This document shows positions 1 through 47,497 of a stretch of DNA of 47,497 bases, one piece after another. The stretch's first letter is position 1; each line of letters opens with the position of its first letter. The translations under genes were made by a program, and so were the position numbers. Source of the stretch: a virus (Duplodnaviria > Caudoviricetes); the IMG/VR virus record IMGVR_UViG_3300033519_000251, positions 1-47,497 of that record; one strand, written 5' to 3'. The notes beneath the pieces were generated by a model, which saw nothing but the letters and a program-made list of their open reading frames with translations, was not told where the DNA came from and made no database searches.

Positions 1-80
1 ACCCTCAATTATTTCAAGAACCTTTTTGAATCGCTCGATTTTGAAGAGTTCAAGTCTTCGGTGCTTTCCATAAAAGCAAG
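1..80. repeat. Imperfect terminal direct repeat (other copy 47418..47497)
   Basis: 74/80 identical; mismatches at positions 4, 6, 33, 54, 60, 63. Confidence 0.95.
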
Positions 81-861
81 CCTTGAAAAGAATGCCCGGT
101 TTTATGGAAATCTCAAAGCTGCTCATTTTTATGATGATTCTTATGATTATGCCTACTATGATCAGTTTGGCCTGCTCGACAATATCAAACAAAATAGCCT
201 TGGCCTAAAATACATCAGGCATGATCAGCTATTAGAAGGTGGATTTGATGCCGGTAACATGATGTCGTTGGTGATAGGACAAGAACAAGGCTCAACATAC
301 AGAGTACTCAAGAACATGTACATCCTTTCCCCAGAATGGATACGTGAGCTTGCTAACAAGTTCATTGAGTTCTTTTCTCAGCATAAGCGCAAGACCTTGC
401 ATCTTTACTATGATCGTTCAGCAAATCAGTACAGCAAAGCAAAGCAGGACTTTGCTTCAAAGTTCAAGCAAAGCGTTGAGAAAGATAATGATGGCAAAGC
501 AACAGGCTGGAACGTTGTACTGATGAGCGTAGGGCAGTCCAACATAACACATTCAGAAGAGTTTGATCTGATGAATGAGTTAATGGGTGGACACAACAAG
601 TATCTTCCTAAATTACAGATAGATTACCACGAATGTCGTGAGCTTAAGAGTAGCCTTGAGAATGCTCCACTAATGAAGGATAGCAGAGGCAATCTTAAGA
701 AAGATAAAAGCTCAGAGAAACTGGCAGCACAGCGCCTGCCTATGGAATCAACAAACTTCTCTGATGCATTCAAGTATCTCTTATGTCGTAAGAAATACCT
801 GAAGGTAGTGAAGCACAGGCATCTTACCACTACTCTTGGTGATGCTAAGATCAGAGGTTGA
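1..861 (+). CDS. terL: Terminase large subunit, C-terminal nuclease half (continues from 46578..47497 across the window ends)
   Basis: Frame +1 is open from base 1 (TLNYFKNLFESLDFEEFKSSVLSIKAS), the same peptide encoded at the window end. RNase H-like acidic motifs GFDAG, YYDRS, NFSDAFKY. Confidence 0.88.
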   Translation, partial: TLNYFKNLFESLDFEEFKSSVLSIKASLEKNARFYGNLKAAHFYDDSYDYAYYDQFGLLDNIKQNSLGLKYIRHDQLLEGGFDAGNMMSLVIGQEQGSTYRVLKNMYILSPEWIRELANKFIEFFSQHKRKTLHLYYDRSANQYSKAKQDFASKFKQSVEKDNDGKATGWNVVLMSVGQSNITHSEEFDLMNELMGGHNKYLPKLQIDYHECRELKSSLENAPLMKDSRGNLKKDKSSEKLAAQRLPMESTNFSDAFKYLLCRKKYLKVVKHRHLTTTLGDAKIRG

Positions 862-1010
862 TCTACTGGTTACCTTTTACATTATTTATGGTTTAGCTTA
901 ACAGTGGTTGCACTTATGCACCACTGGTGGGGCTGTCTGTCACATTTCACCTTTTCGGCCTCTCTGTCATGACCACATAGGGACAGGGCGGGTCGTCCGT
1001 TACTCACGTA

Positions 1011-1037
1011 AACGCCAACTTTTGAAAAGTTGGCGTT
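1011..1037. repeat. Perfect inverted repeat (13-bp arms, 1-nt centre)
   Basis: AACGCCAACTTTT-G-AAAAGTTGGCGTT. Confidence 0.9.
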
Positions 1038-1265
1038 GGTTTAAATCCTGAAATTTTGAGTTTTACTCCCATAATCTGTATTTTTTTAAAGCTGTATTTA
1101 CATATTCGCGCCGCTTTTTTCTTTTTGGAAAGAAAAAAGCTTGGCAAAAAAGAAAACTTCGCGCAATGGCTGAGAAATAATTGATGCGCGCCACTTTTTT
1201 TCTTTTCATGTACCGACAAAAGAAAAAACCTGGACTAAAAAAGAAAACCCTCCCTGCGTTTACTC

Positions 1266-1457
1266 AATTTGATGGCAAAGGTACAGCCAGCAAAATATCT
1301 ATGTAAAGCCCGGACGGACAATGCATTTTTATTTTTACCTGAGCATTGCCCGTCCGCCCGTTGGGTTTTTTCAGATATTTTTTAACGCTGCGCTAAAATA
1401 TCTGACCTAAAGGCTTGACTTAGAATTTTTCTTAGCTGTGGTTTCTGGCCATAAATT
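1266..1457. promoter_or_regulatory. Long fold-back element copy 1 (candidate ssDNA promoter or structured ncRNA)
   Basis: Complementary outer arms (ATGGC..CAGC..AAATATCTATGTAAAGCC / GGCTTGACTTAGAATTT..GCTG..GCCAT) and two inner hairpins. CAAAGGTA at 1276-1283 is TACCTTTG on the - strand. Confidence 0.7.
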
Positions 1458-1466
1458 TTTTAACTC

Positions 1467-1510
1467 ACCGGCGCGCCAGATGCCACAATAAGCCTCCGTG
1501 GGCAGGAGCA
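1467..1510 (+). promoter_or_regulatory. Two-hairpin 5' leader motif copy A
   Basis: ACCGGCGCGCCAGATGCC..CTCCGTGGGCAGGAGCA, ending 6 nt before ATG 1517. Confidence 0.7.
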
Positions 1511-1516
1511 GTAATT

Positions 1517-1660
1517 ATGAAAAAATTAAAAGGTCTTTATGATGCTTTTGTTGAATTCCTGGATGGTCTTTACTTTGAAGGCTATACTGAACAACTTAAA
1601 AACGAGGATCCTGAGTTGTTTTATTTTGAATGGGAACAATATCAGGGGCTTTTTTCTTAA
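1517..1660 (+). CDS. 47-aa acidic/aromatic small protein (absent from ORF track)
   Basis: MKKLKGLYDAFVEFLDGLYFEGYTEQLKNEDPELFYFEWEQYQGLFS; sits between the leader motif and a terminator. Confidence 0.75.
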   Translation: MKKLKGLYDAFVEFLDGLYFEGYTEQLKNEDPELFYFEWEQYQGLFS

Positions 1661-1666
1661 GATTTC

Positions 1667-1699
1667 GAGCCACGTCGGGGGACGTGGCTCATTTTTTTT
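1667..1699 (+). terminator. Intrinsic terminator
   Basis: GAGCCACGTC-GGGG-GACGTGGCTC followed by a T run. Confidence 0.85.
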
Positions 1700-1779
1700 A
1701 TTCGTAAGGATTAAGATTTTAAAATCGCCTGAACATTGGGTTCGGGTGATTTTATCTGGAGCCCACACACACTATTTAC

Positions 1780-1980
1780 TTAAATTTTATGACAAAGGTA
1801 CAGCCAGCCAAATATCGTAAGTAAAGCCCGATTGGGAAATATATTTTATATTTTTTAGCTGAGCATTTCCCAATCGCCCGTTGGGTTTTTTCAGATGTTT
1901 TTTAACGCTGCGCTAAAATATCTGACCTAAAGGCTTGACTTAGAATTTGTCTTAGCTGTGATGGGATGTCATAAATTTAA
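1780..1980. promoter_or_regulatory. Long fold-back element copy 2
   Basis: Same architecture with compensatory changes (TTATGAC/GTCATAA; CGATTGGGAAAT/ATTTCCCAATCG). CAAAGGTA at 1793-1800. Confidence 0.7.
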
Positions 1981-1984
1981 TTAA

Positions 1985-2025
1985 ACCGGCGTGCCAGATG
2001 CCAAAATTAGTCCCAGGGCAGGGCA
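1985..2025 (+). promoter_or_regulatory. Two-hairpin 5' leader motif copy B
   Basis: ACCGGCGTGCCAGATGCC..GTCCCAGGGCAGGGCA, 7 nt before ATG 2033. Confidence 0.7.
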
Positions 2026-2032
2026 AACACAC

Positions 2033-2239
2033 ATGACAAATTTAGAATACAAGTCTTACATCAGTGACATCATGGAAATGTCGAACAACGGAGCTGACCT
2101 TGCTGCAAAGCATTTGGAAATTGTTGAAGTTGTAAAAGTAAAATTAGGGGATTGTTCACACCGGGAACATCACACGTTGAAAGACATTCGTGAAGCTCTT
2201 AATTCAGGCTTTTATGATAAAGCTTATTTTGAAGAATAA
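2033..2239 (+). CDS. Hypothetical 68-aa protein (start moved from 1991 to ATG 2033)
   Basis: MTNLEYKSY...YFEE; follows the leader motif and precedes a terminator. Confidence 0.75.
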   Translation: MTNLEYKSYISDIMEMSNNGADLAAKHLEIVEVVKVKLGDCSHREHHTLKDIREALNSGFYDKAYFEE

Positions 2240-2243
2240 GAAT

Positions 2244-2263
2244 AGGGCGAAAGCCCTTTTTTT
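2244..2263 (+). terminator. Intrinsic terminator
   Basis: AGGGC-GAAA-GCCCT followed by a T run. Confidence 0.8.
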
Positions 2264-2352
2264 ATGGTCGTAAACTGACAAGGTAAAAATCCCGTGAACA
2301 TTGAGTTCACGGGATGTTTTTTTGGTGACTCGCGTACTAACTCTACTGTTAC

Positions 2353-2540
2353 TTAAATTTTCGGCAAAGGTACAGCCAGCCAAATATCTAAGTAAAGCCC
2401 GACCGGACAATGTTTTATATTTTTTATCTGACATTGTCCGGTCGCCCTTTGGGTGGCTTCAGAAATTTTTGAGGAAATTTCTGACCGCCAGGCTTGACTT
2501 AGAATTTGTCTTAGCTGTGGTTTCTGGCCATAAAATTTAA
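2353..2540. promoter_or_regulatory. Long fold-back element copy 3
   Basis: TTAAATTTT/AAAATTTAA closing stem; inner stems CGACCGGACAATG/CATTGTCCGGTCG and TCAGAAATTT/AAATTTCTGA. CAAAGGTA at 2365-2372. Confidence 0.7.
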
Positions 2541-2543
2541 CTA

Positions 2544-2586
2544 ACCGGCGAGCCAGATGCCAAAAATAGTCCGCAGGGCAGCGGCA
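2544..2586 (+). promoter_or_regulatory. Two-hairpin 5' leader motif copy C
   Basis: ACCGGCGAGCCAGATGCC..GTCCGCAGGGCAGCGGCA, 7 nt before ATG 2594. Confidence 0.7.
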
Positions 2587-2593
2587 TTAATCT

Positions 2594-2794
2594 ATGTTAA
2601 AATCGCGCTCACTGAAAACTCAGTGTTTTGTTATTCCAGGGAAACGAGGAAAACGGACTAAGTTTTTCCCTCAATTAACCCTCAGGGGCCGCTGGCTCGA
2701 AGAGGCCGGATTCGCACCTGATTACTTTGTTGAAGTTCATGTTCAGGATGGCAGACTGATCATTGAACCTGTTGGTGTTCCGTGTACCGCATGA
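2594..2794 (+). CDS. symE: SymE-family (AbrB-fold, type I TA toxin-like) protein
   Basis: PQLTLRGRWLEEAGFAPDYFVEVHVQDGRLII fits the SymE signature P-x-L-x-L-x-G-x-W-L-x-x-x-G-F. Confidence 0.8.
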   Translation: MLKSRSLKTQCFVIPGKRGKRTKFFPQLTLRGRWLEEAGFAPDYFVEVHVQDGRLIIEPVGVPCTA

Positions 2795-2985
2795 ACCGGC
2801 CTCCCTATCAAGGGGAACCCAGGCTGACAAAAACCCGCTATCCGATAATCTGCCACTGTGGTGCGCGGGTAAAGGCCGGAGATTTCATTATCCATTTTCC
2901 GATTTCACAAAATGCCAAGTGCTATAAGTGCGGCAAATGGGATTATGAATCGGTTTTCCGGAAAAAACTTTCACTTCCTATTTAA
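2791..2985 (+). CDS. Small Cys-rich putative Zn-ribbon protein, paralog of 3913..4122
   Basis: YQGEPR..T..CHC..V..GD.I..FP...AKCYKCG..DY; its ATG overlaps the symE stop. Confidence 0.65.
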   Translation: MNRPPYQGEPRLTKTRYPIICHCGARVKAGDFIIHFPISQNAKCYKCGKWDYESVFRKKLSLPI

Positions 2986-2993
2986 TTTTTTAA

Positions 2994-3036
2994 ACCGGCG
3001 TGCCAGATGCCAACATAAGTCCGCAGGGCAGCGGCA
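2994..3036 (+). promoter_or_regulatory. Two-hairpin 5' leader motif copy D (no long fold-back upstream)
   Basis: ACCGGCGTGCCAGATGCC..GTCCGCAGGGCAGCGGCA, 7 nt before the ardC ATG 3044. Confidence 0.7.
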
Positions 3037-3043
3037 CTTTTTT

Positions 3044-3916
3044 ATGTCAAAAACAACTGAAATTTATCAAAAGGTTACTGATCTGATTATCGGTAAACTT
3101 GAAACTGCCGGATCGTGGCAGAAGCTTTGGGATGTTCCGCCACCGGTGAGCCTTAATGGGCATGTTTACCGGGGCATCAACTTCATGCTTTTGTCGAGCG
3201 ATCATTACACTATGCCTGTTTATGGCACTTTTGAACAGATCCGCAAGAATGGCGGTGCTGTAAAAAAGGGTGAAAAATCGACAATTATCGTTTTTTGGAA
3301 GCGATTGATTGAGGAACAGCCTGATGGCAAGAAGGATGTGAAATACTTCCTGAAGTACTACAATGTTTTTAATGTTGACCAGGCTGAATTTGACGAGATC
3401 GGTAAAAAGCACATTTCCGAACTTTGTAATCTTTCGTATGATCAACGTTTCCAAAGGAGCATGCCGGCTGAAAACATCATCAACGATATGCAGAATCCTC
3501 CTAAAATTGTCTTTACAAAGGATGATAGCTGCACTTACAACCGTGTTACTGATGTGGTGAAAATTCCTGAAATGAAGTGGTTTGTAAGTTCGGATGAATA
3601 CTATGCTTCGTTGTTTCATGAGATTGTGCATGCTTCTGGCCACCCATCAAGGCTTAACCGTGATGCTTCGTACAAGGATTTTAACGAAAGCCGGCAGGAC
3701 AGCTACTCGAAAGAAGAACTTGTGGCTGAACTGGGTGCTTCGTTCCTTTGCTCGGTAGCCGGGCTGAACTACAACATTAATAATTCGGCGGCTTACATTG
3801 CTGGCTGGAGTAAACGCCTGAAGGAAAACACAAACTGGATTGTGTGGGCTTCGCGACGTGCTGAAATGGCTGCTGATTTTATACTTAACAAAGTTGAAAA
3901 GGAGGCTACCGTATGA
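3044..3916 (+). CDS. ardC: ArdC-family antirestriction protein (ssDNA-binding N-domain plus zincin-like metallopeptidase domain)
   Basis: YRGIN, YGTFEQ, VKKGEKS, VFNVDQ, then HEIVHASGH..RLNR and YSKEELVAELGA. Start moved to MSKTT. Confidence 0.9.
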   Translation: MSKTTEIYQKVTDLIIGKLETAGSWQKLWDVPPPVSLNGHVYRGINFMLLSSDHYTMPVYGTFEQIRKNGGAVKKGEKSTIIVFWKRLIEEQPDGKKDVKYFLKYYNVFNVDQAEFDEIGKKHISELCNLSYDQRFQRSMPAENIINDMQNPPKIVFTKDDSCTYNRVTDVVKIPEMKWFVSSDEYYASLFHEIVHASGHPSRLNRDASYKDFNESRQDSYSKEELVAELGASFLCSVAGLNYNINNSAAYIAGWSKRLKENTNWIVWASRRAEMAADFILNKVEKEATV

Positions 3917-4122
3917 CACGCTACCAGAATGATCCCAGGATTATGAAAACAAAATTCGCTTTTACCTGCAAATCGTGCAGATGTGCGGTGAGCAAAGGCG
4001 ATGATATTGTGTATTTTCCTGCTACCAAGACTGCCAAATGCTTCAAATGCGGCGAAAAGGATTATAATTCTTTTGTTGAATCGGCTATTGATGAAGATTT
4101 CTATAATGGCAGAACGTACTAA
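3913..4122 (+). CDS. Small Cys-rich putative Zn-ribbon protein, paralog of 2791..2985
   Basis: YQNDPR..T..CKSC..V..GD.IVYFP...AKCFKCG..DY. Confidence 0.75.
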   Translation: MTRYQNDPRIMKTKFAFTCKSCRCAVSKGDDIVYFPATKTAKCFKCGEKDYNSFVESAIDEDFYNGRTY

Positions 4123-4125
4123 ATG

Positions 4126-4154
4126 AAAAGGGGCCTTTGGTCCCTCTTTTTTTT
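4126..4154 (+). terminator. Probable intrinsic terminator
   Basis: AAAAGGGGCC-TTT-GGTCCCTC followed by a T run. Confidence 0.65.
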
Positions 4155-4175
4155 AATCATTAAATTATGTTAATA

Positions 4176-4208
4176 TTGTTAAATGTATCAAATATGATAC
4201 TATCTTTA
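4176..4208 (+). promoter_or_regulatory. Probable promoter with overlapping palindromic operator
   Basis: TTG at 4176; GTATCA-N4-TGATAC at 4185-4200; TATCTTTA at 4201-4208 (one mismatch to TAnnTTTG). Confidence 0.5.
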
Positions 4209-4257
4209 CGTCATTAATTAAAGCTGGCGGCAACAGTTACAATACGGCATCAATAAA

Positions 4258-4593
4258 ATGGCAACTTTAACAACAAATTCCGGAAAAGAAGTAAAAACCT
4301 GGTGGGAAATGTACAAAGAACTTCATTGCATTGAAGGATCGTTCTCACGTGGAAGGCACACCCTGATTGGTGATTTCGTTTACAACGGCAATCCAGTTGT
4401 AATCTACAAACACTGGTCAACTGACAACGAAAATTGGGGAATTTACACCGATGAAACCTTGGCAAACAAAATAGGCCAGGTTGTAGTTGAAAGAAATGGT
4501 TGGTATCCTGTTTTAGACGCTAACGGGAAACAACAAGTTGATGAAGCTGGTTATGATGTAGTTGACCAAGTTTTACAATTTGATGAAAACTAA
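4258..4593 (+). CDS. Hypothetical protein
   Basis: 111-aa ORF with A-rich leader; first gene of a coupled operon. Confidence 0.75.
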   Translation: MATLTTNSGKEVKTWWEMYKELHCIEGSFSRGRHTLIGDFVYNGNPVVIYKHWSTDNENWGIYTDETLANKIGQVVVERNGWYPVLDANGKQQVDEAGYDVVDQVLQFDEN

Positions 4594-4903
4594 AGCCTAT
4601 TCAGTACGCTTACAAAGCCTGGTCAGTATATCTGACCGGGCTTTTAAGGCCATTGCCTTTGATGGATCGGAGGCAATAATACCAAAAAGCCAGGTTTTTG
4701 GGGATGATTTTGATGTGAAAAAGTCAGATGCTTACTGGATAAGTGCCTGGATACTTGAAAATAAAGAATTGCAGTATTCCGATAAAAAGCTTGCATGGTT
4801 TAATGAGCATGGCCGGATGCAGCCTACCTACCATATCGAAAAACATAAACCTGATCATATTAATCCTGTAAAATCGAACATCCATGAAGAGCTTGTACGC
4901 TGA
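4583..4903 (+). CDS. Hypothetical protein (start MKTKAY)
   Basis: Overlaps both neighbouring genes in the operon. Confidence 0.75.
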   Translation: MKTKAYSVRLQSLVSISDRAFKAIAFDGSEAIIPKSQVFGDDFDVKKSDAYWISAWILENKELQYSDKKLAWFNEHGRMQPTYHIEKHKPDHINPVKSNIHEELVR

Positions 4904-6104
4904 TCAACAGCAAGCCATCGGTAAACTCGGTGAGTTTAAAGTTGGCGCTTTGTTTATGGAGGCCGGAACCGGTAAGACCAGGCCAACATTGAACCTCGTG
5001 AACTCGGTTCCAGATGTTGACCTGGTTGTTTGGGTAGGTCCTTTGCGCTCGATACGTCCATTGAATGGGTTGCCATCTATTATTGATGAGATAAATAAAT
5101 GGGGTGGTTTCGTTTCTCCGGTAATCTATGCAGGCGTAGAAAGCCTGCAGAGTTCAGACAAACAGTATCTTGAGCTTTACAACCGGATAAATCAGGCATC
5201 GAAGCCATTTATTGTGGTTGACGAGAGCTTGAAGATAAAGAATTTTGATGCTAAACGAACTAAACGCCTGATTGCTCTTGGCGAAATGGCTGATTATAAA
5301 CTGATACTGAATGGCACACCAATTACCCGTAATTTGCTTGATTTGTGGAGCCAAATGGAATTTTTGTCGACAAAAATCCTGAACATGGGCATTGCCGAGT
5401 TTAAAAATACCTTTTGCGCCTATACCCGCGTGACTAAATTGATGGGTGGACACCGGCAATACACCCGTGAATTCATTACAGGATACGAAAACATTGATTA
5501 TCTGTATTCATTGATCCGGCATTACGTGTACGAATGTGATCTGAAACTGGAAATAAGCCAACTTTGGAATGTTTTGAATTACAAAATTGATGATGTGTCG
5601 AAGCAATTATACAACGAATTAAAGTCGAAATACCTTGATAATGAGGTTTTGAAGTGGAAAAATAATAATATTTTTCTTGAAATGACACAAAAGATGCAAC
5701 ATGTGTACTGCTGCACCGATGAAAAGTTTGAGTTGATTGAAAAGCATTTCAAAGAATTCCCGGAAGAAAAGCATATCATTTTTTGTAAGTATGTTGACAG
5801 CCGGGAGGCTTGTGAGAAACAATTTAAAAAGGCAACAGTCTTGAGCTATCAGAAAGAAAGCCTAAGCCTGAACCTTCAACATCTGCCATTTACCATTTTC
5901 TTTGATAAAAACTGGGATTACGCACTTAGGCACCAGGGCAGTCGAAGGAATTACCGAACAGGGCAGGAATACGACTGCCGGTATTGGGATTTAACCGGTG
6001 ATGTTGGACTTGAAAGCCTGATTGATAAAAATATCAGCAAAAAAACAAGCCAGGCAGAGTATTTTAAAGGCATCACAAAAAAGGAACTGGAGGAAGTGTT
6101 ATGA
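4884..6104 (+). CDS. SNF2-like SF2 helicase/ATPase
   Basis: Walker A MEAGTGKT, Walker B VVDES, LNGTP, DLWSQ, and motif VI-like QGSRRNYRTGQ. Confidence 0.88.
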   Translation: MKSLYADQQQAIGKLGEFKVGALFMEAGTGKTRPTLNLVNSVPDVDLVVWVGPLRSIRPLNGLPSIIDEINKWGGFVSPVIYAGVESLQSSDKQYLELYNRINQASKPFIVVDESLKIKNFDAKRTKRLIALGEMADYKLILNGTPITRNLLDLWSQMEFLSTKILNMGIAEFKNTFCAYTRVTKLMGGHRQYTREFITGYENIDYLYSLIRHYVYECDLKLEISQLWNVLNYKIDDVSKQLYNELKSKYLDNEVLKWKNNNIFLEMTQKMQHVYCCTDEKFELIEKHFKEFPEEKHIIFCKYVDSREACEKQFKKATVLSYQKESLSLNLQHLPFTIFFDKNWDYALRHQGSRRNYRTGQEYDCRYWDLTGDVGLESLIDKNISKKTSQAEYFKGITKKELEEVL

Positions 6105-7375
6105 ATGTTTATGAAGCTTCGCAAATGAGGTTGAAAACCTTGTTTGATGATTTTGATAATGTTTGTGTTTCGTTTTCGGGCGGTAAGGATAGCGGTGTGT
6201 TACTGAACCTTTGTATTGATTACATCAGAAAATATGAACCACATCGGATTTTATCAGTTTTCCATATGGATTATGAGGCACAGTATCAGATGACAACTGA
6301 TTATGTTAATAAAACATTGGCTGAAAATCAGGATATTCTCCATGTTTATCGCTGCTGCGTTCCGTTTAAAGTTACTACTTGTACTTCGATGCACCAGGAT
6401 CACTGGCGCCCTTGGGAACAATCGAAACGGAATATCTGGGTGAGTAAAATGCCTAACAACTGTTACACCAGAAAGTATTTTGACTTTTTCCATGATGATA
6501 TGTGGGATTATGAGTTCCAGGAGAAATTCAGCCTTTGGCTTCACAAGATTAAGCGCGCTAAACGAACAGCTTGCTTAGTTGGAATACGCACTCAGGAATC
6601 GCTTAACCGATGGAGAGCCATACACAGTGAAAGGAACTACAGGAACTATAATGGGTTGAAATGGACCAATGAAATGTTTCCGGATGTTTACAACGCCTAC
6701 CCGATTTATGACTGGCTTACAACCGATATCTGGACGGCAAATGGTAAGTTTGGTTGGACATACAACCGACTTTATGATTTGTATTACAAAGCAGGTGTTC
6801 CATTGGAAAAACAAAGGGTTGCAAGCCCGTTTCTTTCGGCTGCCCAGGATAGTTTGAAACTTTACCGGATTATTGAACCTCATACGTGGGGCAAGTTGAT
6901 CAGCCGGGTTAATGGTGTAAACTTTACCGGAATTTATGGCGGCACTACTACCATGGGCTGGCAATCTATAAAGCTCCCATCAGGGCATACATGGGAAAGT
7001 TACATGCACTTTCTGCTTAGTACGCTTCCCGATGATGCAAGAGCAAATTACTTAGATAAACTTTCGGTATCAATAAAATTCTGGAAAGAAAAGGGTGGCG
7101 TACTTTCGGATGAAACCATTCAGAAACTTAAAGCCTCCAGAGTAAAATTTGAGATCTCAAAAACTACCAATTACCAGACCTCAAAGCACCCGGTAAGGAT
7201 GGATTACATTGATGAGATTGATATTGCTGAAGCAAAAGAAATACCGACTTTCAAAAGGATGTGCATCTGCATTATGAAGAATGATCATTTATGCAAATAC
7301 ATGGGTTTTACCCAAACAAAAAATGAGATGGCAAGACGTAAAAATATTATGAAAAAATATAAAAACCTGTTATGA
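6101..7375 (+). CDS. ibrA: IbrA/YbdN-like PAPS-reductase-family (PP-loop, DUF3440) protein
   Basis: SFSGGKDSG PP-loop, VGIRTQESLNR, YPIYDW, QRVASPF, CIMKNDHLC. Confidence 0.88.
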   Translation: MNVYEASQMRLKTLFDDFDNVCVSFSGGKDSGVLLNLCIDYIRKYEPHRILSVFHMDYEAQYQMTTDYVNKTLAENQDILHVYRCCVPFKVTTCTSMHQDHWRPWEQSKRNIWVSKMPNNCYTRKYFDFFHDDMWDYEFQEKFSLWLHKIKRAKRTACLVGIRTQESLNRWRAIHSERNYRNYNGLKWTNEMFPDVYNAYPIYDWLTTDIWTANGKFGWTYNRLYDLYYKAGVPLEKQRVASPFLSAAQDSLKLYRIIEPHTWGKLISRVNGVNFTGIYGGTTTMGWQSIKLPSGHTWESYMHFLLSTLPDDARANYLDKLSVSIKFWKEKGGVLSDETIQKLKASRVKFEISKTTNYQTSKHPVRMDYIDEIDIAEAKEIPTFKRMCICIMKNDHLCKYMGFTQTKNEMARRKNIMKKYKNLL

Positions 7376-7887
7376 AAAGCCCTGTTTACAACGTAAAAGC
7401 CGTACCAATAGAGAAGGTACGGGCGAATAGTTATAACCCAAATGCCGTTGCTCCACCTGAGATGAAATTACTTGAGTTGTCGGTGTGGGAAGATGGCTAT
7501 ACCATGCCAGATGTTTGCTACTACTATCCCGACGAAGATATTTACGAAATTGTAGATGGATTTCACAGGTATTCATTAATGGATCCAGAATCGAAACATT
7601 TTTCAAAAAGGATTTATGATCGGGAAAATGGGCTGCTCCCGGTAGTTGTCATCGAAAAAGACACATCAAACCGGATGGCCAGTACCATCAGGCATAACCG
7701 TGCGCGTGGTAGCCATGATGTTGACTTGATGGTTAATATTGTAAGTGAACTTACAAAGTCGGGCATGAGTGATGCCTGGATAATGAAACATATTGGCATG
7801 GATGCCGACGAACTGCTAAGGCTAAAGCAGATTTCAGGATTAGCTGAGTTATTTAAAGATAAACTATTTAGTACATCATGGGAATAA
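7372..7887 (+). CDS. ibrB: IbrB/YbdM-like ParB-N domain protein
   Basis: ANSYNPNAVAPPEMKLL, IVDGFHRY, RMASTIRHNRARGSH. Confidence 0.9.
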   Translation: MKSPVYNVKAVPIEKVRANSYNPNAVAPPEMKLLELSVWEDGYTMPDVCYYYPDEDIYEIVDGFHRYSLMDPESKHFSKRIYDRENGLLPVVVIEKDTSNRMASTIRHNRARGSHDVDLMVNIVSELTKSGMSDAWIMKHIGMDADELLRLKQISGLAELFKDKLFSTSWE

Positions 7888-8165
7888 ACGAAGAAAAGTA
7901 CAGAGAGGCACGCAAAATGTTGATGGAGTACCTACATAAAACTGCTGTTGAAAAAAAGATTACTCAGGAAGAAATTGCAGAAAAAACAGGATTTTCACGG
8001 GCAAATGTAAGCAGGATGCTTGCCGGGAGATATGCTCCTTCGCTGGATAACTTTATGAAGTTGGCTGAAGCTGTTAATGTTTACTTCTTCATTATTGATA
8101 AGGATGAAGATGATGAACTGGTTAGATTGATGAAAGACAGATGGGGTAAGATTGAACCATCATAG
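7878..8165 (+). CDS. XRE-family HTH regulator
   Basis: ITQEEIAEKTGFSRANVSRMLAGRYAPSLDNFMKLAEAV. Confidence 0.9.
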   Translation: MGINEEKYREARKMLMEYLHKTAVEKKITQEEIAEKTGFSRANVSRMLAGRYAPSLDNFMKLAEAVNVYFFIIDKDEDDELVRLMKDRWGKIEPS

Positions 8166-8186
8166 TATGACTAGCATTTTTTAACG

Positions 8187-8219
8187 AAAAGCCTCCGGAT
8201 TACCGGGGGCTTTTTTTTT
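8187..8219 (+). terminator. Intrinsic terminator
   Basis: AAAAGCCTCCGG-ATTA-CCGGGGGC followed by T9. Confidence 0.85.
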
Positions 8220-8248
8220 AACCCACCCGACACTGAGAGATGTATCAC

Positions 8249-8445
8249 TTAAATTGGCTGGCAAAGGTACAGCCAGTCAAATATCTAAGTAAAGCCCGAC
8301 CGGACAATGTTTTATATTTTTTAGCTGACATTGTCCGGTCGCCCTTTGGGTGGATTCAGAAATTTTTTAACGCTACGCTAAAATTTCTGACCGCCAGGCT
8401 TGACTTAGAATTTGCCTTAGCTGTGATTTATGGCCATCAATTTAA
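8249..8445. promoter_or_regulatory. Long fold-back element copy 4
   Basis: Near-identical to copy 3 but with the inner loop type of copies 1 and 2. CAAAGGTA at 8262-8269. Confidence 0.7.
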
Positions 8446-8467
8446 ATGATTCATTTTTCAAAATTAA

Positions 8468-8510
8468 ACTGGCGTGCCAGATGCTAAAAAAAGTCCGCAG
8501 GGCAGCGGCA
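8468..8510 (+). promoter_or_regulatory. Two-hairpin 5' leader motif copy E
   Basis: ACTGGCGTGCCAGATGCT..GTCCGCAGGGCAGCGGCA, 7 nt before ATG 8518. Confidence 0.7.
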
Positions 8511-8517
8511 AATAATT

Positions 8518-8931
8518 ATGACAACCGGATCAGCAAATGCAACTCCGAAAAATGGTTCAGCATCGAAAGCTGACAGTACTCAATCAAAAGTTGAGAATGT
8601 TCAAAAGCCAACGGCTCCTGCCGAAGTGAAAATTCCTAATCAGGAAAAACCTTCGATTAAGAATTTTACGCTTCACGAAATCGAACAGAAAACCGAGTTC
8701 CTGAACACGCTTTTCACGAAAAGGATGCGGCTTCACGAAGCTAAACTGAAGCTTGAAAAGTTCAGAATCGGTTCAGATGATTCGCTTACGGTTCGCTTTT
8801 CGGACAATGATGGAAACTCCTTCATCACTGCAAACAAGGAGCCTATTGAAAAAATGCTCAGGATGGTGAAGGATGGCATTTCGGTTTCACTCATGGAAGT
8901 TGAAGCGCATATCAAATCAATTTTTGAATAA
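8518..8931 (+). CDS. Hypothetical protein (disordered N-terminus, helical C-terminus)
   Basis: 137-aa ORF between the leader motif and a terminator. Confidence 0.8.
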   Translation: MTTGSANATPKNGSASKADSTQSKVENVQKPTAPAEVKIPNQEKPSIKNFTLHEIEQKTEFLNTLFTKRMRLHEAKLKLEKFRIGSDDSLTVRFSDNDGNSFITANKEPIEKMLRMVKDGISVSLMEVEAHIKSIFE

Positions 8932-8952
8932 GCTGGAACTTCGATGTAAATT

Positions 8953-8984
8953 ACCGGATTCGGGAAACCGGATCCGGTTTTTTT
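8953..8984 (+). terminator. Intrinsic terminator
   Basis: ACCGGATTCGG-GAAA-CCGGATCCGGT followed by a T run. Confidence 0.85.
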
Positions 8985-9045
8985 ATGGGCGTGAGGTATA
9001 TTTTTTAAAAATAACTACTTTTACTGAAATTTAAATTTTAATGTT

Positions 9046-9351
9046 ATGGAAATAGTAGTAAGATTAGAACCCAGACAATTGACTAATGATGATTTTAAAA
9101 ATAATGATGAGCAAGGCTTGGAAAGAAGAGCTGCACGTAATGCCGAATTGGATGCAGAAGATCTTGAAGATTTTAAAGATATTGAAGTTATTGTAAAACA
9201 AATTATTATTGATGCTGCAAAAATTGGTATTCCAGTTCTTAAAGATTACGACATTCATGCCGTTACTGCTGATAATACAGGGCATGAATTTACGGTTTAT
9301 AATATTCATTATGAAAACGATTCGATTGTTTATTCGTTGAGATATTTTTAA
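9046..9351 (+). CDS. Hypothetical acidic protein (AT-rich, moron-like)
   Basis: 101-aa ORF flanked by terminators. Confidence 0.7.
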   Translation: MEIVVRLEPRQLTNDDFKNNDEQGLERRAARNAELDAEDLEDFKDIEVIVKQIIIDAAKIGIPVLKDYDIHAVTADNTGHEFTVYNIHYENDSIVYSLRYF

Positions 9352-9374
9352 TGTTATTACATTTTAACCACTCC

Positions 9375-9408
9375 AAAAAGCCTTTCCATCACCGGGAAGG
9401 CTTTTTTT
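9375..9408 (+). terminator. Intrinsic terminator, possibly bidirectional
   Basis: AAAAAGCCTTTCC...GGGAAGGCTTTTTTT. Confidence 0.8.
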
Positions 9409-9445
9409 ATGCCCTCTGGCGACTGCCTACTGCCTACTCTTTTTT

Positions 9446-9480
9446 GTCCTTTCATCTCCGCTTTTATCCTCTTAATCTTG
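9446..9480 (+). promoter_or_regulatory. Putative late promoter 1
   Basis: GTCCTT-N21-TAATCTTG. Confidence 0.7.
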
Positions 9481-9516
9481 CTTCTCATTTAAGTATTAAC
9501 CAAAATCATAACGAAA

Positions 9517-10383
9517 ATGAAAAAGTACTTTAGCAATTTTAAAATAATGCTGCTGTTCGCAGCATTATTGGCTTTGATGGCAATTACTCCGTCAGTTTTC
9601 CCGGCGTCGGCTTCGCCTCCTGGTGAAAAACCTTTGCCCTGGAATGATGGAAACTTCCCTTCGACGATTTTTTATGTTCATAAAAACGACAATCCCTGGA
9701 TGGTAAACGGGCAAACCGTGTTTTCGATGTTTAAAGTTGATGGGCAGTTTTACGCCAGTGGTGAAAAGGAAATCGGGGATAATCAATGTTTTGCAATGGC
9801 ATTTCACAACACCGGCAGCGATACGCCTTATCAGTTAGCTTTTGATGTATTTCCAACAGGATTGAGTAAAGAACCCATTAAAACAGGACTTGATTTCGAT
9901 GAACCGATTTATTGGGGCGTTTGGAATGGGCAAAATATTAAACAGTTGATTTTAAAAGGTACTTACACATCACGAGCGGGGGAAGCCGCAATATTTGAGT
10001 TAACAGATGTTGTTATGGATGTGTTGGATAATCCGTACTGGTCGTTAGACCCGATTTGGCCTGTTGATACTACTTTAAAGATCAAGCCACCGACCACAAA
10101 ACAGACGTTCCGGCTGTACAACCTTGCGGATAAAGGAAATGACGGCAGGCTGTTTTATCCGAAATATCTTTTAAAACTTCAATGGCAAGTAGTGGAAGGG
10201 ACAACGACCGTTAAAAATTCGTACAATAAATCAAAAGATGTATACTATTTGAACGATGCTGGGTTTCGATTTTCGCAGGCCGACATCAATAAAGGCTACA
10301 TCCTTGTAAAACTGTACGGAACGCCACACCCCAATTCGATGAGCACCGACACTTCAAAAATCTATAAAATTTATTGGAAGTGA
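9517..10383 (+). CDS. Secreted protein of unknown function (Sec signal peptide)
   Basis: MKKYFSNFK-IMLLFAALLALMAI-...PASA followed by a beta-rich mature region. Confidence 0.8.
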   Translation: MKKYFSNFKIMLLFAALLALMAITPSVFPASASPPGEKPLPWNDGNFPSTIFYVHKNDNPWMVNGQTVFSMFKVDGQFYASGEKEIGDNQCFAMAFHNTGSDTPYQLAFDVFPTGLSKEPIKTGLDFDEPIYWGVWNGQNIKQLILKGTYTSRAGEAAIFELTDVVMDVLDNPYWSLDPIWPVDTTLKIKPPTTKQTFRLYNLADKGNDGRLFYPKYLLKLQWQVVEGTTTVKNSYNKSKDVYYLNDAGFRFSQADINKGYILVKLYGTPHPNSMSTDTSKIYKIYWK

Positions 10384-10390
10384 ATCGTAA

Positions 10391-10672
10391 ATGAACGAAT
10401 CAATAAACATTTGGGATGCCATCCGGCAAATGCGTGCGATTAGTGCAAAACAAGGATCGTTTTCGATTACGTTTATGAGCTACTCGCGTGAGCGCCGTAA
10501 GTCGGATGGCATTATCGAAGTTACCAATGCCAGGCTGCGACCGCAAGATTCGCCACCAGGACAATATTCGGATTATATGCTTAACTATGTTGATACCGAC
10601 AGTGGCGAAGCGTTTCATTTTTGGCAAGTTTGCCTGATGTATTTCAACAATCAAAAAGTTACAATAAAATGA
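10391..10672 (+). CDS. Hypothetical phage protein upstream of portal
   Basis: 93 aa; overlaps the portal start. Confidence 0.75.
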   Translation: MNESINIWDAIRQMRAISAKQGSFSITFMSYSRERRKSDGIIEVTNARLRPQDSPPGQYSDYMLNYVDTDSGEAFHFWQVCLMYFNNQKVTIK

Positions 10673-12012
10673 TAGTACGAAACGGGAACGGCGGGATAAT
10701 CGAACTGGCTGATGTGGCCTATTCGTTTCATATTGCCAGCGCCGACAGCATAAATGATTTCGAATTCTTTAACGGCAACCTGCAAAAGCGTTGGGAAAGT
10801 AACCCGCTTTCGGTGGGTCCTTACCGCGTGGTTCCTTTCGGCGAAACCAATAACCTTCCGGTTGTTTTGCGGGATATTATCGAGGATAATAACCTGGCCG
10901 AGGGTATTATGAAACGGCAGCGCGGCCTGATCTGGGGACAGGGCCCCGAGCTTTACCGTACTGAGTTTAAAGAAAACAAGCGTGAAAAGATTTGGGTGAA
11001 TGATCCGGAAGTTTTGGCTTGGCTCAAATCGTGGGATTTTGAAACTTACCTGCAGCATATTATTATTGATTATTTCCATTCGGAGTGTTGTTTTACAAAA
11101 GTTTACAGGAACCGGGGTACCAGGATAGGCGGCCCGGGCATGATCCCTAAGTTGGAATATATTTCGGTGAGCCGCGCCCGCCTGGAATGGCCTGACGACC
11201 GCCTGAACCCAAAACGCGCCATTGTTGGCGATTTTGATGAAGAAATTTACAACTACCTGAGCGCTTACCCGCTTTTTGATGAAAACGACCCGTTTGCTCA
11301 TCCGGTTTCGGTTAAGTTTGACAACATGGCGAGCTTTGCCCGCCGTTTTTATGGCGTACCTGCATACTACGGTGCGCTGAACTGGATAAAAAAGGCTTCG
11401 CAGATTCCGAAAATCTTACAAGCTCTTACAGATAATTCGCTCAACATTAAATGGCACATCGTTTCGCCTGCCAGCTATTGGGAAAACAAGAAAGAAATGC
11501 TGATGGAAAACTGCACGCTAAAGGGTGAGCAGTACAATCCTAAAATGCTGGAAGATTTGAAAGACGAGATTTTTGGCAAACTGGCTAAGGTTTTGGCCGG
11601 GGAAACGAACGTTGGCAAGTTTTTCACTTCAGAGAAGGTGATGAATGAGTTTGGCCAAATGGAAAACTGGGAGATACTCCCGATTGACCAGAAGGTAAAA
11701 GATTTTATTGATTCGCAGATCAGCATCGCCAACAAAGCCGACAGCGCAACTACTTCGGGGCTTGGCTTGCATCCTGCCTTATCGAATATTATGATTGATG
11801 GCAAGCTGGCCTCCGGATCGGAACAGCTTTATGCTTTGAAATTGTACTTAGCCACCGAAATCGACATCCCTGAACTGATTATTACCAAAGCCGTAAATGC
11901 GGCCATTGCCGCAAACTGGCCTGACAAAGGTTTGAAATTGGGTTTTTATCACGACATCGTAAAAACAGAGGATAGTGTAACTTCCTCGGAAAGGGTTAAA
12001 AATGCTGTTTAA
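10669..12012 (+). CDS. Probable portal protein (start MIVRNG)
   Basis: Size (~447 aa), position at the head of the structural block, and motifs PFGETNNLP, FYGVPAY, GLHPAL, ASGSE that I associate with Bacteroidota phage portals. Confidence 0.7.
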   Translation: MIVRNGNGGIIELADVAYSFHIASADSINDFEFFNGNLQKRWESNPLSVGPYRVVPFGETNNLPVVLRDIIEDNNLAEGIMKRQRGLIWGQGPELYRTEFKENKREKIWVNDPEVLAWLKSWDFETYLQHIIIDYFHSECCFTKVYRNRGTRIGGPGMIPKLEYISVSRARLEWPDDRLNPKRAIVGDFDEEIYNYLSAYPLFDENDPFAHPVSVKFDNMASFARRFYGVPAYYGALNWIKKASQIPKILQALTDNSLNIKWHIVSPASYWENKKEMLMENCTLKGEQYNPKMLEDLKDEIFGKLAKVLAGETNVGKFFTSEKVMNEFGQMENWEILPIDQKVKDFIDSQISIANKADSATTSGLGLHPALSNIMIDGKLASGSEQLYALKLYLATEIDIPELIITKAVNAAIAANWPDKGLKLGFYHDIVKTEDSVTSSERVKNAV

Positions 12013-13048
12013 AACTATTGACGAGCTGAAGAAAATAACCGGTTTCGTTTATGCCTACAACGACCTGGAAAATATAACCACCGACATCGAACTGGCCGAA
12101 GAAGATTTGCGCGGCGTTGTTGGCGATGAGATTGTGGATGCTGCCATATTACACTATAACAGTGAAAAATTTGAAGCGCCTAATCCAGATCCGGAAGATC
12201 CGCCTGCAGACCCACCGGTTGACCCGCCAAATTATGAAATCTGGACAAAACTTGTCAACTATATCCAACTTCCGGTGGCTTACTTTGCGATCCATTCTTT
12301 CAGTCAGAATACCGACATTTCGCACGAGGACACAGGCCGCAAAGTGAAGATTGACAGCGAGCGCGAGAAGCTCCCGTGGGAATGGATGCTCGAAAAGGAC
12401 GAAAAAGCGATCATCAAAAAAGCACACCGCACAACCGACCGCCTGATTGCTTTTCTGGATAAAAACATTGCTGTTTTTACCGATTGGGCAGAATCGGAAG
12501 CCAGAAAGGCCATCCGCGGGCAGTTTATTGATTCGGCTGCGATGTTTAACGAGATTTACCCGATTGATAATTCGCGCCGATTCTTTTTGACGATTTGCCC
12601 ATTCATCCGTGAAGCTGAACGCAAATACATCATGCCGGCTATTAGCGAAGATGTTTTTAACGACATAAAAACAGGATTGGCTATTATCCCCGATCCAGAT
12701 GCAGACCCACCCGTTACCGAATGGGTAGATGCTGATGGAATGTTGCCATTGATCCGGGTACCACTGGCTTTGTTTGCAATGAGTATTGCTGTTACCAGGC
12801 TTTCGCTGGAAGTACTTCCGGAAGGAGTTTTCCAAAACCTTGTTTCGGAAAGGTTAACGCAAAATGCAAAAACAGCATCAACTTCGGCAGACAGGTTTGA
12901 AATCTCTAAAAGCCTTGCAATTCGTGCAAATGAAGAGCTTAGGTTTTTGCAGGAAAAAATCAGGAAGATCACTCTGAATGAAACTGACTTTGTTGAAGCA
13001 GATTTGACACAGGGGTTGAATGAGGATAATATGTTTGCGCGAGTATAG
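12002..13048 (+). CDS. Phage structural protein after portal (possible head-tail adaptor) with Pro/Asp-rich inserts
   Basis: Position; helical; inserts APNPDPEDPPADPPVDPP and IPDPDADPP. Confidence 0.55.
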   Translation: MLFKTIDELKKITGFVYAYNDLENITTDIELAEEDLRGVVGDEIVDAAILHYNSEKFEAPNPDPEDPPADPPVDPPNYEIWTKLVNYIQLPVAYFAIHSFSQNTDISHEDTGRKVKIDSEREKLPWEWMLEKDEKAIIKKAHRTTDRLIAFLDKNIAVFTDWAESEARKAIRGQFIDSAAMFNEIYPIDNSRRFFLTICPFIREAERKYIMPAISEDVFNDIKTGLAIIPDPDADPPVTEWVDADGMLPLIRVPLALFAMSIAVTRLSLEVLPEGVFQNLVSERLTQNAKTASTSADRFEISKSLAIRANEELRFLQEKIRKITLNETDFVEADLTQGLNEDNMFARV

Positions 13049-13141
13049 CCTCCCCCCAACCCCCTCCAAATTGGAGGGGGAGGAAGACACGATGTTCCTG
13101 GGAACATCGGTTCTTAGCCCCCCGCATCGGGGGGTTGGGGG
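13049..13141. repeat. GC-rich REP-like multi-hairpin intergenic element
   Basis: CCCCCAACCCCC...GGGGGTTGGGGG outer arms; inner CCCCCTCCAA/TTGGAGGGGG and CGATGTTCC/GGAACATCG. Confidence 0.7.
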
Positions 13142-13162
13142 TAAAATAAAAGGAGTAATAAA

Positions 13163-14041
13163 ATGACAATGATTGAGATACCAACAATAAATTTTGAAAA
13201 GGAAATCCCGGCAAGTTTCGATGAGATGAGCAGCGAGGAGTTTATCCGGTTTGCACATCTTTACCTTGAATTGCAAAAAGGTGCCATAACCCTTAACCAT
13301 CTGAAAACTGAAATGGTATTCCAGTTCCTTGGACTGAAATACAGCAAATGGCGCTTCGAGCTGATGATGGAGGAAGATAAAGCAAAGATTTATGAAAACA
13401 TTTTCCTGATAAGCGAGAAAATTGATTTCCTGTTTAACCAAGAAGTAACCGAAGATGGAAAAATTAACTTAAAAGTTAATTTTCCGTTCACAAAGAACCT
13501 GATACCGAAATATGCAGGGTTTGTTGGTCCAGATGACCTGATGAATGATGTTACTTTTCTGGAATACAAAAATGCTCACGTGGCTGCCATGGAGTTTATA
13601 AAATCGCAGGATGAAACCGACCTAAACTGGCTCGTGGCTACGTTATACCGGAGGCCACTGATAAAATGGTTGAAAAAACCCACGTATGACGAGTTTAAAA
13701 CAAAGAAAATTGCTGAAAAAGTAAGCTGCTGGCCGTTTTCGGTGAAATATGCGATACTACTTAATTTTTTAGCCTGGGAAGAATATATCCGAACCGGCAC
13801 CTTTACGATTGATGGCAACGAAATTAGTTTTTCGATACTGTTTAAATCATCTGGCGGCGATGAAGCCAACGATGGAGGAACCGGACTGACCGGATTATTG
13901 TTTACAATTGCTGAAACCGGAGTTTTCGGTAACGTGAAATCAACTTCGGAACAAAACCTTTACGATATTCTTTTCCGTTTGTACCAGGTACAATACGAAA
14001 AATTGGAAATGGAAAAACGAATGAACGCGAAAAAGAAATGA
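13163..14041 (+). CDS. Phage morphogenesis protein of unknown function
   Basis: 292 aa within the structural operon. Confidence 0.6.
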   Translation: MTMIEIPTINFEKEIPASFDEMSSEEFIRFAHLYLELQKGAITLNHLKTEMVFQFLGLKYSKWRFELMMEEDKAKIYENIFLISEKIDFLFNQEVTEDGKINLKVNFPFTKNLIPKYAGFVGPDDLMNDVTFLEYKNAHVAAMEFIKSQDETDLNWLVATLYRRPLIKWLKKPTYDEFKTKKIAEKVSCWPFSVKYAILLNFLAWEEYIRTGTFTIDGNEISFSILFKSSGGDEANDGGTGLTGLLFTIAETGVFGNVKSTSEQNLYDILFRLYQVQYEKLEMEKRMNAKKK

Positions 14042-14484
14042 TAACGATAGCACAACTCGCAGCATTTGCTGCCCGCCTGAAAGATAACACCGATTTGAAT
14101 CATGTTATCCTGGTAACTACCGAATCGGAGCTTACAAAAAAATTGCAATCCGTAAAAGCCGAGCAGTTCCCGATACTTGTGGTTGTGATCCCGAGTTATG
14201 ACGCTACCGGAAGCCGCGACGGACTGAGCATGATGGCGCAGTTGATTATGTTTGTGCTTAAAAAAGACCGCGCCCAGGGAGCTACCGAAACAAACCAAAT
14301 GGCCGACATGGAAGAAACCCTGGCAATTACAAATAGTATTGCCGGTTTTCTGCTCAATGGCTTTGCAGATTACGAGGATTGTATTTTTTATCAGGGAATA
14401 CAACCCGCTTCGATACATATCGATCCTGAGTACAACTACCTTGGCTGCAGTGGCTGGAGCCTGGGTTTTCAAATTAAAAATTAA
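14038..14484 (+). CDS. Possible tail completion/terminator protein
   Basis: 148 aa; PILVV motif and C-terminal beta strand GWSLGF; position. Confidence 0.5.
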   Translation: MITIAQLAAFAARLKDNTDLNHVILVTTESELTKKLQSVKAEQFPILVVVIPSYDATGSRDGLSMMAQLIMFVLKKDRAQGATETNQMADMEETLAITNSIAGFLLNGFADYEDCIFYQGIQPASIHIDPEYNYLGCSGWSLGFQIKN

Positions 14485-14487
14485 CCT

Positions 14488-14874
14488 GTGAACCGATTAA
14501 ATGAAATGGAAGAGACCTGGAAACTTTTGGCTTCGATTGCCGGATCGGCAATCGTAATTTTACTGGCCGTGCTTGGCTTTGGTGGACGTAAACTGCTCAC
14601 CGACTTTATTGCAGATTTTAAAGAATTGCGTGCAGATGTGAAGGATATTAAGAGCGAGATTTCGGAGCTTCGCACCGAGAACCAGCTTACAAAATCGTAC
14701 ATCCACGAGATCGAAGGCCGGTTTGAGTTGAGCCTGCAGGGGCACGAAAGCCAGTTTAGAGATCATAAAGCGGAATTTAAAGAGTTGAAAGATCGTGTGT
14801 ACAACATCGAAAAGTTTAAAGACTCGGTAAATTTCCATCACTCAAAAAATCATCCTAACGACAATATATCATGA
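14488..14874 (+). CDS. Single-TM plus coiled-coil protein (holin/antiholin-like)
   Basis: LLASIAGSAIVILLAVLGFGG followed by a heptad-rich region; start may be ATG 14506. Confidence 0.55.
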   Translation: MNRLNEMEETWKLLASIAGSAIVILLAVLGFGGRKLLTDFIADFKELRADVKDIKSEISELRTENQLTKSYIHEIEGRFELSLQGHESQFRDHKAEFKELKDRVYNIEKFKDSVNFHHSKNHPNDNIS

Positions 14875-15074
14875 AAGACAAATCAGTAAAAAAGTACCAG
14901 GAAAACTTCTCGGTTGACGTGATGGTTAACGGGGAATGGGACAACATTGTGATTAAGAAAAATGCCGATCAGGATCACATGCGTGTAAAAGTATTCCAGG
15001 GGCGTTACCGCACAAAAGCGGATCACATTGCGCTTTATCATAAAATTATCGAAATATTGGAAACGAATTTTTAA
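14871..15074 (+). CDS. Hypothetical protein
   Basis: 67 aa; ATGA overlap with the previous gene. Confidence 0.65.
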   Translation: MKDKSVKKYQENFSVDVMVNGEWDNIVIKKNADQDHMRVKVFQGRYRTKADHIALYHKIIEILETNF

Positions 15075-15090
15075 CCAAAAACATATAAAA

Positions 15091-15270
15091 ATGAACAGCG
15101 ACAAATTAACAACAGTACTTGGCAGTGTAGCAGTTGTAGCTGCAGGAGTTATTAGCTCAGGGATTACCGTAACCGGATCAGCTTTACATACAGCCTTAAT
15201 TTCGGTTGGGGCCATAGCAGGCGGATTGTTTGCCTGGCTTACAAATAAGCCTAATCCGTTTAAGAAATAG
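15091..15270 (+). CDS. Small two-TM holin-like protein (start MNSDK)
   Basis: Two hydrophobic segments and a basic C-tail NKPNPFKK. Confidence 0.6.
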   Translation: MNSDKLTTVLGSVAVVAAGVISSGITVTGSALHTALISVGAIAGGLFAWLTNKPNPFKK

Positions 15271-15287
15271 TTTTTCATGTAAGGTAG

Positions 15288-15320
15288 AAAGCTCCGGGGT
15301 AATTCCGGGGCTTTTTTTTT
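15288..15320 (+). terminator. Intrinsic terminator
   Basis: AAAGCTCCGGGG-TAA-TTCCGGGGC followed by T9. Confidence 0.8.
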
Positions 15321-15329
15321 CCTCAAAAC

Positions 15330-15364
15330 GTCCTTTTCTCATCCTAAATGAGGGTTTATTTTCG
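15330..15364 (+). promoter_or_regulatory. Putative late promoter 2
   Basis: GTCCTT-N21-TATTTTCG; ATG 4 nt downstream. Confidence 0.7.
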
Positions 15365-15368
15365 CTGC

Positions 15369-15833
15369 ATGGAAGGTAAATATAATGATGTTGAGTTGCT
15401 TTTTATCCGTGAAGTTCTTGATGAATTCGGTGATGACCTGGTTGACAGGCTTACCGAAGAAGTTGAGAAGCGTGAACTTCACAAAAGCGGAGACCTGGTA
15501 AATAGCCTTGCCGCTAAAGTCACCAGTGAAGGCATTAATCCAAAACTCGAAATTTCATTCTTTGGCTATGGCCGCGCCATCGAGATTAAATGGCACAAGC
15601 TCCGCAAAAATCGCAGGTCTTTTAATGAAAGTACCGAGGTTTATTTGTGGGGACACAAGAAAAAACGGCTTAAAAGCAGCAGCAAAAAGGCTAAAGACAC
15701 GCTTTGGTATTCGCGCACAGCTTACGGAAGCATCAACCGGTTATTATCCATCCTATCAACAAACTACTCCGAAAAGGAGCAGGAACGATTAAAAAATATT
15801 CTTAACCGCCAAAAACTAAGGCTTACACCATGA
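15369..15833 (+). CDS. Phage virion morphogenesis protein (possibly HK97 gp10-like), start MEGKY
   Basis: KSGDLVNSL and FFGYGRAIE motifs; directly precedes the tape measure gene. Confidence 0.5.
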   Translation: MEGKYNDVELLFIREVLDEFGDDLVDRLTEEVEKRELHKSGDLVNSLAAKVTSEGINPKLEISFFGYGRAIEIKWHKLRKNRRSFNESTEVYLWGHKKKRLKSSSKKAKDTLWYSRTAYGSINRLLSILSTNYSEKEQERLKNILNRQKLRLTP

Positions 15834-18800
15834 GTTTAAAAATAGACCGGCTACAGCTTGATATTGTTATCAACAACGACCAGGCGCGTAAATCGTTACG
15901 CGAGCTGGAAGATCAATCCGTCCAGCTTCAGAAACAGATGGCTAAAGTTCCGAAGGGTTCGGAGGAATGGAACAAGATGAACACCCGCCTGAAGGAATTA
16001 AAGGTGCAGCATGATAAGGTAATCGAGAGCATCGGGATACAGAACCTCACGATGAAGGAACTTGCTTCGCGCCAGCGTGAGCTTAATGCAATTCTTTTAA
16101 ACATGCGCCCTGGCATGAAAGGCTATGAGGATTTAAAAAAACAGCAGATTGAGGTAGGTCAGCGGCTGAAAGAATTAAAGGTAGGTGCGCAGCAGACATC
16201 ATTCTCCCTAAAAGGGATGGCTGATGGGTTTAACAGGTATTTTGCCACAGCCACAGCGGGTGTGGCTTCGTTAACCGGATTGGTGATCGGATTACGAAAA
16301 GCTGTTGAAACATTTAATGAATTCGAGAAACGGGTAAGTAATTTATCGGCATTAACCGGACTTACAGGCGATAATCTGAAATGGCTTTCGGAGCAGGCAA
16401 AAGAATTAAGCACATCAACAATTGAAGGTAATATAAGGATTACTTCTTCGGCAACCGAAATTGTTGATGCTTACACAAAAGTTGGAAGTAAGCGCCCGGA
16501 GCTTCTCAAGGTTAAAGAGGATCTGAATGCTGTTACCCAGGAAGCGATGATACTTGCTGCTGCTGCCAACGGCGAATTACAGCCGGCAGTGGATGGATTG
16601 ACGATGGTTCTCAATCAGTTTAATGCTCCCGCATCTGAATCGAGACGAATTATTAATGTACTGGCGGCAGGTAGTAAAGAAGGTGCCGGGGAAATTGATT
16701 ATTTGACTGCCGGTTTTGAGAAGGCCGGATCGGTTGCCAGTTCGTTCGGTATAAGTATTGAAGAGCTTACCGGCGTACTTGAAACGCTTGCACCCAGGAT
16801 TTCAGAACCTGAAATGGCTGGCCGAAGCTTGCGCAACATCATGATTAAGCTTGAAAGCCAGAGCAACGATAATTTAAAGCCTTCGATTGTAGGGCTTGGA
16901 AATGCTTTTGAGTACATGCGTGAAAAGCAGTACAGTGTTGTGCAGTTAACCGATCTGTTTGGTCAGGAAAACATCAATGCAGCCAACATCCTGATGAATA
17001 ATACTGCAGAAATTGAGAAGTACACAAAAGCAGTTACCGGCACCACCGTAGCGCTTGAACAGGCTACGATTAACACAAATAATAATGCAGACGCATTACA
17101 GCAGGCCAGAAACAGGGTAGAACTGCTCACCATCGAATTTGGTGAAAAGCTTGCTCCGGCAATGACTTTCAGTACCAATGCTTTTGGCTACTTTATGAAG
17201 GCGATGCTTGCCGCTCCGGAATTTATCAGGAAAAATGAAGTATTACTTATCTCCCTTGCAGGAGCATTGCTGGCTTACAATGCAGCATTATTAAAAAGCA
17301 CTGCAATCAGCGTTTTTAATCATCTTACCCTTCAGGCTGGTATTGGGTTGAAAATAAAAGATGCTGTTGTTTTGCAGGCACTAATCATAAAAGAAGGATT
17401 ATTTACTGCTGCAAAAACGCAGGGCACCATCGCCACCAAGGCTGCTGCTGTTGCGCAATATCTCTGGAATACAGCTATGAGCCTTAACCCGATTGGTGCT
17501 GTAATCGCCGGAATTACCGCTCTGGTGGTTGCAATTAAATTGTGGGACAGCCATAATGCAGGTGCTATTGAGCGGCAGAATCAGATCAATGAAGCTTTAA
17601 AAAATGCTGAAACATTCCAGACCGAGCTTAATAAATCGATTGATGAATACGGTAAATCGTTAACGAATCTGAATTCGCTTTCGGTTACCGAAAAGAATGA
17701 TTTACGCGAAAAAATAAGGCTTCGAATTGAGCACGTTAAGGCGATGCTGCTCGAAATGCAGGCACAAGCCGAAACCGTAAAAAAGGAAAATACCAGGACA
17801 ACCGTATGGCAGGATGTTAAGAACGCATTATTGAGCGCAGGAAATGGCGCTGTAATGATGGGGAGAACTATGGAAGATGCACTCGAAAACAGTGCAGAAG
17901 CTGTTGATCCATTAAATGAAAAAATTAAAGGCGTCGAAGCACAGCTTCTACAATTGCAGGGAACTGCCGGAAAACTTGATGATATTTTAATGGCCGAATC
18001 AATCGGTGATGCAATTGGAATAGGATCAATAGCCGAACTGGAGGAAAAAATTAAGAACTACAACATTGCCTTAAAAAATGTAAATAAGGATTCGGAAGAC
18101 TATGTCCGCATCAGTAAAAAACTGGCCGACGCAAATAAGTTATTAGGAACTGGTTCAGTTTTGGGATCCGGATCAAGTGATGCCGACAAAAAAACTCATG
18201 AAAAACTTTTGGCGGATAAGAAAAAAGCCCAGGAAGATTATTATAACGACGTTGCCAAACTTGCTGATGATAATTTTAAAAAGTCGCTGAGCAAAGATGA
18301 ACAGGAGCTGCTGGCGATTGATGAAAAGTACCAGGCACTTTACGCCAAGGCTGATTTAGCCGGACAGGATACAGCAGCTTTACAGCAGCAACATGCTGAT
18401 GAGCTTTCGGCAAAGCAATTGGAAATTGAAGAGCGCACACAGCAAGCAATTATTGAATTAAAGCAAAAGTATGGCATTGATGTTACTGCAGAAGTGATGG
18501 GGCTTGAGCTTGCACAGCTTTATGATATGTATGATAAGAAGCTGATTACTGAAGAGCAGTTTCAGCAAGCAAAGCAGGCTATTATTGACAAGTACAATAA
18601 AAAGGATTTAAAGGCAGAAAAGCAGGCTGCAAAAGATGCTGTTCAGATTGAGAAGTGGAAACAGGAAGGAAAAATGGCAGTAGTTGAAGCTACTTCGAAT
18701 CTTGTGCAGACGATTTTTAAATCTGAATCGATTGCTGCAAGGATTGCAGCTTCGGCCATGGCGATTATTAATACCTGGGCAGCGGCAACAGCGGCCTTAG

Positions 18801-19330
18801 CTCCACCACCAGTTGGCGCTGGTCCCATTGCCGGGATTCCGTTAGCAACGGCAGCAGTGATAAATGGCTTGGCAAATGTTGCCAGGATAAATGCTGTTCA
18901 GTTCGCCTCTGGCAAATACGATGTTATTGGCGCCAGTGATGGCAAAACGTACAGCGCCAACTATGCTCCAACGGCCAAAACAGGTATTTACCAGGCACCC
19001 ACTTTAATTGGCGACGGTGCCCCAGAACTTGTGGTTGATGGGCCAACTTTGCGAAACATGCAGATGAATGCACCTGGATTGATACAGGCAATTATGCAAA
19101 TGAGGGTTCCACAGTACGCAACCGGAAATTATGGCAGTGCAACAGCGCAAAAGGTTCAAAACGTTCAAAACGTTCAATCTTATGACAATACGACATCCTT
19201 AATGATGCTTTCGGTTTTGGCTGAAATATCGGCAAAGCTCGATAATCCTACCAGGGCGGCAATTGTGTACAGTGATCTGGATAAATCCATCAAAGAAGTT
19301 GAAACCATTAAAAACAGTGTGAGCAAATGA
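15830..19330 (+). CDS. Tail tape measure protein (TP901-like core)
   Basis: 1166 aa, Ala-rich coiled coil; core FEKRVSNLSALTG...NQFN..ASESRRIINVLAAGS...AGRSLRN; NPIGAVIAGI. Confidence 0.92.
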   Translation: MSLKIDRLQLDIVINNDQARKSLRELEDQSVQLQKQMAKVPKGSEEWNKMNTRLKELKVQHDKVIESIGIQNLTMKELASRQRELNAILLNMRPGMKGYEDLKKQQIEVGQRLKELKVGAQQTSFSLKGMADGFNRYFATATAGVASLTGLVIGLRKAVETFNEFEKRVSNLSALTGLTGDNLKWLSEQAKELSTSTIEGNIRITSSATEIVDAYTKVGSKRPELLKVKEDLNAVTQEAMILAAAANGELQPAVDGLTMVLNQFNAPASESRRIINVLAAGSKEGAGEIDYLTAGFEKAGSVASSFGISIEELTGVLETLAPRISEPEMAGRSLRNIMIKLESQSNDNLKPSIVGLGNAFEYMREKQYSVVQLTDLFGQENINAANILMNNTAEIEKYTKAVTGTTVALEQATINTNNNADALQQARNRVELLTIEFGEKLAPAMTFSTNAFGYFMKAMLAAPEFIRKNEVLLISLAGALLAYNAALLKSTAISVFNHLTLQAGIGLKIKDAVVLQALIIKEGLFTAAKTQGTIATKAAAVAQYLWNTAMSLNPIGAVIAGITALVVAIKLWDSHNAGAIERQNQINEALKNAETFQTELNKSIDEYGKSLTNLNSLSVTEKNDLREKIRLRIEHVKAMLLEMQAQAETVKKENTRTTVWQDVKNALLSAGNGAVMMGRTMEDALENSAEAVDPLNEKIKGVEAQLLQLQGTAGKLDDILMAESIGDAIGIGSIAELEEKIKNYNIALKNVNKDSEDYVRISKKLADANKLLGTGSVLGSGSSDADKKTHEKLLADKKKAQEDYYNDVAKLADDNFKKSLSKDEQELLAIDEKYQALYAKADLAGQDTAALQQQHADELSAKQLEIEERTQQAIIELKQKYGIDVTAEVMGLELAQLYDMYDKKLITEEQFQQAKQAIIDKYNKKDLKAEKQAAKDAVQIEKWKQEGKMAVVEATSNLVQTIFKSESIAARIAASAMAIINTWAAATAALAPPPVGAGPIAGIPLATAAVINGLANVARINAVQFASGKYDVIGASDGKTYSANYAPTAKTGIYQAPTLIGDGAPELVVDGPTLRNMQMNAPGLIQAIMQMRVPQYATGNYGSATAQKVQNVQNVQSYDNTTSLMMLSVLAEISAKLDNPTRAAIVYSDLDKSIKEVETIKNSVSK

Positions 19331-20898
19331 TAACGATTACAAAATACCCGGAATCCGTGGTTCTGGCTGGCAATAAAGTGCTGGTAAATGCTACCGGGAC
19401 AAAAATGTACAGCACAACGGGGCAAAATAGTATTTTCAAAATCCGGTTATATCCCGGAGCGGCCATAACAGAAGGCAGTAGCGTTACCCTGGCATGGGGA
19501 AATAAAACCGTTCCGATTGTTTTCAGCGTTGCAAATCCTGATAATTCGCCTTTTATTTTCAGCCCTACACTGGCCATTAACCAGTATTTTGCCGAGTACT
19601 TTAATCTTTTCCTTAAAAGTATTTATCAGATTAATGAAGATTTCGTTGTAACGCTTGCCGAGCTTGTAGGCGTTTATTGGTTTATCACATTAACGGCACG
19701 CGAAAAAGGAAGCGAATTTACCATCACGGCAACGCCGGATGTTAACCTTTCGTTTGTCAACACCCAGGCAGGCACCGACGCTGTTATTCGTTCGGGCTAT
19801 CAGCACATTTTCCAGTTGTACGATATTACCGGACAACTGATAGGGGAGGAAGCCATCACGCCGGATGCCAGCCAGAAATCGGTTTTTGATGCTTCGGAAT
19901 ACCTTTATAATAAGCTCGAACTGAACAGGGCTGCCGTTGATAACTTTTCGTTTCCGGTTGATGAAGATAAGATTTTCGAGCGGAGCGCCCAGGCACTCCG
20001 TTTTTATGTTCGCTATGCCGAAAAATGGGATCAACAGGTTCAAACACTTTACACGGCGGCAACCTGCACCGCGCTTATGGGCGGATTATCGAAATTAAAG
20101 GAAACTGAATTTGCAGCCTACGGAACTACATTTTATCAGATGCTTACTGAAGATAAATTCTTTTTAACATGGCAACCGGTTACAAAACGTACCTCGTTGA
20201 ACGCTCCTGAGCGGCTTTATTATTTTGCACCATCGGCAGGGCAGATTTACATCCGCTCGAAGGTTTATTTTTATGATGGGACAACTGCCAACGTGCTCAT
20301 CGGCTATCATTATGCGCTTTCAAAAACGGTTTATGAAATTGATTGTTCTGGTATTGTCTTTCCTTCAGCCACTTCACCCATCGAAAAATACGAAATATGG
20401 CTTTCTGATATTGACGAAAATATCCTGAGCGAAATTCGCACCTTTATTATTGATCACACCTTTTACCGGAACGAACAGCACTTCATTTTCCGCAATTCGC
20501 TGGGCGGATACGATACCGTAAGATGTACAGGAAGGTTAAAACGGCAGGGCGAAATAGACCGCGAAACCTTTACCGACGATGACAACTACCGTCATTCTCT
20601 CAATAATGTGATGGAGATTACCTACACCGCCGAAACCGGATCAATCAGCGCCGAAATGTTCAGATGGCTCGACGATCTGATGTTGAGCAAGGAAGCATGG
20701 TGGCTTACCGGAGGCCGTGCGCTGCCTGTTATTATCACCAATAAGAAAAGCACGGAGTTGGTTGATGACCAGCGCCGGTTTAATATTTCGTTCGATTTCT
20801 CACTTTCGGCGCTCGAAACTTACAGCGCTGCACCATCAACCCGCAACGCAGTTTTGGAGGAGTTAACCGGCAACAATAACGGAAATATCAATGCTTAA
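19327..20898 (+). CDS. Tail protein after tape measure (distal tail-like)
   Basis: Position; C-terminal FIFRNSLGGYDTVRCTG...WLDDLMLS. Confidence 0.65.
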   Translation: MITITKYPESVVLAGNKVLVNATGTKMYSTTGQNSIFKIRLYPGAAITEGSSVTLAWGNKTVPIVFSVANPDNSPFIFSPTLAINQYFAEYFNLFLKSIYQINEDFVVTLAELVGVYWFITLTAREKGSEFTITATPDVNLSFVNTQAGTDAVIRSGYQHIFQLYDITGQLIGEEAITPDASQKSVFDASEYLYNKLELNRAAVDNFSFPVDEDKIFERSAQALRFYVRYAEKWDQQVQTLYTAATCTALMGGLSKLKETEFAAYGTTFYQMLTEDKFFLTWQPVTKRTSLNAPERLYYFAPSAGQIYIRSKVYFYDGTTANVLIGYHYALSKTVYEIDCSGIVFPSATSPIEKYEIWLSDIDENILSEIRTFIIDHTFYRNEQHFIFRNSLGGYDTVRCTGRLKRQGEIDRETFTDDDNYRHSLNNVMEITYTAETGSISAEMFRWLDDLMLSKEAWWLTGGRALPVIITNKKSTELVDDQRRFNISFDFSLSALETYSAAPSTRNAVLEELTGNNNGNINA

Positions 20899-22561
20899 AA
20901 TCAAAGTTGGCACCGAATATCTGGACATGGGAAACTTCTCGGTTTCCTTTGAACTGCTTTCGCCTGTTTTTAACGATATTGGCAGCTTCAGTTATCCGTT
21001 CACGCTTCCGGCCACAGCCAAAAACAAGCAGGTTTTGGGCTTTCCGGCAAAGGTGAACTATTCAAATTTCACCACTCAAAAGGTTGCCGTGGAATTATAC
21101 CTGAAGGGGCTGTTCTGGAAACGCGGCAACTTAGTAGTTACCGAGGCCAACAAAGACAGCATCCGGGCAAACTTTACGGTAAGTGAAGGCTATTTTTATT
21201 CGACCATTAAGGATTTAAAGCTGGCTGATCTGGATTTGGGGGGTATCAGGTTATTCATAGATAATCCCTGGGAAAGTTATTTCGATAAAACTTACCCGGA
21301 AACCGATTTTATCCTGTTCCCGCTGTACATGCCGCGCTTTTATGGCGAAATAAACAGCAATGCAAAATCAATAAAACTCAATCACGACCTGCTGAATAAT
21401 GGATTTGTAGGTAAAATTAACTATTGGGATGGCAATGAGGAAACTTACAACCTGCCAGGCAATACCTTTGTTTTGTTTCCATTCCTGAACTATGTGCTGG
21501 ATCGGCTTTTTGAACATATTAATATTGCCGTTACCAAAAATCCGTTTTCGGAAAATGAATTTTTAATGAAACTGGTTCTTTTTAACATGATCAGCGAATC
21601 GTACACCGAGGAAGATATTTCGGGTGGCGATGAACTTGGATCGTTCAACCTGAAAGATTATGTTCCCGATCTTACCGTTTCGGAGTTTTTTGATTATCTG
21701 CAAAGCCTATTTAAAACCTTTGTTTTTTATGACGATTTTAAAAACGAAATTTCCATCCAATACCTGAAAGATATTATTAACAACCCGGATACGCTGACCT
21801 TATCAGGAGCCATCCGGTACAATTATCTTAAACCAAACGATTACGACGGCTACCTGATGACTTACGGAATTGATGGCGACGACAACCTGGCCGAATTGCA
21901 CTACAAAGACATTTCGGGATATACTTTTCTGGGAAACCTGCCAAACCTTGCCGCTTTGCCCGCTAACGGGACGTTTCTCGATCTGTACTACATCGAGGAC
22001 ATTCATAAATACTATTATTACGAAATCAACTACACCGGCATGGCCGGAACCTTTGTTGTGCTTTCGGATGATGTTTTAACCGATCAGGAAGGCAACGGCG
22101 CTTTGGAAATTGAGATACCAGGCGTTTTTGCCCGCGACGAAATTAACCATGCCTCTTGTGGAAATACCGGGCACTGGCAGATTAAAGAAAAGCCTTTCGA
22201 GGTGCCCGACCGACCAGAACCCAGGCTGATGTTCTGGCATGGATCAGGCGTAAACTCGAACAATATCCCGTTTGGAAGTCCTTTCAACCTTTGGCCTAAT
22301 GGTGCCGAAGCAGCGCCATATTCGATAGAGTGGGGGAGTGCTGCCGGGCTAAAAGAAAACTTCCATAAAGAATTTCTCGAATTCAAAAAGACTACCCGCG
22401 AGGCGGAGATTAGTATGATACTCAAAGCATCGGATCTTAAAAACATTGATTTTTCGCGCAAATACCGCTTTTCAGAAGCCAACTGGCTTTTATCCTCAAT
22501 CAAATTCACGGTTACGAATGATAAAATCACACCAGCAACGATTGTGGCCTTTAAAGTTTAA
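20891..22561 (+). CDS. Tail tip/baseplate hub-like protein
   Basis: N-terminal GSFSYPFTLPAT..NKQVLG; position. Confidence 0.6.
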   Translation: MLKIKVGTEYLDMGNFSVSFELLSPVFNDIGSFSYPFTLPATAKNKQVLGFPAKVNYSNFTTQKVAVELYLKGLFWKRGNLVVTEANKDSIRANFTVSEGYFYSTIKDLKLADLDLGGIRLFIDNPWESYFDKTYPETDFILFPLYMPRFYGEINSNAKSIKLNHDLLNNGFVGKINYWDGNEETYNLPGNTFVLFPFLNYVLDRLFEHINIAVTKNPFSENEFLMKLVLFNMISESYTEEDISGGDELGSFNLKDYVPDLTVSEFFDYLQSLFKTFVFYDDFKNEISIQYLKDIINNPDTLTLSGAIRYNYLKPNDYDGYLMTYGIDGDDNLAELHYKDISGYTFLGNLPNLAALPANGTFLDLYYIEDIHKYYYYEINYTGMAGTFVVLSDDVLTDQEGNGALEIEIPGVFARDEINHASCGNTGHWQIKEKPFEVPDRPEPRLMFWHGSGVNSNNIPFGSPFNLWPNGAEAAPYSIEWGSAAGLKENFHKEFLEFKKTTREAEISMILKASDLKNIDFSRKYRFSEANWLLSSIKFTVTNDKITPATIVAFKV

Positions 22562-22565
22562 CCGC

Positions 22566-22600
22566 CGACTTCGGACTTCCGACTTCGGACTTCCGGCTTT
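22566..22600 (+). repeat. Heptamer tandem repeat (SGACTTC)x5
   Basis: CGACTTC GGACTTC CGACTTC GGACTTC CGGCTTT. Confidence 0.85.
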
Positions 22601-22605
22601 AAATT

Positions 22606-22640
22606 GTCCTTTTCTAAAAACTATTTTGATAACATTTTTG
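22606..22640 (+). promoter_or_regulatory. Putative late promoter 3
   Basis: GTCCTT-N21-CATTTTTG. Confidence 0.7.
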
Positions 22641-22656
22641 CTTAAAATAATAACGG

Positions 22657-23949
22657 ATGGCGAAGTACACAAAAGCACAGGTTGACACAGCGATAACTAC
22701 AATTCTGGATAATGCTTCAGGATTGGTTACTCCTGCGATAGTGAGGGCCGTTTTGGCTACTTTGCGCGATATGGAGCAACTGGCTTCATACATCAAATTT
22801 ACCAATGCAACGCTTCAGGCGACAACAGTCGAAGAAGCCCTGGCAGCCATCGCACACGCCAATATCCCGGTTTGGAGCAGCGAGCTAACTTACGATGCCG
22901 GATACACCGTTTACTGGCAATACCTGCTTTATGTTGCAAACGTAAACATTACCGCCGGTGGCGCTGAGCCAGGTGCATCAAATAACTGGATACTTGTTTC
23001 GGGTGGCGAAGGTGGCACCATGACGGCAGGACAAATAAAAGCATCCCTCGAAACACTTACTTTAACCGACAGGCTTAATGCTTCGGCAATTCAGGGACTT
23101 ATTACCGATGCCGACCAGCTTACTTATGATGATCCTGCTTTCGGTTTTATCGGTTCGGCGCTAAATTTCCTGGTATTGCGGCAAAACATGGACTATTCGC
23201 AAACCATGACTTACAAGGTTGGGTATGTTGTTTTTTACAGCGGGAAACTTTACCGTTGTAAAATAACCTGCGTAAACATCCCGCCAACAAATACAAATTA
23301 TTGGCAGGTAGCAATCCCGAATTTTACATCATCGGCTGATTTTGTGGCTATCCATGAAGATGCTCAAAAAACAACCGACTTTGTGATTACGACAGGCGAC
23401 ACAGTTACCTTTGAGGAACGGTGCCTTTTGTTTACGCAAGCCATAACATACAAATGGGAAATACAAAATGAGGCTTATGGATCGCCAATTGTTTATAGCT
23501 ACAAAAGGGCGTTCGATTATGTTTTCACACTTGCAGGCACCTACAAAATAACACTTTCGGCTTTAGATTCGAGCGGAAGTGTAATTGATTCGGAATTAAA
23601 GACTGGTTTTGTTGAAGTTGAAGACCCGGTTCAAAATTTCACAATCTATTACGGAACTTCGGCTGACAATATCGTTTTGGAAGCAGAAGCAGTATTAGGA
23701 ACAGCATTTATTGATACAACACCCACCGAAACATTGATCAATTTCAATATGCAATCAAACGCTTATCCGTGGATGGTTGCACCGGCAAGTCATGTTTACA
23801 CCCTTTGCCGTGACGAATCGCTTGGTGGATGGTTTGATATTACCCAGGTTTACAGTGTTTCTAATATTTACATTGGCGGAATATTGCACAAACTTTATAT
23901 GTACAAATTCCCGACTTTGATTATTGCAATGAGTTTTAAAACAATTTAA
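22657..23949 (+). CDS. Tail fibre/appendage protein with two CBM5/12-like motifs and a PKD-like domain
   Basis: WSSELTYDAGYTVYWQYLLYVA...W; YSQTMTYKVGYVVFYSGKLYRC...YW; YVFTLAGTYKITLSA. Confidence 0.7.
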   Translation: MAKYTKAQVDTAITTILDNASGLVTPAIVRAVLATLRDMEQLASYIKFTNATLQATTVEEALAAIAHANIPVWSSELTYDAGYTVYWQYLLYVANVNITAGGAEPGASNNWILVSGGEGGTMTAGQIKASLETLTLTDRLNASAIQGLITDADQLTYDDPAFGFIGSALNFLVLRQNMDYSQTMTYKVGYVVFYSGKLYRCKITCVNIPPTNTNYWQVAIPNFTSSADFVAIHEDAQKTTDFVITTGDTVTFEERCLLFTQAITYKWEIQNEAYGSPIVYSYKRAFDYVFTLAGTYKITLSALDSSGSVIDSELKTGFVEVEDPVQNFTIYYGTSADNIVLEAEAVLGTAFIDTTPTETLINFNMQSNAYPWMVAPASHVYTLCRDESLGGWFDITQVYSVSNIYIGGILHKLYMYKFPTLIIAMSFKTI

Positions 23950-23960
23950 TAAAAATAACG

Positions 23961-25271
23961 ATGGGAATACCAGTTGGAAACGGAATTGATATTAATGCAC
24001 CGAAGGGTCCTGACCATAAAATGCGGGTTGGCGCTTCCGATTGCCTTTATGTAGATAAAGACAATATTCCATCATATTGGAGATACGAGGGGATGCCTGT
24101 ATGGGCTAAAGAAGGTACTGTTTGGAAAAAGTACATTCTTGCGTTAGACCTTGTAACCTGGACAAGCGATAGCGGAGATACCGCTATGGATGATTTGACA
24201 ACGCATATTAGCTATGCCAATCCTCACGATACGATGGCTTCGGATATTATGACCGATGCCGATATTACGGTTCAGGCCGAATTAACCGCAATAAAGGGAG
24301 ATGTAGCTGATAAAGCCGAGCAAATTGACCTGACTAATCACATTAGCGTTGCCAATCCTCACGACACAATGGCTTCGGATATTATGACCGATGCCGATAT
24401 TACGGTTCAAGCCGAATTAACCGCAATTAAAGGAGATGTAGCTGATAAGGCCGAGCAAATTGACCTGACTAATCATATTGGTTATGCCAATCCTCACGAT
24501 ACGATGGCTTCGGATATTATGACCGATGCTGATATTACGGTTCAAGCCGAATTAACCGCAATAAAGGGTGATATTGACGGAAAACCTGACACCCTTAGCG
24601 ACATAACCGGAGCAGCCGCTGAACTCGACCCTGACGGAAATTTTAGCATCCTTAAACAGCTTATTTTTTCGGCTTCTGAAGTAGAGCCTGCTTCACCGGC
24701 TACACTAAATTTTTCGGATAAAAATTTTATGGCAGTAACGGTAAATGGAAATTTAACAGTTACAAATATTGTTGCCGGATTAGCTGGCCCTGCGTATGGG
24801 ATTTACATCATTGTTTTTAAATTTACAGCAGCAGCAACCATAACTTTTGATGATTCGCTGTATTTGTCGCCAATTATAGGGATAGCCGATTCTTCGATAT
24901 TCCTTATCGGGCATAATTATAACGGAGAGCCGAGATTTATTAAAAGTACAGTTTTCGGGCTGAGTTGTAATTATTATTTTGGTGCTTCGGCTGATGCGAC
25001 AGTTTTAGAAGCAGAAGTTTTATCAGAAACCGAACAGACCGATCCAACTGCTGATGAAATTGAAGTAGCTTTTGATTATTCAACGCCAGCCTATCCGTGG
25101 CTTGTGGCTCCGATCATTTTTCCGTTTACATTGGTAAAAGATTCTATCGGTGGATTTTATGACCTTACCGAAGTTTTCAATGTAACACCGATAACGGTAA
25201 GTGGAGTTGCTTGTTACCTGTACATTTATAAATTCAAAACCATTGTGGACACATTAACTTTTAAACTTTAA
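23961..25271 (+). CDS. Tail fibre-like protein with 45-aa NPH repeats
   Basis: ~2.8 copies of DLTxHIxxANPHDTMASDIMTDADITVQAELTAIKGDVADKAEQI. Confidence 0.7.
   Translation: MGIPVGNGIDINAPKGPDHKMRVGASDCLYVDKDNIPSYWRYEGMPVWAKEGTVWKKYILALDLVTWTSDSGDTAMDDLTTHISYANPHDTMASDIMTDADITVQAELTAIKGDVADKAEQIDLTNHISVANPHDTMASDIMTDADITVQAELTAIKGDVADKAEQIDLTNHIGYANPHDTMASDIMTDADITVQAELTAIKGDIDGKPDTLSDITGAAAELDPDGNFSILKQLIFSASEVEPASPATLNFSDKNFMAVTVNGNLTVTNIVAGLAGPAYGIYIIVFKFTAAATITFDDSLYLSPIIGIADSSIFLIGHNYNGEPRFIKSTVFGLSCNYYFGASADATVLEAEVLSETEQTDPTADEIEVAFDYSTPAYPWLVAPIIFPFTLVKDSIGGFYDLTEVFNVTPITVSGVACYLYIYKFKTIVDTLTFKL
24192..24573 (+). repeat. 135-bp in-frame tandem repeat (~2.8 copies)
   Basis: GCCAATCCTCACGA at 24216, 24351 and 24486. 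Confidence 0.92.
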
Positions 25272-25274
25272 AAT

Positions 25275-26207
25275 ATGGGACGTGCTATAAATTTAGGCAG
25301 ACCGATTGTAACTCATGGCCCCTGGATGGATTTGAGTAAAATGTTTGTTGGCTTCGATTTCAGCGAATACGCTACTAAGGAGGATATTCCCCGCGATTTG
25401 CGTTTTGTTGATATGGTTGTTTTTGAGAAATCAACCGGAGAAGTAAAAGAATATCACCTCGAAGGTGGGACTGGCGATGAATTATTTGTTGATAAGACAA
25501 AAGTTGATGCTGATAATTTTAAAGCTGTTTCAGAAAACTTTCTGGCTTACGGCAGTTTTTATGCCTACAATAAAACAATTCCTTTTAATATCGTAAAGGC
25601 AAACACGTATCATGCGCTTTGCCTGGTTACTGCCGGCGATTTTACCGAAGGTTACACAAACATTGTAGCGTTTAACGAGGGAAGAATTGTAGATGCTAAC
25701 ATTACTTCGGAAGCCGATAGTTCGGGAAAATTATTGATTACCTGTTCGGCTGCTCACGCACTTTCGACTGGTGATCTGGTTGTTTTGGTAAACATGAATA
25801 ACGCCGGACACGATAAGCCAACGATTATTACCAGGGTTGATGCAACCAGTTTTACATGCGACGACATCAATTATGTTGCTAATGCCGGAAATTCGGCTGG
25901 GATTGTTACCGTTCCGGCATACCTTCAGCCAGTTACCAACGCAGGCGGGATTTACTTTGTTTCGCTTAACATTGATGGAACAGCAGCAGCAGCAAATAAA
26001 GCGTGGAAATGGGAAGTTAACAAAAACATCAACGCTGTTGATGCAATTGTAAGCGAGCGGCTATCAACAAACACCCTGGCATCATTATCAACATCCGGGA
26101 TTATCGAACTTGCCGAAAATGACAAACTTTGGATTTCGGGAAAAAACATTACCGACCCCACCGATTACGTTATCAAGAACATGAATTTTAACATCCATAA
26201 AATTTAA
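25275..26207 (+). CDS. Tail-associated protein with possible C1q/TNF-like C-terminal domain
   Basis: ITCSAAHALSTGDLV insert; GIYFVSLNI...SGIIELAENDKLWI. Confidence 0.55.
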   Translation: MGRAINLGRPIVTHGPWMDLSKMFVGFDFSEYATKEDIPRDLRFVDMVVFEKSTGEVKEYHLEGGTGDELFVDKTKVDADNFKAVSENFLAYGSFYAYNKTIPFNIVKANTYHALCLVTAGDFTEGYTNIVAFNEGRIVDANITSEADSSGKLLITCSAAHALSTGDLVVLVNMNNAGHDKPTIITRVDATSFTCDDINYVANAGNSAGIVTVPAYLQPVTNAGGIYFVSLNIDGTAAAANKAWKWEVNKNINAVDAIVSERLSTNTLASLSTSGIIELAENDKLWISGKNITDPTDYVIKNMNFNIHKI

Positions 26208-26210
26208 AAA

Positions 26211-26444
26211 ATGAACACAGTAAAAACCGGCGAAAGCCCACAGCGCGTAATAACCTCAGGGAGTAAAACATACCTTTTATTTCCAGATTACGGCGTTACC
26301 GATCTGGCAACGGCAGGATGGGCAATTAAGCGCATTGACGAAACCAGCGCCACCGACGTAACAATTATGTGGGCAGAAGGCAGCCTGGATAAAAAATTCG
26401 CAGCCAACAACCTCGCAGCATTAACCTTTAGCAACATACTGTAA
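26211..26444 (+). CDS. Small hypothetical virion protein
   Basis: 77 aa in the tail operon. Confidence 0.65.
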   Translation: MNTVKTGESPQRVITSGSKTYLLFPDYGVTDLATAGWAIKRIDETSATDVTIMWAEGSLDKKFAANNLAALTFSNIL

Positions 26445-26476
26445 TGGCCTGGTTTAAACCTTAATACTAAAAACTG

Positions 26477-26815
26477 ATGGATTTATATCTTGATAATAGG
26501 AGCGGTGAGATAATTCCCGGAGTGTTTCTGAAGAAGCTGGTAAAATTAGCCGGAATTGTTTCGGTTACTGTTGATGACCTTGCCATTACGGTAGTTGGCT
26601 CAGGCGAAGGAACACTTACTTACGCACTTTATAGCGGACAAACAAAACTTGCCGAGAATATCACCGGAATTTTTACTGCACCTGATTATGGCACTTACAT
26701 TGTTACGGTTACGCATGAAGGCGAAGGTGTTCCGGCTGAACAAACTGTAAATGTAGCATCAACCGCCACAGGAATAGGTACATGGAAAGTAGGAACAACA
26801 TTTACAATAAACTAA
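26477..26815 (+). CDS. Small Ig-like/beta-rich virion protein
   Basis: GTYIVTVT; C-terminal GIGTWKVGTTFTIN. Confidence 0.6.
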   Translation: MDLYLDNRSGEIIPGVFLKKLVKLAGIVSVTVDDLAITVVGSGEGTLTYALYSGQTKLAENITGIFTAPDYGTYIVTVTHEGEGVPAEQTVNVASTATGIGTWKVGTTFTIN

Positions 26816-26828
26816 ATAATTAAAAATA

Positions 26829-28076
26829 ATGTCAATTCAAAGTAGAACAACATTAAAGGGATATTTCAATACAGGAGATACCCCAACTGAGGCGCAATTT
26901 GCAGACTTCATTGATAGTAATTTGAACCTTACAGATTCTCCATCAAGTGAATTGGGAGCGATTATTAACGCAACAGATGCAGCAACACCTGCCGATGCTG
27001 ATTTAGTGCCGTTCATCGTTTCATCAATATTAAAAAAAATAACATGGGCAAATTTGTTGTCAGCGATAAACGCAAGTACTCGATATGTCTATGAGGGTGA
27101 TTCTATAACAGAATACACAGGAAGTAAGTGGCCTGAACAATTGGCTATTTTGGACGGGAGGGTTGGAATAGGAAAGCAGTATAATGTAGCTATTTCAGGG
27201 GAAACAGCACAAAGCATGGTTTCACAATATGCCACACAAGTGGCAATACACAAACCAACCAAAACTGGTGACGATTGTTATTTCCTCATTTTAGCAGGAA
27301 CTAATGATTGGTTTTATAGCAGAACAGCAGCGCAGATATACGGCGACCTTAAAACTTTGTGGGCAAGTGCAAGAGCTGATGGATTTAAGGTGGTTGCAAT
27401 GACGATTATGCCTGCAACTTTTAGCGGTTATGAAGGAGGTGCAGCAGCGGTTAATCCGCTTATTTTGAGTGACCCTTCATTGTATGACTATATGGTCAGA
27501 ACAGATTTAGTATTACCAGACCCAACAGATACAGACCTAATAGCAGATGGACTTCATCCAACTACTGCTGGTCAAATTCTTATTGCCAAAGAAGTATCAC
27601 GTGTTTTACGCAGTCAATTATCAAATAGTAATAATTTTGGAATTGGAACGCTTAATCCGATTGGTAGGCTAAGTATTAAATCTAATTCACAAGGTGATAA
27701 TATTAAATACATAACATTTGACGATTATTTAAACACAGCTGGTTGGTGGATAGCTTATTCAAATTCTTTAGCTTGTTTATCTATTGATTCATTAGGCAGT
27801 TATCCGCTTGGATTAAATACAACAGGTGGAAATGTCGGAGTTGGTACTAAATCACCAACATCAACACTACATGTCGTCGGAAGCACCTACAACACAACAA
27901 AAGCCCAAATGGTAAGGGGTCAATATCGTTACGATTCACAAAATGTAAACGTTGATACTGCTGGTGATTGGCGTACTTATTCAGATGCTAATGGCTATTA
28001 TACTGAATATTGTACAGTAGGAAATGCAACGCAAGGAGGTGGTACATGGGTTAATAAACATACAATTTCAGTTTAA
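26829..28076 (+). CDS. Tail-associated SGNH/GDSL esterase
   Basis: SGNH blocks EGDSIT, AISGET, AGTND, DGLHP; GIGTLNP and GNVGVGTKSPTSTLHVVG repeats. Confidence 0.85.
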   Translation: MSIQSRTTLKGYFNTGDTPTEAQFADFIDSNLNLTDSPSSELGAIINATDAATPADADLVPFIVSSILKKITWANLLSAINASTRYVYEGDSITEYTGSKWPEQLAILDGRVGIGKQYNVAISGETAQSMVSQYATQVAIHKPTKTGDDCYFLILAGTNDWFYSRTAAQIYGDLKTLWASARADGFKVVAMTIMPATFSGYEGGAAAVNPLILSDPSLYDYMVRTDLVLPDPTDTDLIADGLHPTTAGQILIAKEVSRVLRSQLSNSNNFGIGTLNPIGRLSIKSNSQGDNIKYITFDDYLNTAGWWIAYSNSLACLSIDSLGSYPLGLNTTGGNVGVGTKSPTSTLHVVGSTYNTTKAQMVRGQYRYDSQNVNVDTAGDWRTYSDANGYYTEYCTVGNATQGGGTWVNKHTISV

Positions 28077-28222
28077 AAATTAAAATAATATGATTATGAA
28101 AAAACCAAAAGCATGGCGTGACGGCAATAATACTAATTTGGTATTTGCAAATAAAAGTGGTGGAATGTTTAATTTACTATAATCATTTCCCATACCCATC
28201 AATACTTTGTTTTACCCAGGCC

Positions 28223-28248
28223 AACCTCGAAGCAATAACTTCGAGGTT
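28223..28248. terminator. Hairpin between the convergent tail operon and integrase
   Basis: AACCTCGAAG-CAATAA-CTTCGAGGTT. Confidence 0.65.
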
Positions 28249-28268
28249 TCGCTTTTCGACGTAGTTGC

Positions 28269-29384
28269 TTAATACCCCTTAAATGTCTTCACAAACTTAT
28301 CGGATGCTTTTCGCCGGAATTCATTGATATACTGTTGCGTTTGATCGAGCGAGTAATGACGGTTCTGAAGCTGGATATCACGTGCGTTAAGATCCTGGTC
28401 GAAAGCCATACCGTTGCCGGTATGTTTCATGTCGTAAATGTTTTTTGTAAAGTTGTACTTCTTTTTAAAAAGTCGCCACCAGTCGCTGATCCGGTTCGGA
28501 CTAATCTTTTCGGGTCCAGGATTGAGCATTTTTCCAAACAGATACCAATCCGAAGGGTAATCGCGATTCCAATCTTTCAAATTTTCAAACAACTGATCGG
28601 GAATGACGATGGTTTCGGTTTTTCCGTTTTTACTTTTATTGCCAGGTACCAGGATCATTTGATTGTCCCACATCACATCTTTAAATTGCAATCTTACCAA
28701 TTCGGCTGGCCTCAGAAAACAATAAAAAATCAATTGTGAGATAACATACAACTGGTAGTTGTATGCCGGCAAGATGCCGGTAATGGTGGCCAGTTCCTCC
28801 GGGGTGTAGGCTGTAATGCCTGGTTCGTTTACCTTTATCAGTTTTATCCCTAAAATCGGGTTAAAATCAACATACTCCCGTTCGAGCAGCACATTAAACA
28901 GTGTCTTTAGCGAGCGCAGCCGGTTGTTGTGGGTCCGGTTTGATACTTTCTCGACGATTAAACAATCGTCGAGATATTTCTGAATGTGTTTACGGGAACA
29001 GTCTTTAACCGGCTTATCGTTAATTTCTTTTGTTTCCGCCCACTCCAAAAACAGTTTGGCAACCGAACGGTAGGTAAATGCGGTTCGCTTACCGGTTACT
29101 GATAGTTTGTAATCGACAGCAAAATCGAGGGCTTTTTGGAGAGAAACTCCAAGTGTGCGGGATGAGAAAGGATTAAAACCGGATAACAGCTTTCGCTTTA
29201 TCTCAGCTTTAATCTCATTTGCATGTGTGTACCGGGCAGTTTTTGTTTGGTACTTAGAGGAGATAAAAACCCTGAAGCGTTGAAATTTCCCGGTATCAGG
29301 ATTTTTGTAGTAGTAATACACAAACCATCTTTGGTTTAGGTCGGAATCGGCATCAAAAATTCGAGGTAACTTAAAATCATCCAT
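28269..29384 (-). CDS. int: Tyrosine integrase
   Basis: FLRPAEL (catalytic R), KSKN, YDMKHTG, QNRH, TQQY; adjacent attP. Confidence 0.93.
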   Translation of the reverse strand: MDDFKLPRIFDADSDLNQRWFVYYYYKNPDTGKFQRFRVFISSKYQTKTARYTHANEIKAEIKRKLLSGFNPFSSRTLGVSLQKALDFAVDYKLSVTGKRTAFTYRSVAKLFLEWAETKEINDKPVKDCSRKHIQKYLDDCLIVEKVSNRTHNNRLRSLKTLFNVLLEREYVDFNPILGIKLIKVNEPGITAYTPEELATITGILPAYNYQLYVISQLIFYCFLRPAELVRLQFKDVMWDNQMILVPGNKSKNGKTETIVIPDQLFENLKDWNRDYPSDWYLFGKMLNPGPEKISPNRISDWWRLFKKKYNFTKNIYDMKHTGNGMAFDQDLNARDIQLQNRHYSLDQTQQYINEFRRKASDKFVKTFKGY

Positions 29385-29404
29385 TTGGATATTTTTTTAA
29401 GATC

Positions 29405-29416
29405 CCGTCGCGGCAC
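29405..29416 (-). promoter_or_regulatory. GTGCCGCGACGG motif 20 nt upstream of the int start
   Basis: One of four copies (29405, 29657, 31792, and inverted at 39456). Confidence 0.65.
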
Positions 29417-29423
29417 TTAAATG

Positions 29424-29614
29424 TTTGTCGCTTTTGTCGCACGCGACAAACATTTTTTTATTCATTTGCTTGTATTACAAGCACTTAAATAGTACCCGGG
29501 GCGGGACTTGAAACACAATAATAACATTTAACTCCTTGTTTTTAACCTGTTTAGCTTTGTCGCTTTTTGTCTTTTTTAGCTGACGTAGACTGGTTTTGTC
29601 TCTTCTTTTGTCTC
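29424..29614. repeat. Probable integrase arm-type sites flanking the attP core
   Basis: TTTGTCGC at 29424, 29433, 29556; inverted at 29443; TTTGTCTY at 29566, 29595, 29607. Confidence 0.7.
29492..29512 (-). other. attP core: 3' end of a tRNA gene (probably tRNA-Leu)
   Basis: - strand TTCAAGTCCCGCCCCGGGTAC is a T-loop, T-stem and acceptor 3' strand; the rest of the tRNA is absent. Confidence 0.8.
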
Positions 29615-29718
29615 TAAAAAAAGCGAAGTGGGGATGGGAGGGAGTAAGAACACTTACCGTCGCGGCACGCTGTGATTTGTGGTTTAGCTTCCTTGAATGG
29701 ATCCCCATTCGCTGTATT

Positions 29719-30111
29719 TTAATGCTGCATCCGTGGCGTTTCGTAATTGCCGTTTTGAGTAGCCATTATCAAATCGTCGGAGCCGGGTTTTTTGGGCTCG
29801 TAGCGCTCCAGTTCCTTTTCGAGCCTGGCAATAAGTTTATCTTTATCCTTTAGCTGCGACCTTAATAACTCTATCTCCATTTTGCCATAATGCTGAATTG
29901 GCTCTTTTACTACATTTTCATTTTCTTCTTTCCACCAAAAGGCAGGCGAAACGCCTAAAGCCTTACTCATCTTTTCTAAATCAGAAACCCTACAATCATT
30001 CCTTTCAAAAAACTGATAAAGTACTTGTTTATCCCTTCCAAGAAGTTTTGCGAGTGATGGTACGCTAATTTTTTTTGACTCCGCGTATTTTTGTATCTTG
30101 TTGACTGTCAT
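29719..30111 (-). CDS. CI-like XRE repressor
   Basis: ISVPSLAKLLGRDKQVLYQFF...DLEKMSKALGVSPAFW plus C-terminal coiled coil; divergent from the early operon. Confidence 0.8.
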   Translation of the reverse strand: MTVNKIQKYAESKKISVPSLAKLLGRDKQVLYQFFERNDCRVSDLEKMSKALGVSPAFWWKEENENVVKEPIQHYGKMEIELLRSQLKDKDKLIARLEKELERYEPKKPGSDDLIMATQNGNYETPRMQH

Positions 30112-30242
30112 ATTGAATAATTTATAAAGAAATTAAATTATGTCTTTTTGAAATTATTTCTTGACTTTTATGGAATAATATTATTACTATTGTCGCTCAA
30201 AGTTAACATTCATTTTTGATAATAACAAAAAATATTCCAAAC

Positions 30243-30470
30243 ATGCTAAAAAGTGACATAATTAAAAAGATAAGGACAAATACCCGCTTAAAGCTGGAAA
30301 TTGCCCTCATGCTCGAACGTAGCATCCCCACAATTGAGCGGATGCTCAACAAAAACCACCTGATGCTTACCAGGATCGACGTGCTCAAAAAACTGGCTGC
30401 CGAACTGAATATCGAAAACTTTGAAGACCTGTTGGAAAAATCAGAAGCCTACTTTTCAAAATCAGCATAG
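30243..30470 (+). CDS. Cro-like HTH protein (start MLKSD)
   Basis: LEIALMLERSIPTIERML; first gene opposite the repressor. Confidence 0.65.
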   Translation: MLKSDIIKKIRTNTRLKLEIALMLERSIPTIERMLNKNHLMLTRIDVLKKLAAELNIENFEDLLEKSEAYFSKSA

Positions 30471-30472
30471 CC

Positions 30473-30829
30473 ATGAAAATCGAATTTTATAAGGACCATT
30501 CCGGCACCTTTAAGCCGGTGCTTTACTTCAAGTTTGAAGGGGCAAACTTCGAGGAGTTTGATAAACTTACCCCTGAAGAGATTGAAACCATTTTCGATCA
30601 CATCTGTAAATTTGATGAAGCCAAAAAAGCGCTACTGCATTTGAGCAGGTTTTTCCCAGGCAACAAAAAGCAAATACTGCTGCAGTTTATTTCGTGCAAC
30701 TGGCTCGAACTCGACGACATGGTTTATATTACCGATACCAGGTTAAACTATGAGTTTGTTCCATGCCCGCGCCGGTCGGCTGGAACATGCGAATTTGGTT
30801 GTAAAATATGTATGAAAAATCATTTTTAA
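30473..30829 (+). CDS. Cys-rich early protein
   Basis: FISCNW.ELD...YEFVPCPRR..GTCEFGCKIC. Confidence 0.7.
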   Translation: MKIEFYKDHSGTFKPVLYFKFEGANFEEFDKLTPEEIETIFDHICKFDEAKKALLHLSRFFPGNKKQILLQFISCNWLELDDMVYITDTRLNYEFVPCPRRSAGTCEFGCKICMKNHF

Positions 30830-30840
30830 ATCTTACAAAT

Positions 30841-31371
30841 ATGGACATCATAAAATTTACTTACAACAACAACGAAATCAGTTTTCAGCCCGACGCAGGC
30901 AAAAATCTGATGGTAAACGCTACCGAAATGGCTAAAGCTTTCGGTAAAGAAATTAAGCATTTTAATGAAAATGCAAGTACCGAATTTTTTATTAATGCAT
31001 GCTTGAATGGTCGGAATTCCGACTATTTAGGAGTAAAAAACCGCGAAGATTTGATCATTTCAAACCCAAAAACCGGCACCTGGATGCACAGGATTTTAGC
31101 GCTCAAATTTGCAGCCTGGATAAATTCAGAATTTGAAGTTTGGGTTTATTCGACCATCGAAGATTTAATCTTTGGGCAATACAAACGCCTCGAAGAAAGC
31201 CTTAAAGCCAGCGCAAAACGCAAAGTTCAGATTGAAGAACTCCGCAACAAGTTGGCCGAGAGCGAAGAATTTCAAACGCTCGAACGCCTCGAACTCGAAG
31301 AGCGCCAGGCAGCCTACCGCCGTAGCCGTGAAAACTCAGCACAATTGGAGCTTTTTAAAATTGAAGCGTAA
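30841..31371 (+). CDS. KilA-N domain DNA-binding/antirepressor-like protein
   Basis: VNATEMAKAFGK...GTWMHRILALKFAAWINSEFEVWV. Confidence 0.9.
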   Translation: MDIIKFTYNNNEISFQPDAGKNLMVNATEMAKAFGKEIKHFNENASTEFFINACLNGRNSDYLGVKNREDLIISNPKTGTWMHRILALKFAAWINSEFEVWVYSTIEDLIFGQYKRLEESLKASAKRKVQIEELRNKLAESEEFQTLERLELEERQAAYRRSRENSAQLELFKIEA

Positions 31372-31616
31372 TGATCAAGCCCATCACACTCCAAAGCATT
31401 ATCACTTTTCAGCAAAAGAAGCTGAAACAAGCAAAGCGCAACCAAAACGAAACGGTTGTGTATGCCGAAAAGATGATCCTTGAAATACTGTGCGAGCACG
31501 AGCGCATGATCCAGAACTTTGAAGGCAATGTAGTTTTACACATGTCGCCGGAGCGCTTTAAGCTTATCGAAAATATCAGGCCCACCGGGGTGACGTTGGA
31601 TGATCAGTCCGATTAG
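31371..31616 (+). CDS. Hypothetical protein
   Basis: 81 aa; TAATG overlap. Confidence 0.7.
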   Translation: MIKPITLQSIITFQQKKLKQAKRNQNETVVYAEKMILEILCEHERMIQNFEGNVVLHMSPERFKLIENIRPTGVTLDDQSD

Positions 31617-31880
31617 AACTCACCGATTTCTTAGTGAGTGATGGCCGTGTTCCCCGTTTTCCTTTTCGGGGCAAACCTGTCGGGCTGGGGTTCGTAAACA
31701 CCTAAACATAGCAGCTAAACACGGCAAAGAATGATGACAGGAAAAAACCTGTGACAGGAGGGAAAGACCCCGAAATAATATGAAGCTAAATCCGTCGCGG
31801 CACGACTGTAACAGCTTCCAGTTCTTTCGCACCATGGTTGGAATCACGCTTCAGGGCGTGATCTCCAGCTTGGTTTTTTT
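31617..31880 (+). ncRNA. Candidate structured regulatory RNA in the early operon
   Basis: ~260-nt gap without a plausible + ORF; several hairpins; carries CCGTCGCGGCAC at 31792-31803. Confidence 0.5.
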
Positions 31881-32098
31881 ATCACAATGAAAAAAATAAG
31901 GTACAAAACCGGACAAAGCAGCTACGCAAAAAGGATGATGCGACGTAACCTGATCATCGTTCACGCGCTGAAATTGATGGAAAAGGATTTGAGATAGAAA
32001 TTAAAAAGCCTTCCGCGTGGTAGCGAGCTACGAAGCTACTTTAAAGATGAAATTTCGATAACTCAAAATATTTTAGAACAATACAAAAACAGAATCTG

Positions 32099-32275
32099 AT
32101 GGAAACTATAAGAATCGCATTAAATGCATCAAGTGTAATGGTGCCGCTAATTGCAGCACTGTTGGTAGTAGGTTGGTTTGTTGATAAAGCAATAAACATC
32201 AGCAACCAAAACAAAAACATCTATCGCGATGCAGCCCGCGAACAGTGGCAGTCTGAAAAGAAAGAATCGCTATGA
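32099..32275 (+). CDS. 58-aa single-TM protein (absent from ORF track)
   Basis: METIRIALNASSVMVPLIAALLVVGWFVDK...KESL; ATGA overlap with the next gene. Confidence 0.6.
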   Translation: METIRIALNASSVMVPLIAALLVVGWFVDKAINISNQNKNIYRDAAREQWQSEKKESL

Positions 32276-32718
32276 TTTTCATGGTAGATAAATTTGAGAG
32301 TTGCCAGGTTACCGGAATCACCGATTTTGAACTTACCTGGAATGCCGGAAGAGGCGAATACAGCGAAAAGCTGTTCGATATCCAAATCGTACAAGCTGTT
32401 GATTATATTTTTTCGATAGCACGCGAAGCCATCCTGATCAGGCTTGAACTCTTTTTGAAAAAGGTTATTCCAATAACCGACCGCGCCGATGATGCAGCCT
32501 TTTTGTGGGGAAAACTTGCCGACTTAAACGCGAAGGATTTTAAACCCATTTGCCAGAACATCAACTTTTTAAAAGACCGCATTTACGCACTGATCCCCGG
32601 CAAAAAAACCGACATCGAAACCGCGCTTCACCGCGATGCAAACGACATTATCGCCTTCGCAAAATCGAACTGCGAAGCAAAATTTGAAAATTTTATTAAT
32701 CATTTAATAGCAGCTTAA
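32272..32718 (+). CDS. Hypothetical protein
   Basis: 148 aa in the early operon. Confidence 0.75.
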   Translation: MIFMVDKFESCQVTGITDFELTWNAGRGEYSEKLFDIQIVQAVDYIFSIAREAILIRLELFLKKVIPITDRADDAAFLWGKLADLNAKDFKPICQNINFLKDRIYALIPGKKTDIETALHRDANDIIAFAKSNCEAKFENFINHLIAA

Positions 32719-32720
32719 TT

Positions 32721-32987
32721 ATGAAAGAAAATTGTGATTGTTTAAAGAAGGTATCCGAGTTGGCCGTAAAGCATGTTACCGATACCAGTACACTAAAATC
32801 TTTTAAGGTTAAAGATTTTAGGTGGAAAAACTCCAGTATTTACCCAAAACAAAGAATTTACTCTGTTATCGAACTTAACTACACTTTCGAAAGAGTTGAT
32901 GGGAACGAGAGTAAGACTAAAAATGATTCGATAAGCATTTTTTATACGTACTGTCCTTTTTGTGGTTTGAAATATGAAAATGAGTAA
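32721..32987 (+). CDS. Small Zn-binding hypothetical protein
   Basis: CDC...YCPFCG. Confidence 0.75.
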   Translation: MKENCDCLKKVSELAVKHVTDTSTLKSFKVKDFRWKNSSIYPKQRIYSVIELNYTFERVDGNESKTKNDSISIFYTYCPFCGLKYENE

Positions 32988-33570
32988 TAATATGAAAACC
33001 CATCCAATAATTTTCAGCACCCCAATGGTGCAGGCCATCATCGAAGGCCGCAAAACAATGACCAGAAGAATCGTAAAAATGTATAGTAATGACGATCATC
33101 CCGCCAGACAAAATGCCACCTGGCTCAGTGAAAACAAAACATGCCCTTACGGTGAAGTTGGCGACGTGCTTTGGGTAAGGGAAAGTTTCACACCCGATTA
33201 CTTTGATAATCATCAGCCAGCCTATAAAGCTGATTGGACTAAATTATCTGCTGAATATGCTTTTGAACCAAAATGGAAACCCTCCATCCACATGCCAAAA
33301 GCCGCTGCCAGAATATTTCTCGAAGTTGTAAGTATCAGGGTTGAGCAGTTGCTTTCGATTTCATTTGAAGATGCTGAAAAAGAAGGAATACTTGGGCTAA
33401 ATTGCTGTAAAAGGTATTTTGATTATGTATCAAATAATTACACTAAACCAAATTCAATTTCTTCTTTTCGCAGCCTTTGGGTAAGCATTAATGGCAGAAA
33501 ATCATGGAACTCAAACCCCTGGGTTTATGTAATAGAATTTAAACGGATTGATAAACATGAAAACTTCTAA
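32974..33570 (+). CDS. ASCH/PUA-like phage protein
   Basis: IIFSTPMVQAIIEGRKTMTRR, GDVLWVRE, WKPSIHMPKAAARIFLEV, WNSNPWV; start may be 32992. Confidence 0.8.
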   Translation: MKMSNNMKTHPIIFSTPMVQAIIEGRKTMTRRIVKMYSNDDHPARQNATWLSENKTCPYGEVGDVLWVRESFTPDYFDNHQPAYKADWTKLSAEYAFEPKWKPSIHMPKAAARIFLEVVSIRVEQLLSISFEDAEKEGILGLNCCKRYFDYVSNNYTKPNSISSFRSLWVSINGRKSWNSNPWVYVIEFKRIDKHENF

Positions 33571-33572
33571 CC

Positions 33573-33821
33573 ATGCCACAACGTAAAATCAAATTAACAA
33601 CAGCACTCCCGGCACCATCCCAGGCTTTAAACCCGCCAAAAAAATCATATTGCATGTTTTGCGGCAACCAACTGCCACAGTGGAGCGAAGCGGTAAACTG
33701 TAGCGCAAAAGCGTGCCGCGAACAGCAGGAAGACCTGCGCAAAAAACGCAAATCGCTTGAATGGGATGGCGTTATCGAACCTGGTTATATTTTCCAGTGC
33801 ACCCAGGCATGTATCTTTTAA
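33573..33821 (+). CDS. Zn-finger hypothetical protein
   Basis: CMFCG...CSAKAC. Confidence 0.6.
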   Translation: MPQRKIKLTTALPAPSQALNPPKKSYCMFCGNQLPQWSEAVNCSAKACREQQEDLRKKRKSLEWDGVIEPGYIFQCTQACIF

Positions 33822-33845
33822 TAAACCTTTAAAAATATTTAATCT

Positions 33846-34106
33846 ATGAAGCCTCCAAAAAGAATTATCCAAATTGCTGAATTTGAAGCATCAGCAGAAT
33901 TTTACAATTTTGGGATACCGTTATCTATACTCAGGGATGATGTTACCAGGGCAATAAAGAATTATAGAGAAGCTAAACAAAAAATGATTGACTTTGAAAA
34001 CGAACAAAAGGAAATCAGACAATGGCTTGATAGTATTTACGATCAGTCTATAAATATTGATTCTGCCAACACTGAACACCAAACAACAAACAAAAAACAA
34101 TCTTAA
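33846..34106 (+). CDS. Hypothetical protein
   Basis: 86 aa in operon. Confidence 0.65.
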   Translation: MKPPKRIIQIAEFEASAEFYNFGIPLSILRDDVTRAIKNYREAKQKMIDFENEQKEIRQWLDSIYDQSINIDSANTEHQTTNKKQS

Positions 34107-34109
34107 CCT

Positions 34110-37100
34110 ATGATCAGTCCTGAAAAAAAACAGGAGGTTTTGCGTGTTGCACGTATCGAGGATGTTGTTGCAAAATACTACGATCTTAAAAAGTCGGGGG
34201 CTTCGCTTTATACTACCTGCCCAAAATGCGGCAAATCGGGTAAAGGAAAAGGCTTAATCGTTACCAAATCGAAACAGGTTTACAAATGCTTCTCATGCGA
34301 TTTTGCCGGAAACAACGCCATTACATTTGTGATGGAAACCCAGGCCATAGGTTTTATTGATGCTGTTAAACAGGTTGCCGAAATGTACAACATCAGTCTG
34401 GACGAACGCCCCGAACCCAAAGGACCGCAAAAGCGTGGTGGAAACCTGCCGGAGTCGTTCAGGAATATTCAGCTTAGGCAATCCGGTTTGGATGAGAACG
34501 ACCAGAAAGCCACCGTTTTTGTTGCCGACGATACCGAAAAGATTGTTGATACCATCGTTTCGGGTACCCGAAACGATTACGGAGTAATCACCGAAGATAC
34601 CGGTGACGACATGATTATCTGGTATTACGACCTGGAAGGAAAGCCGGTTGAGTTTTTGGCGCCAAAGCATAAAAAAACAGAACATCTGTGGCGGATCCGC
34701 TGGCAGAACCCCGACATCCATTGCGACAAGAGCGGAAACCCGATGAAGTACAGCAGCCCTTATGGTTCTGGCACACACCTTTACATTCCTGAAATATTGC
34801 GCAAGATGTACAAAGAAGGCCGCATTATCAAGCGGCTGTACATCCAGGAAGGCGAAAAGAAATCGATCAAAGCCTGCAAACACGGCATGCCGTCGGTTGG
34901 CATTATGGGCATCCATGCCCTTGGCAGCCATGGCCAGTTACCTTACGACATGCAATTGATTATAAAGCGTTACCAGGTAACCGAAATTATTTTTGTACTC
35001 GATGCCGATTGGGATGAACTTTCGCACTCCATCCAAACCGGATCGAAGGTGGACAGCCGCCCATGGTCGTTTTTTAATGCCGTAAAATCGTACAAAGAAT
35101 ACATCAAAGGACTGGTGAATGGTGGCTTTTATCTCGAAATTTATTTTGCACACATTAAAGCCAACGAAAAAAAGGACAAAGGCATTGATGACCTGCTGAC
35201 CAACACACTCAAAGGCAACGAACACGAGCTTTTTGAAGATTTTGAGAAAAGCATCAACCTGAAGGATGGCGCCGGAAAGTACATTGATCTGCACAAGATC
35301 ACCACCACGAGCGACGGCAAGCTGATGGAGCTTTGGTCGCTGCAATCGGCAGAATCGTTTGCCGAGCGTTACCGCGAGCAGCTTGAGGAAATCAAAGAAT
35401 TCAAGATCGGCAAGCACCTGTGGCGCTTCGGCGAAAACAAAAAGCTGGAGCTTGCACAGCCACTCCACGACGACGAAATATTCTGGAGCGTTGTAAATAA
35501 CCGCGACCGCTCTGGAAACGACAAGCAAACCATAACTTTCGATTATGAGAATGCTTACAATTTCCTGCGCAACCGTGGCTTTGGCCGCATAATGATGGCC
35601 AACGGGCAGTATTTCTTTTGCCACCTTGACGGCAAGATTGTGGAGATTGTTGAACCCTTCCAGGTTAAGGATTATGTGTTGGAAATTATGCAGGAAATCT
35701 GCCCCAAAGATGTGCGCAACATGCTTTACCGTGGTGGCAGGATGTACTTGGGTCCCGAAAGCCTGGGTTCGCTCCGTTACTTTATTCCGGAGTTTGCAAA
35801 AGCCAACCAGACCAGCCAGCGGCTGTTTTTTAAAAACAAATACTGGCAGATTTCGGCAGGTGGCATCGAAGAAAAAGCCATCACCAACCTGGATTATCAT
35901 GTTTGGCGCGACAAGATTATTGATTTTGACGCTACCAAACTGGCCGAACCCATTGTAAAGGTCGAAAAGCGCGACGGAAATTTTATCATCAAGTTTTCGA
36001 AAGACGGAGCCAACTGCCACTTTGCACGCTTCCTGTTCAACTCATCGGAGTTTAACTGGCGCAAGTTTATCAATCCCGAAACCCGCGAAAAGATTATGGA
36101 CGAGCGCACAGCCGAAGAGCGCTTCGAAACCAACATGCACTTTGTGAGCAAGATGACTGCCATCGGGTACCTGCTCCACAAATTCCGGGATAAATCCTGC
36201 GAAAAGGCAGTGATTGCCATGGATGGCAAGATAAGTGAAGTTGGCGAGAGCAACGGACGCACTGGTAAATCGCTCCTTGGCTTCGCCATCGGGCAGATGA
36301 TCCCGCAGAGCTACATCCCGGGCAAGAGTAAAAACCTTACCGAAGATCCGTTTATCTGGGAAGAAGTTACCGAGAAAACCGACAACGTATTCCTCGACGA
36401 CGTTCGCACCAACATCGACTTTGAATTCTTTTTCCCGATCATCACCGGGCGCATCACCATCAACGTAAAGGGCAAAAAGAAGTTTACCCTTACCGACGAA
36501 CAAACACCCAAGCTATTCCTAACAACGAACCACGCCATCAATGGCGATACTTCATCGTTCCGCGACCGGCAGGCGATTATTGTGTTTTCGGATTTTTACA
36601 ACGAAACCCACAAGCCGGTTGACGACTTTGGCACCAACTTCTTTGTTGAGTGGGACAAGATCCAGTGGAACCTGTTTTACAACTTCATGAGCGATTGCCT
36701 GCAGCTTTACTTTATGGCCCGCGACAATGGCTGGGGACAATCGGGATCGGGGCTGGTGCTTCCACCCATCGAGCGTATCGAGATGCGCCGTATGCGCCAG
36801 TTTATTGGCGAGGACTTCCTGAGCTGGGCAAACGAGTATTTTGGCATATCGGATTTCGATTCGCCAGAGGATTTAAAGCAGGTTAACAGCGCAAACCTGA
36901 ACGTACCCATCCCGCGCCAGGAACTGTTTAATAACTTCCTTGATAAAAACCCATTCCACCGCAAGCATACCACGGCATATCGCTTTAAAAAGAAGATTAC
37001 TACCTGGTGCAAGTTCCGTGGCTTGCTGTTTAACCCACTCAATTTCGACAACCAGGGCCGCCCCGGTGCCGACGACAAATCCGGCGGCGTAGAGAATTTA

Positions 37101-37124
37101 ACAATAAGTAATGGAAAGTATTGA
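34110..37124 (+). CDS. Primase-helicase (Zn-finger, TOPRIM and P-loop NTPase)
   Basis: CPKC...CFSC; IQEGEKK, VLDAD, KGIDD; Walker A NGRTGKS and Walker B VFLDD. Confidence 0.9.
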   Translation: MISPEKKQEVLRVARIEDVVAKYYDLKKSGASLYTTCPKCGKSGKGKGLIVTKSKQVYKCFSCDFAGNNAITFVMETQAIGFIDAVKQVAEMYNISLDERPEPKGPQKRGGNLPESFRNIQLRQSGLDENDQKATVFVADDTEKIVDTIVSGTRNDYGVITEDTGDDMIIWYYDLEGKPVEFLAPKHKKTEHLWRIRWQNPDIHCDKSGNPMKYSSPYGSGTHLYIPEILRKMYKEGRIIKRLYIQEGEKKSIKACKHGMPSVGIMGIHALGSHGQLPYDMQLIIKRYQVTEIIFVLDADWDELSHSIQTGSKVDSRPWSFFNAVKSYKEYIKGLVNGGFYLEIYFAHIKANEKKDKGIDDLLTNTLKGNEHELFEDFEKSINLKDGAGKYIDLHKITTTSDGKLMELWSLQSAESFAERYREQLEEIKEFKIGKHLWRFGENKKLELAQPLHDDEIFWSVVNNRDRSGNDKQTITFDYENAYNFLRNRGFGRIMMANGQYFFCHLDGKIVEIVEPFQVKDYVLEIMQEICPKDVRNMLYRGGRMYLGPESLGSLRYFIPEFAKANQTSQRLFFKNKYWQISAGGIEEKAITNLDYHVWRDKIIDFDATKLAEPIVKVEKRDGNFIIKFSKDGANCHFARFLFNSSEFNWRKFINPETREKIMDERTAEERFETNMHFVSKMTAIGYLLHKFRDKSCEKAVIAMDGKISEVGESNGRTGKSLLGFAIGQMIPQSYIPGKSKNLTEDPFIWEEVTEKTDNVFLDDVRTNIDFEFFFPIITGRITINVKGKKKFTLTDEQTPKLFLTTNHAINGDTSSFRDRQAIIVFSDFYNETHKPVDDFGTNFFVEWDKIQWNLFYNFMSDCLQLYFMARDNGWGQSGSGLVLPPIERIEMRRMRQFIGEDFLSWANEYFGISDFDSPEDLKQVNSANLNVPIPRQELFNNFLDKNPFHRKHTTAYRFKKKITTWCKFRGLLFNPLNFDNQGRPGADDKSGGVENLTISNGKY

Positions 37125-37146
37125 TGTTTAACTAAAAAACAAAAAC

Positions 37147-37359
37147 ATGATACCAGAAAAATTTTTAGAGAAATGCACGGGAGGCACATTGAATTTTAAA
37201 CATGCCCAGTATTTTACTGCAGACGATATGTTTTTTTTCGCCAACTCATACCACCAGCACGAACTAAACCACACCGACCCGCTACCGCCAAAGCGCGAAC
37301 TGCTTTCGCCGGGCAGCTACGAAAGAAAAAAAATGATTGAAAATGATTGGGATTATTAA
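37147..37359 (+). CDS. Hypothetical protein
   Basis: 70 aa with A-rich leader. Confidence 0.6.
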   Translation: MIPEKFLEKCTGGTLNFKHAQYFTADDMFFFANSYHQHELNHTDPLPPKRELLSPGSYERKKMIENDWDY

Positions 37360-37375
37360 AATTAAGGAGGATAAC

Positions 37376-37549
37376 ATGCCTAAAAAAACACCACAGCAAG
37401 AATTGGATGATATCGCAGGACAAATTATGAAAACCCTGATAGGATTTTGTATTAAAAAAAAGATCGAAAACCCATTATTACGTATTACTGCCGATGTTAA
37501 TGATGGCAGCAAGTATATGTTAATTTTTGAGCGGGTTGATTTGGAATAA
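37376..37549 (+). CDS. Hypothetical protein (start MPKKT)
   Basis: ATG at 37376, in frame with track ORF 37337. Confidence 0.55.
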   Translation: MPKKTPQQELDDIAGQIMKTLIGFCIKKKIENPLLRITADVNDGSKYMLIFERVDLE

Positions 37550-37575
37550 AATGTTTTACTAAAAAATAGAGAATA

Positions 37576-37845
37576 ATGGAACAATTTAATTTTGAAAAAA
37601 AACAAGCAAAGAAGTTGAAGAAACTTCGCCGGAAAATTGCACTCAAAGCAATGCAGGCACTTTTAAAGCAAAGCGTAACGAGTTGGAAAGATGGTGATAG
37701 TAATGCTGAGTATATGTCTGAACCGGTTTATCGTATGAAATTTATGGCTCGGGCTGACAGTGATTCTAAACACCTTATTAAAGATGCTTTTGAAATTGCC
37801 GATGAATTTATCAAACAGGAATCAGAAAAGGAGGCTACGAAATGA
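37576..37845 (+). CDS. Hypothetical phage protein
   Basis: IALKAMQALL...AFEIADEFI pattern that I recognise from small phage proteins. Confidence 0.75.
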   Translation: MEQFNFEKKQAKKLKKLRRKIALKAMQALLKQSVTSWKDGDSNAEYMSEPVYRMKFMARADSDSKHLIKDAFEIADEFIKQESEKEATK

Positions 37846-38105
37846 AAACCACAGTAACAGCAATCTTCCCGGGAGGAATTGGCGAAGTTGAAATAAGCCG
37901 TGAACGTGCAGATCAGATTTTGAGACTGCAAAAGATCATCAGGAAGCAAAGGGATAAAAATTCCATCGGGATAACATCTTTACCAAATAACCTTCCATTA
38001 GGAACAAAAATAAAATTACGCGATGGAGAGGTTTATCAGTATCAGGTAGAAAATAAAACTGGAAAAATTGATATTACAGATGCACCTAACTTAATAATAA
38101 TTTGA
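37842..38105 (+). CDS. Hypothetical protein
   Basis: ATGA overlap. Confidence 0.65.
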   Translation: MKTTVTAIFPGGIGEVEISRERADQILRLQKIIRKQRDKNSIGITSLPNNLPLGTKIKLRDGEVYQYQVENKTGKIDITDAPNLIII

Positions 38106-38106
38106 A

Positions 38107-38535
38107 ATGAAAATCACAATCGAACTCGAAACAATTGATGAATTAAGAGAGCTTATGGCAGTTAAGGTTAAAGAAGAACCTGGTACACCACTGGACCGTT
38201 TTTTACAGGAAATTGAAAGAGGTGAGCCGGTTCCTGGTCCATGGTCGGTTCCAACCGCAGAGCCTATTGCCGAAACAAGCGTAAAACCACGCAAGCCTCA
38301 AAAAAATGTAGGCGATATAATTTGCACGGTTTGCGGCAAACAATTCACCGGACGAATAGACAGTAAATATTGCTCAAGCAAATGCTATCATAAAGTTTAT
38401 GATAAAATGCGCAAACCCAAAAAAGCTATCGAAACCGATGATGCACGTTACCAGAATAACCTTGAGAAATGTAAAAAAGACATGAAGCAAACAGTAGCCA
38501 GGCCGGAGCATCATCACTTATCACATTCAGCGTAA
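38107..38535 (+). CDS. Zn-finger hypothetical protein
   Basis: CTVCGKQF...YCSSKC. Confidence 0.75.
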   Translation: MKITIELETIDELRELMAVKVKEEPGTPLDRFLQEIERGEPVPGPWSVPTAEPIAETSVKPRKPQKNVGDIICTVCGKQFTGRIDSKYCSSKCYHKVYDKMRKPKKAIETDDARYQNNLEKCKKDMKQTVARPEHHHLSHSA

Positions 38536-38550
38536 ACAGGAGGAAACAAA

Positions 38551-38799
38551 ATGAACATAGAACCATATCAAGTAACTCAATCATGGCGCACAACTACCTA
38601 TGATTGGAATACTAAAAAAATAAAATGTTACCCGGTTTTTTATGTAAAACAAACCGAAAAAGGAAGAACAAAACGAGTCTCATTAACTGAAGGGATTGAA
38701 CTAATCAAAAACAAATCGTGCGGGCTTACCGGCGATATGAAAGTGTGGATGATGGAAAATGGTTATGGTGAAGTTGTAAAGGAATTACTCTATTCATAA
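38551..38799 (+). CDS. Hypothetical protein
   Basis: 82 aa in operon. Confidence 0.65.
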   Translation: MNIEPYQVTQSWRTTTYDWNTKKIKCYPVFYVKQTEKGRTKRVSLTEGIELIKNKSCGLTGDMKVWMMENGYGEVVKELLYS

Positions 38800-38800
38800 T

Positions 38801-39049
38801 ATGGAAAATACCGTTCCCACACTTGTAGTAAGGCCAACTAATCGGGATAATGTAACAAAGATTTTTGAGAAAATGACCCCGATACGAAGACAAATCAATT
38901 TTGAAAATTACACCAAACTGATTGACGTAGAAGAAGGCCGGTTGGTTTCGAAGGTGCGCCCTAATGGTTGCTTTTTCTGCACGAATTTAAAATGGCCACG
39001 CTTTCGCGTGGCCATTTTTTTTTGCACTAATCTTTTCCAAATTTTATAA
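38801..39049 (+). CDS. Hypothetical protein (3' end uncertain, runs into repeats)
   Basis: 82 aa; C-terminus contains a duplicated FFCTNL. Confidence 0.45.
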   Translation: MENTVPTLVVRPTNRDNVTKIFEKMTPIRRQINFENYTKLIDVEEGRLVSKVRPNGCFFCTNLKWPRFRVAIFFCTNLFQIL

Positions 39050-39327
39050 ATGGCTGACATATAGTATATTATTATTTTTATTACCGCTTTATTATGAAAA
39101 TAGACTTATCAAAAATGCTGAAAAAATTCGTGCAACAGTGCGCACAAATATACTGTTCCACTATATGAGGCGGTTGGCGCGGCTTGTAGCCGACTGTTTT
39201 TCGTACTATTTTGCACGAATCCGTACTGTTTGCACGAATACCCGTTTTTGTACGGTTTTAAAAATGTTAATCTATTGATATTCACCGGGTATAAGTATTA
39301 AGCGCACTACTTGCACCCCTGCACGAA
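38978..39327. repeat. TGCACGAA iteron-like cluster (candidate replication origin)
   Basis: Direct copies at 38978, 39212, 39231, 39320; inverted at 39127; variant at 39023; AT-rich stretch ~39055-39125. Confidence 0.6.
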
Positions 39328-39444
39328 AATTTTGGTAGTTACAGACAAGTCTCCAGTGGCGTGCGTGTGTGTAAAAATCCACCCATATTTACCCTTCCTG
39401 CCGGTTTATTTATGTTTAATGAGACCGGATAAATTCAATTTTTT

Positions 39445-39466
39445 TATCTTTGCCTTGCCGCGACGG
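39445..39466 (+). promoter_or_regulatory. Consensus Bacteroidota -7 box followed by the TGCCGCGACGG motif
   Basis: TATCTTTG at 39445-39452; motif at 39456-39466, 20 nt before TTG 39487. Confidence 0.7.
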
Positions 39467-39486
39467 GAAATTAAAACGTTCCCGAA

Positions 39487-40029
39487 TTGCCATCACCCGT
39501 AACAGTTAAGCTCAAGATTAAGCCGTACCTCAAAAAATATCTTATCGGAAAAAGTATTAATAAAGAGGAACCTCTTTTGTTCGACCGTAAAGATGAGTTT
39601 GGCGATATTATTTTTAGCTGCCTTACAAATCACGATCAGCAGAAATTTCTTTCGATTAACGATAAGGAATTCGTTTATGCCTATTTTAATCAACGATGGC
39701 CAAGAGGTGAGTGGTGCGAAATCCAACTTCCATACAACCGGAATTTTAATGTGCTTTACAAAAACTATTTATCTGATCATAACAATCGGATAATAGTAGA
39801 TGAAATTACATCCCGTTTTTATCTCGAACTTAACAAGTACCTGGTTTTTAATATTGATAAAGGCGTACATCGAAAAGTTATTTTACATCATTTTTTAGGC
39901 CTTTACAATATTACCGAAGATGATGTGAATTTTGACAGCATTTACCGGCAATCTTCACGAATGTTGGAGTGCAAAATAAGAAAATTTTATTATTTATTTC
40001 GTCACATAAATGCCCAATTTGTCCTATGA
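39487..40029 (+). CDS. Hypothetical protein, candidate late-gene activator (TTG start)
   Basis: 180 aa with its own promoter, between the replication and head genes; function inferred only. Confidence 0.6.
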   Translation: MPSPVTVKLKIKPYLKKYLIGKSINKEEPLLFDRKDEFGDIIFSCLTNHDQQKFLSINDKEFVYAYFNQRWPRGEWCEIQLPYNRNFNVLYKNYLSDHNNRIIVDEITSRFYLELNKYLVFNIDKGVHRKVILHHFLGLYNITEDDVNFDSIYRQSSRMLECKIRKFYYLFRHINAQFVL

Positions 40030-40535
40030 AAATTAACCGCCATTCAGGCTTCAATTTATCCGGTTTGTGCCGGGTTAGATTTTGTTTAACCTCGAAGGTT
40101 AAAAGAATATCATCACCGGACGCCGATCGCCTGGTGAGCGTCGAACTGAAAAACAATTCAGACTTCGACGAAATTTACTTTACGCCAACTGCCGAAGATG
40201 TAAGCATCGAAGCCCGCAAAGACCAGGGCTATGATGTAGAAGTTAAGCTGATCAATCCAAAGCTAAGCGAAGCCAACGCCAAAACCTTTTCCGACCTTGA
40301 GCAAAAGGATTTCATCTTTCTGCTCACCGACCAAAACGAATCGGTGATGCTGGTTGGCTCGGTTGAATCTCCGGCCAGGTTAACTTACAAAATGAACATC
40401 CCTGGAGCGGGCAGGAACCAGCGAACGGTTGTTGTTGACGCCATCCACGACGTTGAACCGTTTTATGTAGCCTCGATGGTAACAACAACGGGAGGCGCTT
40501 TTTCGGATGGTTTTAGCGAAGGTTTCGACATTTAA
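40026..40535 (+). CDS. Phage structural-type hypothetical protein (start MKINR)
   Basis: ATGA overlap; beta-rich; C-terminal GAFSDGFSEGF. Confidence 0.65.
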   Translation: MKINRHSGFNLSGLCRVRFCLTSKVKRISSPDADRLVSVELKNNSDFDEIYFTPTAEDVSIEARKDQGYDVEVKLINPKLSEANAKTFSDLEQKDFIFLLTDQNESVMLVGSVESPARLTYKMNIPGAGRNQRTVVVDAIHDVEPFYVASMVTTTGGAFSDGFSEGFDI

Positions 40536-40547
40536 CGGCTGCTGCAA

Positions 40548-40582
40548 GTCCTTTATTTAGAACGTTTCTGCCTTTAACATTG
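40548..40582 (+). promoter_or_regulatory. Putative late promoter 4
   Basis: GTCCTT-N21-TAACATTG. Confidence 0.7.
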
Positions 40583-40602
40583 CACCAGATAAATCTGATG
40601 CA

Positions 40603-41475
40603 ATGAACTTTTCACATATTCTCTCTGAAATCCTTCGCGGCCAATGGGCCATCGAGCCACAAACGGCGCTGTCGCACAGCTCGCTTGTGGCTTCGCTTAT
40701 TTCAGGCAAATCAGAAAACTTTCAGCCACGCTCCGAATTTCTTCATTTAGTTTCGGCAGGTTCCGGTATCGTTACTTCAGATAATTACAAAGATGCCCCG
40801 GCAGGTTCTGTTGCCATCATCCCCGTAAAAGGTACCATGATGAAATATGGCACCATGTGCAGCTATGGCACCGAAGAAATTGCAGCTATTTTCTCGGCTG
40901 CGATGGCCTCAAAAAAAATATCTGCCATTATCCTGGATATTGATTCAGGAGGTGGTGCAGTAAATGCTATCGCACCACTTGCCAACCTTCTTTCGTCAAA
41001 ATCGAAACCTGTTGTTGCTTTATGCGATACGGCTGCCAGTGCAGCTTATTATGTCGCTTCAGGCACCGACCATATAATGGCCGACAACAACCTTTCGTCA
41101 GGATTTGGTTCGATTGGGGTTGTTACCTCATTTGTAGATATGCAGCCTTACTGGGAAATGCAGGGTATAAAATTCCATACCATCTACGCAAAAGAGAGCA
41201 AAGACAAAAACCTGGCATTCGAAAAAGCCCTGAAGGGCGATTATGAAATGATGCAGGACGAGATCCTTTCGCCACTTGCCAGGCAATTTCAAAACCATGT
41301 TAAACAATCCAGGGCAACGAAACTTAAATCCGAAACCCCCGGGATACTCACAGGCAAAATGTTTTTTGCCGAAGATGCCCTTGAGAATGGCCTCATTGAT
41401 TCGATTGGCAATATGCAAAAAGCCATCGAAAAAGCCCTGTTGCTTGCCGACGTAAAAAAATTCATGAATTCTTAA
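40603..41475 (+). CDS. S49 (SppA-type) prohead maturation protease
   Basis: ILDIDSGGG, AASAAYYVAS, GSIGV, ALENGLIDSIG. Confidence 0.92.
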   Translation: MNFSHILSEILRGQWAIEPQTALSHSSLVASLISGKSENFQPRSEFLHLVSAGSGIVTSDNYKDAPAGSVAIIPVKGTMMKYGTMCSYGTEEIAAIFSAAMASKKISAIILDIDSGGGAVNAIAPLANLLSSKSKPVVALCDTAASAAYYVASGTDHIMADNNLSSGFGSIGVVTSFVDMQPYWEMQGIKFHTIYAKESKDKNLAFEKALKGDYEMMQDEILSPLARQFQNHVKQSRATKLKSETPGILTGKMFFAEDALENGLIDSIGNMQKAIEKALLLADVKKFMNS

Positions 41476-41494
41476 CCAACACCCAAAAAATAAA

Positions 41495-43108
41495 ATGTTA
41501 GAGAAATTTAAATCAATCGCAATGACCATACTTGGGATCGCAAAATTCGACACCAAGGATGGAAAAGTGGTTCTTTCGGATGATCAGCGAAAAAAACTCG
41601 CTGACGAATTGGGAGCCGACTTTGTAGAAAAATTCAATCAGGCAGTTGACAAACAACTTGCCGACACTTCCGCACAGGATCAGGCCGAAGCTTTAAAAGC
41701 TTTGCTTGATTCAGTAAAAGCCGAAAACGCAAAACAGATGCAGAACATGCAGGCTGATTTTGATGCCTTTAAGAAGGATGCAGATGCCAAAATTGAGAAG
41801 TTGAGCAAAGCTCCCGAAGCCGACGACATTATTCCAGAACCAACCACAGGAGGGGAAAAAGTGCCTTTTAAAATCAACATGAAGCACGCCCACAACCGCT
41901 GGGCCGAAGCTAAAATGAAAGCCGAAGGTGGCGATATCGTGATGACAGGAACCACGATCGATGTTGGTGACCTGAAAACCGAGTTTGGAACGTACATCAG
42001 CCAGACCGACCGCCCGATTGTTGCGACGCTTACAGCTCCAACAAAATCAGAAGAGTTCATGACAACGAAGGTTGCCATCGAATACTGGAGAGCATCTAAA
42101 TCCGAAATCAATTCGGTGGTACAGCAATTCGTTGCCAAATGGACGCCTTTGGGAAAGGCTGCATTTACGCCCATCGAAATCCAGAACCGCCGTCACAAGA
42201 TCAACGTCCCGATTACTCCGGACGAAATCAACCTTTCATGGTTGTCTTTCCTGTATGATGAAAGATTGACTCCGGCTGAAATGCCAATTACCAAGTACAT
42301 CATCGAAAAGCTTATCCGTCCAAAGGTTGCCGAAGATCGTGAACTTCGTCTGATTGGTACCGGTGTTTATTCGACAACCGGACTTAACGATGCTGATGGT
42401 GAAGCCGGACAGCCAACAGGCCGCTCGATGGATGGTTTCCTTACCATTCTCAAAAAGATGTATGAGGCCAAGCTTACCACTTATGCCAACGTTAATTTCG
42501 TAAACTTCAGTGGTGTTCCGGTAACGTCTGCCAACATCCAGGATAAGATGGAAGAATTCGTTGATTCGATTGACGAAATTCATCAGTCAATCCCGATGAA
42601 CATCTTCACCTCGCAAACACTGTATCGCCAGTACAAACGTGCTTATCGCGACGCCTTCCCGGTTACTAAGAATTCCGATGGAGCAGGTGATGAGATTGAT
42701 TTCTCAGTACAGCGCTTACAGCCGCTGCCATCCATGGCTAGCGCAAAACACTTCTTTGCTACGCCAAAAGAAAACTTTATCCGCCTTCGCAACCTGAACG
42801 ATGGCGCAAATAAGATTTTCATGCAGACCGAAAATTACGACGTGAAAGTTTTCGCCGAATGGTGGGAAGCAGTTGGTTTCGCTATCCAGGAAGCCCTGTA
42901 TGTTTACATCGATGCGCTTTCGCTCATCAACGAGTACCGTGCTGCCGATGATGCAACCAACCTTACAACCTACATGCTCGAAGATGCCGGATGCACTGCT
43001 GTTTCTTCGGCAGAACTTGCCGGATATAAAGCCGCTGTTGCTGCTGCAACCGTGGATTATACTGCTGCTACCTTGCAAACCATGGTAACTACCGTGAATG
43101 CTGCGTAA
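41495..43108 (+). CDS. Major capsid protein with N-terminal scaffold-like coiled coil and C-terminal Ala-rich extension
   Basis: Follows the protease; SMDGFL and EWWEAVGF; 537 aa. Confidence 0.8.
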   Translation: MLEKFKSIAMTILGIAKFDTKDGKVVLSDDQRKKLADELGADFVEKFNQAVDKQLADTSAQDQAEALKALLDSVKAENAKQMQNMQADFDAFKKDADAKIEKLSKAPEADDIIPEPTTGGEKVPFKINMKHAHNRWAEAKMKAEGGDIVMTGTTIDVGDLKTEFGTYISQTDRPIVATLTAPTKSEEFMTTKVAIEYWRASKSEINSVVQQFVAKWTPLGKAAFTPIEIQNRRHKINVPITPDEINLSWLSFLYDERLTPAEMPITKYIIEKLIRPKVAEDRELRLIGTGVYSTTGLNDADGEAGQPTGRSMDGFLTILKKMYEAKLTTYANVNFVNFSGVPVTSANIQDKMEEFVDSIDEIHQSIPMNIFTSQTLYRQYKRAYRDAFPVTKNSDGAGDEIDFSVQRLQPLPSMASAKHFFATPKENFIRLRNLNDGANKIFMQTENYDVKVFAEWWEAVGFAIQEALYVYIDALSLINEYRAADDATNLTTYMLEDAGCTAVSSAELAGYKAAVAAATVDYTAATLQTMVTTVNAA

Positions 43109-43115
43109 AAATATT

Positions 43116-43151
43116 TAAGGTCCGTTCCGCCTTTTGGCGGGACGGCCTTAA
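43116..43151 (+). terminator. Strong hairpin after capsid gene (no U-tract; attenuator or stabiliser)
   Basis: TAAGGTCCGTTCCGCC-TTTT-GGCGGGACGGCCTTA. Confidence 0.55.
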
Positions 43152-43174
43152 CTCACCTTTAAAATTTTAAGGAA

Positions 43175-43990
43175 ATGACATACGTAAAAACAAGCGTACC
43201 AAAGCCAGGAGCCAACAAAGGACTTGGCGGTAATAAAAAATACAACATCACTTTTTTTGACTTTGATGATGTAGCTACCTTTCCAGCACGTGATGCCAGT
43301 GGCATTGTAATTGCCGGAAATATCGAAATGAACCCGAACGCCTACATGATTACCGTGTATGGTACCATCGACACGATTAAAAATAATTCAGAGTCTGGTG
43401 GCGATATCGACGCTGAAGGAATTACCCAATCGGTTATCTTTAACCATCCTGGTAATGAGGTCGAAATTCGGGAGTTTCGCGCAAACTGGCTTAGCCGCAA
43501 CATTGGAATCCTTGTTGAGCATTGTTCCGATTCGACCGTTGACCTTTACGGCTCTCCGTGTGCTCCTTTGCGGATGGCCTTCAAACATGATGAAGACAAA
43601 GACAAAAACTCAACCGAGTTTACTTTGAAATCGTCGAACAAAGGCCCTGACGTTGCCGACTATCAAGGAACGATTACTTATGCTGATGTTGTTGCAACCA
43701 TTGCTGCTGATGCAACTTCCATTAACCTTGCAACAGGTGCAGGACGTTATCAGCTTACGGATGGTAGCGCTGCTGCTGTAACTGTAACCACAGCTACAAA
43801 TGCAACTTCCGGAATGAAGTTTACGCTTGTTGGTTCGGGTGGGACATACCCAACCACAATCACAAAAGCAAACGACTTCCTGCTTGCAAACGGAACAACC
43901 TGGACAGCTCTGGCAGGTTCAGAAATCACATTCCAGGCTTTCAAATCGGATGCCGCTGCATGGAATTTTATCGAACTCTCACGGAAATAA
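43175..43990 (+). CDS. Major structural protein, probably tail tube
   Basis: Follows the capsid gene; beta-rich; FNHPG and LYGSPCAPL; Ala/Thr-rich C-terminal domain. Confidence 0.55.
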   Translation: MTYVKTSVPKPGANKGLGGNKKYNITFFDFDDVATFPARDASGIVIAGNIEMNPNAYMITVYGTIDTIKNNSESGGDIDAEGITQSVIFNHPGNEVEIREFRANWLSRNIGILVEHCSDSTVDLYGSPCAPLRMAFKHDEDKDKNSTEFTLKSSNKGPDVADYQGTITYADVVATIAADATSINLATGAGRYQLTDGSAAAVTVTTATNATSGMKFTLVGSGGTYPTTITKANDFLLANGTTWTALAGSEITFQAFKSDAAAWNFIELSRK

Positions 43991-44014
43991 CCCGACATAG
44001 AGATTCTTTCATCG

Positions 44015-44043
44015 AAGCCCCGACGTGTCGGGGCTTTTTTTTT
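44015..44043 (+). terminator. Intrinsic terminator
   Basis: AAGCCCCGAC-GT-GTCGGGGC followed by T9. Confidence 0.85.
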
Positions 44044-44098
44044 CATGAAGTACTATGCCCGCTTCGCTTTGTTTATCCCGGCTTTGCCTTTGTTTTTT

Positions 44099-44133
44099 GT
44101 CCTTGCTGCAATTGCATTGTCATTGCATCTTTG
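44099..44133 (+). promoter_or_regulatory. Putative late promoter 5
   Basis: GTCCTT-N21-CATCTTTG; ATG 4 nt downstream. Confidence 0.7.
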
Positions 44134-44137
44134 AAGC

Positions 44138-45103
44138 ATGAAAGAAAAAATACAGCAACCAACTAAGCATGTTCCTCTTGTGAGGAAATATCCGAAATAC
44201 GGAAGAAATGAACCTTGCCCTTGTGGTAGCAATAAAAAGTTCAAGCATTGCTGCGAGCTTGCTTACAAGTTAAACTTAGCAAAAAAAATTACACAATTCA
44301 GACAAAATCACATGAATAACGAAATTATCAAGTACCTGAAAACAGACCGCAGTTTTGCCTCAGGTGCAAAGCTGTATCATAAGCTCGGTCACAACCTTGC
44401 ATTAATCAAGAAATTCAACCTTCAGGGAGAAAGCAAATCCAATCTTGACATGCTTCATTACCAGCTCTGGAAACTGACAGGATTGCCCGAAAAAGAATTT
44501 AATGATATCATGATGCAACCAGTTTCAAAACCAAAAGAACCTGAAAACATCCTGAAGCAAATTGTTGACGCATCTAACACCGAACAACAAACAACAAACA
44601 CCGAACAAATAATTTCAGTTACAGATGCCGTAAAATTCAAACTCCGGGAAGAGTTCCCATTCCTGGCTGACAAATCCTGCCCTGATGCCTTCAAGATCCT
44701 GGTTGCCGACATGATGACGGCTCATGACAATTATGTGAAAGCTCACGAAGAGTTGTTCAACATCACAACCGAGCAGGAAGCCTTTGATGCTGCCGACAAA
44801 CTGATTAATAACTACCTGGATAACCAGGCAATCTGGAAAGAACTTAACCATTACAAAACTACCGGTGCCATCCTGGGCAAGCATCCTTACTTTCAGGATC
44901 AGATTCGCCAGAAGGAACTGACTGCCAAAAGTGTTCCTGATTTGATGATCATGTTGCGAAACATCGAACATTCGATCTGGCGGGTTACAAAAAAAATGAA
45001 AGATGATCCCAAGCCAGAGCTTGTAGCCAAGCGCGAAAAATCGATCAGGGATTATGAACGTGACAGGAAAATCATTAAAGGCCTGCTGAATATCAATGAG
45101 TAA
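44138..45103 (+). CDS. Helical phage protein with N-terminal SEC-C metal-binding motif
   Basis: GRNEPCPCGSNKKFKHCC; second possible start at 44312 (MNNEII). Confidence 0.8.
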   Translation: MKEKIQQPTKHVPLVRKYPKYGRNEPCPCGSNKKFKHCCELAYKLNLAKKITQFRQNHMNNEIIKYLKTDRSFASGAKLYHKLGHNLALIKKFNLQGESKSNLDMLHYQLWKLTGLPEKEFNDIMMQPVSKPKEPENILKQIVDASNTEQQTTNTEQIISVTDAVKFKLREEFPFLADKSCPDAFKILVADMMTAHDNYVKAHEELFNITTEQEAFDAADKLINNYLDNQAIWKELNHYKTTGAILGKHPYFQDQIRQKELTAKSVPDLMIMLRNIEHSIWRVTKKMKDDPKPELVAKREKSIRDYERDRKIIKGLLNINE

Positions 45104-45701
45104 ATTCTTTTCGATAAAAGATATTGCCTCAGAGGCTGATCCGGTACAAGAGGATAAAAACGCAATTCAGTCGCTCAGGTTTACCGGCCTTCATGATATG
45201 AAGGTCGGTAACCTTACCGAATTGATAAAACGTTATCCTGGCAACCAGGAAGCTTTTTTTATCTGGACCGTCAACAGCTTTAATGCATTCACCTTTATTC
45301 CTTACCTGATTAAAAATTCAGGAACGATCAAAGAACTGATCATTTCGACCTACTCAATCAACATTAAAATCATTGATGCTTTGTCGGGTTTCCTGCAGAA
45401 AGGACTGGTTGAATCGGTTTACATATTAATCAGTGATTCAGCTAAATTCAGAATTCCAACGGTGATAGATCACCTGGAACAGTTTTCTTCAAATAACCAA
45501 GATAAAGTTTCTGTTCGCTATGCCTGGAATCATTCGAAGGTGACGCTGATCAGTACCGGTGATCATTATTTTGTTATCGAGGGATCCGGAAACTTCTCCG
45601 AGAACTCAAGGCATGAACAGTACATTTTCCTGAACTCTGAGGAGATATTCAACTTTCGTAAAAAATGGATAACTGATGAAATTCACGGACGAACAGTTTA
45701 A
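45096..45701 (+). CDS. Phospholipase D-like (single HxK) nuclease-fold protein
   Basis: ISTYS...WNHSKVTLI...EGSGNFSEN...EQ. Confidence 0.75.
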   Translation: MSKFFSIKDIASEADPVQEDKNAIQSLRFTGLHDMKVGNLTELIKRYPGNQEAFFIWTVNSFNAFTFIPYLIKNSGTIKELIISTYSINIKIIDALSGFLQKGLVESVYILISDSAKFRIPTVIDHLEQFSSNNQDKVSVRYAWNHSKVTLISTGDHYFVIEGSGNFSENSRHEQYIFLNSEEIFNFRKKWITDEIHGRTV

Positions 45702-45978
45702 CGAAATTGAGCAGCTTGCAGGGCTAAATTATAGTGTTAATCAGGTAGCCATGTACCTCGGTTTCGAGATACAATTAATCAAAGATGAATATCAGGATAA
45801 GGATTCTGAATTCAGATATCATTATGAGCGTGGTCAGCTTGTTTCACAGTTTGAAATAGATAAATCAACACTCGAATCCGCCAAAAAAGGCAACATCACT
45901 GCACAACAGCGATATGATAAAAAAGTTAAAGAAAACAGACTCCGTCAGGCTAAAGAGCGGATTTTCGGAAGAGATTGA
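45676..45978 (+). CDS. Small HTH protein, possible terminase small subunit
   Basis: IEQLAGLNYSVNQVAMYLG...YERGQ...AKKGNITAQ; position. Confidence 0.55.
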   Translation: MKFTDEQFNEIEQLAGLNYSVNQVAMYLGFEIQLIKDEYQDKDSEFRYHYERGQLVSQFEIDKSTLESAKKGNITAQQRYDKKVKENRLRQAKERIFGRD

Positions 45979-46591
45979 GCATGTTGACATTAATGTACTT
46001 CAACATTACATAAAATCCGGCAAAACAAAAGCGATGCCCGCCAATATGGTCAGGTATCTCGAAATAATTGAGATCATCCGGGCTATGTATTCAAAATACG
46101 AAACCAAGAGTTTTATCATCAATACCCTGATGACGCCGGTATATGGTTTTTGCCGTAGGGATGCCAACCGCTTGTATTATGATTCGCTTAACTTTTTCTT
46201 TGCCGACAACGACGTAAAACAAAAGGCCTGGCAGAACATCTATGCCGAGCACATCGAAAACCTTGCTTACTATGCGCTCGAACGTGATGAGCTTGACATT
46301 GCCAGGCGCTGTTTTATGGACGCCGCAAACATGAGGGGAGTTGGTAAAGACGAAAAGAATGAGATCCCTGCAGAGATGCTTAACCGCCCGGTTATCATTT
46401 ACAGCATCGACCCCGAAAAAGTTGGAATCCCTCAGGCTTCCAGGCGTGAGCTTGCCCAGTTTATTGATAACCTTCCTGAGATTTCTGAACGCGAACGCGT
46501 TCGTGTAAAACGCGATGCCGGCGTTATCGAAACTACTTTATTCGAAGATATCATCACCAACGACACCAAACCCGATGATGCTAAAGATTGA
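45914..46591 (+). CDS. Hypothetical protein directly upstream of terL (packaging-associated)
   Basis: 225 aa, overlaps the terL start; exact start uncertain. Confidence 0.65.
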   Translation: MIKKLKKTDSVRLKSGFSEEIEHVDINVLQHYIKSGKTKAMPANMVRYLEIIEIIRAMYSKYETKSFIINTLMTPVYGFCRRDANRLYYDSLNFFFADNDVKQKAWQNIYAEHIENLAYYALERDELDIARRCFMDAANMRGVGKDEKNEIPAEMLNRPVIIYSIDPEKVGIPQASRRELAQFIDNLPEISERERVRVKRDAGVIETTLFEDIITNDTKPDDAKD

Positions 46592-47497
46592 TGAAGTAAA
46601 CGCCGAAATACGCTATGCTAACCTGGTAAAAATGACCATTGACCTGGTTAAACCAAAAAACCTGGTCTTTATCGGCGGGCGTGGTACAGCCAAATCAACT
46701 GATATTATTGCCGAACGTTCGATTGACATCTGCTATGATATGCCCAGGGCGCCTTTTGCCTTTGTGGCCGACACTTATGTTAACCTGATGTCGAATATTG
46801 TTCCCGCGATATTGCTTGGTTGGGAGCGCAAAAAGTGGTTCGAATATGATCAGTCTACCGGATTCGGTCATTATGTAGTTGACAAGCAGCCACCCGATCA
46901 CTGGCCAAAACCTTACATCAAAACCTTCGACTACAAACACACGATTTCAACCCACCTGGGTAATAAATTCTTTTTGATTTCGCTCGACAGAGCTTCCATC
47001 AGCGCGGGTATCTCGGTAGTTCATCATTTTATTGATGAGTGCAAATTTGCCCGTGAAGATCGTGTTAGCAGGCTATTCCCAACTTTGCGCGGTGATGCGC
47101 TTCTTTATGGCAACTCAAACTATTTTATGGGCCAGACTTTTTGCACCGACATGCCCAATCCAAACATGGGTGAGTATGATTGGATATTCAGGCTCGAAAA
47201 GAACATGAATAAAGAGCAGATTGTCAGAATTATTCAGACTTCACTTTTAGTGAATGAATTGAATATTACGCTGTACAATGCGCAGCAGTCGAATAATGAA
47301 AAGCTGATCAAAGCCACCAATTATCAACTACAACGATGGACTGCAAGGCTCAAGAAGATCCGCCAGGGATCTACTTTTTTTTATATTGTCAGTTCTTTTG
47401 CAAATGCTGATATCCTTACCTTAAATTATTTCAAGAACCTTTTTGAATCACTCGATTTTGAAGAGTTCAAATCTTCTGTACTTTCCATAAAAGCAAG
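46578..47497 (+). CDS. terL: Terminase large subunit, N-terminal ATPase half (absent from ORF track; runs off the end into 1..861)
   Basis: MLKIDEVNAEIRYANL...FIGGRGTAKS (Walker A)...VVHHFIDE (Walker B)...FCTDMP; ~566 aa when joined. Confidence 0.9.
   Translation, partial: MLKIDEVNAEIRYANLVKMTIDLVKPKNLVFIGGRGTAKSTDIIAERSIDICYDMPRAPFAFVADTYVNLMSNIVPAILLGWERKKWFEYDQSTGFGHYVVDKQPPDHWPKPYIKTFDYKHTISTHLGNKFFLISLDRASISAGISVVHHFIDECKFAREDRVSRLFPTLRGDALLYGNSNYFMGQTFCTDMPNPNMGEYDWIFRLEKNMNKEQIVRIIQTSLLVNELNITLYNAQQSNNEKLIKATNYQLQRWTARLKKIRQGSTFFYIVSSFANADILTLNYFKNLFESLDFEEFKSSVLSIKA

Follow-up and report, generated by a model that had tools for sequence, protein, structure and literature searches.

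A candidate trans-acting RNA in the early operon of a temperate Bacteroidota phage, predicted to pair with the integrase and late-gene leaders

The window (the whole analysed stretch of DNA, 47,497 nucleotides long) is a circular temperate phage of Bacteroidota. The integrase and a putative repressor are encoded on the minus strand, while the early operon, the primase and ORF 39487 are on the plus strand. The features considered in this report are as follows.

28269..29384, minus strand: tyrosine integrase of 371 aa (Pfam PF00589 and PF13495; PHROG 1), proposed target 1
29405..29416, minus strand: box GTGCCGCGACGG in the integrase leader, 20 nt before the ATG
29419..29455, no strand assigned: inverted repeat of TTTGTC(GC) repeats in the integrase leader
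29492..29512, minus strand: attP core, a perfect match to the 3' end of host tRNA-Leu(TAA)
29615..29718, minus strand: repressor 3' RNA, candidate sponge, with a closing stem (29701-29713 with 29622-29635) and a T run
29719..30111, minus strand: putative repressor with a Cro/C1-type HTH (weak match to Pfam HTH_26, E 1e-3, below the cut-off; PHROG 3/8/2439)
30216..31616, plus strand: first four ORFs of the early operon, including a KilA-N gene (30808-31371), upstream of the RNA element
31617..31880, plus strand: structured non-coding early-operon segment (consensus fold), candidate regulator RNA
31782..31818, plus strand: seed hairpin, with the seed CCGTCGCGGCAC at 31792-31803 and the exposed loop CGGCA at 31798-31802
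31838..31880, plus strand: intrinsic terminator closing the early RNA (P 0.94-0.99)
34110..37124, plus strand: primase with CHC2 zinc finger, the marker by which the phage family was collected
39445..39452, plus strand: Bacteroidota -7 promoter box TATCTTTG, a match to the consensus, 3 nt before the late-leader box
39456..39466, plus strand: box in the late leader, 20 nt before the TTG
39487..40029, plus strand: ORF 39487, conserved, 180 aa, first gene of the virion-gene cluster and proposed target 2; putative regulator without a known family

These features are linked by a short repeated box. The sequence TGCCGCGACGG is present in four exact copies in the window, at 29405-29415, 29657-29667 and 31792-31802 on the minus strand and at 39456-39466 on the plus strand, and a fifth copy with one mismatch was found at 14212. 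In shuffled sequences, allowing up to one mismatch, the mean was 0.38 copies and none of 100 shuffles reached five. The original prediction that the integrase and ORF 39487 leaders share the same 11-mer and the same 20-nt spacer, to the integrase ATG at 29384 and the ORF 39487 TTG, respectively, was borne out exactly, and so was a third sense copy located 3' of the repressor on the minus strand. The copy in the early operon, which reads CCGTCGCGGCA on the plus strand, is placed as described and is antisense to its local transcript. No complementary copy exists on the plus strand around 31792; the partners of the early copy belong to different transcripts. The diverged relative L119 (primase 83% identical, non-coding DNA 68-77%) retains all four sites, and its integrase box and the spacing of 20 nt are also the same. 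The late spacer varies between 19 and 22 nt in relatives.

The early copy is folded into the hairpin GTCG-CGGCA-CGAC inside a GAAGCT/AGCTTC stem, a structure formerly read from the sequence and now found as the MFE, with the CGGCA loop unpaired at P 0.99-1.0. The consensus fold of 31617-31880 (4 relatives) comprises 66 pairs, 16 of them with two-sided change. RNA-library contigs of relatives, all from one metatranscriptome study and unstranded, span 31586-31829; wastewater run X1 was left out of RNA coverage because it is probably DNA. G-U pairs and the U run favour the plus strand for the early RNA. A search of the whole window against Rfam gave no matches at the gathering score, and at E <= 5 just four weak and unrelated matches were obtained within 29300-32100.

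Less regular are the leader stems once thought to enclose both initiation regions. The GGAT/ATCC stem of the integrase leader is absent from the MFE and from L119, and the MFE is a longer hairpin that reaches into codons 1-8. The CGGGAA/TTCCCG stem of the late leader is present in the MFE but lost in L036, L116, L118 and L119. Both stems were thus rejected as conserved elements, being missing in relatives. The inverted repeat in the integrase leader, kept in L119, likely represents integrase arm-type sites, and the box shares GTCGC with them. The attP core, which was missed earlier along with the -7 promoter box, the further box in the repressor 3' RNA and the early-RNA terminator, sits between the integrase gene and the 29657 copy, and an exact match to it was located inside the tRNA-Leu gene of L328. 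In prophages, a host tRNA or tmRNA gene lies upstream of the integrase; in 15 of 25 integrase loci it is co-oriented and immediately adjacent.

In the late leader, the -7 box (consensus taken from an excerpt of PMC7366714) lies 3 nt ahead of the late box, which puts the latter where the transcript is predicted to begin. Such a box is present within 70 nt of 52 of the 85 homologous starts. A sigma-70 promoter scan was set aside, as it does not apply to Bacteroidota. Late-box variants in L036 and L116-L119 retain the TGCCGCG core facing the loop, with one non-pairing mismatch in L117 and L119. The TTG start of ORF 39487 aligns with Met starts of two homologues (P0003 and P0004) in a family of 105 representatives. 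The broad alignment of this ORF offered no stretch fit for a protein-pattern search. No Pfam family was assigned among 85 members, no match was found among PDB sequences, and all Atlas neighbours are hypothetical. The structure model has pLDDT 93.6, and its best fold match (Z 5.2) is confined to residues 112-180. An S49 head protease is encoded at most 2.5 kb downstream of the homologue in 54 of 85 loci. Known phage late activators include Mu C/Mor, P2 Ogr and lambda Q; the identity of ORF 39487 as a late activator is without family or fold support.

The repressor 3' RNA, its strand deduced from the T run, contains the box (29657-29669) together with a further complementary one (29683-29692) in a loop. 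Complementarity to the early RNA is the longest in this copy (-44.8 kcal/mol), and it may act as a sponge. L001 and L119 share this layout, although the stem of L119 differs in sequence, and a terminator-closed repressor 3' RNA is limited to the window's clade. In L001, one seed change occurs with no matching change in its own repressor 3' copy, and co-folding of sponge pairs indicated no specificity (window cognate -16.5, non-cognate -16.9, L119 cognate -3.3). The alignment fold of three sequences, which were misaligned, gave no informative structure. A plus-strand promoter considered for the 29657 copy (TAGCTTTG at 29552) was rejected, as it is lost in L001 and L119.

To compare seeds and leaders across the family, 50 integrase loci were collected and 14 were left out of helix and energy comparisons: five with leader or early region absent or truncated (L291, L293, L295, L296 and L297), five duplicates (L111, L292, L298, L303 and L322), and four in which the integrase was judged to be another prophage's or the genome's second (L312, L323, L325 and L326). 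Among the last four only L323 matched, and with them the same-genome group given below amounts to 9/13; same-contig status of L314 and L316 was inferred from coordinates. Each integrase leader was compared with its own early region by the best contiguous helix of <= -20 kcal/mol; a gapped duplex-energy score was dropped because controls reached -30. At this threshold, picked after seeing the data since -15 failed to discriminate (349/812 non-cognate pairs), an antisense early partner was found for 18 of 20 same-contig and 8 of 9 same-genome pairs. The same-strand control gave 0/20 and 2/9, respectively, and non-cognate off-site matches were 48/812 (6%). In a second integrase subfamily, none of the seven leaders has a partner in its own early region.

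The integrase pairs form 13 seed families with exact matches of 9-23 nt, in which the sequence varies while the layout persists. Polarity is constant in all 13, antisense on the early strand and sense in leaders, and matches keep to a fixed pre-start window in phages with primases 46-56% identical to that of the window. Internal transitions are G-U compatible 8 to 0, a count biased by the selection of pairs with G-U allowed. Among late leaders, 7 of 85 have an antisense partner, with phage-specific seeds, against 1 in the same-strand control, and 78 have none. A common RNA scaffold is found in L046, L048, L055 and L212, but the seed differs in all four and in every case fits the late leader of the same phage. 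A single box for both integrase and late leader, as first suggested, is the exception: it occurs in the window's clade and in L048. L046 and L055 have separate boxes, and most relatives show the integrase link alone. Seeds and targets change together across related phages, which favours RNA-RNA pairing over a protein site. A lack of co-variation in relatives, named at the outset as a refuting outcome, was not observed. Pairing of an early-operon RNA with integrase and late messages is accordingly likely, being strongly supported by sequence covariation in the family. Exact-motif scans of viral contigs yielded 13 and 20 loci, none related to the window except the close relative L001/L034. The frequency of extra exact-motif matches in host genomes was not above the reversed control, and RNA-scaffold scans (4 and 1 matches) gave no contigs beyond those already collected.

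The 3' end of the duplex is located at -14..-22 in 25 of 27 leaders, at -20 in both window leaders, and in none of the 27 does it cover the start (-13..+3). For 26 integrase leaders, binding changes the mean opening energy of -15..+3 from 9.0 to 5.6 kcal/mol, with 21 lowered and 3 raised (Wilcoxon p 6e-4, an overstatement because the leaders are related). An equal block at other placements gives a mean of 7.9 kcal/mol, and in a separate comparison a control block in the coding region lowers the energy nearly as far (mean 6.8 vs 5.9). The start region is freed in 4 of 11 late leaders, L048 (7.1 to 1.9), L055 (10.2 to 2.1), L212 (8.4 to 3.3) and L224 (7.9 to 2.2), with the strongest binding between cognate pairs. 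In the window, the integrase leader changes from 7.1 to 6.2 kcal/mol, or from 7.1 to 7.5 with a longer leader, and the late leader from 4.8 to 4.4 kcal/mol; the change in five clade relatives is -0.3 to +0.4, and the L046 late leader shifts from 10.2 to 10.8. Activation by stem opening, as envisaged in the original prediction, thus finds support at the family level, but not through the stems named there, and it is weak in the window. TIR structure is known to tune translation in Bacteroidetes, with a low-structure zone spanning -20..+20 around the start (PMC6847099). In these folding models, the direction of the effect on integrase and late leaders would be activation.

With moderate confidence, we propose that the 31782-31818 hairpin is a trans-acting RNA key which pairs with both leaders and frees their start regions for translation. 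In a lysogen, read-through transcription from the tRNA would produce the integrase message, and the late message would start at a consensus promoter of its own; both would be folded shut to Bacteroidota ribosomes, which would need an unstructured start region. The key RNA would be made when the early operon is derepressed as the prophage wakes. Pairing would be nucleated by the exposed CGGCA loop, and the duplex would take away the 5' arm of the inhibitory hairpin, leaving -13..+3 free. The clade-specific repressor 3' RNA would bind the key via two boxes and soak up leaky copies, in this way setting the induction threshold.

The same duplex could also serve in the opposite sense. The integrase leader, the 5' end of the late transcript and the RNA 3' of the repressor would then act in a lysogen as antisense RNAs that shut down the early operon in the manner of P4 CI, either by terminating its transcription early or by masking a start region within it. 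We consider this reverse direction unlikely, although seed binding raises the probability of a short terminator hairpin from 0.00 to 0.99-1.00 in L048, L055 and L212 (equilibrium folding), and the RNA element of L212 directly precedes primase. It would also agree with the early box being at most 16 nt from an early ATG in most phages with the integrase link only, with a lysogen that could make all three partner RNAs, and with the repressor 3' copy having the longest complementarity. However, no attenuator was detected in the window's clade, where the terminator stays at P 0.94-0.99 with or without the bound seed (equilibrium folding), and in the L048 clade a U run follows the alternative long stem as well. 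Moreover, position is fixed to the integrase start codon and not to an early gene, the genes 3' of the early box being of several unrelated families, or none.

Pairing could also repress or destabilise both leaders early in lytic growth, with an outcome like that of lambda aQ or OOP RNA. The duplex at -32..-20 does border the -20..+20 low-structure zone (PMC6847099), window leaders are barely opened, and 3 of 26 integrase leaders become less accessible. Still, -13..+3 always stays outside the duplex, in most relatives it is the 5' arm of the inhibitory stems that pairing invades, and repression on top of leader folds that already shut the start region (mean 9 kcal/mol) would be redundant; together these points make this outcome quite improbable. 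A DNA- or RNA-binding site of a phage protein, the alternative raised at the outset, would suit copies that are near-identical in DNA, one at the transcription start and two flanking attP, and the GTCGC common to the motif and arm-type repeats. It is disfavoured by seed/target covariation and we hold it very improbable: 13 unrelated seeds of 9-23 nt hold one polarity, the RNA scaffold stays constant around variable seeds, changes are predominantly G-U compatible, and protein specificity would need to change with every seed. It is hardly credible that the copies are functionless relics of local duplication or gene conversion; long perfect matches look like copies and early boxes are duplicated in L043 and L150, but the confinement to a fixed pre-start window persists across the 46-56% identical primases, and boxes are kept in L119 despite diverged flanks.

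No published description of such a switch was found. We regard the proposed key RNA as a variant of trans-activating phage sRNA control (IsrK, PreS), and not as a member of C4 or CI. In the Salmonella prophage Gifsy-1, the sRNA IsrK opens by trans pairing the start site of an inactive phage message, acting on its own read-through transcript via orf45, AnrP and AntQ (PMC4825925, in excerpt). The RNA described here would likewise be a prophage RNA pairing in trans with a shut phage message and linked to prophage induction. Relative to that excerpt, it differs in having unlinked integrase and late-gene leaders as partners, in seeds that vary from phage to phage, and in belonging to a phylum without SD pairing. 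Lambda PreS/LPR1, found by Hfq RIL-seq, pairs upstream of the start codon of host dnaN, exposes the start and raises translation (bioRxiv 10.1101/2024.10.31.621285, in excerpt); pairing 5' of the start codon and start exposure are also predicted here, with phage genes as targets unlike in that excerpt. Bacteroides has no obvious Hfq homologue, as stated in the excerpt of PMC7366714.

According to excerpts of the respective sources, P4 CI RNA represses by termination, its targets seqA and seqC flanking CI on its own transcript (PMC4825925), and P1/P7 C4 antisense RNA (Rfam RF01695) controls synthesis of the antirepressor, ant (PMC8201110, PMC2864571). The analogy to these RNAs drawn in the original prediction fits the pairing, with short complementary boxes, a structured RNA and lysis-lysogeny control, but misfits the outcome, since those RNAs repress, whereas here, judged against the excerpted descriptions, partners belong to separate transcripts and activation is predicted. 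The C4 model RF01695 had no match in the window. C4 matures by RNase P and has two complementary boxes per target; two-box complementarity is present here solely against the repressor 3' RNA, and complementary sites precede the integrase and ORF 39487 and follow the repressor, with none before the KilA-N gene. Phage-specific seeds are common to C4 of P1 vs P7 and to the present family. In engineered toehold switches and crRNA/taRNA riboregulators, a toehold or loop and invasion of a hairpin arm free the start, and cognate pairs are orthogonal. The modelled loop, arm invasion and orthogonal cognate pairs would correspond to these, in a predicted switch that is, unlike the engineered ones, natural, phage-borne and SD-independent. 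In sRNA sponging, e.g. by prophage AgvB, a second RNA is complementary to the seed of the regulator, as is the candidate sponge at 29615-29718 to the early-RNA seed; unlike AgvB, it is a phage repressor 3' UTR, restricted to one clade and without co-folding specificity.

Combining these observations, we tentatively put forward, as a reading that is possible but less than probable, a family of temperate Bacteroidota phages with natural orthogonal toehold switches, in which an RNA key would license integrase translation from a constitutive, tRNA-driven message and at least 13 interchangeable seed codes would insulate co-resident prophages. In the phage studied here, one key would gate both integrase and the late operon, and the repressor 3' UTR sponge would create an all-RNA induction threshold. 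This might answer how a tRNA-integrated prophage keeps its integrase silent behind a strong host promoter and makes integrase on induction, and integrase control would need no CII-like protein. Phage regulation in Bacteroidota has barely been described so far; if true, the switch would represent an RNA-pairing layer of the lysis-lysogeny decision in a phylum without SD pairing or an obvious Hfq, and its natural orthogonal key-lock pairs would offer a parts list for Bacteroidota translational switches.

The 11-mer occurs exactly four times in the window, against a mean of 0.38 in shuffled sequence even when one mismatch is allowed:

29405, minus strand: copy in the leader of the tyrosine integrase gene int
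29657, minus strand: copy in the RNA 3' of the repressor gene
31792, minus strand: copy in the early operon, antisense to its transcript (the seed)
39456, plus strand: copy in the leader of ORF 39487, the late gene

Both 20-nt spacers, in the int and late leaders, and the early hairpin are as originally described. In alignments, homologues of ORF 39487 begin with Met at the position of its TTG start. The late copy begins 3 nt past TATCTTTG, the Bacteroidota -7 promoter consensus as given in the available text of PMC7366714, and is therefore predicted to form the 5' end of the late message. The early copy is located inside a 264-nt structured segment that ends in a terminator. The consensus fold of this segment, based on four relatives, comprises 66 pairs, 16 of them with two-sided changes, and the CGGCA loop of its hairpin is predicted to be unpaired (P 0.99). 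The 5' two-thirds (31645-31770) make up a conserved domain of several stems in which AAAGAATGA motifs recur, with two copies in the relative L119. No family match was obtained in Rfam. The copy at 29657 occupies the loop of an RNA closed by a terminator, and two boxes of this RNA match the early hairpin. Partial sense copies within coding sequence, at 33713-33721 (plus strand, 9 nt exact) and 14212-14222 (plus strand, one mismatch), are probably due to chance.

Related loci were collected by a primase alignment search, 80 from each of three collections. Although the non-coding DNA of L119 is only 68-77% identical to the window, attP, the four sites and the 20 nt between box and int start are all preserved there. 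In L119 the early hairpin matches the repressor 3' copy over 17 nt; the corresponding match in the window is 13 nt long and has a different extension. Within the clade, a change in the late box is G-U compatible in L036, L116 and L118 and non-pairing in L117 and L119, while the TGCCGCG core facing the loop is constant among these five. The close relative L001 has one seed change, unmatched in its repressor 3' copy. Past the repressor 3' RNA (3900-4960), this locus has no attP or int leader but only duplicated integrase 3' fragments, and it may represent a decayed or rearranged prophage.

More distant phages, whose primases share 46-56% identity with that of the window, show the same arrangement built of different sequences, the 11-mer being absent. 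In 36 of 50 integrase loci (14 were left out), each leader was scored for its strongest uninterrupted helix with the early strand of its own phage. At a cut-off of -20 kcal/mol or lower, chosen after inspection, a helix was found in 18/20 same-contig and 8/9 same-genome pairs, compared with 0/20 and 2/9 in the opposite-strand control; non-cognate pairs gave 48 off-site matches in 812. The seeds fall into 13 families. For ORF 39487 homologues, an antisense partner exists in 7 of 85 late leaders, in each case at the predicted 5' end, versus one in the control. In four loci (L046, L048, L055, L212) the same scaffold, closed by a terminator, carries a different seed each time, and every seed matches the late leader of its own phage; a scan for this scaffold recovered 4 viral contigs, all members of the phage family already collected. 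In the clade of the window and in L048, int and the late gene share a single box; in L046 and L055 each has its own. The repressor 3' copy was seen in this clade only. Internal transitions within pairs are G-U compatible by 8 to 0, a count subject to selection bias. The pairing system is real, family-wide and covarying, and the predicted pairing of the early RNA with both leaders gains support from the covariation of seeds and targets. The alternative of a protein-binding site, raised at the outset to account for the motif, is disfavoured, as a new specificity would be needed for each seed; we consider RNA-RNA pairing very probable.

A second integrase subfamily (L090, L191, L299, L318-L321), which includes gut Bacteroides/Phocaeicola prophages, gave a partner helix at this cut-off in 0/7 loci. 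Its leaders form long U-tract/A-tract hairpins over the start region, and no antisense partner was found in the searched region, which extended no more than 7 kb ahead of the primase. Early boxes with their flanks are duplicated before different early genes in L043 (3960, 4435) and L150 (1959, 2344, 6070), which suggests cassette shuffling at early-gene leaders. Phage-encoded tRNA-Met genes lie within the early operon in L043 (3349-3422) and L128 (3838-3910). The same 11-mer was also noted in L013, an unrelated gut phage (797-819), where it follows a -7-like box and precedes the ATG of a short ORF by 19 nt; it is the only copy in the part analysed.

Seven sequencing runs, picked for holding a stretch of the window, contained 5-7% of its words. 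Contigs from one freshwater metatranscriptome study, belonging to relatives with 90-99% identity, cover 31586-31829, 31588-31821 and 31156-31807, and also 29131-29512, 29650-29741 and 39525-39675; being strandless and possibly derived from DNA, they provide a weak hint of expression.

Concerning the direction of control, 25 of 27 int leaders have the end of the duplex at -14 to -22, and in none is the start covered. The A-rich start region is masked by a U/G-rich 5' arm in most leaders, and it is this arm, together with the loop, that the early box spans. Across 26 int leaders, which are not independent of one another, opening positions -15 to +3 costs on average 9.0 kcal/mol when free and 5.6 kcal/mol when bound; the cost falls in 21 of them and rises in 3. 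Other block placements average 7.9 kcal/mol, and in a separate comparison a block within the coding region lowered the energy almost as much (6.8 vs 5.9). Binding makes the late leaders of L048, L055, L212 and L224 easier to open by 5-8 kcal/mol, and is strongest between cognate partners. Start-region structure is described as tuning translation in Bacteroidetes in the accessible portion of PMC6847099. The two short stems (GGAT/ATCC and CGGGAA/TTCCCG) that the original prediction had the early RNA open are not conserved among relatives. Predicted changes in the leaders of the window itself are small (int 7.1 to 6.2 or 7.5; late 4.8 to 4.4), and the leaders of five clade relatives and L046 likewise change little. 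The reverse direction, with leader-side RNAs acting on the early operon, is a less likely alternative: binding switches on a short terminator in L048, L055 and L212 and many early boxes lie just ahead of an early start codon, but the terminator is unresponsive in the clade of the window. Activation of integrase and late-gene translation would be the most likely outcome, at somewhat better than even chances, and is weakest in the folding of the window itself. From its position and complementarity, the repressor 3' RNA is a candidate sponge; co-folding of this pair revealed no preference for the cognate partner.

ORF 39487 has 105 relatives at 50% clustering, and its homologues lie up to 2.5 kb upstream of an S49 protease gene in 54/85 loci. 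Its model is a confident fold (pLDDT 93.6), with no Pfam, PDB or clear fold match. The label of late activator derives from its position, and the gene may do no more than head the late operon.

The window, which spans the entire record, carries annotated genes for integrase, putative repressor, KilA-N, primase, S49 protease and tape measure, and the phage is temperate. ArdC-like anti-restriction, SNF2 helicase, PAPS-reductase/DUF3440 and ParB-like genes are located within the virion-gene region (2912-7887). An 80-nt direct repeat with several mismatches at the ends (1-80; 47418-47497) fits a circular genome whose assembly drew on near-identical strains. Named relatives are Bacteroidota prophages, the closest in Lentimicrobiaceae MAGs. 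Positions 29492-29512, between int and the repressor, repeat without a mismatch the 3' end of a tRNA-Leu(TAA) gene from the host of a relative, and therefore indicate an intact attP. In the integrated state, int would stand downstream of the host tRNA; a co-oriented tRNA or tmRNA gene is found just upstream in 15 of 25 integrase loci examined, and several of the others begin at a contig end. Seven TTTGTC(GC) repeats, likely integrase arm-type sites, flank the attP core (29424-29612); two make an inverted repeat in the int leader, and they are kept in L119. While the genome is circular, the int-leader box is predicted to base-pair with the 3' fragment of the tRNA (29405-29512, minus strand; L119 2110-2216), and this pairing could make int control differ between the infecting and integrated states.

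Among known systems, IsrK (PMC4825925) and lambda PreS (bioRxiv 2024.10.31.621285) are the closest in working, as far as the accessible parts of these sources describe them, and the system appears to belong neither to C4 nor to CI RNAs as outlined in the available portions of PMC8201110 and PMC2864571. The terms 'integrase' and 'Bacteroid' are absent from the accessible text of a 2025 phage sRNA review (PMC12197685). No description of the system was found in full-text, largely open-access literature; supplementary motif tables (e.g. of PMC2864571) could bear on its novelty. With activation as its predicted outcome, the system would add a variant to the known trans-activating phage RNAs.
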